Shown: positions 1-64,000, numbered from the stretch's first letter. The stretch is DNA of 64,000 nucleotides from Candidatus Eiseniibacteriota bacterium (GCA_043810925.1 JBDRNT010000069.1:34352-98351); one strand, 5' to 3'. Program-made: numbers and translations. Notes: generated by a model from the sequence alone, not told the origin.

Positions 1-428
1 GGGTCGACCGCATACTTGTGGATCTTCTCCGGGGTCTCTCTCGCAACCTCTTCTATGTCGACACCCCCGGCGGAGCTCACCATCACAACCGGCTTCTGTG
101 ATTTTCTGTCAACGATGATCCCGAGATAATACTCGTCGGAGACATCGAGACACTCCCCCACCAGCACCTTTTTAACAGGAAGACCCTTTATCTCCATCGA
201 GAGAATCTCGGATGCGACCTTCCGGGCTTCTTCCGGAGAGGACGCGAACTTTATTCCCCCCGCCTTACCTCGACCACCGACATGGACCTGCGCCTTTATC
301 ACAACCTTCTTGCCTATTTCCCGGGCAATCGCACTCGCCTCCTCAGGCGTTGCCGCCACCTTGCCACCCGGGACGGCGATCCCGTAATCTGCAAAGATCT
401 CCTTCGCCTGGTACTCGTGCAGTTTCAA
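1..428 (-). CDS. sucC: Succinyl-CoA ligase (ADP-forming) beta subunit, N-terminal ATP-grasp part. Partial: continues past the window start.
   Basis: The minus-strand translation from 428 reads (M/L)[60 protein letters not shown]..., a textbook SucC N-terminus. A TTG start is preceded by a GGAGG ribosome-binding site. The start overlaps the stop of the upstream ORF (TTGA). Confidence 0.85.
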
Positions 429-1762
429 TTCCCTGCCTCCTCTCCTTTAAGGAAATCGGTCAGAATTGATTGAATGTCCGGCTTACCCACTTCTTCGAGC
501 TTGTATGTCACCCTCACAATGGGAATGTCAATCTTGATCACCAACCGCAGATCTGCAGGGGTGCCGTTTATCACCACATCCGCCCCGCTTGCCCTGATGG
601 TCGCCTCAAGGTCCCGCGTCTGTCCCTCTCCATAACCCATAGCGGGAACGAGATCTTCGATATGGTCATACTTCTCGAGCGTCTGCTTTATCTCCCCAAC
701 TGCAAATCCCCGTGGGTCGATACACTCCGCGGCACCGAATTTCCTAGCGGCCACCACACCGGCACCGAACTTCATCCCGCCGTGGGTAAGCGTCGGCCCA
801 TCCTCGACAACGAGCACCCGCTTGCCTTTGATAAGATCCGGGGCATCGGCACTGATGGGCGATGCGGCAATTATGATCCGTGCCTCCGGATTGACCGATG
901 CGATAATCCCCTTTACCCTCTCTACGTTTTCCGGTGGCGCCGTGTCCACCTTGTTGATCACAACGACGTCGGCCATGCGAAGATTCGCCTCACCAGGGTG
1001 GCTTGTGGTCTGGTCGTCCGGTCTATGCGGATCTACGACAACGATGTTGAGATCAGGCTGGTAAAACGGGAGGTCGTTGTTTCCGCCATCCCAGATCACT
1101 ATGTCGGCCTCCGCCTCCGCCTGCGCGAGAATCGCCCCGTAGTCCACACCGGCATAAACCACCCTGCCTTCGTCGATATGGGGCTCGTATTCCTCTCTCT
1201 CTTCTATCGTACATTCGTGCTTGTCAAGATCCTCATGTGTCGCGAACCGCTGGACAGCCTGCTTCGCAAGATCACCGTAGGGCATCGGGTGTCTTATCAC
1301 GACAACCTTCTTGCCCGCGGCCTCGAGCACCTCACAGATCTTCCTCGTCGTCTGGCTTTTTCCCGAACCGGTTCTGGTAGCACAAACGGAGATCAGGGGC
1401 TTCTTGGATTCGATCCACGTCGACCGGGCGCCGAGAAGCATGAAGTCACTGCCGGCGGCGATCACCTGCGAAGCCTTGTGCATGACCTCGACATGCGGGA
1501 TGTCGCTGTATGAGAATACGACGAGATCCGCATCCTCGCTTTTTATTACCTGATCAAGATCGTCCTCATCCAGTATCGGAATACCATCCGGATAGAGCTT
1601 TCCGGCAAGCACGGAGGGATACTTTCTGTCCGTTATGTGGGGGATCTGTGTGGCGGTGAAAGCCACCACCTTGTAGTCGTCCGCGTCTCTAAAGAAGACA
1701 TTGAAATTGTGGAAATCCCTACCGGCCGCTCCCATTATCACGACTTTTTTCGCAGGCACCAC
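425..1762 (-). CDS. P-loop protein of the cyclic 2,3-diphosphoglycerate synthetase (cDPGS)/DUF1611-like family, 445 aa.
   Basis: Complete 445-aa ORF with a central P-loop ([13 protein letters not shown]) and an N-terminal Rossmann-like region. Its size and architecture match my recollection of cDPG synthetase-type proteins. The family assignment is from memory and not verified. Confidence 0.4.
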
Positions 1763-1808
1763 TGCACCTCCTCTTCGCCTAAGCTGTTTGAACCCTTACA
1801 GCGCTCAC

Positions 1809-3368
1809 CTACAATCTCCCTGTGAGTCCGACTGCACATCTGTATGCCCATCCCGGAACCGGGAAACTGCTGCTCGTTGTCATCGCGAAGACCTTGCCGG
1901 GATTAAAAAGCCCGAGCCTGTCGATTTCGCGTTTGATCCTGCTCAGATCCCTGAAGTCTCCGCCGAGTATCCGCTTCGAATAGGGACTGTTCCAGAGACC
2001 GATCCCATAGGGTATGCCCCCGGCTTTCACACCCCTTGCTACAACCCGGCCGGTCGCAAGGACATCCCTCGTAGGTCCGCGCCCGGCCGCACGATCATTC
2101 AGGATACCGACTGCAAAGAGCGCTCTGCCACTGTCCACCAGCCGGCACTCACAAAGCAGATCTTCCCCACTGCGAGTGCGTCGCCCCAGAGTCGCTCGAA
2201 GCCGCCGGGCCCGGTCCGTTTCTATAAGAATCTCCCCGGCAAGACGAACGCTGCCCTCATTCACCGCAGCCAGGTACGTCGACGTTTCTCCCTGGACTTC
2301 TGACGCGTCACCACCGGCATCGACTTCCAGTCCGGCAGCCAGCGCAAGGTCCTTAAGCATCGCTTCACACCGGTTGATGCAGGTATCATCACCCTCTTCC
2401 ACCACACTTATAAGCCCCGCATCACCCGTCTCAATTCCGGTCTTCTTACCAAACAGACGTGCGCGGTTCTCCCCGATCAATCTGGTGGAAAACGGAGGAC
2501 TGTCGACGCGTGAGAGCCGGGTTAGAATCTCGAATCCATCCTCTTCCTTGTTCAACCGGATGAGGTAGTATGCTCGCCGCTCGGGTCTGGTCTTCACCGG
2601 CAGGGTAAGCTTGGTGATCACCCCCATCTGTCCCTCGGTACCTGAAAAACTGCGAGTCGCGTACCTCCCTTCACCCTTGGCCGAGTTTACCAGGAGTCCG
2701 GAGGCAAGGGCGACTTCCACCGAGGCCACCTGCTCGTGGAACTTCCCCTCCCTGTGCGTACCGACGCCATAACCACCGGTGCTCATCCAGCCGCCGACCG
2801 TGGCCGAGCCGGCGTTGGCGGGATAGCAGCGAAGCGAGAGGTCTTCCATGGAAAGATTCTCCTCAAGGCCTTTCCAGGTGCAGCCCGCCTCAACCGTAAC
2901 GGTCCCTCCACTCCTGTCGATCGAAATGACCCGGGCCATCCGCGAGACGTCTACGACAACGCCGCCTCGTACCGGCATCGCACCGCCGAGGCCGGCTCTT
3001 CCACCGCCCCTGGGCACCGCCGGTGTCTTCTCTTCGATACATACATCGAGCATATCGGCGGCACACTGACCCGAATCGGGAAAGGCAATCACTTCCGGTG
3101 TGCGTGAGAAGATCCTGGAAAGCACTTTCCGGTGAGGAGCGAAGTCATGCCGGTAGCGTTCGCATTCATCCTCATCCGTGGAAATCTTATCGTCGCCGAC
3201 ACGAGAAGCGAGTGCGTGCGCGATATCGGAACTCTCTCTGGACCGTACAGACATCCCCTTCCCGAGGAAACCGATTTTGCCGACTCTTCTGCCTACATGT
3301 ATACGCTTTCTTCCCAAGTCTCGTGCCTCTCGGCCGTCGCGCGATGTCGATGCACTCTTCCCGGTCAT
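1809..3368 (-). CDS. FAD-linked oxidase (PCMH-type FAD-binding domain; GlcD/alkyl-DHAP-synthase-like).
   Basis: FAD-binding motif ...PRGGGRAGLGGAMPVRGG..., the C-terminal oxidase signature ...GLFNPGKV and a 519-aa ORF. The first ~38 residues are Arg-rich, so the true start may be the internal Met at about 3254. The annotated ATG at 3368 would overlap the upstream gene's stop as ATGA. Confidence 0.7.
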   Translation of the reverse strand: MTGKSASTSRDGREARDLGRKRIHVGRRVGKIGFLGKGMSVRSRESSDIAHALASRVGDDKISTDEDECERYRHDFAPHRKVLSRIFSRTPEVIAFPDSGQCAADMLDVCIEEKTPAVPRGGGRAGLGGAMPVRGGVVVDVSRMARVISIDRSGGTVTVEAGCTWKGLEENLSMEDLSLRCYPANAGSATVGGWMSTGGYGVGTHREGKFHEQVASVEVALASGLLVNSAKGEGRYATRSFSGTEGQMGVITKLTLPVKTRPERRAYYLIRLNKEEDGFEILTRLSRVDSPPFSTRLIGENRARLFGKKTGIETGDAGLISVVEEGDDTCINRCEAMLKDLALAAGLEVDAGGDASEVQGETSTYLAAVNEGSVRLAGEILIETDRARRLRATLGRRTRSGEDLLCECRLVDSGRALFAVGILNDRAAGRGPTRDVLATGRVVARGVKAGGIPYGIGLWNSPYSKRILGGDFRDLSRIKREIDRLGLFNPGKVFAMTTSSSFPVPGWAYRCAVGLTGRL

Positions 3369-3871
3369 GACTCAGCTTCAGGTGTGTCTTTGTATCGCTC
3401 CGCAATATCCCTGAGCAGTTTCGCGGTGGAATGCCCGCCGTGAAGGGGCAAACGCACAACCTTTCCTCCCGACTCCTCCACCTGCTTTCTCCCGACTATT
3501 TCGTCGATCGCATAGTCACCGCCCTTGACAAGCACATCGGGTAGCAGGACCGTTATCACCCGTTCCGGGGTGTCTTCATCGAATACCGTGACGAAGTCGA
3601 CCGACTCAAGCGCGGCCACTACCGCAGTCCTGTCATCCTCGAGAACTATCGGTCTCTTCTCGCCCTTAAGTCTCCTCACCGAGTCGTCGCTGTTGATTCC
3701 CACTGCAAGCTGGTCGCCGAGATTCCGTGCCGCCCTGAGCAGTTCGACATGTCCCCTGTGGAGAATGTCAAAGCATCCATTCGTGAACACAAAGCGCTTC
3801 CCGGCTTTGCGGGCGGTTTCTCTGGCGTCCCTCAGTTGGTCCAACGTCACGATCTTGTTCATGGAATCCAC
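3365..3871 (-). CDS. hldC: D-glycero-beta-D-manno-heptose-1-phosphate adenylyltransferase (RfaE domain II, cytidylyltransferase fold).
   Basis: FTNGCFDILHRGHVELL nucleotidyltransferase motif, 168 aa, located directly after the heptose-7-phosphate kinase gene. Confidence 0.8.
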   Translation of the reverse strand: MDSMNKIVTLDQLRDARETARKAGKRFVFTNGCFDILHRGHVELLRAARNLGDQLAVGINSDDSVRRLKGEKRPIVLEDDRTAVVAALESVDFVTVFDEDTPERVITVLLPDVLVKGGDYAIDEIVGRKQVEESGGKVVRLPLHGGHSTAKLLRDIAERYKDTPEAES

Positions 3872-3872
3872 T

Positions 3873-4829
3873 TCATGCCACCTGGTCGTCGCCCTTGAAA
3901 GATGTTATCAGATCCTCCGGGGTGACGGTCGCGGTGCCCACGTTGCGTATTACGTTTCCTGCGGCGTGATTCGCGATATGAGCTGCTTCGGCCATGCTGG
4001 CCCCACCTGAAAGCGCAAGCGTGAATGAGGAAATGACGGTATCACCGGCACCGGTGACATCGTATACATGTCTGGCGACCGTGGGGAAGTGCTCGTAGGT
4101 CCTGTCTTTCTGAAAGAGAGACATGCCATACTCTCCACGTGTGATGAGAAGCGCATCGGTATTCAGGAGGTCGACTATCTGCCAGCCGGCATCGAGTAAG
4201 GTCTTCTCATCATGTATACGCATTCCCAGGGCACCACCGGCCTCGTGGTGATTCGGAGTTATCAGCGACACTTCCTTGTAGTTCATGAAGTGCCCTTCCT
4301 TGGGATCGACCGAGACTATCTTGCCGGCGGCTCTGGCAGCAGGTATAAGACTCTCCAGCAATCGCTTTGTTATGACTCCCTTGCCGTAATCCGATATGAC
4401 TATGGCGTCGCATCCATCCAGAGCGGTCGTCGCAAGTCCGGTCACTCTCTCCGCGACTTTTCCTTCGATCTCGTCCCTGATCTCACGGTCTGTCCTTACC
4501 ACCTGCTGATTGTGGGCAATCACCCTGGTCTTGGTCGTAGTCGGCCGCGTTTCATCAAGCACAAGGCCCGCCGCTGCGATACCCCGGTCTTCGATCTCTC
4601 GCCCGATCTCAGCCCCGACAGAGTCGTTGCCGACGACTCCGATCAACTCACAGGAGGCACCGAGTGACACGATGTTGTTGGCTACGTTGGCGGCGCCGCC
4701 GAGCCTGACGGTCTCCTCTTTTATGTCGACAACGGGTACAGGTGCCTCGGGCGAGATTCTCGACACTGCGCCCCAGACGTACCGGTCCAGCATGACATCA
4801 CCGATCACCATCACCTTCCTTGTCTTCAT
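3873..4829 (-). CDS. hldA: D-glycero-beta-D-manno-heptose-7-phosphate kinase (RfaE domain I, PfkB family).
   Basis: PfkB carbohydrate-kinase motifs (VMVIGDVMLDRY..., DVTGAGDT) and an RfaE-I-like sequence. The ORF extends to 4973, but the extension is not protein-like, so the start is probably near 4829 (MKTRKVMVIGD) or a nearby non-ATG codon. Confidence 0.75.
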   Translation of the reverse strand: MKTRKVMVIGDVMLDRYVWGAVSRISPEAPVPVVDIKEETVRLGGAANVANNIVSLGASCELIGVVGNDSVGAEIGREIEDRGIAAAGLVLDETRPTTTKTRVIAHNQQVVRTDREIRDEIEGKVAERVTGLATTALDGCDAIVISDYGKGVITKRLLESLIPAARAAGKIVSVDPKEGHFMNYKEVSLITPNHHEAGGALGMRIHDEKTLLDAGWQIVDLLNTDALLITRGEYGMSLFQKDRTYEHFPTVARHVYDVTGAGDTVISSFTLALSGGASMAEAAHIANHAAGNVIRNVGTATVTPEDLITSFKGDDQVA

Positions 4830-4999
4830 GATCTTCAGGATTTCGCGGAGCCGGTCGATGGATGGTTCTCCCACAGTACCCCTCGCTTCAAAATGGACAT
4901 CAAAAGAGGCTCTCAGAGGACCATTTGGTAAAGAGCCCAACGGGAAATATAACACGCATGGAGGATGAGTCAAGCGCTTTACATCTAGAGGGCCGAGGG

Positions 5000-5028
5000 T
5001 TGACAGGGGGGGCCAGTCTAATTAGAGT
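5000..5028 (+). promoter_or_regulatory. Sigma70-like promoter (TTGACA-17-TAGAGT) in front of the M6 protease gene. The transcript would be nearly leaderless.
   Basis: TTGACA at 5000-5005, a 17-nt spacer, then TAGAGT at 5023-5028. The ATG is at 5038, only about 3 nt after the predicted transcription start. Confidence 0.3.
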
Positions 5029-5037
5029 GAAAGTGGA

Positions 5038-6828
5038 ATGAGAAATACAACCGCTATCTTATGCTCGTTGTTGGTCTTGCTCGTATTGGCGACGACTGCT
5101 TCATTCCCGGTCCCCCCGGCTCCACAGGGAGATGTCCTCACAGGGACAGGGGTCCGGTACCTTCATCACCGTCCGGGTATGATAGACGTACCACAGGTGC
5201 CGTCCGCCCTGGGAAGCACGGACACATGCAAGGCTCTCGTGTTGCTGATAGACTTCGATGACAAGGCGGCCCAGATGGATACTTCTCACTTCCGGAACCT
5301 TCTCTTCGGCGATGCCGCCAGTTCGATGAAGTCCTACTTCGAGGAGAATTCTTACGGAAAGTTCTCGATGGTGGGAGATTTGCACGGATGGCTCAGGAGC
5401 GCCTGCAGGCACAGCGACATCGTCAACCGGGATGGTGTGAGTGGAACGGCGGACGACTACGGCGTTGATACAACCGCCGCCGCAATCGACGAGGCCGTCT
5501 GTGATTATCCGCTCAATATCTGGGGCCTTGTAGTGAATGCGGTCACCCTGGCCGGCGAAAGTCTCGATCTGTCAACGTACGACAATGACGGCCCTGACGG
5601 TGTGCCGGACTCGGGAGATGACGACGGGTTCATCGATGCGTTGTTTGTGGTCCACTCCGGTGTCGGCGCGGAGATCTTCGGTGGACTCGAGATCGGCGTC
5701 AGTCATATTTGGTCGCTTCAGTCAAACCTCGACTACTATGGTCCCACCAGTGGGACGGAGGTCCAGGGCATAAGAGTCGGAGCGTTCGTGCTCGTCCCGG
5801 AGATGGGACAGATAGGCGTGTACGCGCATGAGTTCTGCCATCTGCTCGGCTTGCCCGATCTGTATAACACCGAGACGGAGGCTTCGGTCGTGGGACGGCT
5901 CTGCCTGATGGATCTGGGCGCCTGGAACGGCCCCCAGCAGAGCATAGGCAGTGTTCCAAGCCATCTGTCGGCACCGATGAAGCAAATTCTGGGCTGGGTG
6001 GAACCAAGGAAGGTCTGCCTTGACTGTGACGGGCCCGACATAGTGGAAGGCGCCAGGATCGAGCCTCATGGAACCGCACCGTATCCCTATCAGGTTCTCC
6101 GCAACCCCGGCGGTGCGGACTGGAAGCCGGACGGCTCGGGCGAAGGCGAGTATTTCATGCTCGAAAACCGTCAGACAACACGCGGGTACTTCGAATCCTA
6201 TTTACCCGGCTCGGGTCTTCTGGTCTGGAAGGTGGACGAAAGCCAACCCGACAACAACAACCCCGGACGAAGGCTGGCCGAGATCATACAGGCCGATGGA
6301 GAGGTCATCGATCCGGATATACTCGAATCGGGCAGCCCGCTTCGTAACGTGCCCGGGGAACCTTCCGACTTCTTCCCCGGAATTCTTGAGAAACGTGACT
6401 TCACGCCACGGACCGACCCTGCAAGCGACCTGCCCGGAGGAAGATACTCCGGTGTGAGTGTACAGGACATCATGGAAGTCGCCGGCTCCGGAATCCAGGC
6501 CGATATCATGGTCGGATTGCCGAAAAAGGGTACAACCTATGCCTACCCGAATCCGTTCAGGTTGAGCGATGGGTCACCGGTCAGAATAGTGTTTGTACCC
6601 GACCCCGGTCCCGATACCCCCCACGATGGTACGTTTGAGGCGACGATCTTCGACCTGGAAGGCAACTTCGTCCGGAGGCTGGACACGGCAGGTGAAATCC
6701 GCCGGTCGGGCTGCGCGGAGTGGGACGGGAAAGATGAGACTGGAAACGGGGTGTATCCCGGCCTATACTTATACTATGTGACCTCATCAGGACAGGAAGC
6801 AACAGGCGTCCTGGGAGTCAGAAAATAG
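5038..6828 (+). CDS. Secreted M6-family (immune inhibitor A-like) zinc metalloprotease carrying a C-terminal T9SS sorting domain (CTD).
   Basis: N-terminal signal peptide. HEXXH-type motif YAHEFCHLLGLPDLYN, as in InhA/M6 peptidases. The C-terminal ~90 aa (TYAYPNPF...WDGKDETGNGVYPGLYLYYV...) match the Por_Secre_tail/T9SS type-A CTD pattern. Confidence 0.75.
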   Translation: MRNTTAILCSLLVLLVLATTASFPVPPAPQGDVLTGTGVRYLHHRPGMIDVPQVPSALGSTDTCKALVLLIDFDDKAAQMDTSHFRNLLFGDAASSMKSYFEENSYGKFSMVGDLHGWLRSACRHSDIVNRDGVSGTADDYGVDTTAAAIDEAVCDYPLNIWGLVVNAVTLAGESLDLSTYDNDGPDGVPDSGDDDGFIDALFVVHSGVGAEIFGGLEIGVSHIWSLQSNLDYYGPTSGTEVQGIRVGAFVLVPEMGQIGVYAHEFCHLLGLPDLYNTETEASVVGRLCLMDLGAWNGPQQSIGSVPSHLSAPMKQILGWVEPRKVCLDCDGPDIVEGARIEPHGTAPYPYQVLRNPGGADWKPDGSGEGEYFMLENRQTTRGYFESYLPGSGLLVWKVDESQPDNNNPGRRLAEIIQADGEVIDPDILESGSPLRNVPGEPSDFFPGILEKRDFTPRTDPASDLPGGRYSGVSVQDIMEVAGSGIQADIMVGLPKKGTTYAYPNPFRLSDGSPVRIVFVPDPGPDTPHDGTFEATIFDLEGNFVRRLDTAGEIRRSGCAEWDGKDETGNGVYPGLYLYYVTSSGQEATGVLGVRK

Positions 6829-6853
6829 GTTTCCTAATCGGAAGGAGTGTTGT

Positions 6854-7150
6854 GTGATGGAGAAGCGTCCGCCCCAGCAGATAAAGGTCGAACTGACGGA
6901 ACCTGCAGCTGAGGGCATCTATTCCAACTGGGTGATGATAACTTACAGCCCCTCGGAGTTCATCATAGACTTCGGGAGATTTCTGCCCGGGCTTGCCAAG
7001 ACCAAAGTCTACTCGAGGATCATCATGACACCGCAGCACGTTAAGAACCTCCTCAACGTCCTCAAGAAAAACGTGACGATCTATGAGGAGAAGTTCGGCG
7101 AGATCAAGACACCTGCAAGCGATGATAAGGGAAAAGAAATCGGTTTTTAG
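6854..7150 (+). CDS. DUF3467 family protein.
   Basis: 98 aa. The sequence VELTEPAAEGIYSNWVMITYSPSEFIIDFGRFLPGLAKTKVYSRIIMTPQHVKNLL fits my recollection of the DUF3467 consensus. Confidence 0.6.
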   Translation: MMEKRPPQQIKVELTEPAAEGIYSNWVMITYSPSEFIIDFGRFLPGLAKTKVYSRIIMTPQHVKNLLNVLKKNVTIYEEKFGEIKTPASDDKGKEIGF

Positions 7151-8037
7151 ACAGGCCTTGTCTTCCATCTCCTGTGGGCCCACAGCCAGTGATCGGGGTG
7201 CTGTCTCACATAAGATTCGATCGTGTTCGTGTACGCCTGCGTGATCGAACGGATCGCGTCCGCCCTCTCCTTCACCTCGGGGGCAGGGACGGGTCTCTCA
7301 ATCACTATGCGCTGCTTCGAGCCTCCCAGCCTGACAATGAACCCGGGGATGATCGGCGCACCGGTTATGATTGCCAGCCCGGCAGCGCCCTGTGCGGTCG
7401 AGGCCTGATCCCCCAGGAACCGGACGAAGACCCCCGCCCGGCCCGCATCCTGATCGCAAAGCATAGCGATGAAGCGACCGGCCCTGAGTGCACGCACTAT
7501 CCCTTGTGTCGATGTCAGCTCGATGATCTCGATACCGGCCTGATGTCTCAGATCGTTCATCAGCGCCTGTACAAGCGGGTTTCTCTGAATCCCCACGACG
7601 AAAGTCACCGGATACCCGAGATGTGCGAGGACGCATCCCATCAGCTCCCAACTGCCGAAATGCCCGGTCACGAGTATTGCACCCTTGCCGGCACGCATCG
7701 CACGGTCGAGATTTTGCAGGCCCTCGACATTGACGTGCTCATCTATGTAAGCCCGGCCGACGAGCGGGAGTCTGACAAACTCGGCAATCGTCATACCGAA
7801 GTTCGCATACGATCGGCGGCCGACCCGCACGCGTGAGCACCGCAGATCGCTGTCGGCCATATGCGTCCTCAGGTTGCTGAGTGTCACGGTTCGGCGGAAC
7901 CTGAAAAGGTCAAAAGCCAGATGTCCGAGCGCTGAACCCAGTCTCAGCGCCCAAACGGGCGAGAGCAGACGCGCTCCTTTCAGAAAGAGAATCACGCCGA
8001 TGTATTCAAGCCTGTCCTCAAGGGTGGGACGTCTCAT
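7147..8037 (-). CDS. Lysophospholipid/lipid A acyltransferase (LpxL/HtrB family).
   Basis: Lauroyl/myristoyl-acyltransferase-like sequence (…LVTGHFGSWELMG… HX4D-type region; C-terminal WLWAHRRWK). The start is set at the internal Met (MRRPTLEDRLEY), which gives an ATGA overlap with the upstream gene. The ORF itself extends to 8091. Confidence 0.7.
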   Translation of the reverse strand: MRRPTLEDRLEYIGVILFLKGARLLSPVWALRLGSALGHLAFDLFRFRRTVTLSNLRTHMADSDLRCSRVRVGRRSYANFGMTIAEFVRLPLVGRAYIDEHVNVEGLQNLDRAMRAGKGAILVTGHFGSWELMGCVLAHLGYPVTFVVGIQRNPLVQALMNDLRHQAGIEIIELTSTQGIVRALRAGRFIAMLCDQDAGRAGVFVRFLGDQASTAQGAAGLAIITGAPIIPGFIVRLGGSKQRIVIERPVPAPEVKERADAIRSITQAYTNTIESYVRQHPDHWLWAHRRWKTRPV

Positions 8038-9151
8038 GCTATCAGCCTCGCCAATCGACTCAATTTCGCGTCGACGGCCCCGGCTGCGCAAGCCTCATGA
8101 CAGCAAAGACACGACGTGCACCGGGTGTGGTCTATCACGGCCCTGCCGGAACCAAGACTGATCGCGCCCGCGGGGCACATCGCCTCGCAGTCGCCGCAGC
8201 CTGTGCATTCGTCCCCCTTAACCTCCGGCTTCACCCAGACCAACTTCCTGAGGACCCCGCTCAGACCACCGGGTATGAGAAAGAACCTCCAGTTGGAGGG
8301 AACTTGAAAGTCCCTGACCATCACGTCTTCCAACCCGGTACCGGGCAATGTTATCTTCTCGATGGCACCCTCACCAAGGCCGCGCTCGCATGCCTCTCTG
8401 GTCGTGGGAACACGCCGGGGGTCTATGCCTACAATCCTCGCGAGTATCGTATCCAGAGCGACACAGTCGGTGCTCGCCGCTATGAGACCCACATGCTTCA
8501 CCCTGCCGGAGGACGGGCCGTTTCCCTCCATCGCATCGACGGCATCGACAAGGGTTACCCACGGCTTTACGAGCGAGAACACGTCGACAATCACCTTGCT
8601 CATGGCATCAGGACGTGGATTGGTAAGATGAAGTGAGGACTTGCGGAAACCCGGAACGCACCCGAACATGTTCTTGATTCCCGCCGTAAGCACCGTCAGG
8701 ATATGGGTCTTGAATTTCGGCAGGTTGACTATCCTGTCGAAGTCCGTGACGGCCTTCGAAATTGCATACGGCCTTCCACCGACAGACTTCAGGACCCAGC
8801 CGCCGGCATCGAAGTTGACCAGCGTGGCACCCCTGGCGCGAGCGGCATCGAGCAACCCGGTATTCTCCCAGATCCGTCCCACACCCCGGAGGGCCCCCGC
8901 CGGGCTGTCCCCCACAAAGACCTGAGCACCTCTATCCTGGAAGTAGTCTATGACCGCGCCGACAACAGAGGGATGGGTCGTGATGGCCCGCTCCGGCTGC
9001 CTGGCTGAGATCAGATTGGGTTTGAGTAGCACCCGCTTTCCATTCACGCTGTCTCCTTCAGGGCCCAGCGCGGTAGCGAGCGCCCTGTCGACTGCGCGAC
9101 GGACGACCTCGGGCGAATACGAATCACATCTTTCGATCACGACTTCGGCCA

Positions 9152-9152
<1 letters not shown>
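8034..9152 (-). CDS. DUF362 domain protein with a C-terminal 2x[4Fe-4S] ferredoxin domain.
   Basis: N-terminal DUF362-like region. The C-terminus carries two Cys clusters, CTGCGDCEAMCP and CTSCLCCHEACA. Confidence 0.6.
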
Positions 9153-12646
<3,494 letters not shown>

Positions 12647-12671
12647 TGCCGGCCCTCTAACGCGGTCTGCC

Positions 12672-13667
12672 CTATACCGGTTCCTTCTGGGCAGCAGTCA
12701 TCGCTATGGTGTTTACGATGTCGTCCACCCGGCAACCACGCGACAGATCGCTCGCAGGTCGCGCCAGCCCCTGAAGGATAGGTCCGAACGCCCTGCCACC
12801 CGCAAGGCGCTCGACCAACTTGTAGCCTATGTTCGCCGATTCAAGGTTGGGAAATATCAGAACGTTGGCCCGGCCGGCAACCCGGCTTCCGGGTGCCTTT
12901 CTCCTCGCCACATCAGGTACGATGGCCGCATCCACCTGCAATTCACCATCGATCACAAGGCCGGGAGCGGTTTCCCTGGCTATCTTCGTCGCTTCGATGA
13001 CTTTGTCGATTCTCGGATGGCTGGCGCTGCCCTTTGTCGAGTATGACAGCATTGCCACAACGGGCTCCAATCCGGTCAGCCGCTCCATGGTCCGGGCGGA
13101 TGCAACCGCAATGCTCGCGAGTTGACCGGCATCCGGGTCGGGCACAACGCTGGGATCGGCAAAGATGAAAGCCCGCTCCACACCGTTTGCTGCAGGAAGG
13201 ACCATCAGGAAAGCGCTCGATATGCAGTCCACACCTTCCCGGCTGCCGATCGACCTGATCAGCGACCTGAGGACATCCGCGGTCGTTGTCGCAGCACCCG
13301 CGACGATCCCATCGGCATCCCCGCCCCCCACCATCAACGCACCGAAGTAAAGAGGACTGACGGCGAGTTCCCGCGCTTCGCCGGTGTCCATACCTTTGTG
13401 CTTCCTTCGCTCGTAGAGGATCCCCGCATAACGGCCCAGGTCCTCGCTTGTGGCGGGATCGACGACAGTCACACCTGTAAGATCGGCTTCGACCTCCCCG
13501 CCGAGAGTCTCTATCTCCTTTACTGCGCCGACAAGCACCGGGGTTGCAAGGCGTTCACCCGCCGCAATCGCCGCGGCCGCCACTACGCGCCCGTCAGATG
13601 CTTCCGGCAGGACCACACGCGCCGCGTTGGCCCTTGCCCTGTCCCATATCGCTGCCATGGTTTCCAT
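12672..13667 (-). CDS. pta: Phosphate acetyl/butyryl-transferase (short-form Pta).
   Basis: Pta/Ptb sequence (RVVLPEASDGRV..., SRGCRVDDIVNTIAMTA). The start is taken at METMAAIW (13667) because the upstream ORF extension to 13763 is low-complexity. Confidence 0.75.
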   Translation of the reverse strand: METMAAIWDRARANAARVVLPEASDGRVVAAAAIAAGERLATPVLVGAVKEIETLGGEVEADLTGVTVVDPATSEDLGRYAGILYERRKHKGMDTGEARELAVSPLYFGALMVGGGDADGIVAGAATTTADVLRSLIRSIGSREGVDCISSAFLMVLPAANGVERAFIFADPSVVPDPDAGQLASIAVASARTMERLTGLEPVVAMLSYSTKGSASHPRIDKVIEATKIARETAPGLVIDGELQVDAAIVPDVARRKAPGSRVAGRANVLIFPNLESANIGYKLVERLAGGRAFGPILQGLARPASDLSRGCRVDDIVNTIAMTAAQKEPV

Positions 13668-13680
13668 CAAAGAGGTCCTT

Positions 13681-14169
13681 CTAAGCCGTGCCGAACTTCC
13701 TGGCGAGCTTCGTGGCGACCAACTCGGGGACGAACTGAGAGACGTCACCCCCGGCTGAGGCAATCTCTCGAACCAGGGACGAACTCAGGTAGGTGTGTTC
13801 CTCGCTGGGCATGAGGAAGACTGTCTCTATATCGTTGTTGAGTCGCCTGTTCATAAGGGCCATCTGAAACTCATATTCGAAGTCCGATACCACGCGCAGC
13901 CCTCTTACCACAGCGACCACCCCCTGCTGAGCAGCGAAGTCCATCAGAAGACCCGTGAAAGGCTTGACCCTGACGTGTTCGATACCGTCGGTTGCCGCGT
14001 TCAGCATCTCCAGCCTCTCATCGACACTGAAAAACGTATTCTTGGGCGTCGTGTTCGCGACACCGATGATTATGTCGTCGAACACCATCAGGCTCCGGAG
14101 GAGAATATCCAGATGCCCGTTTGTAAGAGGATCGAACGTGCCTGCATAAAGTCCTGTTCTCACCGTCAC
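13681..14169 (-). CDS. coaD: Phosphopantetheine adenylyltransferase.
   Basis: GTFDPLTNGHLDIL nucleotidyltransferase motif; 162 aa. Confidence 0.9.
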   Translation of the reverse strand: MTVRTGLYAGTFDPLTNGHLDILLRSLMVFDDIIIGVANTTPKNTFFSVDERLEMLNAATDGIEHVRVKPFTGLLMDFAAQQGVVAVVRGLRVVSDFEYEFQMALMNRRLNNDIETVFLMPSEEHTYLSSSLVREIASAGGDVSQFVPELVATKLARKFGTA

Positions 14170-14720
14170 CCCCCTGCTGCCGTAGCGGTCAGAAAGAAAA
14201 CCACGCTCTCGCCGAATTTTCTCTTTTTCACAAGCGAGTAGGTCTCAGGGAACGGGAACTGCTCCCGCCAGTGCACTCTCGCTACGACCATTGTATGCTC
14301 CGAAATCGCTTCGGACGTATGGAGCGCCGCAAGCGTCTCCGCGACCTTACCGGATAGAAACGGGGGATCCACAAAAACGAGGTCGAAGGGCGGCCCGTCG
14401 TACTTCCGGATGAAACCAAGCACATCATCTCGGGTTACCGTACAGGTTTCCATCACGCCGAGTTTCCTGACATTCCTGGCTATTATCTCAACCGACCTTC
14501 TTGAAGAATCCACGAAGTGCACCCGGGCTGCCCCCCTGCTCAGGGCCTCTATCCCGAGTGACCCGCTGCCCGCAAACAGGTCGAGTACGCCCCTGCCGTC
14601 AATAGAGGGACCGATGATGTTGAATACGGACTCCCTGATCACGGCAAGCGGAGGACGCGACAGGAGCCCGCGCGGCGCCTCTATTGTCATTCCCTTGAAT
14701 TTTCCGACTATGATTCTCAT
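14166..14720 (-). CDS. rsmD: 16S rRNA (guanine966-N2)-methyltransferase RsmD.
   Basis: RsmD-like sequence (MRIIVGKFKG..., LDLFAGSGSLGIEALSRGA, DLVFVDPPF). Confidence 0.85.
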   Translation of the reverse strand: MRIIVGKFKGMTIEAPRGLLSRPPLAVIRESVFNIIGPSIDGRGVLDLFAGSGSLGIEALSRGAARVHFVDSSRRSVEIIARNVRKLGVMETCTVTRDDVLGFIRKYDGPPFDLVFVDPPFLSGKVAETLAALHTSEAISEHTMVVARVHWREQFPFPETYSLVKKRKFGESVVFFLTATAAGG

Positions 14721-14790
14721 ATGAACCCCAACAGAAAAATCCGTGCTCTATTGTAATAATAAAGCACGGATCATGTCAACTGCTGGTGGA

Positions 14791-15540
14791 CTAATGTAAG
14801 ATCTCGCTCAGTCCTATGAAGAACGAGATATCGGACTCATTGCTGAGCCTCATCTCTCCACTCACTCTCCCCGTACCACCCAGGTGGCAATTCACACCCA
14901 GGATCAACTCTGGGACTGCGTCTTCTCTGAAGTCGTTGCCGTCCTTCCATACTTCCCCGCTTTCAGACGTGCCCCTCCGGTCCACGTGACCGAAGATATG
15001 GGTCAGGCCGAAGCCGATGTATGGTGAGAAATACTCATGTCGCCAGTTGGCTATGACACTCAGCTGAATTTCGTTATACTTGTACCGTGTGTAGTATTCC
15101 TCGGTGTACGTGTCCCCCCAGCCATCGGGTCTCTCGATCTTGACGGTGTTGTCGGAGGTGAAAGAGAGCATCTGAAGATCCACGTATGCCGCAATCTCCG
15201 GTTTGCTGACTTCCCATATGCCGCACCGCGCTCCACCACCCCACGTCATGTTTTGGGCCGGTGTCTCGAAGTCGGGGCCATCCGCTGCCACCCTGAGATC
15301 GCTGGCGCCAAGCCTCGCATACAGATCCAGGTTGTCCATGGCGCCCCAGATGAGCTTACCGACGAAGCGCCGTGACTTCACAAGATCTTCGTCTACCATC
15401 TTGACCTGCTCCTCCGCCTCCAGCGTGACTCCGTAGTTGTCCTTGCCTACAGTAACTGCCGGATTGCCGGCCCCCCCTGCCCAGACGAGCGCGGGAATCA
15501 ACAACGTCGCCGCCAATCCAGTTGCGATGAGTCGCCTCAT
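14791..15540 (-). CDS. Secreted hypothetical protein with a signal peptide, last gene of the pil/Big-protein operon.
   Basis: Signal peptide MRRLIATGLAATLLIPALVWA. No recognisable domain. Separated from the upstream gene by 22 nt. Confidence 0.5.
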   Translation of the reverse strand: MRRLIATGLAATLLIPALVWAGGAGNPAVTVGKDNYGVTLEAEEQVKMVDEDLVKSRRFVGKLIWGAMDNLDLYARLGASDLRVAADGPDFETPAQNMTWGGGARCGIWEVSKPEIAAYVDLQMLSFTSDNTVKIERPDGWGDTYTEEYYTRYKYNEIQLSVIANWRHEYFSPYIGFGLTHIFGHVDRRGTSESGEVWKDGNDFREDAVPELILGVNCHLGGTGRVSGEMRLSNESDISFFIGLSEILH

Positions 15541-15562
15541 GATCGTTTCACCCTCCTGCTTC

Positions 15563-18500
15563 TTACGGGGTTATCGTTATATCTATTGCCGCTTCTACCG
15601 TCGTCATAAAGAGTTTCGCCTTAACCGTAGTTGTTCCTTCTTCGGTACCCGGCGGAATTGTCACCGTCGTGTATGCCGAACCGCTCTCATCTGTCGTACC
15701 GAAGTACGGCGAAACAGAGCCTGCACCCTCGATCGAGAAGCCGATATAGGCCTTGTCGACGGGCAGGAGATTGTAGTGATCCCAGCAGACGACCTGGATG
15801 TTGACCACGCCTCCTGCCGCCCCGCTGAGTGAGCTCGGGAACGCTTCGATGCTGAGCGCGGCATCGACGATTGGCAGTGTGATACCGTACGATGCTGAAC
15901 TCTGAGTCTCTCCCCCCCAGGTACTTGCTATGATCGTCCCATACTCGAAGATCGACTCGGTCCCATATGTGAGACACGCCCGGGTGATGCCCTTTATGGG
16001 ATCACCACTCAACTCGGCGCACGGATATGAGCTACCGGTATATGTCTCCGGATTTATGAACCCGAGATCCGATCTGTCGAGCGTGAAGTAGACGGCCGTC
16101 CCGTTCTCAACCGGGTTATTGAACTGGTCGCGCACAATGGCGGACACACCCAGCGTGTAGGTTCCATCACCGTTTATGACCACTTCACCGACTTGAAGTA
16201 GGATGGAATCCGGATCGCCGGCAGAAATGCCGATCTTCGTGGCTGCGGCCGCATAATCGCCGGATGTTATCGTCATCAGGACAGTACCCGGCTTCGTACC
16301 GCTATTAACGGTGATTGAAGCCACGCCGCCGAAGGTCGGCTTTATAATCGGCCCGTAGCCGTCGGCGGGATCATTGAGGTACTCCCCGCCACCCGGTCCG
16401 GCCTGGATGGTGAAGCTCACATCCGTACCATCCGCAACAGGATTGCTGTGGGAATCGTAGACATGTGCAAGTACAGTAACCTGCGATTCGTCCCACGTAC
16501 CCGCAACCGCAATCCAGGCGGTATCGGGATCGGCGACGATGGCACCGGACGAACCCGAGAGCAGTCTGATGCCGACATCGTGAGTTGCCTTTTCACACAT
16601 GGCCGTTACGGTCGCCGTGGCGCTGCCACCGGTCGGGATGAACTTCGCCGTGGCGATGCCGCCGACCGTGAGACCGATCGGCGTTACTATACCGTTACCC
16701 GCCGACACGGTGAATGAAACGACAGTGCCGTCCGCGACACGGTTACCGTATTCATCAGTCACTTCAGCAACAATCGTCGCCGTCGAGCTGCCGTCACCGG
16801 GCAGGCTGTCCGGCAGTGCGTATGCAGAGACAAACGAGGCCACGTCTGGTGCGAACACCACCTGTGTGGCGGCACCGGCTGCCCCTGAGCTGGCCCTTAC
16901 GGTGACATTGCTGTTGGCTATGCCCGTGGGTACCAGCTCCACGTCCGCAATACCCGAACCGGTCGCGCTCGAAGGCGTAATCGTACCTTCGGTAGTAGAG
17001 AATGTAACAGGCGTGCCGTCGGGAACGGGCGAACCATCGGTGAACGAGACGTAGGCCGTTATCAAGCTGATATTGGCAGGATCGGCACTGATCGCCATAG
17101 GCGTGGCCTTAAGCACTATCACCGGTGTCTCAAAGCCGACGACGATTGCATCCTGGTAGAGACCTCTGTATGAGGCGGCGACCGTCGCACTACCCACGGT
17201 GCTCGCACTCGTAAGCTCGGCTTCAGCCTTTCCATAAGAATTTGTAATAGCGCTTCCCGCGATCATACCGGCGCTCGTTGTAAGCTGTATTGAGGCCCCT
17301 TCGACGGGATTTCCATCCTGCGTCACAAGCGTCGTCCGTACGGTCTGCGATGAGATTCCGTCTGCGACCATCTTGGGCATCTGTGCCTTGAGCGTTAGAT
17401 TAAGACCCACGAACGTCACCTGCACAGTGTCGGCAAGCGCATCGCCGAATGATGCGATCACAGTCGCAGTTGCAGGATAGTCCGCGCTGGTCAGAAGCAC
17501 ATCCGCGTTACCGTAGAAATCGGTAACGGCGCTGCCGGTTATCACACCATCGCTCGTAGCGAAGTCAACGCTGACGCCGCTTACCGGATTGTTGCCCTCA
17601 CCCAGGAGGGTCGCGGTAACGTACTGAGACGACAGGCCGTCGGCGGGCATTCTCGTCAATTCGGCCGTCACATTTATAGCGAGACCTCCAAAGGTCACAT
17701 AGGCGGTCCCCGTCATCAACCCGTATGATGCGACCACAGTTGCGACACCGGGTGATGTAGGGCTGTACAGATAGACTGCGGCGACGCCATTCGCGTTGGT
17801 GTAGGCCATCGCGTCTATCGCACCAAGAGTGGTGGTAAAGGTAACCGGGACGGTTGCCAGCGGAACGCCTGACGTCGTCTCTCCGACCCATGCCGCCACA
17901 TATGAAACAGATGTACCATCCGCGGGCAGATCGTCAGGATCGGCCACCACAAGAACTGATACACCCCTCATGTCGACATCGACCACTTCAGCATAGGGTT
18001 CCACATCGCCGTAGGTGATCCACGCCGTCACGGTCGCAACGACATCGTTTACGCTCGGCAGGCTTACAAGAACCGCACTCGCCTGGCCGGTCGAATCGGT
18101 CCGGCTGACCGCATCCGTGATCACTCCCTTGGCAGGATCGACGTCCCACGTTATCAAGGCACCCTTAACAGGGGCGCCGCTTTGATTCACAAGATCGATC
18201 GAGAGCATCGAATACGACATTCCATCCGCAAGGATGCTCATAGGAGATGCCTCAAGCGCGCCCGCCCCGACCTGGAGGAAAACCTCTTTGGGTACGAGGC
18301 TGCGGCCCGTGGCCCTTATGGTCTCCTGCACGGTGCCGTAGGGTGCGGTGTATACCACCCTCACGATACCGTTCTCGTCCGTTATGCCCGGCGACTCAAT
18401 TGCGCCGTACGTGACCTCAAAGACCAGATCGTGTCCCACTACCGGGTCATTATCAAGATCTACGACCCGGACTTCTACATCGGCAGTTCCACCCGGATCC

Positions 18501-18685
18501 ACACGCACCGGTACTACTTCAAGGTACTGTATCCTGTACTGGGGCGGCTCGGTCTCGATGTAAGGACTGACGGAACCTTCCTTCTCCGCGCACTGAAGGC
18601 ATGCGAAGGTCACAAACAGAATGCCCAGAGCGAGAGCCCTTCTCTTTCTTCGACTCATAATCAGATACCCCCAATCGCCTTTCAA
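15563..18685 (-). CDS. Large surface/secreted protein built from tandem bacterial Ig-like (Big_1/invasin-like) domains, 1,040 aa.
   Basis: N-terminal signal or lipoprotein-like peptide. At least eight roughly 90-aa repeats with a recurring ...ATV.ASYG.....V.F... pattern. Its start overlaps the pilQ stop by 4 nt. Confidence 0.65.
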   Translation of the reverse strand: MKGDWGYLIMSRRKRRALALGILFVTFACLQCAEKEGSVSPYIETEPPQYRIQYLEVVPVRVDPGGTADVEVRVVDLDNDPVVGHDLVFEVTYGAIESPGITDENGIVRVVYTAPYGTVQETIRATGRSLVPKEVFLQVGAGALEASPMSILADGMSYSMLSIDLVNQSGAPVKGALITWDVDPAKGVITDAVSRTDSTGQASAVLVSLPSVNDVVATVTAWITYGDVEPYAEVVDVDMRGVSVLVVADPDDLPADGTSVSYVAAWVGETTSGVPLATVPVTFTTTLGAIDAMAYTNANGVAAVYLYSPTSPGVATVVASYGLMTGTAYVTFGGLAINVTAELTRMPADGLSSQYVTATLLGEGNNPVSGVSVDFATSDGVITGSAVTDFYGNADVLLTSADYPATATVIASFGDALADTVQVTFVGLNLTLKAQMPKMVADGISSQTVRTTLVTQDGNPVEGASIQLTTSAGMIAGSAITNSYGKAEAELTSASTVGSATVAASYRGLYQDAIVVGFETPVIVLKATPMAISADPANISLITAYVSFTDGSPVPDGTPVTFSTTEGTITPSSATGSGIADVELVPTGIANSNVTVRASSGAAGAATQVVFAPDVASFVSAYALPDSLPGDGSSTATIVAEVTDEYGNRVADGTVVSFTVSAGNGIVTPIGLTVGGIATAKFIPTGGSATATVTAMCEKATHDVGIRLLSGSSGAIVADPDTAWIAVAGTWDESQVTVLAHVYDSHSNPVADGTDVSFTIQAGPGGGEYLNDPADGYGPIIKPTFGGVASITVNSGTKPGTVLMTITSGDYAAAATKIGISAGDPDSILLQVGEVVINGDGTYTLGVSAIVRDQFNNPVENGTAVYFTLDRSDLGFINPETYTGSSYPCAELSGDPIKGITRACLTYGTESIFEYGTIIASTWGGETQSSASYGITLPIVDAALSIEAFPSSLSGAAGGVVNIQVVCWDHYNLLPVDKAYIGFSIEGAGSVSPYFGTTDESGSAYTTVTIPPGTEEGTTTVKAKLFMTTVEAAIDITITP
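16100..17900 (-). repeat. Tandem in-frame array of ~285-nt repeats coding for Ig-like domains (within the CDS).
   Basis: Recurrent peptide modules (ATVVASYGLMTGTAYVTFGGL / ATVIASFGDALADTVQVTFVGL / ATVAASYRGLYQDAIVVGFET) inside the 1,040-aa ORF. Boundaries are approximate. Confidence 0.5.
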
Positions 18686-19989
18686 TCGACTATCGTAGGA
18701 GTCACGAAAATCAACAGCTCTCTGCTTTCGTCCACCCTACTCTTCGAGCCAAATGCCCGTCCTATTAGCGGAATGTCGCGCAAAACCGGGACACCGGTTG
18801 AGTAAACACTTTCATTCGTTCTGATAAGACCACCGATGACCGCGGTCTCGCCATCCTGAACCATGACCCGCGTGTCCGCTTCTGCGGTGACGATAATCAC
18901 ACCGCCCTGTACGGTGGCCTGTGCTGACAGATCGCTGACCTCGGGGTGAAGATCCATCGTTATCTCACCGGTCCGGCTGTTCACATGAGGAGTCACCCTC
19001 ATCTGGATACCGACCGTGGTCAGCTGTGTTATGGGGTTGCCGGCTTCATCCGTGACAATCAAGGGGATCTTCTTGCCGACTATTATCGTGGCTTCTCTGT
19101 TGTTCAGCGTGGTGATCCTTGGATTTGAGATTATGTTGGCTTTGTTGTCCCGTTCAAGCGCCTTGATAGTAGCCTCGAAACTGCCGGCGGGACCGACGAT
19201 CTTGCCAATATCAAGTGAGGCCTCGGGTTGTGACACCGTAGCACCCTGACTCTGGGTCGGATCCACCGTGATCTCGCCCGTGGCGTCCATCTTTGCGGCA
19301 TGTTCGCCCTGCACACCGGGGACCACCACGTTGTCTGCAGACCACTGGATCCCGAATTCTCTCGACAGACGAGCGTCGACATCAACCAGTCTCGCTACGA
19401 TCTCAACCTGCGGAGTCTGGGTATCGAGTTGGGTCACCATATCTGCGATATCAGCGACCCGTGGTTCGATATCAGTAACGATCACTGAATTCGTCCTGTC
19501 GTCGACCTCGATGACACCCCGTCTGCTGAGCATTCCTCTCAGGGGTTCGAGGAGTTCGTCAGCCTTAGCGAAGCTGACATCCACGACCTTCGTGGTCACT
19601 GGTTCGAGATCCTCACGCTTTCTCGTGGCCTCGTGCAACTTGATCTCTTCGTTGAGGAACTGGTCCCAGAGTCCAACCCGGATAATGCCGTCTTCTTCTC
19701 TTGCCGCGTACCCATTGGCCTTAAGAACAGTGTCCAATGCCTGTCTCCACGGCACGTTTTCGAGATGAACAGTGACCGGACCCTCCACTTCGGGACTCGC
19801 GATTATGTTCTTATCCGTGTAGATCGCGAAGCTCCGAAGAACCGTATTTATGTCCGCATCCTGCACATCCATGGAAATCTGCTCTCCACCGGGAATCGCA
19901 CTAATGCAGATCCCGCTGAAGAGAACCGCTACAGCCGTCACAAGAACAACCTGACACAACCTGGAGAGTCTGTTTCTTAGCATCACCAT
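18682..19989 (-). CDS. pilQ: Type IV pilus secretin PilQ, short form lacking the AMIN/N-terminal extension domains.
   Basis: Secretin C-domain motifs (ATIIVGKKIPLIVTDEAGNP..., VPVLRDIPLIGRAFGS...ELLIFVTPTIV). Last gene of pilMNOPQ. Confidence 0.85.
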   Translation of the reverse strand: MVMLRNRLSRLCQVVLVTAVAVLFSGICISAIPGGEQISMDVQDADINTVLRSFAIYTDKNIIASPEVEGPVTVHLENVPWRQALDTVLKANGYAAREEDGIIRVGLWDQFLNEEIKLHEATRKREDLEPVTTKVVDVSFAKADELLEPLRGMLSRRGVIEVDDRTNSVIVTDIEPRVADIADMVTQLDTQTPQVEIVARLVDVDARLSREFGIQWSADNVVVPGVQGEHAAKMDATGEITVDPTQSQGATVSQPEASLDIGKIVGPAGSFEATIKALERDNKANIISNPRITTLNNREATIIVGKKIPLIVTDEAGNPITQLTTVGIQMRVTPHVNSRTGEITMDLHPEVSDLSAQATVQGGVIIVTAEADTRVMVQDGETAVIGGLIRTNESVYSTGVPVLRDIPLIGRAFGSKSRVDESRELLIFVTPTIVD

Positions 19990-20690
19990 TCACCCTCTTC
20001 TGCAAGTTCCAAAGTTACCGATTTCGTCAAATCGAAAATCGTTATGGAAAAAGTAATTGAAGCCGGGGTTACGGATACTACGCTCCCATTGATCACCCTG
20101 TCACCGACCCTCAGTGCGTAGCTTCTTCCTCCGTCATCCTCCAGCAGGGCTATAATCCCGGATTCACCCCACACAGATCCCACCATCGTGGCTCCGGACA
20201 CGTCCAGCATCCTACTGCCTCTCTCCATGCCCGTCGCAACCAGTGAGTAGAAGGGGTCTCTCAGGAAGGCGGCTGTGTAAGCTGTGGCCGTCTCCCTGCT
20301 GAGGTCGATGTTGTCGGCGACATCAGGCAAAGCAGCGGCGGTATCAGGCAGGGCCTCCACCGCCGGTTCGGACTCAGGGGCGGTCTGGGCCACTTCATCC
20401 ACTTCTCCAGCCGCAGCCTCAGTCGGTGCCATCGTGTTCATGATGGTGGAACCGGAGAAGATATCACCCTTTGACGGTGCCTTGTCATGCGAACTGCTGT
20501 ATTCGGCCGGCTCCCGGACTGCGCTGTCGCCAGCCCCCAGAAGGAACTCCGTCACCTGGTTAACAGCAAAACTCATGATCTTCTGATGTCCACCAAAAAC
20601 AACGAACACGATGATGCCAACCGCCGCCAGCGGAATCGCTAGGCGCCCGCCTCTGAAAAACTTGATAAACTCTGGCACTTTTGCTGGCAT
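19983..20690 (-). CDS. pilP: Type IV pilus assembly protein PilP-like.
   Basis: Position between pilO and pilQ. N-terminal transmembrane anchor, Ala/Pro-rich linker and a C-terminal beta-domain. Confidence 0.6.
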   Translation of the reverse strand: MPAKVPEFIKFFRGGRLAIPLAAVGIIVFVVFGGHQKIMSFAVNQVTEFLLGAGDSAVREPAEYSSSHDKAPSKGDIFSGSTIMNTMAPTEAAAGEVDEVAQTAPESEPAVEALPDTAAALPDVADNIDLSRETATAYTAAFLRDPFYSLVATGMERGSRMLDVSGATMVGSVWGESGIIALLEDDGGRSYALRVGDRVINGSVVSVTPASITFSITIFDLTKSVTLELAEEGEW

Positions 20691-20708
20691 TTGTTCATAC
20701 TCCTTCGG

Positions 20709-21326
20709 CTATCTCGTACCCTCTGTCGTCGGAGCCTCTGTTCCCGCCGCAGTTCCCGCCTGGTTTACGTTGTATGTGTATGCTGAAACCGTTGCAGAAG
20801 CCTCAACGGTCTCGGGTTCCTCGCCTGCTGCAATCTGTATGATGCTTATCTCCGAAAGCCCTACAAGCCTCTCCATGTTGCACATATTGTCGAAGAATCT
20901 CCCGACCTCGTGGTATCCGCCTGTCACGCTGACGCTGATGGGATACCTTGTGTAGAGATCATACAGTTCCGGAGCCTCGGGTTCGAAAAGAACAAACTCG
21001 ACGCCGGCCTTCATACCTGCCGTCGTCACGTCGCTCAGAAGCATGCTCATCTCGCTGGCTAACGGCAGGAGTCCCCGGAGTACTTCCCACTTGTGTTCGA
21101 GCATCTTCAGCTCTTCCTTGATCTTGGGAAGTGTCCGTACGGCTGACTCAAGGACGCGGAGCTCGCCGGTAACGACCTGCAGTTCCTGCCTTAGCTCGTG
21201 CACCTCTTTCGCAGATCGCTTTTGCGAGAAGGGCAGATAGGACGTGAAGAATATGAGCCAAACCAGGGCGATGACAACGATAAAGCCGACCAAGCCTTTG
21301 TGGATATACGGTTCGCGTAGGTTCAT
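20709..21326 (-). CDS. pilO: Type IV pilus assembly protein PilO.
   Basis: Single transmembrane helix, coiled coil and a PilO-like C-domain. Context pilN-pilO-pilP. Confidence 0.7.
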   Translation of the reverse strand: MNLREPYIHKGLVGFIVVIALVWLIFFTSYLPFSQKRSAKEVHELRQELQVVTGELRVLESAVRTLPKIKEELKMLEHKWEVLRGLLPLASEMSMLLSDVTTAGMKAGVEFVLFEPEAPELYDLYTRYPISVSVTGGYHEVGRFFDNMCNMERLVGLSEISIIQIAAGEEPETVEASATVSAYTYNVNQAGTAAGTEAPTTEGTR

Positions 21327-21892
21327 GAGCCTTCCCCAGCCTTCTTTTGAGTTTTGACGTGATAACCAAGATCAAAGCCAAGCACCGGGGTACCCTGCAT
21401 GTCTTCCTTCCTTATTACCCGCAGAAAGACCGAATCGGTGTGTGTCTTGGCCTCAAGTGCATCCATGAACCGGGAGATCGCCAGGTTCGAGAATGCCCAT
21501 CCTCTGACCTGAGCCGCACCCCCGTTTTCCTGGAATCTCTGCAGCCAGACATACTCAGGCACGCTTCGCGCCAGCTCGTCAAGAAGATGAACCCTCAAAC
21601 GACGATTCTGATCCAGGGTCTCAATCACGCCGATGCGCTGGGTGATCTCTCTTCTCTTGACGGTCAGCGCATCAACCAGAGCGGCCTGCTCTCGATACTT
21701 CTCTTGCTCGGCGACCGCTTCTCCGATTTCCGACTTCAGTGAGGAGATTTCATACGAGCGGAATATGTGTAAGCCGGCGCCTACTATGAGCACCAGTGCC
21801 GCTCCTATCAGCGTCCATACGAATATCTTACCCCAGGTTACAGCTGCTCCGGAGGGCTTCTCCTCTCTCGGCAGGAGGTTTATTCTCACCAT
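21323..21892 (-). CDS. pilN: Type IV pilus assembly protein PilN.
   Basis: Hallmark INLLPRE N-terminus, then a single transmembrane helix and a coiled coil. Confidence 0.8.
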   Translation of the reverse strand: MVRINLLPREEKPSGAAVTWGKIFVWTLIGAALVLIVGAGLHIFRSYEISSLKSEIGEAVAEQEKYREQAALVDALTVKRREITQRIGVIETLDQNRRLRVHLLDELARSVPEYVWLQRFQENGGAAQVRGWAFSNLAISRFMDALEAKTHTDSVFLRVIRKEDMQGTPVLGFDLGYHVKTQKKAGEGS

Positions 21893-21895
21893 AGG

Positions 21896-22942
21896 TTAGC
21901 TCCCTTGTCTTGTGGCAAGTCCTATCGCCACCATCAACGACGGCCCAATGGCGATCGGATCCGCTTCCAGGATCTCCTCTTGACACTCCACATTTCTGAG
22001 GGGATTTGCCAGATCGACCTCGACCGACAGTTTCTCACCGAGGAATGATCGCAACCCTGCTATACGGGCGCCCCCTCCACTCAGAAAGATCTTGTCGACG
22101 GCCTCGGCCTCCCCCGAAGATCTCAGGTAGGAAAAAGACCTCTCAACAGCGATACTCAGGTCTTCGCCTACAGTTTCGATTGCCTTGAGTACCCCTTCGG
22201 GCTTTGCACCGGGAACACCCTCCAGTGCCGCCCTGGCCTCTTCGGAGGTTATGCCCAACCTTCGCTGCATACCTTCAACAAAGGTCTCCCCTCCGAACTG
22301 GATATCCCTGTTGAAAATGGGGATCCCGTTGCGCACGATCCCGATGTTGGTCGCGCTCAGGCCTATATCTATCAGGGCGTAAACCTTGTCCTGCTCATAT
22401 TCGTAGTTGAGTTCGTAGGCGTTCTGCACGGCGAACGTATCAATGTCTATGATCGCCGGGATCAGGTCAGCATCCCTCAGGAGCTCGACGTGAGAGAGGA
22501 CCTTGTCCTTCTTGGCCGCTACAAGGAGAACCTCCATCGTGTTGGCCGCCAGCCCGCGCCTCAGTATCTCAAAGTCTACCGACAGTTCCTCTTGCTCAAA
22601 CGGCACGTATTGCTCAGCTTCCAGAGTCATCACTTCGCGTGCGGTTTCATCATCCATCTCGTCCATCTTGATCTTCTTTATGATCACGGAGCGCCCGCAG
22701 ATTGCGCTGACGACTTCCTTGTTGGTGATTTCCTTTTCTTCGAACACTTCCTTGATCGCAGTGACCACGGCATCGCGGTCCATGGGCTCACCATCGACGA
22801 TGGCCCCGGGCAGAAGCTTCTTCACGCCGACCTTGGTTATCTCACTGCCCGCCGCCGTCTGTTTCATCTCTACTACCTTGATGGCGTAACTTCCAACATC
22901 CAGTCCGATAGTGCTCTTCTGCTTCTTGCTAATTAGCGGCAT
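21896..22942 (-). CDS. pilM: Type IV pilus assembly protein PilM (actin-like ATPase fold).
   Basis: PilM-like sequence (IGLDVGSYAIKVVE..., DIGLSATNIGIV, GGGARIAGL). Confidence 0.85.
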   Translation of the reverse strand: MPLISKKQKSTIGLDVGSYAIKVVEMKQTAAGSEITKVGVKKLLPGAIVDGEPMDRDAVVTAIKEVFEEKEITNKEVVSAICGRSVIIKKIKMDEMDDETAREVMTLEAEQYVPFEQEELSVDFEILRRGLAANTMEVLLVAAKKDKVLSHVELLRDADLIPAIIDIDTFAVQNAYELNYEYEQDKVYALIDIGLSATNIGIVRNGIPIFNRDIQFGGETFVEGMQRRLGITSEEARAALEGVPGAKPEGVLKAIETVGEDLSIAVERSFSYLRSSGEAEAVDKIFLSGGGARIAGLRSFLGEKLSVEVDLANPLRNVECQEEILEADPIAIGPSLMVAIGLATRQGS

Positions 22943-23151
22943 TTTCTACACCTCATGGGAGCGCCGAAGAAACGGAAAGTGATATTGCACGAAGAGTCCA
23001 AGACAGCAATTATCATGCCGTTAGCTCTCATATCAGAGACTCCACCAGGGACGTGTCAGAAAGCCCCTGCTGCAAAAAGCCATCCGCGTGCAGTCTGAAT
23101 TTACGTCTCGATTTGCAAGTAATGTATTGCAATGTTGAACCCTCAGGACCA

Positions 23152-24474
23152 CTAGCGCTCATTCTGACCTCTATCTGAGATGTCTCCCGATTGCCTACTT
23201 GGTCCAGCCTTTCTTTCTATCGGCATCGATATTCCGGCACTGAAGAGAAATGAATCTCCCCTCTTCTCGACCCTGATCCGGTGACTGTCGGAAGGCAGTG
23301 ACTTCAGGAGCAGCAGGCCTGCTTCCCTGCGGAGACGGTTATCCGCTGCAAATTCTCGCAACGAATCACCAATCTCAACAATCGGCCTGGTGGGGCTTTT
23401 CTCGCTTATCGTTACCCCCGCGAGATCTGTTTCGTGGTCTCGCCAGAGAGATGTGCTTATCTCGATCCCGTCGGGACTCTCCTCAAGGCATCCCTGGATC
23501 AGCATCTCAAGACCCATCTCGAACACCTTGCCCACGGTTTTGACTTTAGGAATGCCCGCGCAGAGATTCGTACGTAGCCTCGGGCTGTCAGCTATGTTCT
23601 TTCTTCTCAAGACCGATTCGACCATTCCGTTGAGATCCGCCAGTTCGGTCCGGCTGCTTGACCCACCTTTCGAAACGGCGAAGACCATCATCAGATCGCA
23701 TGTGTGCCTTATTGCACGGGCGAATTCCGCCAGTTGGCCCTCATCCACGCCATCCCGGCCTCCAATATCCTGGATCTCGTCTGCCCGCACCGTAATACCC
23801 GAGATCAGATCGTATGAGTCCAGCACCCCCCTTAGGTAGCTCTCTCGCTCAATCCCGGCCTTGTCATCGGCTGCATGCGCGCGGCTCGACCTCCGGACAT
23901 CATCCAGTTCGGTGAAAACGACGATTATCGCGTCAACACCCGATTCTCCCAGGAGACAGGAAATGCTCGCACCGATGGTCCGTGACATTCCATCAAGGGT
24001 CCTGATTTTTATAGAATTCCGGGCCGAGTTCTGCTTAGTCCTGAAACTCGTTCGGATGAGTGATTCAAGGTCGCCGGCCTCACTGAAGAGGCTGCTCAAC
24101 CTGACCGGGCCGGCCCCAACACCGACGGACGTACCAAGAAGGAGACGTGCCGATGAGTTCATAAGTCCCACCTCACCACCCCTGTCGACCACCATTATCC
24201 CGCTTGTGATCGACTCGATCACAGTTTCACTCAACAGCGCGTAGCGTGCGGCTTTCTTTTCCGCGGTCAAGTACAGCTCCCCAAGCTCGTTACCCTCCCT
24301 GGAGAGCTTTGATACCAGCTGTTTGAAGGTACTGACCAGACCCTCAATGTCTTTCACGTCGCCGTAGCTTGATGAGCTCTGACTCAATTGATGATCACCC
24401 CTTTGTCGATGCGTGGTCCGAGAAAGCAGGCCTCCTAAGAACGCCTGCAATGACGCAGCCAGACCCTTCCTCAT
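23152..24474 (-). CDS. PAS-domain protein with a degenerate histidine-kinase-like C-terminus (pseudo-kinase?).
   Basis: PAS-like segment (LLSETVIESITSGIMVVDRGGEVGLMNSSARLLLG). The C-terminal region resembles the HATPase_c fold but lacks clear H-, G1- and G2-boxes. The start is set at the Met giving an ATGA overlap with the upstream gene; the ORF extends to 24609. Confidence 0.4.
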   Translation of the reverse strand: MRKGLAASLQAFLGGLLSRTTHRQRGDHQLSQSSSSYGDVKDIEGLVSTFKQLVSKLSREGNELGELYLTAEKKAARYALLSETVIESITSGIMVVDRGGEVGLMNSSARLLLGTSVGVGAGPVRLSSLFSEAGDLESLIRTSFRTKQNSARNSIKIRTLDGMSRTIGASISCLLGESGVDAIIVVFTELDDVRRSSRAHAADDKAGIERESYLRGVLDSYDLISGITVRADEIQDIGGRDGVDEGQLAEFARAIRHTCDLMMVFAVSKGGSSSRTELADLNGMVESVLRRKNIADSPRLRTNLCAGIPKVKTVGKVFEMGLEMLIQGCLEESPDGIEISTSLWRDHETDLAGVTISEKSPTRPIVEIGDSLREFAADNRLRREAGLLLLKSLPSDSHRIRVEKRGDSFLFSAGISMPIERKAGPSRQSGDISDRGQNER

Positions 24475-25514
24475 TCCTGATTTTCCCATGGAAATACATA
24501 ATGGACACTGCCGTTTGCCTGGTGGTAGTGCAGCCAGGCTCCTGCGACCGGGGGAACACAGTCGATGAAACCCTCGGCCTCGAGTACCGGAATCGAGTCG
24601 GGATAGCACCCCGTTTTGTCGAAGTACTGGCCGAGTTTTCGTTCGAGGTACCGTCTTGTTCTCCCGGCATCCTGTCTGATCTCGGTTGTGTTGAGCACCG
24701 TTTGCGAGGCTGAATCGAACAGATACGTCCCGCCAAACGGGCCGTCCGGAACCCTGTCCATCAGTCCTCTGTCGACGAGCTCCTGAAGATCAGACGGGAA
24801 CCGTCCGGAACTTTCGCGAAACCGGCCCACCAGTCCCTCGAGCGCTTTTCTCATCTGTTCAAGATGAATGCTCTTGATTGAGTAAAGGGCGTTCTCTTTG
24901 ATTACACTGTTGCTGCTGGAGCGGTAGATCTCTTCCCAGAGTGTAAGCGATATGTCGATGCTCCCCGCTCTTCTGTAGGCGAATGCCGAGAAACGCCTGG
25001 CTATGTCCGGTGAATCATCGAAACGTGAGGCCATTCTGAAATAGTGGCCGGCTTTTGCGTCGTCATCCGCTGAGGTGAAGTAGAGGAATCCCAGATCGAA
25101 GGGCAGTTGCCACTGACCGGGATTGCTGACCATGCCTTTCTTAAGAAGCCGGATCCCCGCGGCCGGTTGGCCCATGTCCTGCGCCAGTACAAACGCCCCG
25201 AACCTGTATGCGCCGACGAAGTTCGGATCGAGGTCGGTTATGGTCGAGAAGATATGCTCGGCCAGCGGATAGTATTTGTCACTCCTGCGGTGCTCGCCAT
25301 AGTACTGAATCCCCTTCAGCCAGAGCAGATCGGATGCCAGTGTCCGGTAACCAAGGCTTGCGATTTGAAGAAATCGTCCCGACGGGAAGTATGTGAGCTC
25401 CTCTTCGATGTCGCCCGCGTAACGCTCGTAATTGAGGGCCACGCTCAGCCCGCAGATCGCAACCACGATCCCGATCAACGCAATCATAAGCACCAGCTTC
25501 CTGACCCTCGTCAC
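24471..25514 (-). CDS. Membrane-anchored TPR-like helical-repeat protein (possible accessory of the adjacent ABC transporter).
   Basis: N-terminal transmembrane helix and helical-repeat content. Overlaps both neighbouring genes by 4 nt. Confidence 0.45.
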   Translation of the reverse strand: MTRVRKLVLMIALIGIVVAICGLSVALNYERYAGDIEEELTYFPSGRFLQIASLGYRTLASDLLWLKGIQYYGEHRRSDKYYPLAEHIFSTITDLDPNFVGAYRFGAFVLAQDMGQPAAGIRLLKKGMVSNPGQWQLPFDLGFLYFTSADDDAKAGHYFRMASRFDDSPDIARRFSAFAYRRAGSIDISLTLWEEIYRSSSNSVIKENALYSIKSIHLEQMRKALEGLVGRFRESSGRFPSDLQELVDRGLMDRVPDGPFGGTYLFDSASQTVLNTTEIRQDAGRTRRYLERKLGQYFDKTGCYPDSIPVLEAEGFIDCVPPVAGAWLHYHQANGSVHYVFPWENQE

Positions 25515-26290
25515 TTGAACTCTCTCCTCTCGAAGACCAGGACCGCGATGATCAGGAAGGCCATCGTGTAAAGCAAAGCATATGAGCTGGCGAATGCCAC
25601 ATAGTGGAAGTCGATCGGTACGTCGTGTATCACCTTACTGCGCACGTTAAGATACTCAAGATTGGGCAGGGTGTAGTAGATCGCCCCAACAACCACTTTG
25701 ACTGAGCCCGACCCGAAGCGTGATGCGAGCTGTTTTAAGTCTGCGCTTGTGTGACCGATCAGGTACAGCAGCAAGGTGAATATGGCCCCCAGGATGGGGG
25801 AACTCAGGGTGGACATCATTACCGAGAGCGCCGTCAGAAGCAAGAGCTCCATCCATGTAAGGAATACCGCGGTCAGGATATGCGGGTGGAAGCTCCCGGC
25901 TGCGACCCAGCTTACGACAACGAGCAGGACGGTCATCATGGCCATCAGAAGACTCACCGTCGCTGTGAGACCGGCGAACTTGCCTATGATGAATTGCCAT
26001 CTGCTGACCGGCTTGGCAATCACCGTATAGATCGTCCGCCTCTCAATTTCCTTGTACACGATGCCTGTCCCGATGAGAACCGCGATCAGGAAGCTCAAGA
26101 CCGAGATGGCGGCAAGACCCATGTCCTGAGTTATGCGTTCCTGCTCCCCCAGTGACAGTGGTGCGATGATGAAACTGCTGGCCAAGATTGCGGCTCCAAA
26201 GATGACAACAGCAACAAACAGACGGTCCCGGACACCTTCTCTGAAGGTGTTACTTGCAAGAGCGACTATTTTCGGAATCACCGTGCTCAT
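25511..26290 (-). CDS. ABC-2 type transporter permease (PilI/GldF-like).
   Basis: Six predicted transmembrane segments and ABC-2 permease features. Overlaps the ATPase gene by 4 nt. Confidence 0.7.
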   Translation of the reverse strand: MSTVIPKIVALASNTFREGVRDRLFVAVVIFGAAILASSFIIAPLSLGEQERITQDMGLAAISVLSFLIAVLIGTGIVYKEIERRTIYTVIAKPVSRWQFIIGKFAGLTATVSLLMAMMTVLLVVVSWVAAGSFHPHILTAVFLTWMELLLLTALSVMMSTLSSPILGAIFTLLLYLIGHTSADLKQLASRFGSGSVKVVVGAIYYTLPNLEYLNVRSKVIHDVPIDFHYVAFASSYALLYTMAFLIIAVLVFERREFK

Positions 26291-27300
26291 CCCGTTGTTT
26301 GCAGAGCTTTCTGAGTTCGTGATTTCTCCTCCTCCGGTTGGCAGACAGGAGATTGAACCTGGCTCATGAAGTAATCCTCAAGCGTCTGTCTATGAGGGAT
26401 CACTGCAGATATCGTCGCGCCGGAGGCGAGCAGTACGCCGACGGCCCGGCTCACATCTGCATCCGGTGTGAGTGAGATCACGGTCTTGTCTCCGTGTTTC
26501 GCAACCTCTCCCAACCCGAGTACAGCAGCTTTCTCCATCTCGAGGCCATCCAGCTGAATCTCCACGCACCTTGTGCTTCCAAGACGCACTTCCGAGATAG
26601 TGGCGATTCTCAATATCTTGCCCTGGGACAATATGCCCACACGATCACAGATGATCTCTACGTCATGCAGGATGTGTGAGCTGAAGAAGACGGTCTTTCC
26701 CTGCATTTTCTGCTGAAGGATCAGGTCGCGGATCTCCCTCCTGCCGACAGGATCAAGCCCGGAAAGCGGCTCATCGAGAATTATGATATCAGGGTCGTTG
26801 ATCAGCGCCTGGGCCAGTCCTATCCGCTGCAGCATTCCCTTTGAGAACTTGGAAAGGGTCGTGTCCCTGGACTCCCAGAGCCCGGTTGCATGAAGCAACT
26901 CCTCCGCCCGGCGCCGCAGCGGTTTCTTCTTCATGCCGCAGACGCCGCCATAGAACTCCAGCAGTTCGACCGCGCTCAGGTGCTGATAGAAGTAAGGTTG
27001 TTCCGGAAGAAACCCGATTCTGCCTTTGATCCCGGCCGAGGTCGACGGTTTGCCGAAGCATGTTACGCTCCCGGCAGAAGCCCGCAGCAGGCCGAGCGCC
27101 AGCTTTACGGTCGTTGTCTTGCCCGCACCATTGGGTCCCAGGTAGCCGAAGACCTCACCCTGCTCTACCTCGAAGCTGACGGGCCCCAGTGTATACATGT
27201 GGCGCCCGATCAGACTTGACCGGAAGACCTTTGAAACGCTGTCGAACTTGAGCACGGACACGTGGATTTCCCCCAGAATTGCTGTTTGAATCCTATGCAT
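26287..27300 (-). CDS. ABC transporter ATP-binding protein (PilH/GldA-like).
   Basis: Walker A GPNGAGKTT, signature LSKGMLQRIGLA and Walker B IIILDEP. The start is set at MHRIQTAIL (27300); the ORF extends to 27414. Confidence 0.8.
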   Translation of the reverse strand: MHRIQTAILGEIHVSVLKFDSVSKVFRSSLIGRHMYTLGPVSFEVEQGEVFGYLGPNGAGKTTTVKLALGLLRASAGSVTCFGKPSTSAGIKGRIGFLPEQPYFYQHLSAVELLEFYGGVCGMKKKPLRRRAEELLHATGLWESRDTTLSKFSKGMLQRIGLAQALINDPDIIILDEPLSGLDPVGRREIRDLILQQKMQGKTVFFSSHILHDVEIICDRVGILSQGKILRIATISEVRLGSTRCVEIQLDGLEMEKAAVLGLGEVAKHGDKTVISLTPDADVSRAVGVLLASGATISAVIPHRQTLEDYFMSQVQSPVCQPEEEKSRTQKALQTTG

Positions 27301-27364
27301 ATGTTCGGCAGGTCTGGTAGATTCCTTTAGAAATTGCGGGGTACCCGGCCGGCTCCCGGGTACA

Positions 27365-27398
27365 AATAAAAAAAAGGTGGCAGCCGAAGCTGCCACCC
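27365..27398 (-). terminator. Rho-independent terminator after pilA.
   Basis: On the minus strand: GGTGGCAGC-TTCG-GCTGCCACC, a perfect 9-bp stem, followed by T8. It lies 23 nt after the pilA stop. Confidence 0.8.
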
Positions 27399-27420
27399 TT
27401 TGTCCGAAGTCCACATCCAG

Positions 27421-27843
27421 CTACATACCGGTCGTCAGTTGGAGCGTGAGCATTGCCGACTTGCCGTAACCTTTGATAACGTAGTCTGTAGTATTAGCCG
27501 GATTGGCTCCGAACACACCCTGCGAAGCGGGATCAGCATCAAACGTTGCCACTGTCGCAGCGCCCGTGAACGGATTGTCCGGATATGCAGCGTCCGGACA
27601 AAGATCCTCGATCGTATCCCCGCCGGGAGTCGTCGAGATCGCAGCGTCAGGATAAACACCGTCGCTCTGAACGGCGAAATCCTCAAACGCCAGCTGGAAA
27701 GTGTGCATGTTTGACTTGACGCTGGCCTCTTTCGCCCTATCTTGCATGCTTATGAAGTTGGGAATCGCTATCGCCGCCAGAATACCGATAATGACGACAA
27801 CGATCATCAGCTCAATCAGAGTAAAACCCTTCTGGTTGAACAT
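27421..27843 (-). CDS. pilA: Type IVa major pilin.
   Basis: Class III signal MFNQKGFTLIELMIVVVIIGILAAIAIPNF; 140 aa; GGAGGTG ribosome-binding site. Confidence 0.9.
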   Translation of the reverse strand: MFNQKGFTLIELMIVVVIIGILAAIAIPNFISMQDRAKEASVKSNMHTFQLAFEDFAVQSDGVYPDAAISTTPGGDTIEDLCPDAAYPDNPFTGAATVATFDADPASQGVFGANPANTTDYVIKGYGKSAMLTLQLTTGM

Positions 27844-27904
27844 TGTCTCTCACCTCCTTCGCTCAGGCTCAACGAGCCTTAATTGGACTCAACCTCGTCT
27901 ATAT

Positions 27905-27920
27905 AGCAATGTCCGTACCA
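27905..27920 (-). promoter_or_regulatory. Sigma54 (-24/-12) promoter for pilA.
   Basis: The minus strand reads cTGGTACggacaTTGCTatat. GG and GC sit at the canonical 10-nt spacing, with one mismatch to the TGGCAC-N5-TTGCW consensus. It lies about 65 nt upstream of the pilA ATG, and a PilR-type sigma54 activator is encoded next door. Confidence 0.6.
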
Positions 27921-28030
27921 GAAACCGAGAGTCGGCAAGTTTCTCGAAGCCCTTGAAGTTACAGCACTTCGAGCCACGGTCCCCGGCAACAAGGACACAC
28001 CACATCCCATCCGTATTGCATATCGCAACG

Positions 28031-29428
28031 CTACGAGTTGTCTTTTGCACTCTCAACCTGCTCACCTATGGTCTTGTCACAGTCGTACCGCTGGAGTTTG
28101 CGGTACAGAGTTGACGCGTTTATGCCCAAAATGTCCGCCGCCCTTTTCTTCCGCCAGCCCGTTTCCTCCAGTATCTTGAGGAGGTACTCCTTTTCGAGTT
28201 CTTCAAGCGTGAGCGTGCTGGTGGCAACTACCGAACCCCTTTTCCCGCTGGTCACGTATCTCAGCTTCTCCGGAATGTCCGTCGGAGTTATGGCATTGCC
28301 GTCCTGCAAGATCAACGCTCTCTCAAGAACGTTTTCAAGCTCGCGCACGTTGCCGGGCCAGTCGTACCTGAGAAGAACCTCAAAGGCATCCGGCGACACC
28401 GTCTTCATGGTCCTATCGGTCGCCTCGCAATAGGTATTGAGGAAATGTTCCACAAGCAGAGGGATATCGTCTTTTCTTTCCCGCAAAGGAGGAATGTGTA
28501 TCGGTATCACGTTAAGCCTGTAGAAAAGGTCCGCTCTGAACTTGCCCGTCTCGACATCCTGCTCGAGATCGGAGTTGGTCGCCGCTATAAGCCGGACATC
28601 AACCTTGATCGGTTTGATCCCGCCGACGGGTATGATCTCGCGCTCCTGCAAAACGCGGAGCAGCTTCACCTGGATGGCGGGTGAGGTCTCTCCCACCTCG
28701 TCGAGGAAGAAGGTCCCCCCTTTGGCCACTGCAAACAGACCTTCCTTGTCGCGCACGGCGCCAGTGAACGATCCCCTTACGTGGCCGAAGAGCTCGCTCT
28801 CCAGCAATGTCTCCGGCAGTGCGCCGCAGTTTATGGAGACGAATTGGCCGTCTACCCTGTTGCTCTTATAGTGGATTTCCCGTGCTATCAGCTCTTTTCC
28901 GGTTCCGCTTTCTCCTGAGATCAGAATGGTCGAATCGCTTACCGCCACCTTGTCTACAAGACCCAGGACCTGCCTAATCTTCTCACTCTTGCCTATGATC
29001 GGTCTCTGCGTGAGACTCTTCTTCAGCTCCTGCTTGAGATACCGGTTTTCCTTCTTGAGCGACCGCACCTCTATGGCCTTTTTCACCATCTGTTTGATTT
29101 CTTCGTTTCTGGCCTGCTTGAGGAGATAGGCGAACGCCCCCTTGTTCACGGCTTCGATTGCGGTCTCCATCGAAGCGTGCCCCGTCATGATGATCACGGG
29201 CACCTGGGGATCGATTTCCTTGATGGCCGTAAGGACTTCAATGCCGTTCATGCCGGGCATCTTCACGTCTGTAATCACTACGTGGAAGCTTTCCTCCTTG
29301 AATCTCTCAATCGCATCCTTGCCGCATTCACACGCCGCAACCTCGTAGCGTTCTTTCCCCAAGAGGATCTTGAGAAATTCTCTCATTCCCTCTTCGTCTT
29401 CAACCACGAGTACTCTTTCATGCCCCAT
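28031..29428 (-). CDS. pilR: Sigma54-dependent response regulator (NtrC family), PilR by context.
   Basis: REC domain (VVEDEEGMRE...DVKMPGMNG), AAA+ sigma54 activator motifs (GESGTGKE, GAFTGA-like ...GSFTGAV..., ESELFGH) and a C-terminal Fis-type helix-turn-helix. Confidence 0.8.
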   Translation of the reverse strand: MGHERVLVVEDEEGMREFLKILLGKERYEVAACECGKDAIERFKEESFHVVITDVKMPGMNGIEVLTAIKEIDPQVPVIIMTGHASMETAIEAVNKGAFAYLLKQARNEEIKQMVKKAIEVRSLKKENRYLKQELKKSLTQRPIIGKSEKIRQVLGLVDKVAVSDSTILISGESGTGKELIAREIHYKSNRVDGQFVSINCGALPETLLESELFGHVRGSFTGAVRDKEGLFAVAKGGTFFLDEVGETSPAIQVKLLRVLQEREIIPVGGIKPIKVDVRLIAATNSDLEQDVETGKFRADLFYRLNVIPIHIPPLRERKDDIPLLVEHFLNTYCEATDRTMKTVSPDAFEVLLRYDWPGNVRELENVLERALILQDGNAITPTDIPEKLRYVTSGKRGSVVATSTLTLEELEKEYLLKILEETGWRKKRAADILGINASTLYRKLQRYDCDKTIGEQVESAKDNS

Positions 29429-29434
29429 ACGAGA

Positions 29435-31159
29435 TCACTCCACTCTGGTTATTGAGGTCCCGGCAAGTCTGTCTGAAGACGCCGCTCTCGCGGAGCCATG
29501 CTCAACTGTCATTTTATCCAGAGGCAGGCATACGGTGGCAACCGTGCCGACGCCTCTCGTGCTCTCTATCTCAAGTCTGCCGCCATGGTCCTCGACGATC
29601 TTGGCAGCGATTGCAAGACCCAATCCCGTACCACTGTCTTTGCTTGTGTAGAAGGGTTCAAAGATCCGGCCCAGTTGGTCCTCGTCGATTCCCGCGCCGT
29701 TGTCTTCGAAACTGATCCGTGCATAGTCTCCGCCATGCCCGGACTTCGTGACATCCAGTCTGATGCTGACCTTTCCCGGTCCGTCCAGAGCCTCAACAGC
29801 ATTGATCGCGAGATTGTAGAAGACCTGCTTCATGGTCTCCTCATCCACCCAGGCGTCCGTGGCGGTATCTGCGACAAGATCTATAGACGTCTGGTCGTCG
29901 AAGTGCGGGTGGTTTCTCACCAGGCACACGACCTCGGCCAGGATCGAACGGAGACAGACTTCGCGGAACTTCGCAGGGCGTGAGCTCGCGAATTGCAGGA
30001 AGTAGTCTATCTTCTTCCTGAGTCTGTCAGACTCCTTTATCACGAGGTCGATTATCTTCCCATCCTCACCCTCGGGGACCAGCAGGTCCCGGAGCATCTC
30101 AATCGATCCACAGATCGAGGCCAGCGGCGTCCTGATCTCATGTGCGATACCGGCCGATAGCTCTCCCAGCGCGGCAAGTCGATCCGCGAGCCTGATCTTA
30201 TGGGCCATAGTCTTGACTTCGGTCAGATCCTGAAAGACCACGACTGCACCGCATGCGCTGCGCTCGGCCCCGCTCAAGAGAGAAACACTTATGCCGAGCG
30301 GGATTGTCCTGCCCGTGGCCGTGGTCGCAATAACTTCACCTCTGTCTTCATGTGTACCGTTTTTGACCGCGTCTACGATTTTCTTGCAGAGTTCGGGGGC
30401 GACCGCCTCCATGATGTCCCTGACGTTTCGTCCCGTAGCCTGCTCAGGACCTATCCCGAGAATTCTTGAGGCCGACTGATTAAACTCCGTGATTACACAG
30501 CCTGAATCCACGGTCACAAGCCCGCTGTTCATGCTCTCTATGATCAGGCGTGTATCCAACCTCGCCCGTTCGAGCTCGCTCGTCGTCGACCTGAGCTTTG
30601 CCCCGACAAACTTGATCCTGCGGGATACGTACCCGGCAAGTATCGCAATCAGGTAAAAGAAGGCCACCTGGAGCACGATATTGAGAACAGCGTACACCGG
30701 CCGGGTCTGAATGGCGGCTGGCCCGGGTGAACTTTGAAGGTGAGCTCTCTCGAGCAGTGACACACCTGCAAAGACTGCCGACGACAGCGTCGCCGCAACG
30801 ACGGCACCTCTACCATTGAGCAGCACGCCCGCAAGAAAGATCGTGATCAGGAAGAAGACCGCAAAGTGACTCTGGGCCCCTCCCGTGAAGTAGACAATGC
30901 CGCCCTCGACCGCAAGATCCGCTACGAGCTGTGAGTACACAAGCGGCCGCACGCCATAGCCTGACTTGAAGACAAGCCACCAGAATGCGCTGAGCGGGAA
31001 CACCACAACCAGGAGGCCCGCCACCGGAAGGCCGCTCCTGATATCAAGTCCGGCACCTGTAAGGAATGCCATCACGGACAGGGCCACGCCGATGCAGATC
31101 ACCCGCAGGATGATCATCGTCCGGCACAGACTTCGCAGATCCCGTTCTTCTACCATCAT
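29435..31159 (-). CDS. pilS: Sensor histidine kinase (membrane domain, PAS, HisKA, HATPase), PilS by context.
   Basis: Several N-terminal transmembrane helices. H-box GIAHEIRTPLASICGSIEML. G-boxes DNGAGIDE and GTGLGLAIAAKIVEDHGG. Confidence 0.75.
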   Translation of the reverse strand: MMVEERDLRSLCRTMIILRVICIGVALSVMAFLTGAGLDIRSGLPVAGLLVVVFPLSAFWWLVFKSGYGVRPLVYSQLVADLAVEGGIVYFTGGAQSHFAVFFLITIFLAGVLLNGRGAVVAATLSSAVFAGVSLLERAHLQSSPGPAAIQTRPVYAVLNIVLQVAFFYLIAILAGYVSRRIKFVGAKLRSTTSELERARLDTRLIIESMNSGLVTVDSGCVITEFNQSASRILGIGPEQATGRNVRDIMEAVAPELCKKIVDAVKNGTHEDRGEVIATTATGRTIPLGISVSLLSGAERSACGAVVVFQDLTEVKTMAHKIRLADRLAALGELSAGIAHEIRTPLASICGSIEMLRDLLVPEGEDGKIIDLVIKESDRLRKKIDYFLQFASSRPAKFREVCLRSILAEVVCLVRNHPHFDDQTSIDLVADTATDAWVDEETMKQVFYNLAINAVEALDGPGKVSIRLDVTKSGHGGDYARISFEDNGAGIDEDQLGRIFEPFYTSKDSGTGLGLAIAAKIVEDHGGRLEIESTRGVGTVATVCLPLDKMTVEHGSARAASSDRLAGTSITRVE

Positions 31160-31170
31160 TCTCCCGCGCC

Positions 31171-32391
31171 TTACTCCGCCATTATCACGCTTACTAACTT
31201 GAATATCGGAAGGTACATCGCAACGACCATACCTCCGACCACACCACCCATCATCACGATCATGATGGGCTCGATAACCGACGTCATTGCATCCACAGCA
31301 CTATCGACCTCGTCGTCGTAAAAATCGGCTACCTTGGATAGCATCTCGTCCAGGGCGCCGGTTTCCTCTCCAACCGAGATCATCTGTACTACCATCGGAG
31401 GAAAGACCCCCGATTCCCTAAGTGGGCCGGCAATCGTCTGTCCGGACGAGATGCTTGCCCGGGTTTTCACCACAGCGTTCTTTACTATCGTGTTGCCGGC
31501 TGCCTTCGCCGTTATGTCGAGCCCCTCGAGTATCGGGACACCGCTACTGACGAGTGTCCCCAACGTTCTTGTGAACCGTGCGATGGAAGCCTTGAGCAGC
31601 ACGTCACCCAGAACCGGTACGCGCAGCATCATTCTGTCAATAGCTGCCTTGCCCTTTTCAGTGGCGTAGTACTTCTTGATACCGACGACGCCTCCGACCA
31701 CCATTGCAGCGAGCAACCACCACTTGGTTCTGAGGAAGGAGCTCAGGGCCATCACGATCTTGGTCGGTGCCGGTAGTTCACCTCCGAAATCGGAGTACAT
31801 CTTTGCGAACGTTGGAATAATGAACACCAGCATGAAGGCAGTTGCCGCTATCGTTACGACAAGCACGACGCCCGGATACATCATCGCGCTTTTTACCTTG
31901 CGTTTCAGGCTGTCCATCTTCTCCAGGTAGCTCGCCAGACGCGCAAGGATCACGTCAAGCACTCCACCGGCCTCTCCCGCTTCCACCATGTTGACATAGA
32001 GATCGGTGAACACCGCCGGGTGCCGCGAAAGCGCATCGGCGAGTGTCGATCCTGCTTCTACGTCTCTCATGGTCTGGGATATCAACTTCCTGAAGTGGTC
32101 TCTCTCTGCCTGCTTCCCAAGAATGTCGAGACATTGGACAAGAGGAAGTCCTGAGTTGATCATTGTGGAGAACTGCCGTGTGAAGACCGCGAGATCCTTG
32201 GTGGAGACACCTCTCTCCCGGCTCATACCCAATCTCAGCCCCTTGGCTTTCGCCTTGGCCGAGGTCATGGTTACGCGCTTCTTCTTGAGGCTTAGTATGA
32301 GATCGGCCCTCGAACCGGCCTGCATCTCCCCGCTGATTACGTCTCCTGTTGCTGTCTTACCCTTCCAGACATACGTGGTCGCCAAGATCAA
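31171..32391 (-). CDS. pilC: Type IV pilus platform protein PilC (GspF family).
   Basis: Two T2SSF repeats and 406 aa. Typical PilC sequence (FTRQFSTMINSGLPLVQCLDIL...). Confidence 0.9.
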   Translation of the reverse strand: MILATTYVWKGKTATGDVISGEMQAGSRADLILSLKKKRVTMTSAKAKAKGLRLGMSRERGVSTKDLAVFTRQFSTMINSGLPLVQCLDILGKQAERDHFRKLISQTMRDVEAGSTLADALSRHPAVFTDLYVNMVEAGEAGGVLDVILARLASYLEKMDSLKRKVKSAMMYPGVVLVVTIAATAFMLVFIIPTFAKMYSDFGGELPAPTKIVMALSSFLRTKWWLLAAMVVGGVVGIKKYYATEKGKAAIDRMMLRVPVLGDVLLKASIARFTRTLGTLVSSGVPILEGLDITAKAAGNTIVKNAVVKTRASISSGQTIAGPLRESGVFPPMVVQMISVGEETGALDEMLSKVADFYDDEVDSAVDAMTSVIEPIMIVMMGGVVGGMVVAMYLPIFKLVSVIMAE

Positions 32392-32400
32392 CCGCCCCCT

Positions 32401-33507
32401 TTATTTGACGTAGGACCTATCCTTGGTCTTGAGATTGTCCGCGGACCTGCCCCTGGACAGCATCTGCTCCAGCTCCGCCAGGTCGGCGCTTCTGCCCATC
32501 GCATCCTCCAAGGATATCTGTCTGGTCACATAGAGCCTGTACAGTGCCTGGTTCATGGTCTGCATGCCGTACTTCTGTCCCGCCTGCATCAGTGAGTAGA
32601 TCTGGTGCACCTTCTTCTCCCGGATCAGTGCGTTTATCGCCGGAGTGCACACGAGAACCTCTGCGGCGAGGACTCTGCCCTTATCACCGAGCTTCGGTAG
32701 AAGCTGCTGCGTTATCACGCCTGTGAGTACGAATGCCAACTGGGCGAGCACCTGCCCCTGCTGATACTCCGGGAAGACATCGACGATTCTGTTGATGCTC
32801 TCGTAGGTTGAGTTGGTATGCAGGGTAGCAAGCGTCAGATGGCCGGTCTCCGCAATTGTGAGCGCTGCCGCGATCGTCTCCAGGTCCCTCATCTCACCTA
32901 TCAGGATCACATCGGGATCCTGCCTGAGGACATACTTCAGAGCGTTGGGAAAGGTGTGGGTGTCCGCCCGGACCTCTCGCTGGTTGACAATCGAATTCTT
33001 GTGTTGGTGTATGTATTCGATCGGATCCTCGATAGTGACGATATGACAGCTTCGCTCCGTGTTCACCTTGTTGATCATCGAGGCAAGTGTGGTGGACTTG
33101 CCGCATCCCGTCGGACCTGTCACCAGTATCAGGCCTTTCTGCTTTTTGGAGAAGTCGTTGACCACGGGCGGAAGCCCGAGCTCTTCGAAGCTCAGGATCT
33201 CGTATGGAATCTGCCTGAATGCCGCCGTGGTCACGCCTCTCTGGTAAAAGACGTTTGCCCTGAACCGGCTCAAGCCCTGTATCCCGAATGAAAAATCGAG
33301 CTCCAGGTCGATCTCAAACCGCTTTCGCTGTTCGTCATTCAGGATGCTGTAGATGATCTGCTTCGTCACCTCGGGCGTGAGATGCTCCGTGTCTGCCGAC
33401 ACAAGATGACCATCCACCCTGAACTGGGGAGGCAGTCCGGCAGTTATGTGCAGATCGGAAGCCCTCATCTTCACCATCTGTTCCAGCAACTCGCGTAGCA
33501 CTATCAT
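32401..33507 (-). CDS. pilT: Twitching motility ATPase PilT.
   Basis: GPTGCGKSTTLASMI Walker A, Asp/His boxes, and a C-terminal AINALIREKKVHQIYSLMQAG...GMQTMNQAL motif typical of PilT. Confidence 0.9.
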   Translation of the reverse strand: MIVLRELLEQMVKMRASDLHITAGLPPQFRVDGHLVSADTEHLTPEVTKQIIYSILNDEQRKRFEIDLELDFSFGIQGLSRFRANVFYQRGVTTAAFRQIPYEILSFEELGLPPVVNDFSKKQKGLILVTGPTGCGKSTTLASMINKVNTERSCHIVTIEDPIEYIHQHKNSIVNQREVRADTHTFPNALKYVLRQDPDVILIGEMRDLETIAAALTIAETGHLTLATLHTNSTYESINRIVDVFPEYQQGQVLAQLAFVLTGVITQQLLPKLGDKGRVLAAEVLVCTPAINALIREKKVHQIYSLMQAGQKYGMQTMNQALYRLYVTRQISLEDAMGRSADLAELEQMLSRGRSADNLKTKDRSYVK

Positions 33508-33526
33508 CTCATCTTCCTCCGGTCAC

Positions 33527-35230
33527 TTATGTGTCACTCGCGGTCTCTCTCAGCACTTCCTCAACCGTTGTGAGGCCGGCCTTGAGTTTGAGTAGAGCAT
33601 CCTGGCGGAGCGTAAGCATCCCTTCGTCCACAGCCTGTTTCTTGAGTTGGTCGCTGGGGGCCCTGTCGAGTATCAGCGTCCTTATGGCCGGGCTTATCGG
33701 CATGATTTCGTATACGCCCTGCCGGCCGGCATAGCCCGTATCGCTGCATTTCGAGCACCCGCGCCCCTTGTAAAACCGGATGCCCTTCGCCTCCGACATC
33801 GGGATACCAAGCTCTCTGAGGGCCTCGGGATGAGCCTCTACCTCGGACTTGCACCGGGAACATACCTTCCTCAGAAGCCTCTGGGCCAGAACGAGATTGA
33901 GCGAGGCTGCGACAAGAAACGGCTCGACTCCCATGTCGACCAGCCTGTCCATTGTGCTCGGCGCATCGTTTGTGTGTACGGTCGAGAGGACAAGGTGTCC
34001 GGTGAGAGCCGCCTTAACAGCTATGGAGCCCGTGTCCGAGTCCCGGATCTCACCGACCATGATCACATTGGGATCCTGGCGGAGAAACGCCCGCAACGAC
34101 TTCGCGAACGTAAGGCCTATCTCTTCGTGGATCTGGACCTGGTTTATGCCGTCTATGTTATACTCAACGGGATCCTCCGATGTCATGATGTTGACGTCAG
34201 GCCGGTTGATTCTGTTCAAGGCTGAATAGAGGGTGGTTGTCTTTCCGCTGCCGGTTGGCCCTGTCACGAGCACCAATCCGTAGGGAGCATCGATGGCCCG
34301 CGTAAGGTTATGGAGGGCGTTCTCCTCCATGCCGAATTGAGCTAGGTCAAGGGCCAGGTTGCCTTTGTCCAGTATTCTCATTACGATCTTTTCGCCGAAT
34401 ATCGTCGGAAGTGAAGATACCCTGAGGTCTATTGTCTTCTTGTCCACTCGGATCTTTATTCTGCCGTCCTGAGGGAGCCGTCTTTCGGCTATGTCGAGAT
34501 CCGACATAACCTTGATCCTTGATATGATGGCCGACTTCATCTTGGCCGGCTGCTTGATCACTTCATGGAGGGTTCCGTCGATTCTGAAACGCACCCGGAA
34601 GATCTTCTCGGCGGGCTCGATATGTATATCACTTGCGCGCTTCTTGACCGCATCGGCGATCACGGAGTTCACGAATCTTATGACGGGAGCCTGTTCGGCC
34701 TCTTCCAGGCCTTCTTCGTCGTCGTCACTCTCTTCGAGTACTTCAACGTCCTGATCGTCAAGGTCCCTGGCCATATCCTCAAGATCATCTTTGGCCGTGT
34801 AGTGCTGCTCGATGGCGGATGCAAGCGAGATTTCGGTGGCCACCATTGGCTTGATTTCAAGCCCGGTTATGAACTTCAGGTCATCTATAGCACACATATC
34901 AGTCGGGTCGGCCATCGCCAGGGCAAGTGTCCTCCCGTGCTTCTGAACCGGCACAACCGTGTACTTCGATGCCACCTCTGCGGGAACGAGCCTTATCACC
35001 GCCTGGGGGATCTCGATACTTAAGGGATTGACCGCATCGACCGAGTAGATGTGTGCAAGAAACTCCAGCACCCGCTCTTCCGACATGAGACCCAGCTTTA
35101 CCAGTGCTCTCTGTAGTGAGATGCCGGCGTTTTCGGCCTCGCGCGCCACTGCGGAAATCTCGTCGCCCTTAAGCAGGCCAAGATCCGCCAGTTTCTCTAA
35201 GATGTCGGTCTTAAGTACCATGTTAGACAA
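33527..35230 (-). CDS. pilB: Type IV pilus assembly (extension) ATPase PilB.
   Basis: N-terminal GSPII/T2SSE_N domains, Walker A GPTGSGKTTTL and a tetracysteine motif (CSRC...CSKC). Confidence 0.9.
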   Translation of the reverse strand: MSNMVLKTDILEKLADLGLLKGDEISAVAREAENAGISLQRALVKLGLMSEERVLEFLAHIYSVDAVNPLSIEIPQAVIRLVPAEVASKYTVVPVQKHGRTLALAMADPTDMCAIDDLKFITGLEIKPMVATEISLASAIEQHYTAKDDLEDMARDLDDQDVEVLEESDDDEEGLEEAEQAPVIRFVNSVIADAVKKRASDIHIEPAEKIFRVRFRIDGTLHEVIKQPAKMKSAIISRIKVMSDLDIAERRLPQDGRIKIRVDKKTIDLRVSSLPTIFGEKIVMRILDKGNLALDLAQFGMEENALHNLTRAIDAPYGLVLVTGPTGSGKTTTLYSALNRINRPDVNIMTSEDPVEYNIDGINQVQIHEEIGLTFAKSLRAFLRQDPNVIMVGEIRDSDTGSIAVKAALTGHLVLSTVHTNDAPSTMDRLVDMGVEPFLVAASLNLVLAQRLLRKVCSRCKSEVEAHPEALRELGIPMSEAKGIRFYKGRGCSKCSDTGYAGRQGVYEIMPISPAIRTLILDRAPSDQLKKQAVDEGMLTLRQDALLKLKAGLTTVEEVLRETASDT

Positions 35231-35436
35231 CCAATCGGTAACCGTTCCAATGTGAGAACCCTGGCACCACTATAGTGCAATACACATACCAGTCTCCGGT
35301 GTGCAAAACCTTGCCCCAAACTGGTATGAATTCCCCAAAATGCCACAAAGGACTGAGAGCATTCGCTGGTCGCATAACGCCGGCAATGCAATTGTGGATT
35401 GCAACTTGCAGAACGTGTTGCAGAGTGCAACGGCTC

Positions 35437-35817
35437 TTATTCACCTGGAAGACTTTCACCACCACCTGCGCAGACGTATTTCCTGATCACGGCCAGGGTC
35501 TTTTCACCGATACCTTTGACCTGCACCAGGTCTTCCACCTTTTCAAACAGTCCGTTCCGGTCGCGCCACTCGATTATTGCCCCCGCCCGTGTCGGCCCGA
35601 TGGAAGGCAGCGCCATAAGCTCTTCCCGGGTGGCGGTGTTTATGTCCAGCACGACATACTCGTGCCGTGACTGATCGCATGAATCTGAAGTCTCCTTCTG
35701 GTTTTCCCCTGGGAGAGTGCGTCCCGTCTTCTCCCACCCCAGTACGCCGGTTAAGATGCCGACTGTTACTGTGATGACTAAGATCGCGCCAGCAAGTCTT
35801 TCCCGGCCATTCACCAC
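35437..35817 (-). CDS. comEA: ComEA-like helix-hairpin-helix DNA-binding competence protein.
   Basis: Transmembrane or signal anchor plus a C-terminal tandem HhH (DINTATREELMALPSIGPTRAGAIIEWRDRNGLFEKVEDLVQVKGIGEKTL). Confidence 0.8.
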   Translation of the reverse strand: MVNGRERLAGAILVITVTVGILTGVLGWEKTGRTLPGENQKETSDSCDQSRHEYVVLDINTATREELMALPSIGPTRAGAIIEWRDRNGLFEKVEDLVQVKGIGEKTLAVIRKYVCAGGGESLPGE

Positions 35818-35913
35818 CTAAACCCCATCATCTTCCTTATCGTCATCCGGTGCGCTATGGTTTACATCTTGTTGAAAAAAAGAGAGAATTCCTACGGGGC
35901 TTAAAACAAAGGC

Positions 35914-36987
35914 CTACAGGAGGTCCGTGAATCCTTTTTCCTCGATCAGATCCGTGAGGGTCTTCACCGCCTCACCACTTCCCCTCTTCATGACCAGAAT
36001 CGCATCGTCAGTCTCGACTATTGTAACATCATCAAGACCTACGGTCGCCACCAGCCGTTTGTCCGAATAGATGATGCAGTTCCTGGTATCTATTGCCACG
36101 TGTGCACCATGCACGGAGTTACCGGCCTCGTCCTTCTTCAGATACTTCGCAAATGAATCCCAGCTGCCGACATCATCCCAGCCGAAGTCTGCGGGAACCA
36201 CGCAGGCGATGTCGGTCTTCTCCATGACGCCGTAGTCAATCGAGATATTCTCGATATTGGAGTAGCACCGGGCCAACCGTGCCGGCAGATCGGAGGTTCC
36301 GAAAGCGTCCTGACACTTCTCGAACTCGCTTTGCATCCGGGGAAGGAACTTCCCGATTTCAACAAGGATTGCGGAGGCCTTGAAAACGAACATGCCCGCA
36401 TTCCACATGTAATCCCCGGCCTTGAGATATTCCTCAGCCTTCTCAAGCGACGGCTTCTCGACGAATTCACCCACTCTGTAGAATTCAGAACCTCCGGTAT
36501 TCCCGACGGCCTCTCCGAGCTTGATGTAGCCGAAGCCGGTAGCCGGTCGCCCGGGCTTGATACCCATCGTGAGCAGTGAACCGGTCCTCTCGACAAACTC
36601 CATCCCGTCCGAAAGCACACGTCTGAAGCCCTCGATGTCTCCGATCACATGATCCGCAGGCAGGAAAGCAAGCACTGCATCCCCCATTTGCTCCCTGACA
36701 TAGTGAGATGCGAAGGCGACACACGCGGCCGTGTTCCTCCCCACAGGCTCCTTGAGAACCCGTACACCCTCGAAGTCTTCTATCGCACGGGAGGTCGCTT
36801 CAGCCTGCAGTTCCTGTGTCACAATCAGAATGTGATCAGGTTCAAACAATGGGGCGATTCTCTCAAGTGTGGATTCGAGCAGCGTTTTGCCGTCGATCAA
36901 CCTGATCAGTTGCTTGGCCCTGGTTGCCCTGCTTAGCGGCCAGAATCTCCGTCCCCGGCCTCCCGACATGATAACGGCAACCCTCAA
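35914..36987 (-). CDS. manC: Mannose-1-phosphate guanylyltransferase (GDP-mannose pyrophosphorylase).
   Basis: Nucleotidyltransferase N-terminus MSGGRGRRFWPLSR.... ManC-like sequence throughout; 357 aa. Confidence 0.75.
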   Translation of the reverse strand: MRVAVIMSGGRGRRFWPLSRATRAKQLIRLIDGKTLLESTLERIAPLFEPDHILIVTQELQAEATSRAIEDFEGVRVLKEPVGRNTAACVAFASHYVREQMGDAVLAFLPADHVIGDIEGFRRVLSDGMEFVERTGSLLTMGIKPGRPATGFGYIKLGEAVGNTGGSEFYRVGEFVEKPSLEKAEEYLKAGDYMWNAGMFVFKASAILVEIGKFLPRMQSEFEKCQDAFGTSDLPARLARCYSNIENISIDYGVMEKTDIACVVPADFGWDDVGSWDSFAKYLKKDEAGNSVHGAHVAIDTRNCIIYSDKRLVATVGLDDVTIVETDDAILVMKRGSGEAVKTLTDLIEEKGFTDLL

Positions 36988-37059
36988 GACACCACCCCCG
37001 ACCCTTCCCCAACATCATGTCGCATCATGCTCCTCCATCCGGTGTCGATACCGGCGTTT

Positions 37060-37554
37060 CTAAAGAAACGCTCCCGCCGTAGTCGCATCCTTTGCCGCTT
37101 CGGGCAGGTACTGCGCTATGGCCTTCACAGCGATGAGGAGCTGCCGGGCAAGCACGGACTCTTCAACCATCGCAATGTCCGCGCCAAGCCGCTCTGCTAA
37201 GGTCAGGAGGATCCCGATCGCGAGCCCCATCAGACACGCCCCGACAACCGCACCGATCATCCTGTCAATAATCCGCAGATTCGCAACCTTGGCAAGCCCG
37301 GATAACATCTTGCCGAGCAGTCCGATGAATATCGCTACGACAAGAAACGTAAGGACGAAGACAAATACCTTGCCCGCTGCCGGGTGAGAGAGCTGGCTCG
37401 TGACCGACTCGGCACCAGCCGCCGCCCGGCCTCCTATGACCACCCCTATCACCAGGGCAAGCACAATGGATATCTCCTGAATAGCACCTTTAAAGACACC
37501 GTGCACGAGACCCAGGATCATAAGTGCGCCTATTACTACATCCACCAGATTCAA
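37060..37554 (-). CDS. cvpA: CvpA family membrane protein.
   Basis: Four transmembrane helices and a CvpA-like sequence (MNLVDVVIGALMILGLVHGVFKG...). Confidence 0.65.
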   Translation of the reverse strand: MNLVDVVIGALMILGLVHGVFKGAIQEISIVLALVIGVVIGGRAAAGAESVTSQLSHPAAGKVFVFVLTFLVVAIFIGLLGKMLSGLAKVANLRIIDRMIGAVVGACLMGLAIGILLTLAERLGADIAMVEESVLARQLLIAVKAIAQYLPEAAKDATTAGAFL

Positions 37555-38249
37555 TTGCCTTCACCTCGCTTGTGTACTGTCTTTCCGATTGAGTTTACAT
37601 ATATGGAGAACTCGGTTTCGCCGTCGACACCTATCAGTCGGTCGACTTCCACATCGTTAAATGCCCCGATGGGGACGGCCCCCAGGCCCAGGGATGTGGA
37701 CTCGAGACAGATGTTCTGGCTGATGTGACCAGCTTCCATGTAAATATACCTGACTCCCCTGCTGCCATACGATGCGGTCGTCCGTTCGGGAACCGCCGCC
37801 AGCACAAAGGAGACGGCGGCCCCGCGTGGCATGCTCTGTCCCAGACAGGCAGCCGCAAGACTGTCCCCGTAAGAGCCGGCCCTGATCAGTTCTACGGCGT
37901 GCCCCGGTGGCAGATAACGGTACACGCCTGAGTCAAGCCCGGCCACTCTGTTCACAAAAACGTAGATCTCCATCGGATACGTCGCTCCCGCGGAGGGAGC
38001 CGACCTCAGTCCGACTTCGCCGCGCTGACCTGTGACCCCCTGTGCTGCATAGAGGATCTGAGACAGCTCCTCAAGACTCAGACTCTCGTCACTGTACGAC
38101 CTGACCGACCGTCTCCCGGCAATCGCCTCTTCCACAGACATCCCGACCAGCGACGGTTCCGGGAGATCGACCCGTGAGTCCTCGCTTACCACCGGGCAGG
38201 AGTTAAGGACAATGACAATGGCCGGAGCTACAAGGAGCAAATGCTTCAT
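37551..38249 (-). CDS. SagB-type/nitroreductase-family dehydrogenase, probable lipoprotein.
   Basis: Lipobox-like VLNSCPVV. Nitroreductase signature (RRSVRSYSDESLSLEELSQILYAAQG). Confidence 0.6.
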   Translation of the reverse strand: MKHLLLVAPAIVIVLNSCPVVSEDSRVDLPEPSLVGMSVEEAIAGRRSVRSYSDESLSLEELSQILYAAQGVTGQRGEVGLRSAPSAGATYPMEIYVFVNRVAGLDSGVYRYLPPGHAVELIRAGSYGDSLAAACLGQSMPRGAAVSFVLAAVPERTTASYGSRGVRYIYMEAGHISQNICLESTSLGLGAVPIGAFNDVEVDRLIGVDGETEFSIYVNSIGKTVHKRGEGN

Positions 38250-38401
38250 AGCGTAGCCAGCCTACACCCGACTTCGAAATGGTGTCAAGCCAATACTTGT
38301 TGGTGCCGGACGCTTCGCGCCGCCGGCATCGGCTGTAGATGCAACGGGCAGTCCGTCCGCAAAACGAACCTGCCGCCGGACCTACCGTTGATCCGCAGCC
38401 G

Positions 38402-40516
38402 TCAGTCAATCAACTCCCAGGCAAAACCGATTTCGTACGACCGTCCCGGCAGGACAGGCTGTCCCCATCCCGCGTGGACCTCGTCATCGAAGACGTTGGT
38501 GATCTTCCCGAAGATTCTGGCACGATCGATGGATACGTGACCCAGTACGAAGCCCGAAACGGAACCCGGAAGGGACGAATCCTTCCGGCAGTCGCTTTCA
38601 CCGCTGCATGCGGCGAAACGGTTACCTGCGCTCACGCTTGAAGTCCAGGTTCCCGCGAACGTGAGACCGGTTCCTATGTGCCTCGTGATCTCCTTACCCG
38701 TCCTCAGCCTCCACGCAAGCCTTCTCGATGGCTGGTACTCAAGGTCATCCCCGGACTCATCGATTGAGTGGCGGACAGTGCATGAAACCAGGCCTTCAAG
38801 CCATGGTGGAAGCGTAAAATCAACCGTAGCGTCCAGGCCTTTGATATCAGCCTCCCTGTCCGTGGATCTCAAGCGGGCGCATGCCTCATCCGTCCGCACC
38901 GCTATCATATCATTCACGTGTGTCCAGTAGAGGGCGAGTCGCGCTCCCCAAGAATCCCGCTCGATCCGCGTACCGAGCTCAAAGCCAATGGAATGCTCCG
39001 GGCCTGCTTCCCCCCGATCCAGGTTTGTGAGACCGGGAAACGCAAAACTCCGGCTGATTTCCGCAAAGACAGTCTGGCCTTCGCGAGCGAAGACCATGGC
39101 CGCCAGTGAGGGGGCTACTTCGACTTTGAAATCCGAGTTCTTGACGACCCCGAGACGTCCACTCAATTGCCACCGCTCCCACCTCATCTCTCTGTGGCCG
39201 AACGCCTGTACGTCATATGAGGATGTGTCACCAACCCTATCGCTATCCAGTTCGCGCGTTTTAGCTCCCAGGCCGTACGATGTAACCGTTGGGCCGTCCA
39301 GCCCTCTCACGAACGAAAGATCGATGCCGTTGAGGAGACCCTGGCTTGTCGGCGAGCCGTAGATGCCTTTGAAGGTAGAGCGCTCTGAGATATCAAGCCG
39401 GTAAAGGTTGATGTGATAGTTGGTTTCGAGGCCGCCCCTCACCGTAACTGCGATCAGCTCCCGCTTGGCCTTTTGCTTGCCCGGCCCCGTATCGGCAAGG
39501 TCGGGGCATGAATCGGGGAGCCCGATGTCACCCTCATACCGGAACCCGATGACATCAAGGACCCTGTTACTCCCAAGACCGGTCGTGAACTTACCGAATA
39601 TCTTCTCGCCTTCAGATGAGCTGTCATCGACCCAGCCCCCGCACCTTGCATTCTCGTAGGCACCCAGAACCCCCAGGCCTCCCGCGAGCGATCTTCGTAG
39701 GGCCAGATTGATTGACCTGCTGCCGAAGCCCCCCCACCACATATCCACCTGACTTAACGGGACATCCGTTACGGCATTCGCTGGGACGATATTCACCACA
39801 CCACTCACTGCACCCGAACCGTTTATCGATGACGCTCCGCCTTTAAGGATCTCAATCCCGGACATACCGGCAAGCGGCAGCCAGTTAAGATCAAAGACTT
39901 CGAGCTGGCGATCGGACACGGGAATTCCATCAAGCAGGTACACGACCTCATCGGGTCTGCCCGCTCTCAGACTCAACGACAGGGGTAGCCCATACGAGCC
40001 CCGCGTTGTCACACCCGCCCCTGAATCCAGGAAGAGTGCGTCTCCCGGTGATACCGATGAAAGCTCATGCATATCTTCCGTCCCGATCACCGTGATCCGT
40101 TCTGAGCCCACCATCCCGGACGCCGGGAATATGCCGGCCCGGTCTAATCTGACCTGTGGCTCCTTTGCCTCGACCGAATCAGGCCTGGCCCATGGTACGT
40201 CCCCGGCATCGAGCCCGAGCGAATCAGGCCCGGCCGACGTCATCTCCTCAGGTTCGATCCCAAGCGAGTCCGGCTCCGCCGGTAGCACGCCCTCGGCCTC
40301 GAGCCCGAGCGAATCAGATTCAAGGGGTACCTCTGAATCACCGGCGTTCAGAGAGTCACCACCCTCAGGCACCTGTGCATCGTCAACTCTTACAGATATG
40401 GAATCATCCGCAGTACTCACCAGCACAGGAACGTCTTCAACGCACTCGGCACCGCGCAAGCCCGCAAGCAGGCACAGACACACGGCAAGCACCGGTATGA
40501 TGCGATTTGCCCTCAC
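38402..40516 (-). CDS. TonB-dependent outer-membrane receptor with an extended N-terminal repeat linker.
   Basis: Signal peptide, plug-like region and a 22-strand barrel ending ...GFAWELID. The N-terminus carries (A/P)DSLGLxxxx repeats. Confidence 0.75.
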   Translation of the reverse strand: MRANRIIPVLAVCLCLLAGLRGAECVEDVPVLVSTADDSISVRVDDAQVPEGGDSLNAGDSEVPLESDSLGLEAEGVLPAEPDSLGIEPEEMTSAGPDSLGLDAGDVPWARPDSVEAKEPQVRLDRAGIFPASGMVGSERITVIGTEDMHELSSVSPGDALFLDSGAGVTTRGSYGLPLSLSLRAGRPDEVVYLLDGIPVSDRQLEVFDLNWLPLAGMSGIEILKGGASSINGSGAVSGVVNIVPANAVTDVPLSQVDMWWGGFGSRSINLALRRSLAGGLGVLGAYENARCGGWVDDSSSEGEKIFGKFTTGLGSNRVLDVIGFRYEGDIGLPDSCPDLADTGPGKQKAKRELIAVTVRGGLETNYHINLYRLDISERSTFKGIYGSPTSQGLLNGIDLSFVRGLDGPTVTSYGLGAKTRELDSDRVGDTSSYDVQAFGHREMRWERWQLSGRLGVVKNSDFKVEVAPSLAAMVFAREGQTVFAEISRSFAFPGLTNLDRGEAGPEHSIGFELGTRIERDSWGARLALYWTHVNDMIAVRTDEACARLRSTDREADIKGLDATVDFTLPPWLEGLVSCTVRHSIDESGDDLEYQPSRRLAWRLRTGKEITRHIGTGLTFAGTWTSSVSAGNRFAACSGESDCRKDSSLPGSVSGFVLGHVSIDRARIFGKITNVFDDEVHAGWGQPVLPGRSYEIGFAWELID
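40160..40330 (-). repeat. Imperfect ~45-nt tandem repeats (four copies) encoding an acidic DSLG(L/I)E linker.
   Basis: Nucleotide repeats gcctcgaccgaatcaggcc / gcatcgagcccgagcgaatcaggcc / ggttcgatcccaagcgagtccggc / gcctcgagcccgagcgaatcagat. Confidence 0.5.
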
Positions 40517-41037
40517 TTGTGTTCCTTCTCTGTTCTAAGGCGGTACTTCCGCACGATGAAAGTACTGACGCCTCCGAAAATCAAGGTGTTTGAAACGATG
40601 TGAAGCACCGAAAACGGAAGCCCCGCCGCAATTACAGGCAACGGATCTTTCCATCTTCCAATGGCGACGGCAAAACCATAGTCCGCCGCTATGCTGTATA
40701 CGAAGGTGAGGACTGCCCCGAAGCCCATCGCCAGGAATTCCGCCTTACCGAAGGCGACAGCGAGGATCCGCCAGAGATGACCGGACGATCCGATCACGGC
40801 CATAAGAAGGACCTGCGCGCCGAGCACCGCAGGCACAGGGGGACCCAGTGGATTGAATACCGAAAACAGCAGCATTGAAAGCCCACCCACCACGGCTCCC
40901 GACCGCCCACCCAGCAGGTACCCGGAGACAAAACTCACCACGGAAATGGCTTCAACATTGGGGACTGCGGCAAGTATGTAGCCCAGGGCAAGTGCCAGGG
41001 CTATCAGAACCGCCATCTTGCTCAAATGACCGACCAA
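40513..41037 (-). CDS. Small polytopic membrane protein (ECF-transporter S-component-like), translationally coupled to the TonB receptor.
   Basis: Five to six transmembrane helices. Probable TTG start at 41037 with a strong ribosome-binding site GGGGAGGGG 6 nt upstream. The annotated ORF up to 41247 is not protein-like. 4-nt overlap with the receptor gene. Confidence 0.5.
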   Translation of the reverse strand: MVGHLSKMAVLIALALALGYILAAVPNVEAISVVSFVSGYLLGGRSGAVVGGLSMLLFSVFNPLGPPVPAVLGAQVLLMAVIGSSGHLWRILAVAFGKAEFLAMGFGAVLTFVYSIAADYGFAVAIGRWKDPLPVIAAGLPFSVLHIVSNTLIFGGVSTFIVRKYRLRTEKEHK

Positions 41038-41346
41038 ATTGCGCCCCTCCCCCCCTACTCCTACCACAATAATTCCGGTGACACCATACCTAATTGTAGC
41101 GTCATCGCTCCCGCGGCGACGGCCTTTCGGTTTTTCGTACCGTCGGGGTTCCAGCCCCGACGTCATCATTATTGCGCACCACCCCCGTCCATGATACAAT
41201 CCTCTTAGGGGTAGTTGATGATGGGCTTCAAACTGAGCTGCAAGCACCTGGCTTTCCTACTCGTGGGGATCTGTGCGGCCTGCTTGCCCCCCGGAAACCT
41301 CAGAGAAACCGTCAGGCAATAATCAAGTATGGTGTCACCGAAATTA

Positions 41347-42177
41347 TTAGTAGTTTTTGGCGCGTTTGAGTTGTTCGATCGTTGAGAAGGGAACCGTGCA
41401 GGAGCCGAGATGGAGTTGACCGTCCCTGCGCCCGTGGCTGTCGGAGCCGCCGGTGGCCACAAGACCCATCTTATCCGCCAAACGGCTATAGCGCTGAATC
41501 TCGTTCTCCCGGTGCTTGGGGTGGTAGACTTCGATCGCACGCATACCGCTGGCCATGAAGTCGGCGATCAGGTCGTCCCGCCTGGACGTCCCCGGGTGGG
41601 CAACTGCGCCTATGCCGCCGGCCTTCGCAATCAGGTTGAATGCATCCGAGGGTTTGAGCAGGTACTTATGTACATAGGCTGGTGAGTGAAACCCGATGTA
41701 ATTCTTGAATGCCTCTTCAAGCGTTTCAACGCATCCGTTCTTAAGGAGCGCAGCGGCAATGTGCGGTCTCCCGACCGCCCCCTCGCCCGCGATCTCAAGC
41801 ACCGAATCCACCTTGATATCCACCCCCATGCTCCTCAGACGCTCGACCATTTCAATCCCACGATTGCGTCTTGCATCCCTGAAAAGTTGCAGGTACTTGA
41901 GTAGATTCTCGTCCTTCATATCAACCATATAGCCAAGGATATGAAGGTCGGACTTCCCTTCGACGGTGCTGAGCTCCACACCGGGAACCACTTCGAAGCC
42001 GCTGGAGCCCGCCGCCTCCATTGCCACCTCGACGCCGCCGATCTCGTCATGGTCGGTGATGGCAATGCCTGCCAGACCCATCTTCCGGGCTTCCAGTACC
42101 ATGTCCTCGGGTGTCATGTCACCGTCGGAGTAGATGGTGTGAACGTGTAGATCGACGCGGCCCTCTGTATCACTCAT
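41347..42177 (-). CDS. PHP-domain phosphoesterase (TrpH/YciV-like).
   Basis: PHP metal-binding motifs (VDLHVHTIYSDG, ITDHD, ...GGSDSHG). Confidence 0.75.
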   Translation of the reverse strand: MSDTEGRVDLHVHTIYSDGDMTPEDMVLEARKMGLAGIAITDHDEIGGVEVAMEAAGSSGFEVVPGVELSTVEGKSDLHILGYMVDMKDENLLKYLQLFRDARRNRGIEMVERLRSMGVDIKVDSVLEIAGEGAVGRPHIAAALLKNGCVETLEEAFKNYIGFHSPAYVHKYLLKPSDAFNLIAKAGGIGAVAHPGTSRRDDLIADFMASGMRAIEVYHPKHRENEIQRYSRLADKMGLVATGGSDSHGRRDGQLHLGSCTVPFSTIEQLKRAKNY

Positions 42178-43292
42178 TGGTTCTTACCCAGCTCCTCGAG
42201 ACGCACTTTAACGTCCCTGTAATCGGGGTCATTGTCGTATACCTGCCTGTAGCACTGGCGGGCCTCATCCAACTGATCGACCTTCTCATATGCCATTCCC
42301 AGAATGTAGCGCAGACCGAGACAGTCCGCTTCCGAGCTTGCCTCGGTTTCCAGGCCGGCCCTGAGCTCCTCTATGGCCAGATCGATGTCGCCCTTCTCCA
42401 CAAAACACCTGCCGGCCAGCTCGATACTCCTCAGGGCAAGATCGGGATGCTTCCTTGATACACCGAACTCCGTAAGCGCTTCATCATACAATCCGAGGTC
42501 GAGATACGATATCCCCAGGTCATAGTGAGACTGGTAGTCCTCCTCGCCGATCGCTTTGGCCACCTCTTCCCGGAAACTCCGGAGCACTTCCTCTATCTTA
42601 AGAGGAACATGATGCGCCAGTCCTATTCTCCTGTGAACGATCTCCACGCGGTCTGTTCCCTCGCCCTCAACCCTGACGTCTCTGGAGGCGGTGTCGACCA
42701 CCCCTCCCATCTGCTCCACCCTCTCCTTCATCCGGGAGGCCAGTTCCGCGTCACCGGTCCGCCTGTATATCTCCTCTGCAGCAATGAGCTCGCTACGCGC
42801 CTCATCCGGCAGGCCGATATGGATGTAGACCTCCGCGAGTTGCTCCCTGACCTTGACCTTGTCAGGGGCGAACTCTATCACCTTCTTAAGGGAGTCGACG
42901 GCCCTCTGAAGATCGCCCTTGTCTATCAGTTTCCCTGCGTACTCCAGGATATAGCCGACTGCTTCACCCCCGAAGCCCTGTTGGAAATACAGATCGCCCA
43001 GCAGGCGAAACGCATCAATGAAGTCCGGGTTGAGCCTGAGCATCTTGCGGCAAACAGCGATCGCGTTGCTGTAAAGATCTTCCTTCCCATACTTCCGGAC
43101 AGCCTCTTCGTACTGGCGAAACGCGGACTGTTCGTCGCCCTTCTTGAAGTGAACATCACCCATCAGGTTGTAGATGTTGGGGTCGACATCGTCCTCCTTG
43201 AGCAGCTTACGATACTCCTGAAGGGCATTGTCGAGATCTCCGGCCTGAGCGTACTCGTGCGCTCTCTTTCTTATCCTGAGGACCTCCGACAA
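42174..43292 (-). CDS. TPR-repeat protein.
   Basis: Multiple 34-aa TPR-like repeats with (Y/F)..A...Y patterns. Overlaps the PHP gene by 4 nt. Confidence 0.7.
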   Translation of the reverse strand: MSEVLRIRKRAHEYAQAGDLDNALQEYRKLLKEDDVDPNIYNLMGDVHFKKGDEQSAFRQYEEAVRKYGKEDLYSNAIAVCRKMLRLNPDFIDAFRLLGDLYFQQGFGGEAVGYILEYAGKLIDKGDLQRAVDSLKKVIEFAPDKVKVREQLAEVYIHIGLPDEARSELIAAEEIYRRTGDAELASRMKERVEQMGGVVDTASRDVRVEGEGTDRVEIVHRRIGLAHHVPLKIEEVLRSFREEVAKAIGEEDYQSHYDLGISYLDLGLYDEALTEFGVSRKHPDLALRSIELAGRCFVEKGDIDLAIEELRAGLETEASSEADCLGLRYILGMAYEKVDQLDEARQCYRQVYDNDPDYRDVKVRLEELGKNQ

Positions 43293-43455
43293 GGCTGCCT
43301 CCTGTGCTGCGCTGATGCTGTCATTTTATCCCGGGCGAACCATGCATCGCGGCCGCCGTGAGATGTTCCTCGACGGGCCCCGGGCATCGTGCCCCGGACA
43401 GGAATAAACGGCTATTCCTAGATGTCCCGATCCTACTAAATCGGCCGTTCCAGGC

Positions 43456-44724
43456 CTAATCTTGAGTTCTGTCGAATACCACATTCCCATTCTTGATCAC
43501 CATCCGGACGACTTCACCGCCCAGGTGATAGGGTACGTATCTGAAGTCGGGTACTTCGAGCAAGATAAGATCCGCCTGCTTCTCCGGCGCAATGCTCCCG
43601 ACCCGGTCCTGTCTCCCAACAGCCTTTGCCCCACCTACCGTCATGGCGAGAATCACCTCCGCAGGTGTCATCTTCATGAACGAGCAGGCCAGACTTGACA
43701 CTATCAACAGTGAATGAACCATCGAGCTTCCCGGATTGAAATCCGTCGCAACCGCCACGTCGAGCCCCATGTCAATCATACCGCGCGCATCGGCAAACTC
43801 GGGTCTCCCGAGCCCTACGCTTACTCCCGGCATGAGAACCGCTACCGTCCCGGCATCTTTCATCGCCTTGAGTCCCTCACGCGAAGCATGGCCGAGATGC
43901 CCGGCGCTTATCGCTCCTACCTCTCCGGCCACGGCCGCACCACCGGATTCGACAAACTCATCCGCGTGGATCTTGGGTCTTAAACCGCAGTCCTTTCCGC
44001 GAAGCAGAATCCGTCGCGACTCATCGGCCGTGAAGACCCCTTGCTCGCAGAAGACATCACAGAACTCGGCGAGCCCCTCCTCACCTACGGCCGGTATCAT
44101 CTCATCGATCACGATATCGACATACCTGTCCCTGTTCGCTCTCAGCTCGGGCGGAATCTCATGTGCGCCCATGAATGTCGCAACAACATCGACACACGTT
44201 TCATCTCCGACGCGTCTTATCGCCCGAAGCATCTTAAGCTCGGCTTCGACGCTGAGACCGTAGCCGCTCTTGATTTCAACCGTCGTGGTTCCCTGCCTGA
44301 GCATCGATCGCACCCTGCTCGACCCGCTCGCGACAAGTTCGTCGATAGAGGCGTTTCGGACCGCGGCGACCGTTGCGTTGATTCCTCCGCCGCGAGCGGC
44401 GATCTCCATGTAACCGGCCCCCTTGACCCTCATCTCATACTCACGTTCCCTGGTGCCCGCAAAGACAGTGTGAGTATGAGCATCTACAAGCCCGGGGATG
44501 ACCGCAAGCCCGCCGGCATCTATCACCTTGGAGGCCCGGTGACCACCCGCCTCGAACTCCTTACGCCCCCCCACCCAGGCGATCATGCCATCGGAAACGA
44601 GGAGGCACGCGTCATCGACAAGGCCGATGAGCCGGGCTTCATCGTCAATGGAATCAAAGAGATCCGGCTCACAGGTCACAAGTTGGTTGATGTTTTTTAT
44701 AGCTAGGTCGGCTTTTTGAGGCAA
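43456..44724 (-). CDS. hutI: Imidazolonepropionase.
   Basis: Amidohydrolase metal motifs (GLVDAHTHTVFAG ... HADE ...). HutI-like sequence. Probable TTG start at 44724; the ORF extension to 44802 overlaps hutU. Confidence 0.75.
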   Translation of the reverse strand: MPQKADLAIKNINQLVTCEPDLFDSIDDEARLIGLVDDACLLVSDGMIAWVGGRKEFEAGGHRASKVIDAGGLAVIPGLVDAHTHTVFAGTREREYEMRVKGAGYMEIAARGGGINATVAAVRNASIDELVASGSSRVRSMLRQGTTTVEIKSGYGLSVEAELKMLRAIRRVGDETCVDVVATFMGAHEIPPELRANRDRYVDIVIDEMIPAVGEEGLAEFCDVFCEQGVFTADESRRILLRGKDCGLRPKIHADEFVESGGAAVAGEVGAISAGHLGHASREGLKAMKDAGTVAVLMPGVSVGLGRPEFADARGMIDMGLDVAVATDFNPGSSMVHSLLIVSSLACSFMKMTPAEVILAMTVGGAKAVGRQDRVGSIAPEKQADLILLEVPDFRYVPYHLGGEVVRMVIKNGNVVFDRTQD

Positions 44725-44728
44725 TTCC

Positions 44729-46384
44729 TTACTCCGCGGGCAGCATCGGGATCTTGATGCCGCCGTCACGTGCGACCCGTTTCGCCAGGTCGTATCCGGC
44801 ATCGGCGTGCCTCGCGACCCCGAGACCGGGATCAGCGGTCAGCACCCGTTCGAGCCGGCTGTCCGCATCATCGGTGCCGTCGGCGACCACCACCATCCCG
44901 GCGTGAATCGAGTTGCCGATCCCGACGCCTCCGCCATGATGTACCGAGACCCAGGTCGCACCGCAAACAGCATTTAGTAAAGCATTTAGTATGGGCCAGT
45001 CGGCGATTGCGTCGCTTCCGTCTTTCATTGCTTCGGTCTCGCGGTAGGGAGAGGCAACCGACCCGCTGTCAAGATGGTCTCTTCCGATCACGATCGGGGC
45101 CCTGAGTTCGCCGCTTCTGACCATCCGGTTGATCCGCCGGCCGAACCGGGCCCGCTCACCGTAGGCAAGCCAGCAGATCCTTGAAGGCAAACCCTGGAAC
45201 TTGACCTTTTCTCTTGCGAGCTTTATCCACCTGGCCAGTGACTCATCCTCGGGGAACTCCTCGAGGACGGCCTCATCCGTTTTGTAGATATCGTCGGGCT
45301 CACCCGAGAGCGCAGCCCACCGGAAAGGTCCTTTGCCTTCGCAGAACATCGGTCTTATGTATGCCGGGACGAAACCCGGGAAATCGAACGCGTCCTCGAC
45401 TCCCGCCGTCCGGGCCTGGCCGCGTATGTTGTTACCGTAGTCGAAAACGATCGATCCCTTCTCCTTGAAACCGAGCATTGCCCTCACGTGTACCGCAATC
45501 GATTGCATTGCTCTGCGGACATACTCCCCGGGATCACTCTTCCTCAGGTCAAGTGCTTCGGCCAGCGTAATTCCGTGTGGCACGTATCCACCAAGCGCAT
45601 CGTGCGCTGATGTCTGATCGGTCACGACATCGGGTAGCACACCTCGCTTCAAGAGTTCGGGGTGGGTATCGGCCGCATTGCCGACGAGCCCGATCGACCT
45701 GGCCAATCCCTTCTCACATGCCTCACGTGCCGCATTCACCGCCTCGTCAACGCTCTCCGTGACCATGTCACAGTAACCTGTGGCGAGCCGGCGTTCGATA
45801 CGCTTCCGGTCGACCTCGACATCGAGGCACACGCCTTCGTTCATTGTGATCGCAAGCGGCTGGGCGCCACCCATCCCGCCCATCCCGGCCGTCAGGACGA
45901 GCCTGCCCTTAAGCGATCCTCCGAAGTGCTGCCTCGCAAGCTCCGCCAGGGTTTCGTACGTGCCCTGCAGTATGCCCTGGGTGCCTATGTATATCCAGCT
46001 GCCCGCGGTCATCTGACCGTACATAATGAGACCCTTGGCCTCCAGCTCCCAGAAGTGCTCCCAGGTGGCCCACGCGGGGACAAGGAGTGAGTTGGCTATC
46101 AGAACACGCGGGGCCTGATCGGTGGTCTTAAAGACCGCCACGGGTTTGCCGGACTGGACGAGCAAGGTCTCGTCGCTTTCAAGGTCCTTAAGAGCCTGGA
46201 CTATGGCCTCGTAGCATTCCCAGTTTCGGGCCGCCTTGCCGGAGCCGCCGTATACTATGAGCTGATCCGGGTCTTCGGCAACCTCACCGTCGAGGTTGTT
46301 CATCAGCATTCTCATGGCTGCTTCTTGAGGCCAGCCCTTGCAGCTTAAGTCAGTGCCTCTGGGAGCCCGTATGTGTCTCGTCAT
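44729..46384 (-). CDS. hutU: Urocanate hydratase.
   Basis: Sequence from [32 protein letters not shown] onward is HutU-like. NAD-binding GGMGGAQP. The start is set at the Met 8 nt after the thiC stop. Confidence 0.85.
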
Positions 46385-46392
46385 TGGGAAAC

Positions 46393-47682
46393 CTATTGCT
46401 TCGGCCCGAGTACGCCTTTCACTTTCTTCATTGCGCAGTACTCCCCGCACATCGTGCAGAGCGTGGCATCCTGAGGGTGAGAACTCCCTCTCAGCTCGCG
46501 GGCGCGTTCGGGGTCTATCGCCAGATCGAGCATCCGTTTCCAGTCCAGGGCCTTGCGCGCCTCGGACATGGAGCGATCCCACTCGGCGGCTCCCGGTATG
46601 CGTTTCACGATATCCGCGGCATGAGCCGCGATCCGGGATGCCATGACTCCCTCCCGCACGTCATTCGTATCGGGAAGTCTGAGGTGCTCCGACGGAGTCA
46701 CGTAACACAGGAAGTCGGCCCCCGCGGCCGCCGCCACCGCTCCGCCGATGGCTCCAGCGATGTGGTCGTAGCCGGCACTCACATCGGTAACAAGCGGGCC
46801 GAGTACATAAAACGGCGCCTCTCCGCACATCTTCTTCTCCAGAAGCACATTTGCCTCGATCTCGTTTAGCGGGACGTGCCCCGGACCCTCCACCATCACC
46901 TGGACACCGGCCGTCTGCGCGCGTTTAACAAGTTCACCGAGAACCACCAGCTCGCTCACCTGCAAAAGGTCGGTCGCATCCGCCAGTGAGCCGGGTCGTA
47001 AGCCGTCACCCAAACTCAGTGTGGCATCGTAGGTCCTCGCCATCTCGAGAAGATCGTCGTACCGGGAATACAGAGGGTTTTCCTTATTATTGTAGTACAT
47101 CCACTCGAGCATAAAGGAGCCGCCCCGGCTCACGACATCGGTCAGCCGCCCACATTGCTTGAGCCTGTCTATGGCCGATCGCGTCACACCGCAATGGACC
47201 GTGACGAAGTCGATCCCCCACTTGAGGTGTCGCTCGATGCTCCCGAAGATCTCATCTTCGGTCATCTCCACCATGGCCCGCTTGGACCGGACGGCGGTGA
47301 TTGCCGCGCCATAGATGGGTACGCTGCCCACGGGTATGGTAGATGCTTCGAGTACGCCGTCTCGAATCGCGTCGATATCCCCACCGGTGCTCAGGTCCAT
47401 CACCGTATCGGCGCCGGCATCGATGGCCGCCCTGAGCTTCTCAAGTTCGGTCCCGAGGCTTATCTCGTCTGAGGAGCTGCCGATGTTGGCATTGACCTTG
47501 GTCGCTAGTCCAGCACCTATGCCGAGGGCGTATTTTCCCCGGCGAAGTCTGTTCACAGGTATGACGATGGTGCCGTTCCTTAAGCCCTCTGAGATGAAGG
47601 CTACAGGGCGCTTCTCACGCTCGGCAACCACCCGCATTTCATCGGTGATCTTACCTTGTCTTGCCGCTTCAACCTGCGTCAT
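46393..47682 (-). CDS. thiC: Phosphomethylpyrimidine synthase ThiC.
   Basis: The N-terminus [24 protein letters not shown] and the C-terminal [11 protein letters not shown] (CX2CX4C radical-SAM-like cluster) are typical of ThiC. Confidence 0.85.
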
Positions 47683-47735
47683 GTCAGACTCCCATGAGGT
47701 GGGTGGGTGAATTCCCTTGGGGCCCTCCGTGGTTG

Positions 47736-47764
47736 AATATAGGACAGAAATGAAATCAAGTCAA
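47736..47764 (-). promoter_or_regulatory. Sigma70-like promoter (TTGACT-17-TATATT) upstream of thiC, with a ~50-nt leader and no recognisable THI-box.
   Basis: The minus strand reads TTGACTtgatttcatttctgtccTATATT. The ribosome-binding site GGGAG sits 6 nt before the ATG. Confidence 0.35.
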
Positions 47765-47808
47765 CTGTAAGCCCGGATTATTCACGAACCTCCTGGCGAG
47801 GTGTCGCT

Positions 47809-49509
47809 TTAGAAGCGTCTGACCAATCCGAGATGCAGTTTCGCGTCCGACCAGGTGTCGTTTCTGCCCAGGGCTATCTCAAGACGTATGATACCCGTCC
47901 GTGACCCCGCCATGAAGCCAAGACCATAGCCGAAGGGACCTGATCGTATCGAGTCGAACGAGTAGCCGCCACCGTCCAGTGCGGCCCCGTCAAAGAAGCA
48001 GTATACCCGCGAATACTCGCCGAGAAGACGTCTCAGTTCAAGAGTGACGGTGATCGCCCTCTCCACTGTGAACCACTCCTCGGGATAGCCTCTCAGCGTC
48101 CGCATACCACCCATTCTTACCAGATGCGCCTGCGGTATCTCTCCCCGACTTGTAAATACTCCCTCGAACCGGCCTCTGATACCCAGTGCTGTCCTCACCC
48201 CGACCGCCGTGAGATGCTCACCCTCAAGCAACAGCAATGAGATCGTCCGGTCAAGGGATGAGTCGTCCTCGAACTCGAGTGCCGCAACCTCCTGTCTCAG
48301 CTTGACGAATTGTCCGGAGAGCGGATTCAAGGGCCGGTCCCTTCCCTCGTACCTGAGATCGAATGACAGACCGCGCTCGATGAAGTTGCCCTCACCACCC
48401 ACAAGGCTCCGGTCCTTGGTCGAACCCAGAAAGGCGCCCATGCCCAACTCGAGCCTGGGCTCGCCCCTGAAAGTCACCCCAAGCCAGACCTTCCTTCGTG
48501 CGTAGGATGTGTCTATAACATCCGATGAAAGCTCGCATTCCAGGGCAAATGGCTTCGAGAGGATGCGGGGCTCTCTGTAGGCTACACCCCAGCTCAGCCT
48601 CCCGCTGCCCGGTTTCATCCACAGCACCTTGAGTCTCCGGAGTGTGCCGCCCAGGCTCCGAAACTCGAGATCCAACGAGCCGACGAACTTGCTCTCTTTT
48701 CCGGATGGGGAGTAGGCAGCCAGACCTTCGAAGAGACTTGTTCTTGCCTCGACTACATCTATGGTCACGGTCAGCGTTGTGTCCATGCTGTCAAACGTGA
48801 GCACCGGCTCGGACACGTTTTCGAAAATACCCAGGTCCATCAGACGCTGTCTCACGCCTTCGATCTTCTTCCCTTGATAGGGTTCCCCCTCGGAAAGACC
48901 GCTTTCCGCCAGGGCGGCGCTCCGTTTGGTTTTCGTCATTCCCCTGAATACGACGTGACCCACATCAGCCTGCGGTCCGGCCGCAACATGGAGCCGAACC
49001 TCGACCCTTCCATCCCCCACAGAGACCATCTCCGGCCGGACTGTACTCAGGGGGTAGCCGCGAAGATCGTAGAAGGCAAGTACTCGACCTATGCCCTTCT
49101 CAAGCGCCAGCTGCGAAAACGGCCTGCCTGTCTGACCGGCGAACATCTTTTCTAGAACGGATGCCTCCCCGGCGGGCACACCGCTGATTCCGACCGACTC
49201 AAGGACGCTCGGCCGGCCTTCCGAGATCGCTATCTCTATGGCCTCATCGGGCGGGGCGGCCCGCTCACACCTGACTTCAACATCAAGGTAGCCGCGTTCC
49301 CAGTAATGCGCCGCCACCTCGTGGCAGATCGAATCCACACAAACCGAGTCGGACCGAGCACAGGCGATCTTGCCTATCCACTCAAGAATCGCGTCGTCCG
49401 ATAGATCGGAGTTGCCGCTTATGTTGAAGTCAGCCGGGGCCGCGGTTCCGACCATGACGATCACAGCGGCCAGAAAGGCGAGTGTGCAGGGTAGCCTCAT
49501 ACCGCCCAC
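47809..49509 (-). CDS. Omp85-family outer-membrane transporter (TamA/TpsB-like; POTRA domains plus a beta-barrel).
   Basis: Signal peptide, POTRA-like segments, and a C-terminal bacterial surface-antigen barrel ending ...LGLVRRF. Confidence 0.65.
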   Translation of the reverse strand: MGGMRLPCTLAFLAAVIVMVGTAAPADFNISGNSDLSDDAILEWIGKIACARSDSVCVDSICHEVAAHYWERGYLDVEVRCERAAPPDEAIEIAISEGRPSVLESVGISGVPAGEASVLEKMFAGQTGRPFSQLALEKGIGRVLAFYDLRGYPLSTVRPEMVSVGDGRVEVRLHVAAGPQADVGHVVFRGMTKTKRSAALAESGLSEGEPYQGKKIEGVRQRLMDLGIFENVSEPVLTFDSMDTTLTVTIDVVEARTSLFEGLAAYSPSGKESKFVGSLDLEFRSLGGTLRRLKVLWMKPGSGRLSWGVAYREPRILSKPFALECELSSDVIDTSYARRKVWLGVTFRGEPRLELGMGAFLGSTKDRSLVGGEGNFIERGLSFDLRYEGRDRPLNPLSGQFVKLRQEVAALEFEDDSSLDRTISLLLLEGEHLTAVGVRTALGIRGRFEGVFTSRGEIPQAHLVRMGGMRTLRGYPEEWFTVERAITVTLELRRLLGEYSRVYCFFDGAALDGGGYSFDSIRSGPFGYGLGFMAGSRTGIIRLEIALGRNDTWSDAKLHLGLVRRF

Positions 49510-52500
49510 CTAGAACGTGGCACTCAAAGAGGCCTTGACATTGTGGATCGTCGGGATTCCGCTCGTTTTGCGTCCGGTGTATTCAAAGGAAACCGACGTG
49601 TACCTGCCGTGGCGGAGATTGACCCTCGAATTCCAGGTGAACGAATCCCGCACCGGGTAGAGGGTCGCACTGGAGTATTCCGAACGGATGACCCTCCTGA
49701 GACTGCAGCCCGCATCACAGCGAAGGGCCCCGCTGAAGACGGTGATACCGGGGGAGGCGTTGACCTGCATAAAGGCTGATGTGGGTTCGGACCGCTCCTC
49801 ATTGAGTAGTTCCAGCCGCACTTGACTCCGCACGGCCGACACGATATTCCGGTCAAGACTGAGATTGGTGCTCCAGGTGTCCCTCGTCGGTTCAACACTG
49901 CCGGACGTCATATCTATTGTCGATCTCGTCGCCGTCAACCTGCCGGCCAGGGTGACCCTCATCTTCTTAAAGGCGCTGCTCAGCAGCCGGGTCTGTAACT
50001 CCGTCGTCGTCTTGCTCTCTTTCCTCTCGATACACCTGTTGTCGCGAAACCTCGAACCCTTTGCGTTAAGTGTAAGCGTAAGACCTTTCCCGCGCCGGAA
50101 GACCAGCTCCTCGCTGACCGTCATCCTCCCGAAGACCATCTCGTCACTCCGAAGCAAGTGGGCGGGGTAAAGAAATGCAATCCGTTCCAATTCCTGTGTC
50201 GAACTCTCTCCCTCGATGTCGATCCCGGTCCTTGCCGAGACAGCTCTATCCAGCAGGACCTTACCCCTTCTGCCCAGTTCGAGCACCAGGTCCGCCTTGA
50301 CCCTTGTGACAGGCTCTTTCCCCTTCTCAGACCTCGACATCACGTACCCACCCGCACCCGGGACGTAGTTGCCGAGACTGTCATAGTCGCCGCCTCCGCT
50401 CACCTGTACCAGTTCGGCGTCATAGACAGTCGTGAGCGCATTGGACAATCTGTAGTCGATTGACATGGAGCTGACCGCCAGGACATCCCGGAGATCGAAG
50501 TGGAAGTCACCGCTGGTGATCCGTTGTCCGCCTGCGGCCGTCTCCCGGGTATACTCTATCCTGCGCTGTGTTACTCCTCCTCTTATCAGGAGTCTTCTCT
50601 GCCGCGCCGTCTCAAACTCCAGCCTCCCCTCGACCTCGGATGAGTATTTGTCCCACCCGGCCCCCCTGTCCCTGTCCTCGGAGCCCGCGGAAAAAGCGAG
50701 CGAGACCTGCCCTCCGGTCCCGGACAGTTCCACTTGCGAGGAGTAATCCGTCCGCCGGGTGGATGTACTGTCGACGAGCTTCGACTTCGTCTCATGGTTG
50801 CGGCCCAGCGTAAGCTGCAGGAACTTGACCGGTATCCTGACGGCGATCCCGTTCCTGTCGATACCCTTCTCACTTGCGACCGACGACATCCGGGCGGTCT
50901 GTGAACTTGCGGTAAGCCCGAGACGCCTGTCTCCCAGTTCGAGCCCGGCCTTCCGCCTGAGCGACCGGCCCGAACTCGTTTCCATCGTGCCGATTTCAAA
51001 CGACGATGCAACCATATCATTCAGCTTATAGTCGAGACCGATCTCGTTCGCGTCCTCAAAACCGTCCTCTGCATCCTGCGCCCAGACCTCCAGGAAGTCC
51101 GGTCTTCTGAGTCTGTCAAACCCGATGTAGGTCTTCCCCACAGACCGTTTCTTCGCGCTCAGGCCGAGTGAGCCCACACTCCGTCCCCCAAGATCCGGAA
51201 GGTCCGATCTGCCCTGGACGGCCACGGTATAGGCCCTCCCCTCCTCTTCCTCCCAGGTTCCCGCCTCGGTCTTCGTATGTCCCTTTGACTGCGCCACCTC
51301 CGACGTCAACTCAAGCCACTCAGCCGGCCGGGCCGACGCACCCACATGAAAGACCCTGGCGCCAAGAGGCCGGCCAGCACGCACCTTGTCCAGGTATGCA
51401 CCGGTACCGGTATAGACGTAGACATAGACCGCCCATATCTCGGAGTAGATGTAGCTGTAGGTTCCCTCCCCCTCACCGACGAGTGTGAAGGTGACGTCGT
51501 AATCACCAAGACCTTCACCGACATATTCGTAGTAAGCAACCGTGTCGCTTTCGATGCGGATGTAGGAGCCGCGACCCATCCCGGCAAACCTACCGCCATC
51601 GACCCACTCGCGGGCGCCGTCGGTTCCGCTCGCAAGCAGTTCAGCCCCGGCACCTGCTTGCTCCTCAGGCTGGTTCGCACCGGTCTCGCTTACGAAGTTG
51701 ACCGCGACGGACGCCCGGTCTCCGATATCAAGACTCGACCGGCCGAAGTAGAACTGCCTGTTGCCGTCACGATCGGGGGACTCGTAGTCCACCACGATTC
51801 GTGCACCGTCTCTTACCAGATGTCTGGGGTTAAAGCAGATTTCTCCCGATACGTAGTCGATCGTGTAGTCTGCGTTGTCCCCACGCTTCAGCGGTTTGCC
51901 GTCGAGCCAGACGGACTCACTCCCCCTGACTATGTCTGTCTTCTCGCCATCCGCACGCTGGACAACATAGGGGCCCGTTATGCCCTCTCTGCCTCTGATC
52001 ACCACGGACTCGTAAGCGCTTCTTGAAGTGGCCCCGGACAGAGCCACACCCTTTGAACCATGTGAAGCATCCGCAAAAAAGCCGGTCATGCTTCTCCTGA
52101 ACCGGAGCAACTCCCCCGGAGATTCGTCTATTTCGAGGTCGCCGACCCTGGCATAGGCCCCGGAGGAGCGGACCTCCATGAAGACCCTGTCGAGATCTCT
52201 GAGTTTGCTGGTCGAGGTGCTACGGCTCAGCGACATGTCCTTGTCGGTCAGCACACCTTTGACATCAACCCCCTCACCTATCTTCCCGCCGATCGAGAGA
52301 TTCAGTGACTGGTTCATGCTGAAGTCGTTGAGCGTTCCGGTCTCCACGCTTACGGTCTTGGAACCGGACGCCCTGAGGTCATAACCCTTTTCCTTCTTTG
52401 CCGGCCGGATCTCCGCCCGCCGCGCGCCGAGACCGGGACCCGGAGCTTCATCGATTACCCTCAGGCTGTAGTCGGTCTTGAGCGGAAACGGGAAAACGGA

Positions 52501-52860
52501 GTACTTGATACGAACACATTCCTCAAGCGTGAGGCTGTCCGGGATAAGGACGATGCCCCGGGCATAATCCATCCGGTAGTCGGTTCCCCTTACCAGCATC
52601 CTAGCACCTGTCAATACGGTGTCGCTCGAGGCAATAATCAACCGGCGCGACAGATGGATCGCACCCGCACCCAGATCATCACCGCAGCGCACTTCCTCAC
52701 GCTGACAGGATACGCTGACTCCCTCAGCGCGGATCCCCCCGGCAGAGGCCGAAAGCGCCACGGCAAGCACCACCCCGAGAACACTACTGCGTGGATGTCT
52801 CAATCCTGAATACCTCGATCGACATACTTCCGGGATCGGCCACACAGACGACACCGTCAT
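49510..52860 (-). CDS. Very large (about 1,100 aa) beta-rich envelope protein ending in Phe; TamB/AsmA-like or a giant OM barrel. Function unknown.
   Basis: The long ORF (up to 52944) is strongly beta-strand-biased with alternating hydrophobic residues and ends in an OMP-like ...SLSATF. The start is uncertain (ATG at 52860, or GTG near 52773 just before the hydrophobic segment VLGVVLAVALSASAGG). It abuts the Omp85 gene with no spacer. Confidence 0.4.
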   Translation of the reverse strand: MTVSSVWPIPEVCRSRYSGLRHPRSSVLGVVLAVALSASAGGIRAEGVSVSCQREEVRCGDDLGAGAIHLSRRLIIASSDTVLTGARMLVRGTDYRMDYARGIVLIPDSLTLEECVRIKYSVFPFPLKTDYSLRVIDEAPGPGLGARRAEIRPAKKEKGYDLRASGSKTVSVETGTLNDFSMNQSLNLSIGGKIGEGVDVKGVLTDKDMSLSRSTSTSKLRDLDRVFMEVRSSGAYARVGDLEIDESPGELLRFRRSMTGFFADASHGSKGVALSGATSRSAYESVVIRGREGITGPYVVQRADGEKTDIVRGSESVWLDGKPLKRGDNADYTIDYVSGEICFNPRHLVRDGARIVVDYESPDRDGNRQFYFGRSSLDIGDRASVAVNFVSETGANQPEEQAGAGAELLASGTDGAREWVDGGRFAGMGRGSYIRIESDTVAYYEYVGEGLGDYDVTFTLVGEGEGTYSYIYSEIWAVYVYVYTGTGAYLDKVRAGRPLGARVFHVGASARPAEWLELTSEVAQSKGHTKTEAGTWEEEEGRAYTVAVQGRSDLPDLGGRSVGSLGLSAKKRSVGKTYIGFDRLRRPDFLEVWAQDAEDGFEDANEIGLDYKLNDMVASSFEIGTMETSSGRSLRRKAGLELGDRRLGLTASSQTARMSSVASEKGIDRNGIAVRIPVKFLQLTLGRNHETKSKLVDSTSTRRTDYSSQVELSGTGGQVSLAFSAGSEDRDRGAGWDKYSSEVEGRLEFETARQRRLLIRGGVTQRRIEYTRETAAGGQRITSGDFHFDLRDVLAVSSMSIDYRLSNALTTVYDAELVQVSGGGDYDSLGNYVPGAGGYVMSRSEKGKEPVTRVKADLVLELGRRGKVLLDRAVSARTGIDIEGESSTQELERIAFLYPAHLLRSDEMVFGRMTVSEELVFRRGKGLTLTLNAKGSRFRDNRCIERKESKTTTELQTRLLSSAFKKMRVTLAGRLTATRSTIDMTSGSVEPTRDTWSTNLSLDRNIVSAVRSQVRLELLNEERSEPTSAFMQVNASPGITVFSGALRCDAGCSLRRVIRSEYSSATLYPVRDSFTWNSRVNLRHGRYTSVSFEYTGRKTSGIPTIHNVKASLSATF

Positions 52861-53707
52861 CCCGGCAAGCGATGAATGCGGGCATCTCGAGCAAGCCCTC
52901 ACCGAATGAGCTGATGAACCCGCCGTCGGCAGAGAACACGGCAATCACGGCGCGCTCTGAATCCGATACCAGCACGTACCGGTCAAGATATGACGCGAGC
53001 CCGAACGGGCTCTGGAAATCGAAACCGACGAGCGCTTTGCGGGGTTTTCCAAAGGGGCTCAGCATCAGCACCTGCTCGGAGAATGCCTCGGTCACAAACA
53101 CGTTTCCGAGTTTCCCGGTAAGGCAATCCACCGGGTATGTACCACCATCACCGCTTGAGACCACAGCCTCAATCGGCTCGCTATCCCCCGATAGATCCAC
53201 AATGCGGATCGTACCCGCAATGCCCATGGCAGCGTAGATCTGCTCCGGCTTCCCCAGACCGAGCCCCGTAAGACCTTCCCCGACCTCCCTTGCCGACACA
53301 AACTCCCCCCAGCGGTCATAGACCAGGATCGATCCGGCGGTCTTCTCAGAAACGTAAACGCCCGCAGCGTTACCGGTCTCGATGTCTATCAGCTGGCAGT
53401 CACTGAACTCATCCGGACATCGCGCAAAGAGAGTGATACCATCAAGCGAATCCGGTAGCACAAAGATCCTCGAGTTATCCGAATCAATCACATAGAGTTC
53501 GCCGAACAATCCGAAGTCCAGGCCGAGTGGGGCGAACGCAAAACCGCTTCCGGACTCCTCGCATGGAATGGACTTCAGGTGTCGTGTCGAGATCTCACTG
53601 GATCCGCCGCCGGCGGGCTCCGAGCATGAAGCGAGGCCGGCAGCCCCGATACACGCCACCGCTGCCAGCAGTGATACACGTCTCATTATCTGTAGAGGTA
53701 ACATCAA
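52784..53707 (-). CDS. NHL-repeat (six-bladed beta-propeller) lipoprotein.
   Basis: Lipobox LASCS after the signal peptide. Repeated ...GxVxVxDxxNxRIxV-type blades. Confidence 0.6.
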   Translation of the reverse strand: MMLPLQIMRRVSLLAAVACIGAAGLASCSEPAGGGSSEISTRHLKSIPCEESGSGFAFAPLGLDFGLFGELYVIDSDNSRIFVLPDSLDGITLFARCPDEFSDCQLIDIETGNAAGVYVSEKTAGSILVYDRWGEFVSAREVGEGLTGLGLGKPEQIYAAMGIAGTIRIVDLSGDSEPIEAVVSSGDGGTYPVDCLTGKLGNVFVTEAFSEQVLMLSPFGKPRKALVGFDFQSPFGLASYLDRYVLVSDSERAVIAVFSADGGFISSFGEGLLEMPAFIACRDDGVVCVADPGSMSIEVFRIETSTQ

Positions 53708-54390
53708 AATGATGTGGAAAGGTAGAACCTGTAACTGTCCTGCGCCCTCTTTTCAACCCTCAAACTGGGATATGAGGACCGCTCGCCACGGTCTGCGAGT
53801 CTGAAGGTAAGATAGATGTCTATCATGCTGACCACCCGGTTTAAGACGGCGAACCCCGTGGTCAATACGGCGTGTCTGTACGATCCGCGGCTCAGGGTAC
53901 GCGTTTTTGCGAACTCGTCCCGCTTCTCCGCACTCTCCCACTCCCACGCGGAGGTCCCGAAATAACCATTCGCGTCGAAATAGGCCAGCTGATCCTCTTT
54001 GTCATCCGGGTACAGATAACGTGCTTCACGCATTACGTCTATATTGTAATCCTCATTGGAGCCGTAGTAGGCCAGGGCGATTGCGTAGTCATCGGCGATA
54101 TCACCCCCGACGCCCGCAAACAGCCTTGCCATTTCCTTGTACTTGTCCTTCCTCATGCCACCCTGGATCCGGTAACCGGCAAACGCTGTCCAGACCCCTG
54201 CTTCGGCTACATACATCATCCGCGCTCTGCCATGGTTACCGAGATAGTGCTGGCCCGCACCGGGCAAAACGAGAGAATACAACAGAGCCTTACGGAGTGA
54301 CCTGTCCCCACCGCCATCATCACAGTAGCCGGCTGCCACACACCCCAGCAGGGTTACCGCAACCACACAGAACTTAAGTGTATATCTCAT
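53704..54390 (-). CDS. Secreted hypothetical protein, paralog A. Shares a conserved S.VLPG.GQ.Y.G motif with the next gene.
   Basis: Signal peptide. Motifs LLYSLVLPGAGQHYLG and RVVSMIDIYL. C-terminal ...YLSTSF. Confidence 0.5.
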   Translation of the reverse strand: MRYTLKFCVVAVTLLGCVAAGYCDDGGGDRSLRKALLYSLVLPGAGQHYLGNHGRARMMYVAEAGVWTAFAGYRIQGGMRKDKYKEMARLFAGVGGDIADDYAIALAYYGSNEDYNIDVMREARYLYPDDKEDQLAYFDANGYFGTSAWEWESAEKRDEFAKTRTLSRGSYRHAVLTTGFAVLNRVVSMIDIYLTFRLADRGERSSYPSLRVEKRAQDSYRFYLSTSF

Positions 54391-54393
54391 GTA

Positions 54394-55311
54394 TCAGAAC
54401 CTCATCTTCAGACCGACTTTGACATTCGGGTTGCTGCCCAGCCTGGCCTTGAAGGTCAGACGCGGGTTCGTGCCGACACCGGCAAGATCCCGGTTCCTGA
54501 ACTTGGCCATGATCGCCGCGTCGACCATGCTGACAACTCTGCCTATTACCATCACCCATGCATAGCGATCGGCCTTGCCATAGAAATCATCCGCTTCCGC
54601 CCGCATGCCCTGATACTGTGTCCTGTTAGAAGAAGTACTGGGAATTCCCGCGGGCAACGTACCGTAGGGATCCCAGTCCACCCAGAGCTCCTCGGGGAAC
54701 TGCACATCACCTGTACTCCAGTCATCCCACCCAAACACATATCTGTCCTCTGCACCTATCTGTTCGTAGAAGGCCCCACTGCCTTGATCTGACAGCGGGA
54801 ACACCACATGTATCTCCTCCCAGCATCTCAAACTGTCGTAGATCCCGGGATCGGTACAAAAGCCGAAGTCACCGTAGCCACTGTGGACTGCGATCGTGTC
54901 GCGCACGTACCCGGTGAAGCGCTGCGTGCTGTAGTGGTCTTCGGCCCAGGCTTCGTACTCGCCCTTCTTGTCGTCCCCCTTGCCTGTGTTGTTGAAATAT
55001 CTCCACATGGAAAAGAGATCAGCAGCAGCCATCACTCCTCCGCTCGCATAGCCCCTTCTCCCACCCACATAGGCCTGTCCAAGCCCCGGGAGAACCGCGG
55101 ACAGCAGCATGGCTTTTGCCACCGACTTGCGGTGCAGCACGACACTCCCGCCGACCTCTACAGGCGCATCCTGTCCACCTTCATCGGTGATATTGCCGAT
55201 ACTGGCCCTGGCCTTTACATCAAGGTCATCATCCATGCCGCAGACATTGGAGAGAGTTACAAACGTCAGCAGGACGAACCCCGCTACCAAGATGCTGAAC
55301 CGGTGCGCCAT
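54394..55311 (-). CDS. Secreted hypothetical protein, paralog B.
   Basis: Signal peptide. Motifs MLLSAVLPGLGQAYVG and RVVSMVDAAI. C-terminal ...GLKMRF. Confidence 0.5.
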   Translation of the reverse strand: MAHRFSILVAGFVLLTFVTLSNVCGMDDDLDVKARASIGNITDEGGQDAPVEVGGSVVLHRKSVAKAMLLSAVLPGLGQAYVGGRRGYASGGVMAAADLFSMWRYFNNTGKGDDKKGEYEAWAEDHYSTQRFTGYVRDTIAVHSGYGDFGFCTDPGIYDSLRCWEEIHVVFPLSDQGSGAFYEQIGAEDRYVFGWDDWSTGDVQFPEELWVDWDPYGTLPAGIPSTSSNRTQYQGMRAEADDFYGKADRYAWVMVIGRVVSMVDAAIMAKFRNRDLAGVGTNPRLTFKARLGSNPNVKVGLKMRF

Positions 55312-55321
55312 GCCCTACCTC

Positions 55322-58300
55322 CTACCTCTTTACGGCCAATTTGAAGAACTCACTGGTCCGGGCACCGTTGCCCTCAAGACTCAGCCTGCAGACATAAAGC
55401 CCGCTTCCCAGGTCGCTGATATCCACGTCCGGGACTGTCACCTTCGGTACCTGCGATTCGGCATTGTATCTTACGGTCTTGACTATAGTACCTGTTACAT
55501 CGAAGACCTCTATCGTCACCGCACCACCGGTGTCGGTCTCAAACCGGAAACTGACTTCATTCCCGCCGCCCTCGCTGCTGTACGCAACACCGGCCGGGTT
55601 GGGAAATGCGTGGAAACTGCCTTTGACAAGCAACCTGCTGCCCGGCTGCGGTGCATCGGGCATCTGATCGATTGGATAGACACAGTTCCTGCTTGAGTCG
55701 AAATACGCCGTCTTCCATGGGGCCGGATTCGTATCGGTCTGTCCCGGATGCAAAAATGCATAGACTGAACCGTCTCCCCCACCGGTCACGAGCTCAAGCC
55801 TGCCGTCCCCGTCGAGATCGCCCAACGCTGCCGCCGAGCATCCTCCCCCGAGTGTTACCGGAAAACCGCTCATCCTCTTACCGCCCGCTTCCCACGCGGT
55901 GATACACTCAAACAGCGTGCCCTGTATTACATCTATTGCCCCATCACCATCGAGATCGCTCGCAATCGGCGATGGAACCGATATCGTCGTGTCCGCCGGA
56001 TAGTAGTCCTCGTCCCACTCGGGCAGGGCGCAGCCATAGCGTGAATTAGGCCACCCGTCGGCAGGGCTACCGCTTCGAAGCACCACCCAGCTCTTGTGCT
56101 CGTCATCGTTCAGGATCATCTCCAGGTAGCCGTCCCCGTTGACGTCTGCGATAGCCGGAGGGGAGACCACACCCCTGCATACTCTCCTGCCCCACCCCGG
56201 TAACTCCCGTCCCTCACCATCCACGACCCACATCCATCCGTTGTCGCCCACGACTATGATCTCATATGCAGGCTCCCCGGCCCTGTCAAGATCTGCGGCC
56301 GCCAGATAGACATGTCCGGGATCCAGGTCACAGGAGAACGGGTAGGTGGCAATTACCCGGCGGGCTGAGTAGGAATACACTACGATCTCACCCGTTCTGT
56401 AGTATACAATCTCCGCGCCGATCGAGTCGGGAAGGAGATCACATACAACCGGCCGGCTGAATCCACCGTCATCACCTCCGTCCAGGCGAAGGTCTATCAC
56501 CAGGTTGCCGGGCAGACCGCCGAGGACATACAACGCAGAGTCTGTTGCGACGATTGCCTCATCGTGCCCGTCCCCACCAAGATCGTATGCAACCACCACA
56601 CCGTTCACGTGACCGTTGACCGTGTAAAACGCTCCACGCCAGTCGGCACCGAAGAAATAGGGCGAGCCACCGGCCGTGAAGGCATAGAGATGATCGGTCT
56701 CGTCACTGAACACCACCTCATCGACCCCGTCACCGTCAAGATCCGCTGCGACCAGTTCCGTGGGATGCGACCCATGAGGCCTTTTCGGCCAACCCGGCAA
56801 GCTCACCGGACTGCCGGCTTCGTCGAGCTCGTAGGCGTCTATTCGAGATCGCTCCCAGACCACCCCCGCAGTGTCCCAGTATGCCCGCTTAAGAGCAGAC
56901 CTTATCTCGGCCCTGCCGTTACCATCCAGGTCCGAAACGAGAAGTGAAGGCACACCAAAACGCATAGAGTCTCCCAAGGCGTACGGGAAGCCGGGTCTAC
57001 TCCAACTATACGAAACACGGAGATCCATGGAAAGACCGGAATCGCTTATCTGGTCGATGACCACATGTGAATGACAGCCGGTATTACTGCGTGTGTTGGG
57101 ATAGGTGTCATCGGCCATCCTGTCGTTATTACCGCGTCTGAAGGGGTCGTCGGGTCCGCCGAGAAAATAGAACGAATTGAAGTCACCCAGATCCGGGATA
57201 CCGTCCGCCTCTTTGAGCGTCAGACCGCGCCGCTCGGGAAACGCATTGATGAGATCAAATGGACCGAGCCAGTCGATCCAGGCAGCGTCCGCGTGCCAGA
57301 TCAGAAGTCCGCTCCCCGGAAGCACGAAGTCGTACTCGTAGTTCAGGTTATCGTTTCCGTCAGCCGGCCCGATTATCACGCCCGTTGAATCTTCGCTTGG
57401 ATCGGTGAGCACGTAGGCCGAGTCGTTTCCATCAAGGTCGGCCTGCCTGTTCTCTATGAGGTAGCACTCGTTTGAGTTTATCGGTACTGCAAGCACGTCC
57501 GTGTTGGGAAACTCACCCTGGAGCTCGGTGGCATCAAGAGTGAACGATCCCCCGCCGACAACCGTATCGGCAACGGCCCAGCCGAGCTCGATCTTGCTCC
57601 ATGCGGATATCGAAGCCGGCAGGATGCCGGATACATAGTATGCCTCCCCGGTTCGCTCATCCTCCACCACCACCCCTACACCCGAGCCGAAGTCCATCAG
57701 GTCCCAGTAGCCGACAACACTCATGCCCGAGTAGGTGTCATACAGATCGGGCAGCCCCAGCTGATGGCCCACCTCATGCGCGAGCACACCGTTGAGGCCG
57801 TTAAAGAAGTCATCCTGGCTGGTCGTCTCCGGGACGACGCTACCGTCGACGATGAAGTGGGTACCGCCTTCCACCTCGATGCTGTCGCCGATCGATATGA
57901 AGAATGAGGGAATGTCATAAGGCGTATCGCCGTATATGTCGTTCTGCCAGTCCGAGCCGGCATGGAAGATCACCACGGCATCGAACTCGCGGAAGTCAAG
58001 ATCAGGGTCCTGGTCGGCAACGGTGATCGCATCACGGAAGAAAAGATCGAGACCGTCAAGCGACCACGTGTAGACCCCGCCACTGGGATTATAGTCGCCG
58101 ATATCGGGAAGTACGTAGGCGGCGTCGTTTGCGAGTGGAAAGACCTCCGACTCGATCTTAAGACTTCCATAGGACATGGCGTCGTAGTAGTGGGCAAGTG
58201 CTTCCATGTGCTTGGAGAAGTACTTGCGGTCATGAGGTGACGGGTCGATCGGAATCTCTTCCCGTTTGTCTCTGAGATCGAATCTTCCGCCGGCACCGGT

Positions 58301-58600
58301 GATCCCCGAAGGGTCCGGGACGCGTGCGAACTCCACCCGGATCGCACAGATCCGAAGCACATCCTGTATCTCCTGGGCCGCCGTCATGGGGCCCTTCCTC
58401 TGCCTTGAGGTCAGGAGTTTCCTGGTTGACGGCATATCCTTAATCGGGGCGTTTATCCACCGCTTGAGCCGCTTGTCCATCAAACTCTGGAACTCGGCGT
58501 TCTCACCGGGCGGTCTGACCTTGACGACCCCGGCACACACCAGTTCCCCAGCTGCCACCACCCACACCAGAATCATTATCAATGTCAGAGTTGTCTTCAC
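55322..58600 (-). CDS. Secreted multi-domain protein: M6 (InhA-like) metalloprotease, FG-GAP/VCBS beta-propeller repeats and a T9SS C-terminal sorting domain.
   Basis: Signal peptide. HEXXH motif VLAHEVGHQLGLPDLYD. Multiple DLDGDG.DE/FG-GAP-like repeats. C-terminal AFPNPAG...VFDVTGTIV...GLYVCRL, a CTD-like tail. Confidence 0.7.
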   Translation of the reverse strand: MKTTLTLIMILVWVVAAGELVCAGVVKVRPPGENAEFQSLMDKRLKRWINAPIKDMPSTRKLLTSRQRKGPMTAAQEIQDVLRICAIRVEFARVPDPSGITGAGGRFDLRDKREEIPIDPSPHDRKYFSKHMEALAHYYDAMSYGSLKIESEVFPLANDAAYVLPDIGDYNPSGGVYTWSLDGLDLFFRDAITVADQDPDLDFREFDAVVIFHAGSDWQNDIYGDTPYDIPSFFISIGDSIEVEGGTHFIVDGSVVPETTSQDDFFNGLNGVLAHEVGHQLGLPDLYDTYSGMSVVGYWDLMDFGSGVGVVVEDERTGEAYYVSGILPASISAWSKIELGWAVADTVVGGGSFTLDATELQGEFPNTDVLAVPINSNECYLIENRQADLDGNDSAYVLTDPSEDSTGVIIGPADGNDNLNYEYDFVLPGSGLLIWHADAAWIDWLGPFDLINAFPERRGLTLKEADGIPDLGDFNSFYFLGGPDDPFRRGNNDRMADDTYPNTRSNTGCHSHVVIDQISDSGLSMDLRVSYSWSRPGFPYALGDSMRFGVPSLLVSDLDGNGRAEIRSALKRAYWDTAGVVWERSRIDAYELDEAGSPVSLPGWPKRPHGSHPTELVAADLDGDGVDEVVFSDETDHLYAFTAGGSPYFFGADWRGAFYTVNGHVNGVVVAYDLGGDGHDEAIVATDSALYVLGGLPGNLVIDLRLDGGDDGGFSRPVVCDLLPDSIGAEIVYYRTGEIVVYSYSARRVIATYPFSCDLDPGHVYLAAADLDRAGEPAYEIIVVGDNGWMWVVDGEGRELPGWGRRVCRGVVSPPAIADVNGDGYLEMILNDDEHKSWVVLRSGSPADGWPNSRYGCALPEWDEDYYPADTTISVPSPIASDLDGDGAIDVIQGTLFECITAWEAGGKRMSGFPVTLGGGCSAAALGDLDGDGRLELVTGGGDGSVYAFLHPGQTDTNPAPWKTAYFDSSRNCVYPIDQMPDAPQPGSRLLVKGSFHAFPNPAGVAYSSEGGGNEVSFRFETDTGGAVTIEVFDVTGTIVKTVRYNAESQVPKVTVPDVDISDLGSGLYVCRLSLEGNGARTSEFFKLAVKR

Positions 58601-58612
58601 AAAGAACGCTCC

Positions 58613-59626
58613 TTAGAGTCTGTAGTTTAAAGAGAACTTGTTCTCCCTTCCCAGCTCCTCGGCTTTGGGTACGCTCGCGTAATCGAAGTCCAGCCCGCCG
58701 CCGACGGGCACGCTGATCCCGAAACCGTAAGTGAAGCCTTCGATCTTGCCATCGTGGTCATAGATATAACCCAACCGGGGCGCCACGAAACCCGCTATCA
58801 TCAGTTCCGCCCCACCGTTTAAGGTGGCATCTCTTCTGATCGCGCTCGTCTTGAATCCATCGAAAATCTCATTCAGTCCGATCAGGGTCTTGGCAAACTC
58901 CGTCGATATCAACAGCGAATAGCCTTCACCATAGAACGGCTTGAAGGCTATACCGGTCCGCAGGGTCCTGGGCAGCGGCGCCGACTCGTCCTTGCTTACG
59001 AAACTCATGTCGGGACCGAGATTCTGAAGCGCAGCACCATAGGACAGCCGGTCATTGATTCTCCCGAGGAACCCGAAGTCCGCCGCGAAACTCCAGCCCG
59101 CACCCTCGACACCACCCGTCTCAACCGTCGCAGGGGCAAGGTACACGCGGGATATCTTGAGGCCCACGCCAAACGCATTCCTGCTGTTTAGCTTGAAGGC
59201 ATAGTATCCGCCGAATGCGAATTCATAGCTAGTGTGCTCCTGCACCGGGATGCCTTCCCTGGTCGTCTCCCACCACTTACCGTAAGTAAGGTAGATCGCA
59301 CTGAATCCGAGCGTTCCGATCTCAGGGATGGCGTGGGACACATTGATCGATTCGAAATAGACATCGTCCGCGAGCATAGGGATCAGCTGACTGTGCGTCA
59401 TCGACATACGGGTGCCGTCCAAGAACCCGAGCCCACCCGGGTTCCAGTACATAGCAGTCGCATCATCGGCAATCGCCACGAATGACTGTCCCAATCCCCA
59501 AGCACGTGCCGACGGTGAGATTATCAGTGATGGGGCAGCTGCCTCCCCAACCGCCAGCACTTCAGAAGAAGCAAGCAGAGCCAACATCGACACCAGAAAC
59601 AACACCCTACGCATCATTCTGTCCAA
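58613..59626 (-). CDS. PorV/PorQ-like outer-membrane protein (FadL-like beta-barrel associated with T9SS).
   Basis: Signal peptide, then ARAWGLGQSFVAIADDATAMYWNPGGLGF, the N-terminal motif I associate with PorV/PorQ/PorP-type T9SS barrels. Positioned immediately downstream of the PorU-like gene, as in porU-porV operons. Confidence 0.55.
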   Translation of the reverse strand: MDRMMRRVLFLVSMLALLASSEVLAVGEAAAPSLIISPSARAWGLGQSFVAIADDATAMYWNPGGLGFLDGTRMSMTHSQLIPMLADDVYFESINVSHAIPEIGTLGFSAIYLTYGKWWETTREGIPVQEHTSYEFAFGGYYAFKLNSRNAFGVGLKISRVYLAPATVETGGVEGAGWSFAADFGFLGRINDRLSYGAALQNLGPDMSFVSKDESAPLPRTLRTGIAFKPFYGEGYSLLISTEFAKTLIGLNEIFDGFKTSAIRRDATLNGGAELMIAGFVAPRLGYIYDHDGKIEGFTYGFGISVPVGGGLDFDYASVPKAEELGRENKFSLNYRL

Positions 59627-59632
59627 CCTCCA

Positions 59633-62600
59633 TCATCGTATCAGTACAAGCACTATTGTGTCCCGGGTGCTGAACCCGGGCTCAGACGGAGCAGTAGCCT
59701 CTACCACGGCCAGATAGGCTCCGTTTGCGACGGCATCACCCGCCATATCGGTGCCGTCCCATCTTAGCTGGAAGTGAGAATGCGGACCCGAAACGATACC
59801 TGCCCATATCTCCCTTCCCGACACCGTGTATATCTTCGCGCTGATTTCAACCTCAATGCTGTTATCGTTCTCGTATTCCCAGATGATATAGCAGTCCTCG
59901 TGTGCAGGATTGGGGTACGCATAGACCGTATTGGCCGCACCGCTCACCGGAGAGCCGACATAGATGCTGTAGTCATCCGTGGTCAGGTTGTTGAGATTGT
60001 CAAATGCGGAGACACTCAACTTGTGTTCACCCACTGCGAGCGGCGGAACGACGAACGCGGCCTCAGACACTGTGAAATCGCCATCCACAGCGTGAACACT
60101 CTCCGCAAGGTTCACCCTCTCGACATCGTCGTATGCTATCGACACAGAGGGAATGAATTCCGACTTACCCTTGATCGCCACACCACTTTCATCCGAGAGC
60201 CGGATGTCCACTCTTGCACCTACGGACAGGGTATCAACAGGCGCTACGGTCTCACCGTTATAGATAAGCTCTATCTCGGGACCTTCATCATCATCTGAGA
60301 AACCCTCTCCGCTCACCACCAGGCTGTCAAGCATGCCCGAAGCGGAGACAATCCCGTCCGTGGCAAAACACTTCACCGTAGCCGCACTACCCTGACGGGC
60401 ACTGGCGGACATGAAGAACCTCGAATCGAACACGCCGCTCTGAACGTCCGACCTGCCCCTGAACACCTCGAGACCGGGAAGAGCGTAATCGAAAAAGACC
60501 AGGGGATTGCAGCTCTGGTAACCGGTCGTATCCTCGGCCTCACGGACACAGATGTTCGCCTGGACACCGGACCACCCTACGATGCCGCCCTGGTCATGGA
60601 TGCTCGCCTGGAATTCATAAACGCTTTTTCTTGAGAGCGTTTCAGGCACCGTAGTCTCAAAAACGACATCAAGAAGCGGTGTAGCCAGCTCCAGCATAGG
60701 ATCGCCGAAGAGCGCATAGACTTCATTGTTCATCCAGTATGTCCTCCGGTCCGACGCGGACGCAATTGTCAGCCACTTCGCCAGGGCTACCGCATCTGCG
60801 ATCGGAACAGTGGGGTCCTTATCTCCGGTGGGAAATAACTGCTGGATAACGTTGAGATTCATTATCTGATTCGGCAGCGGAAAGGCCAGGTGTGTAGATG
60901 CAAGTGATCCGATGGTCCCGCCTCCGGGACGCCGGAGCAGGTTCTCTGCAACCGAAGATGACTGGGGCTCGTCGAATTTGCTGACATTACAGCTTGCCGC
61001 AATCAGGAAGGTCTCCCGGCGGCCCGTCTCGACGAGATCGACCGAGGCGGGGTTAAAGACCTCTTCCTGGGTCCACCTGAACTGGTCCCCGTGACCCACG
61101 AAATTGGTGATCAGGGCACCCCGGTTCAGATGTTTGACAAAATCGGCCCTTGCTTTGGGTTTAACCCCGCCGGTATCCATCGGGTATTCGGTCAGATATA
61201 TCTTTACATGGTCAAACACACGCGGGTAGGCCTCGTCACTCAACTCCTCGACGTTCCCGACATGCGGGCTATTCTGCTCACAGCCTTGGTTCACGTGGTC
61301 ATCGTCGGCTACGAGGATCACCCTGTTCTGCCACAGCCCACACTCGGGATTCGATGCGTAATTCAATTGCTTCGCAACCAGGAGCTCCGCCTCCTCCGGG
61401 GATGCGGCAGGAAGCCGTGAGATCCCGACCGTCGGGTAGTCGGCAATGCTGTCGTTGCGGACCGGCGCAAGGTAGGCAAACCAGTCATCGGTGTTGTACG
61501 GGTTTCCAAACGGCGGCAGATACCTGCGTTCATACGATGGAACATAATTCGGATAGGGGGCATTCTGTATGTAACTCTTGTAATCCCAGGTGGCATCGCC
61601 GAGAAGCAGTACCCATGACAGCGAACCGCTCTCATACCTCCACCTTAAGAAATCCCTTATCGCGGTCACGTCGGGAACACCCCAGCCGAATTCATCGAAG
61701 ATCTGCTCAGTGGTCACCACTTCACCATCATGGAAATCAGAGATCGTTGTCGCGGCATCAAGCAGGTCTTCATGCGTGACCACACAATAGGGTGCACCGG
61801 GTCCATTGCGGATGTCGGCGATCGCGGCCTGACTCATTGCGGCAGGCTTTCGGAGCGCACCTGGTGCGACGACCGCATAGCGCCGTGGCATCCCCTTGCT
61901 GATGGTATCACGCACCGTGAACGCGTATGAAGTAAAGCCCTCGCCGGTCGTGTCCTCGGCGCCCAAGAGCTCCCGTATATCGAACTGGTCGGTCACATCG
62001 AAGACATAGACCGAAGGTGAAGTGAACCCGCCTATAGCATATTCCACAGTGCAGGTGGAATCCGGAGCGGGAAAGAAAATCCGGTTTCCCACAGCAGTGA
62101 ACTTCCTCCAGTAGTAAAACTCCAGCCACGCCACATAGAGCTGGTCGCAAACACTCTCTTCTTCATAAGGCGGAAGCAGGTCGGAGGGAGCTTCCATTCT
62201 CAGCGATTGGGTTTGCGTGGCCGTTAGCCGCGTGGTCTCTGCCCTGACGTCTACGACTCTGAGGTTCGACGATGAGGCCCGCCAGGTCGTATCCGCTATC
62301 GCCGGTCGACCGTTGAGCTCAAGGATCAGCCTGTAGAAAGCGTTTGCACACCCGCTGCCTGCCTCAAATGAGAACCAGTCGGCGATACGAGCTTTGACGA
62401 CCGCCTTCCTGTCGGTATCCGGGAACGGCGTATCCAGGGTGAAGAAGGTAGGACTGTCGATCCTGAGATGCCGCCAGTACCAGCCGTCATCCGCACGGAC
62501 ACCGAAGTTGACGAATACGTCCTTTTCCATGTGAACGCGTTCGTAAAACGACTCCGGCACGTAGGCAGAGCAGCCGTCGCATCCGGGCATCATGACAGTC

Positions 62601-63661
62601 TCCATCCGGCCCGGCTCTTCACTGAAGGTCCCGCCCCAGGTCAGCCAGTAGCAGTTGGAGGTCGAGAAGAAACTCTTGTAGTAAACGTCATTCGCCCTGT
62701 CCTTGTCGTAGAGGTCGGCCCAGTCACGCATACCCAGACCGTAGAAGAGAATGCTGTCGGCGCTACCGAAACTGCCGTCGCCACCATCAACGATTTTAAC
62801 GGGAACGGATCTCATCCAGACCGGATTCCTGTCGGCGAGGCTCTCACTAAGCGGAAGCCCACCTCCGTTGTAGAGCCGGATCGTACCCGGATCGATGCCA
62901 CCGATCGCGGCGCCGATGCCGGCAAGGTCCCGGCCCGTTACACAGTAGACGCCGGTCGACTCAACCCGGATCTTTATCCACATCGAGTTCGGCGCATCGG
63001 TGAAGTAATCCCCCTCTTGGAGCCTCCGCACAGGTCTCCGCCGCCACATCCTGCCCTGTTCGTAGTTGAGGATGCCCGTGCGGTATGCGGCTTCGCTTCT
63101 GTCGTCGAGGGATGTGACCGCCGGCGGCGCGGACCTCTGCGGTGCTCGCTCGTCACCGAAGTCGATGGTGACCTTAAGACGAGTGTAGACCCTTACCACA
63201 CCCGCCTGTCTGTCATAGACAAGCGGAGCAATGCGAAGCGCTATTACACGCTGGTCCCTGAAGTAACCGTCCGCCATGATCTCGGCCACCCGATCAGGTA
63301 TATCCGCCATCTCGTCCCCCGGCCCATCCGCCAAGTGTGAGATAGCATAATGCTCTATAGTATAAGACGTTACATCGCTTACATGATACGTTACATTAGC
63401 GTCGACGGGAACTGCTACAAGGTAAGCCTTTGCCGGTGCGGAGAAGCCCGCGCTCTCGTCACACACGGAAACAAAGCCGGGGACCCTGACACCGGACCAC
63501 TGTCCCTCATCACCAACGACTTCTTCGATACGGCTGATTTCAAACAGGAGCTCAAGGTGCGAGTCACCGGTACTCACTATGGCCGGCGAGCTCAAGAGCT
63601 GACCCGGCGGGCTCGCCACCAGGAGCAGCCACCCGACCCAGAATGCGAGTTTAGTTTTCAA
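59633..63661 (-). CDS. PorU-like C25-family (gingipain-type) cysteine peptidase with a T9SS CTD; candidate T9SS sortase.
   Basis: 1,342 aa with a signal peptide. C25 core with GHG...(His) and ...AASCNVSKFD (Cys) catalytic-dyad regions. C-terminal VYAYPNPA...IYTVSGREI...GAYLAVVE, a CTD-like tail. Followed by the PorV-like gene. Confidence 0.6.
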   Translation of the reverse strand: MKTKLAFWVGWLLLVASPPGQLLSSPAIVSTGDSHLELLFEISRIEEVVGDEGQWSGVRVPGFVSVCDESAGFSAPAKAYLVAVPVDANVTYHVSDVTSYTIEHYAISHLADGPGDEMADIPDRVAEIMADGYFRDQRVIALRIAPLVYDRQAGVVRVYTRLKVTIDFGDERAPQRSAPPAVTSLDDRSEAAYRTGILNYEQGRMWRRRPVRRLQEGDYFTDAPNSMWIKIRVESTGVYCVTGRDLAGIGAAIGGIDPGTIRLYNGGGLPLSESLADRNPVWMRSVPVKIVDGGDGSFGSADSILFYGLGMRDWADLYDKDRANDVYYKSFFSTSNCYWLTWGGTFSEEPGRMETVMMPGCDGCSAYVPESFYERVHMEKDVFVNFGVRADDGWYWRHLRIDSPTFFTLDTPFPDTDRKAVVKARIADWFSFEAGSGCANAFYRLILELNGRPAIADTTWRASSSNLRVVDVRAETTRLTATQTQSLRMEAPSDLLPPYEEESVCDQLYVAWLEFYYWRKFTAVGNRIFFPAPDSTCTVEYAIGGFTSPSVYVFDVTDQFDIRELLGAEDTTGEGFTSYAFTVRDTISKGMPRRYAVVAPGALRKPAAMSQAAIADIRNGPGAPYCVVTHEDLLDAATTISDFHDGEVVTTEQIFDEFGWGVPDVTAIRDFLRWRYESGSLSWVLLLGDATWDYKSYIQNAPYPNYVPSYERRYLPPFGNPYNTDDWFAYLAPVRNDSIADYPTVGISRLPAASPEEAELLVAKQLNYASNPECGLWQNRVILVADDDHVNQGCEQNSPHVGNVEELSDEAYPRVFDHVKIYLTEYPMDTGGVKPKARADFVKHLNRGALITNFVGHGDQFRWTQEEVFNPASVDLVETGRRETFLIAASCNVSKFDEPQSSSVAENLLRRPGGGTIGSLASTHLAFPLPNQIMNLNVIQQLFPTGDKDPTVPIADAVALAKWLTIASASDRRTYWMNNEVYALFGDPMLELATPLLDVVFETTVPETLSRKSVYEFQASIHDQGGIVGWSGVQANICVREAEDTTGYQSCNPLVFFDYALPGLEVFRGRSDVQSGVFDSRFFMSASARQGSAATVKCFATDGIVSASGMLDSLVVSGEGFSDDDEGPEIELIYNGETVAPVDTLSVGARVDIRLSDESGVAIKGKSEFIPSVSIAYDDVERVNLAESVHAVDGDFTVSEAAFVVPPLAVGEHKLSVSAFDNLNNLTTDDYSIYVGSPVSGAANTVYAYPNPAHEDCYIIWEYENDNSIEVEISAKIYTVSGREIWAGIVSGPHSHFQLRWDGTDMAGDAVANGAYLAVVEATAPSEPGFSTRDTIVLVLIR

Positions 63662-64000
63662 TTCCGGCCTCCGGCTACCAGTACCGCGACAACCACCAGC
63701 CCTACGGAGAATGCCGACATAACGATCTCCCCCGCACGGCCCCGTCCTCCCACCGCCCTGCCGTGCTTTATCAATCCTGAGTGGGTGGGAAAGACCTTGC
63801 TCCGCTCAGGGATGATACCGCATTTCCAGATCAGGTTCTCGAAATCCGGGGCGACGGCCCCGAGTGCTCCCAGGAAAACAGGCGAGAAGCCTGAAACCAG
63901 CAGGATTCCCCCCAGCAAAGCCAGTGTCAGTACAGCATCCACGCGAAAATCCTCGAAGTCGATATGAGGAACCGCGTCAAGAGGGATATGCGACACGAAA
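63658..64000 (-). CDS. Hypothetical membrane protein (possibly YdjM/DUF457-like), possibly truncated at the window edge.
   Basis: ORF reaching the window end, with hydrophobic segments. Its stop overlaps the PorU-like start by 4 nt. Confidence 0.3.
   Translation of the reverse strand, partial: FVSHIPLDAVPHIDFEDFRVDAVLTLALLGGILLVSGFSPVFLGALGAVAPDFENLIWKCGIIPERSKVFPTHSGLIKHGRAVGGRGRAGEIVMSAFSVGLVVVAVLVAGGRN

Follow-up and report, generated by a model that had tools for sequence, protein, structure and literature searches.

The window analysed here, a 64,000-nt stretch of DNA from a Candidatus Eisenbacteria MAG, contains two genes for M6-type peptidases. ORF A (55322-58600, minus strand) starts with GTG and encodes a protein of 1092 aa in which an M6-like metallopeptidase is followed by an eight-bladed FG-GAP beta-propeller and a predicted T9SS C-terminal sorting domain (CTD). 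The smaller ORF B (5038-6828, plus strand) encodes an M6 (InhA-type) peptidase of 596 aa with a CTD-like tail. The ORF list places both genes exactly where the initial annotation had put them. The most informative fact, missed by that annotation, is that ORF A lies inside a porU-porV operon.

The operon is tightly packed on the minus strand, with ORF A as its third gene, in the order porU, porV, ORF A, two DUF5683 genes, an NHL protein, a SprA-related giant barrel and an Omp85 protein; the nearest relative has the same gene order. The gaps among the nine co-directional genes are -4, 6, 12, 10, 3, -4 and 0 nt, and a further junction, at the giant barrel, measures about -35 nt, the start of the barrel being only approximate. 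PorU (59633-63661) is the T9SS sortase, a C25 peptidase with its own CTD (NF033707, 526 bits against a cut-off of 420; PF01364, 247.6 bits). The PorV-family outer-membrane protein (58613-59626), encoded 12 nt upstream of ORF A, matches NF033709 with 182 bits (cut-off 90) as well as the Pfam PorV model. Downstream of ORF A, the products of the two DUF5683-like genes (54394-55311 and 53704-54390; PF18935, 30.3 bits, above the cut-off, and 21.4 bits, below it) both begin with a signal-peptide-like stretch and end in Phe. The NHL-repeat protein (52784-53707) carries a lipobox-like LASC and its gene overlaps the preceding one by 4 nt. The giant beta-barrel (49510-52818, approximate start) is about 1100 aa long and ends in ...SLSATF; its AF2 model (pLDDT 82.8) contains about 36-42 long strands, its top Foldseek matches are SprA (8gl6_A, 7e-13; 6h3i_A, 4e-11), with low TM-scores, and a local TIGR04189 match is found in 25 of 28 members of its family. 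The last gene of the cluster (47809-49509) encodes a BamA/TamA-like Omp85/POTRA protein (PF07244 and PF01103; TIGR03303, 94.6 bits, below the cut-off), which is co-conserved at many loci. The neighbours of ORF A are all predicted to be envelope or T9SS-type proteins. In addition to PorU and the PorV-family protein, both above their cut-offs, and the SprA-related barrel, we looked for PorK/L/M/N and a full-length SprA, none of which was seen within the 64-kb window.

Domain layout and active site of ORF A

The AF2 model of the whole ORF A protein has a pLDDT of 89.9 and a pTM of 0.86. Residues 1-23 (MKTTLTLIMILVWVVAAGELVCA; 58532-58600, minus strand as for all segments of the protein) form a predicted Sec signal peptide, with a basic N-terminus and then a hydrophobic helix that corresponds to helix 2-17 of the model. 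InhA is a zymogen, and by likeness to it the segment of low conservation that follows (aa 24-79; 58364-58531; pLDDT 59-79; 13 % identity with intact-site orthologs) is possibly a pro-segment. The M6/InhA-like catalytic domain spans aa 80-340 (57581-58363) and contains the zinc-binding/catalytic motif HEVGHQLGLPDLY (aa 275-287; 57740-57778), with H275, E276, H279 and D285. It is followed by a beta-rich middle domain (aa 341-535; 56996-57580) that has conserved ENR and EADG motifs and partly aligns with InhA past the catalytic domain (VEG-like). The propeller (aa 536-960; 55721-56995) is built from eight FG-GAP-like repeats of the D-x-D/N-G-D-G type at aa 557, 620, 673, 721, 770, 819, 882 and 928, and both FG-GAP_3 (PF13517, 41.7 against 26.9) and FG-GAP (PF01839, 38.5 against 22.1) score above their gathering cut-offs, in agreement with the FG-GAP/VCBS-type repeats described initially. 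The protein ends in a T9SS type-A-like sorting domain (aa 995-1092; 55325-55618), predicted to be a seven-strand beta-sandwich. This architecture is itself that of a large conserved family, with at least 1172 same-length homologs among the matches listed, one branch of which, with a dead active site, is already curated as NF052323. In the literature, we found no experiment and no paper on the family.

The zinc site HEVGHQLGLPD (aa 275-285) is a complete HEXXHXXGXXD motif, with His, Glu, His and an Asp third ligand; of the 120 homologs nearest to ORF A, about 110 retain it. Asp is the third zinc ligand in the thuringilysins (PMC12237041), and in the pairwise alignment with InhA (thuringilysin, MEROPS M6, PDB 4yu5/4yu6, from Bacillus) HEVGHQLGLPDLYDT..WDLMDFGS of ORF A stands against HAFGHDLGLPDEYDT..WSLMSGGS of 4yu5. 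The Met-turn candidate of ORF A, M302, is invariant across an alignment of 92 sequences. Peptidase_M6 (PF05547) recognises the protein with 40.1 bits (cut-off 22), aligning only profile positions 222-275, and TIGR03296 gives 82.7 bits against a cut-off of 110.8. The family profile matches InhA in a search of solved structures, and the predicted fold of the catalytic domain is InhA-like. With its zinc site and Met-turn complete, ORF A is therefore probably a working endopeptidase in the Eisenbacteria lineage. The likeness to InhA comprises HExxHxLGLPDxYDT with its Asp ligand, the W-x-L-M Met-turn and part of the domain after the catalytic one. InhA, however, is secreted by Gram-positive bacteria as a virulence protease, carries VEG and MAM domains and lacks both propeller and T9SS CTD, whereas ORF A is encoded in a secretion-machinery operon.

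Sorting tails and the smaller M6 gene

The initial annotation had assigned T9SS sorting tails to both M6 proteins. This assignment misses the curated cut-offs, just so for ORF A, which scores 22.0 with TIGR04183 (cut-off 23) and 19.8 with PF18962 (cut-off 27); the tail of ORF B (aa ~496-596; 6523-6825, plus strand) has no match to either model at E <= 0.01 and only sub-threshold FlgD_ig and PorZ-CTD matches. Both tails carry a PNP motif ('AFPNPAG' in ORF A, 'AYPNPFR' in ORF B), and ORF A terminates in '...GLYVCRL...FFKLAVKR'. Four independent lines nevertheless support the view that they are T9SS CTDs. The ORF A family profile matches solved CTDs, namely those of PorU (6za2, E 4e-6) and PorZ (5m11, E 5e-5) and also 8glj_D. 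Most ORF A orthologs pass TIGR04183. The AF2 model shows for ORF A a beta-sandwich with strands at aa 997-999, 1015-1021, 1027-1033, 1039-1046, 1053-1060, 1067-1077 and 1080-1090. Finally, a CTD HMM built solely from homologs and run against the window ORFs finds exactly three of them, always at the C-terminus: ORF A (3e-30), PorU (2e-9) and ORF B (3.6e-7). Conserved positions of the ORF A domain are P1000-N-P1002, G1067, Y1069 and K1087, the last in at least 90 % of sequences; a conserved Lys of T9SS CTDs contacts PorV (PMC10994853).

Alternatively, ORF A might have no connection with the T9SS, its C-terminal domain being a generic Ig-like/FlgD_ig fold without a sorting role and the protein a protease of the periplasm or associated with the outer membrane, with a part in outer-membrane biogenesis. 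The narrowly missed cut-offs, the FlgD_ig-type matches on the CTDs of the window and the Omp85 and large-barrel genes of the operon would suit this reading, which we consider highly improbable. The matches to solved T9SS CTDs, the orthologs above the TIGR04183 cut-off and the restriction of the CTD HMM to PorU and the two M6 proteins all speak against it, as do the PNP, GxY and terminal K motifs of ORF A and the canonical PorU sortase and PorV encoded immediately upstream.

ORF B has an intact zinc site as well (HEFCHLLGLPDLY, aa 264-276; 5827-5865, plus strand), in which HEFCHLLGLPD (aa 264-274) completes HEXXHXXGXXD, and a Met-turn, 'LCLMDLGA', at the matching place. It passes both Peptidase_M6 (104.6 bits) and TIGR03296 (153.1 bits, cut-off 110.8). 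The M6/InhA-type zinc sites proposed for the two proteins are confirmed. The two genes had further been described as duplicated, and the union of M6 and sorting tail as unusual; neither description holds. ORF A and ORF B are 29 % identical over about 214 aa, which points to old paralogs from separate, widely distributed families and not to a recent duplication. At least 550 same-length homologs of ORF B, annotated 'immune inhibitor A', are found among the matches listed, many of them with PF13860, PF13585 or PF18962 tails, and M6 peptidases are common in T9SS-bearing Bacteroidales (PMC4936053). ORF B shares with ORF A the M6 zinc site, the ENR and ADG motifs, the CTD-like tail and the host organism, but it has no propeller and, unlike ORF A, passes TIGR03296. 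The conserved context in its relatives, hldE/rfaE, ORF B, DUF3467 and a lipid A acyltransferase, contains no T9SS genes, and ORF B looks like an ordinary cargo-type gene.

Linkage to porV and loss of the active site among orthologs

Orthologs of ORF A were sampled at a minimum of 80 loci, located by sequence patterns drawn from the family itself, so that orthologs elsewhere in the genomes, or paralogs unlinked to porV, may be under-represented. The lineages represented are of FCB type and comprise Eisenbacteria, Zixibacteria, Fibrobacteraceae, Latescibacteria, Ignavibacteria, Chlorobi, Calditrichia, Marinimicrobia, Cloacimonetes, Rhodothermales, Balneolales and other Bacteroidota, and protein identity is just 24-38 %. 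Among the loci listed, the ortholog is immediately preceded by porV, in the same orientation, at 68 of the 70 informative ones (the exceptions are L036 and L056, the latter with porV downstream), a porU homolog is found upstream at 43 of 57 and a DUF5683 homolog downstream at 41 of 55. An independent check of one upstream gene identified a PorV-family protein with 240 bits. No upstream porU was detected at the remaining 14 of the 57 loci, and at the Marinimicrobia locus L030 the gene preceding porV is glyA; the tight pair is therefore porV and ORF A, not the whole operon. ORF A begins 12 nt downstream of porV, and its linkage to porV, conserved across phyla, argues for a T9SS-dedicated role over generic extracellular proteolysis; since the gene sits inside a porU-porV operon in many phyla, its product probably serves the secretion machinery as a dedicated partner. 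Gene linkage of this kind does not amount to proof of a physical complex.

In one large clade of orthologs the HExxH residues have been lost while fold, tail and porV linkage are retained. This clade, found in Ignavibacteria, Chlorobi, Rhodothermia/Balneolia, other Bacteroidota, Marinimicrobia and others, corresponds to NCBIfam NF052323, 'T9SS-dependent M6-like inactivated metalloprotease' (T9SSA_dep_M6i). Members resemble ORF A in overall length, in the succession of M6-like domain, middle domain, propeller and type A CTD, and in the genomic slot directly downstream of porV. The commonest residues at their first three catalytic positions are A, S and S, and the motif reads, for example, AASxGSxLGLPDLF. 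Dead-site orthologs in the porV slot score 817-1202 bits with NF052323 and intact-site orthologs 163-301 bits. NF052323 is also the best NCBIfam match of ORF A, with 272 bits against a cut-off of 600 and over aa 69-530 only, but the loss of catalytic residues that defines the family is absent, H275, E276, H279 and D285 all being present. In a neighbour-joining (NJ) tree the dead-site orthologs group together, with the intact-site proteins on the other side; the tree is midpoint-rooted, and we can only infer from it that the active state is the ancestral one. ORF A belongs to the intact-site branch, outside the coverage of NF052323, and is a sister group or ancestral-type relative of that family, not a member. 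Proteins of the intact-site branch are currently labelled 'M6 family metalloprotease-like', 'FG-GAP repeat' or 'T9SS sorting domain' protein.

Even against the dead orthologs, conservation of ORF A is highest in the M6 and middle domains (34 % and 31 % identity, compared with 17 % for the propeller). Only eight positions are specific to the intact group, among them H275, E276, H279 and Y287, and 53 are conserved in both groups, including D285, the Met-turn M302, ENR and EADG. Since the dead clade has kept fold, CTD and porV slot, the conserved core function appears to be structural or a matter of binding, with catalysis ancestral or additional.

ORF A might instead be an ordinary T9SS cargo, as the initial annotation had it. 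It would then be an extracellular or surface InhA-like protease for acquiring nutrients or degrading environmental proteins, with the propeller as a substrate- or surface-binding module and the porUV position serving only to ensure co-expression with the export machinery. This reading seems rather unlikely to us. A zinc site intact and conserved through several phyla would suit this role, as would a CTD of the type found in ORF B and PorU. M6 peptidases are moreover common secreted enzymes of T9SS organisms, and PMC11205867 includes many peptidases among T9SS cargo. Generic cargo, however, would not be expected to adjoin porV over phylum-level distances with the constancy seen at the loci listed, nor to preserve full length, CTD and linkage after the clade-wide loss of H, E and H, and ORF B, the ordinary M6 cargo of the same genome, has no such linkage.

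Dead-site orthologs show that a non-catalytic function suffices, and ORF A might be likened to PorZ (PG1604/PG93, PDB 5m11), a subunit of the T9SS attachment complex that likewise combines a surface beta-propeller with a T9SS CTD. PorZ keeps this CTD and works with PorU, PorV and PorQ (PMC8545088). By that analogy, ORF A would be an essentially non-catalytic attachment-complex adaptor with a relic or secondary zinc site; its propeller would bind the anchoring glycolipid (an A-LPS equivalent) and present it to the PorU sortase, and its retained CTD would dock on a PorV/PorQ-type barrel. We regard this reading as unlikely. The propeller and CTD layout and the operon shared with porU and porV are consistent with it; the CTD profile of the family matches the CTDs of PorZ and PorU, PorZ is at rank 5 in Foldseek (E 1e-9, 5m11 being matched weakly), and lectin- and polysaccharide lyase-related FG-GAP propellers occur among the profile matches. 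PorZ, however, lacks a protease-like domain and carries two 7-bladed propellers where ORF A has a single 8-repeat propeller, and the PorZ model NF052228 finds no match in ORF A. The strict retention of the catalytic residues in at least five lineages also stands against this reading, and the fact that the propeller is the least conserved domain, and the M6-like and middle domains the most, argues that the key function lies in the protease-like module. At most, a functional analogy with PorZ is possible, not homology.

A putative partner of PorU and PorV

Our preferred reading, which we hold with moderate confidence, is that ORF A reaches the cell surface through Sec and the T9SS and serves the PorU/PorV outer-membrane module as a dedicated partner, not as a free-standing nutritional cargo. 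It would cross the inner membrane by means of its signal peptide; PorV and the translocon would recognise its type-A-like CTD, and it would then reside at the cell surface with PorV and PorU. There, the InhA-like domain may work on proteins as they leave the T9SS, for instance in cargo maturation or the clearance of cleaved CTDs, and the 8-bladed propeller may serve as a binding platform for protein or glycan. A highly expressed 'default' cargo could also be selected into the porUV operon, which weakens the case for such a dedicated role.

More tentatively, FCB-type bacteria outside the classical Bacteroidia could possess a compact outer-membrane module of the T9SS in which the M6-propeller-CTD protein is a core and ancient subunit. 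The protein would take the place that PorZ has in the attachment complex, the window representing the ancestral active state. Besides the M6-propeller protein, such a module would contain PorU and PorV, the DUF5683 proteins, the NHL lipoprotein, the half-size SprA-related barrel and a dedicated Omp85. Its protease would first have processed substrates at the translocon exit and later have become a pseudoenzyme in Bacteroidota-side lineages. The barrel, half the usual size of SprA, bears on what a minimal T9SS translocon might be.

For annotation, the intact-site branch is at present missed by NF052323. To our knowledge, the T9SS attachment machinery has been studied almost entirely in Porphyromonas and Flavobacterium; for other FCB phyla, reviews go no further than stating that the system 'may also be present' (PMC11285876). 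A protein of about 1100 aa that remains beside porV in about a dozen lineages at phylum or class level is therefore a strong candidate for an accessory component that has so far escaped recognition. Its natural intact and dead versions provide a built-in experiment on which part of the function needs proteolysis, and both have cultivable carriers, for example Fibrobacter with the intact type and Ignavibacterium, Melioribacter or Rhodothermus with the dead one.

Architecture of ORF A and its place in a porU-porV operon

ORF A (positions 55322-58600, minus strand), the larger of two genes for M6-type proteins in the window, is a genuine open reading frame of 1092 aa with a GTG start. In Pfam searches it matches Peptidase_M6 with 40.1 bits (cut-off 22), the alignment covering profile positions 222-275 only, and it passes the thresholds of both FG-GAP_3 and FG-GAP. 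The zinc motif, HEVGHQLGLPDLY, is found at aa 275-287, and FG-GAP-like D-x-D/N-G-D-G repeats occur eight times with a spacing of 49-63 residues. As in ORF B, the smaller M6 gene, the N-terminal sequence appears to resemble a Sec signal peptide. The AlphaFold2 model, computed from an alignment of 92 sequences (mean pLDDT 89.9, pTM 0.86), starts with a helical signal peptide, followed by a segment of low conservation (aa 24-79), one domain of alpha/beta type (aa ~80-340) and one rich in beta-strands (aa ~341-535), the propeller (aa ~536-960) and a terminal beta-sandwich of seven strands (aa 995-1092).

The active site of ORF A can be read from a direct sequence alignment with InhA, which places HEVGHQLGLPDLYDT...YWDLMDFGS of ORF A opposite HAFGHDLGLPDEYDT...AWSLMSGGS. 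According to this alignment, ORF A possesses both zinc-binding histidines, the catalytic Glu, an Asp as third ligand and the Met of the Met-turn. The solved InhA sequence carries an Ala at the expected Glu position, presumably an inactivating mutation. The InhA domains are here called VEG, MAM and pro-peptide, in line with the Pfam names. An Asp also serves as the third ligand in thuringilysins (PMC12237041).

The C-terminal tail is recognized as a T9SS (type IX secretion system) sorting domain, or CTD, by two independent profiles but not by the curated models. Among solved structures, the ORF A family profile hits the CTDs of PorU (6za2), PorZ (5m11) and 8glj_D, and a CTD HMM, built from homologs alone with the window sequence left out, detects three ORFs and no others across the window, always at the C-terminus (ORF A at 3e-30, PorU at 2e-9 and ORF B at 3.6e-7). 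In contrast, ORF A narrowly misses the cut-offs of TIGR04183 (22.0 vs 23) and PF18962 (19.8 vs 27). With this reservation for the tail, the M6 zinc site, FG-GAP propeller and T9SS-type tail that the initial annotation had read from the sequence are confirmed by Pfam, the motifs, the AlphaFold2 model and the CTD matches. Residue K1087, within 'FFKLAVKR', is at least 90 % conserved. It is a candidate counterpart of the single conserved CTD lysine that touches PorV in translocon structures of F. johnsoniae (PMC10994853).

ORF A belongs to a minus-strand operon. The gene order starts with a small ORF without assignment upstream of porU, followed by porU itself (59633-63661; C25 peptidase, NF033707 526 bits, cut-off 420), a porV-family gene (58613-59626; NF033709 182 bits, cut-off 90) and, third among the named genes, ORF A. 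Two tandem DUF5683-like genes come next (53704-55311; 305 and 228 aa), then a gene for an NHL-repeat protein with a lipobox-like sequence, a gene for an unannotated protein of ~1100 aa (49510-~52818), two genes downstream of the DUF5683 pair, and finally one for a BamA/TamA-like Omp85/POTRA protein (47809-49509). The operon is called from the intergenic gaps, which from the small ORF through Omp85 measure -4, 6, 12, 10, 3, -4, about -35 (start uncertain) and 0 nt; a promoter/terminator consensus scan of positions 46500-64000 gave counts no higher than expected from shuffled sequence and is uninformative on transcription units. Both DUF5683-like proteins have signal-peptide-like N-termini, a common 'LPG.GQ.Y.G' motif and a C-terminal Phe (...LKMRF and ...LSTSF). 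A neighbouring protein is 100 % identical to one recorded from a Candidatus Eisenbacteria MAG, and the exact sequence of ORF A matched no record. NCBI treats Candidatus Eiseniibacteriota as a candidate phylum. It is usually placed near the FCB group. In the nearest database relative (GCA_025774845.1) the ORF A ortholog is 88 % identical and the gene order unchanged.

Linkage to porV and state of the active site

Homologs of ORF A number more than 1172 proteins, nearly all of 1000-1150 aa and with an identical domain set. Scanning one genome per species with sequence patterns derived from the family yielded at least 80 loci, a lower bound and not an exhaustive census, since the patterns came from the family itself. 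These loci span Eisenbacteria, Zixibacteria, Latescibacteria, Fibrobacteraceae, Ignavibacteria/Melioribacter, Chlorobi, Calditrichia, Marinimicrobia, Cloacimonetes, Gemmatimonadales, Rhodothermales, Balneolales and other Bacteroidota, and their orthologs are just 24-38 % identical to ORF A. When the retrieved loci were searched by tblastn with the neighbouring proteins of the window, 68 of the 70 listed loci with enough flank had a porV homolog immediately upstream, on the same strand. Among the loci listed, porU was found upstream of porV in 43 of 57 and DUF5683 downstream of the ORF A ortholog in 41 of 55. The ~1100-aa protein and Omp85 follow further downstream in many loci of Eisenbacteria, Zixibacteria and Fibrobacteraceae and in some others.

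Among the informative loci listed, only L036 and L056 have no porV directly upstream. The former (Eiseniibacteriota) encodes a protein with a dead site, lacks porV nearby and may represent a paralog; the latter (Gemmatimonadales) encodes an intact-site protein and has a porV-like match downstream. In L030, a divergent Marinimicrobia locus, the upstream gene belongs to the PorV family (240 bits, NCBIfam) and is preceded by glyA, so that porU is absent there. This locus (8596-17781) reads glyA, porV, an M6-like protein with a dead site, a TolB-like propeller protein of 1047 aa, an ORF of 310 aa without family match and BamD, with BamG further upstream. In about 12 dead-site loci the M6-like gene lies ~3-3.5 kb from the DUF5683 match, which suggests the same extra gene as in L030.

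An alignment of 81 orthologs divides the family by its active site. The window and the loci of Eisenbacteria, Zixibacteria, Fibrobacteraceae, Cloacimonetes and Gemmatimonadales retain an intact HExxHxxGxxD, whereas this motif is replaced, usually by AASxGSxLGLPDLF or ALMxGFxxGLPPLW, in Ignavibacteria, Melioribacter, Chlorobi, Balneolales, Rhodothermales, other Bacteroidota, Marinimicrobia, Latescibacteria and Calditrichia. Intermediate motifs exist as well (e.g., HQFGH...S in L013). Partly eroded motifs were noted in L011 (IMFGHQLGLPN), L013 (HQFGHYFGLPS, with Glu changed to Gln and Asp to Ser), L019, L022, L035, L036 and L058, and look like intermediates in active-site loss. The dead forms cluster together in a midpoint-rooted NJ tree, with intermediates basal to them: L011, L013, L019, L022 and L036 lie at the base of the dead-site clade and L058 beside the Marinimicrobia-type dead clade, while L035 was too short to be included. 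NF052323, the NCBIfam model 'T9SS-dependent M6-like inactivated metalloprotease' (cut-off 600), separates the groups likewise, dead-site orthologs scoring 817-1202 bits and intact-site orthologs, the protein of the window included, 163-301 bits.

The intact group is set apart by eight positions only (Q219, Q262, D263, H275, E276, H279, Y287 and V408); both groups retain D285, M302 of the Met-turn and the motifs ENR and EADG. Dead orthologs are 34 % identical to ORF A in the M6-like domain, 31 % in the middle domain and 17 % in the propeller, the first two being the best-conserved parts of the family. From this conservation and the persistence of dead sites we conclude that the family has a conserved function that is independent of catalysis and reliant on the protease-like fold. 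Catalysis would then be an added, probably ancestral property retained in the window. The initial annotation had taken ORF A for an ordinary cargo protease; the intact zinc site fits, but neither the conserved adjacency to porV nor the persisting dead versions are easily accommodated, and we regard this as rather unlikely.

ORF B, a giant barrel and a pilus cluster

ORF B (5038-6828, plus strand; 596 aa) is also a genuine open reading frame and a clear M6 peptidase (PF05547 104.6 bits; TIGR03296 153.1 vs a cut-off of 110.8), with HEFCHLLGLPDLY at aa 264-276 and sub-threshold FlgD_ig and PorZ-CTD matches at its C-terminus. The two M6 genes had been described as duplicated cargo in an unusual combination with the T9SS. 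Since ORF A and ORF B are only 29 % identical over ~214 residues, a recent duplication is ruled out. Nor is the pairing of M6 with a sorting tail unusual: homologs of ORF B exceed 550, measure ~580-600 aa, mostly bear the name 'immune inhibitor A' and in many cases end in FlgD_ig, CHU_C or Por_Secre_tail, and M6 peptidases are common in T9SS-bearing Bacteroidales too (PMC4936053). ORF B is most readily understood as an ordinary M6 peptidase that is secreted with the same kind of sorting tail.

Its surroundings are those of LPS biosynthesis, with hldE/rfaE-type heptose genes (3365-4973) on one flank, a DUF3467 gene (6854-7150) directly downstream and a lipid A acyltransferase-like gene (7147-8091) on the other flank, an arrangement (3365-8091) kept in relatives down to 40 % identity. 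As a negative control, ORF B-type proteins on large contigs lay within this same neighbourhood in three of three cases, and no T9SS genes adjoined them at these loci.

The ~1100-aa protein of the operon belongs to a family annotated just as 'hypothetical', without a Pfam domain, and ends in ...SLSATF. Its AlphaFold2 model (pLDDT 82.8) is composed almost entirely of long beta-strands (~36-42). The best Foldseek matches are structures of the T9SS translocon SprA (8gl6_A at 7e-13, 8gl8_A, 6h3i_A and 6h3j_A), ahead of SlpA, TonB-dependent transporters and LptD, at low TM-scores of 0.24-0.33. TIGR04189 (SprA) matches locally, over the most conserved segment of the family, in 25 of 28 members (28 of the 57 homologs having been examined with NCBIfam). 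A sequence-profile search of the PDB with the family gave no matches, SprA included, so that the tie to SprA comes from the fold search and this local match. SprA is a 36-strand barrel of ~2300 aa (PMC10994853), and the ~1100-aa protein may be a half-size SprA-related barrel with its own Omp85 behind. The barrel is co-conserved with the porU-porV-M6 cluster. The Omp85/POTRA gene abuts the barrel gene (0-nt gap), the two are co-conserved in many loci, and its product may be a dedicated insertase of the barrel.

Elsewhere in the window, a minus-strand type IV pilus cluster (18682-35230) encodes the PilQ secretin (18682-19989), a sigma-54 response regulator and histidine kinase (28031-31159), PilC (31171-32391), PilT (32401-33507) and PilB (33527-35230). 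An adjoining 1040-aa ORF (15563-18685) has no NCBIfam match at E <= 1e-25.

Relation to known families and proposed role

Among curated entities, NF052323 comes closest. ORF A scores below its cut-off and does not share its defining inactivation, and is thus a sister or ancestral-type relative rather than a member. ORF A is like M6 peptidases in motif and fold, yet falls under the TIGR03296 cut-off. Homology to PorZ was rejected (NF052228 is unmatched, the two proteins differ in their numbers of propellers and blades, and structural comparison scores weakly), and ORF A is not PorZ. NF052323 and the 'PorU2' and 'PorV2' models NF052324 and NF052325 have consecutive accessions, which suggests that they were curated together, possibly for a second sorting system; the window's own proteins score 526 bits as canonical PorU vs 103 as 'PorU2', and 182 as canonical PorV vs 32 as 'PorV2'.

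The dead branch is already known at the annotation level, as NF052323. The literature searched contained no paper on the ORF A family, its porV linkage, DUF5683 or the PorU2/PorV2 models, and nothing relevant on M6/InhA with PorU/PorV, on 'inactivated metalloprotease' or on PorZ outside Bacteroidota. Reviews of non-Bacteroidota FCB phyla state merely that T9SSs 'may also be present' (PMC11285876). The sources searched document neither the branch with an intact site, nor the linkage to porV across phyla, nor the implied transition to a pseudoenzyme.

A PorZ-like adaptor would share the propeller and CTD layout of ORF A and could be accommodated in the known PorU-PorV-PorZ-PorQ attachment complex (PMC8545088). 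However, neither homology nor specific fold similarity supports it, and the propeller varies most within the family, which makes such a role improbable. A role apart from the T9SS altogether strikes us as very remote. We lean towards the view that ORF A reaches the cell surface through the T9SS and is dedicated to the PorU/PorV module. The architecture, the intact active site, operon membership, the linkage across phyla and the division into intact and dead orthologs are direct observations, while export route, location, partners, activity and substrates are inferred. In the lineage of the window it would still be a zinc endopeptidase acting on proteins that leave the T9SS, plausible substrates being cargo in need of maturation or cleaved CTDs to be cleared, and its propeller would act as a binding platform.
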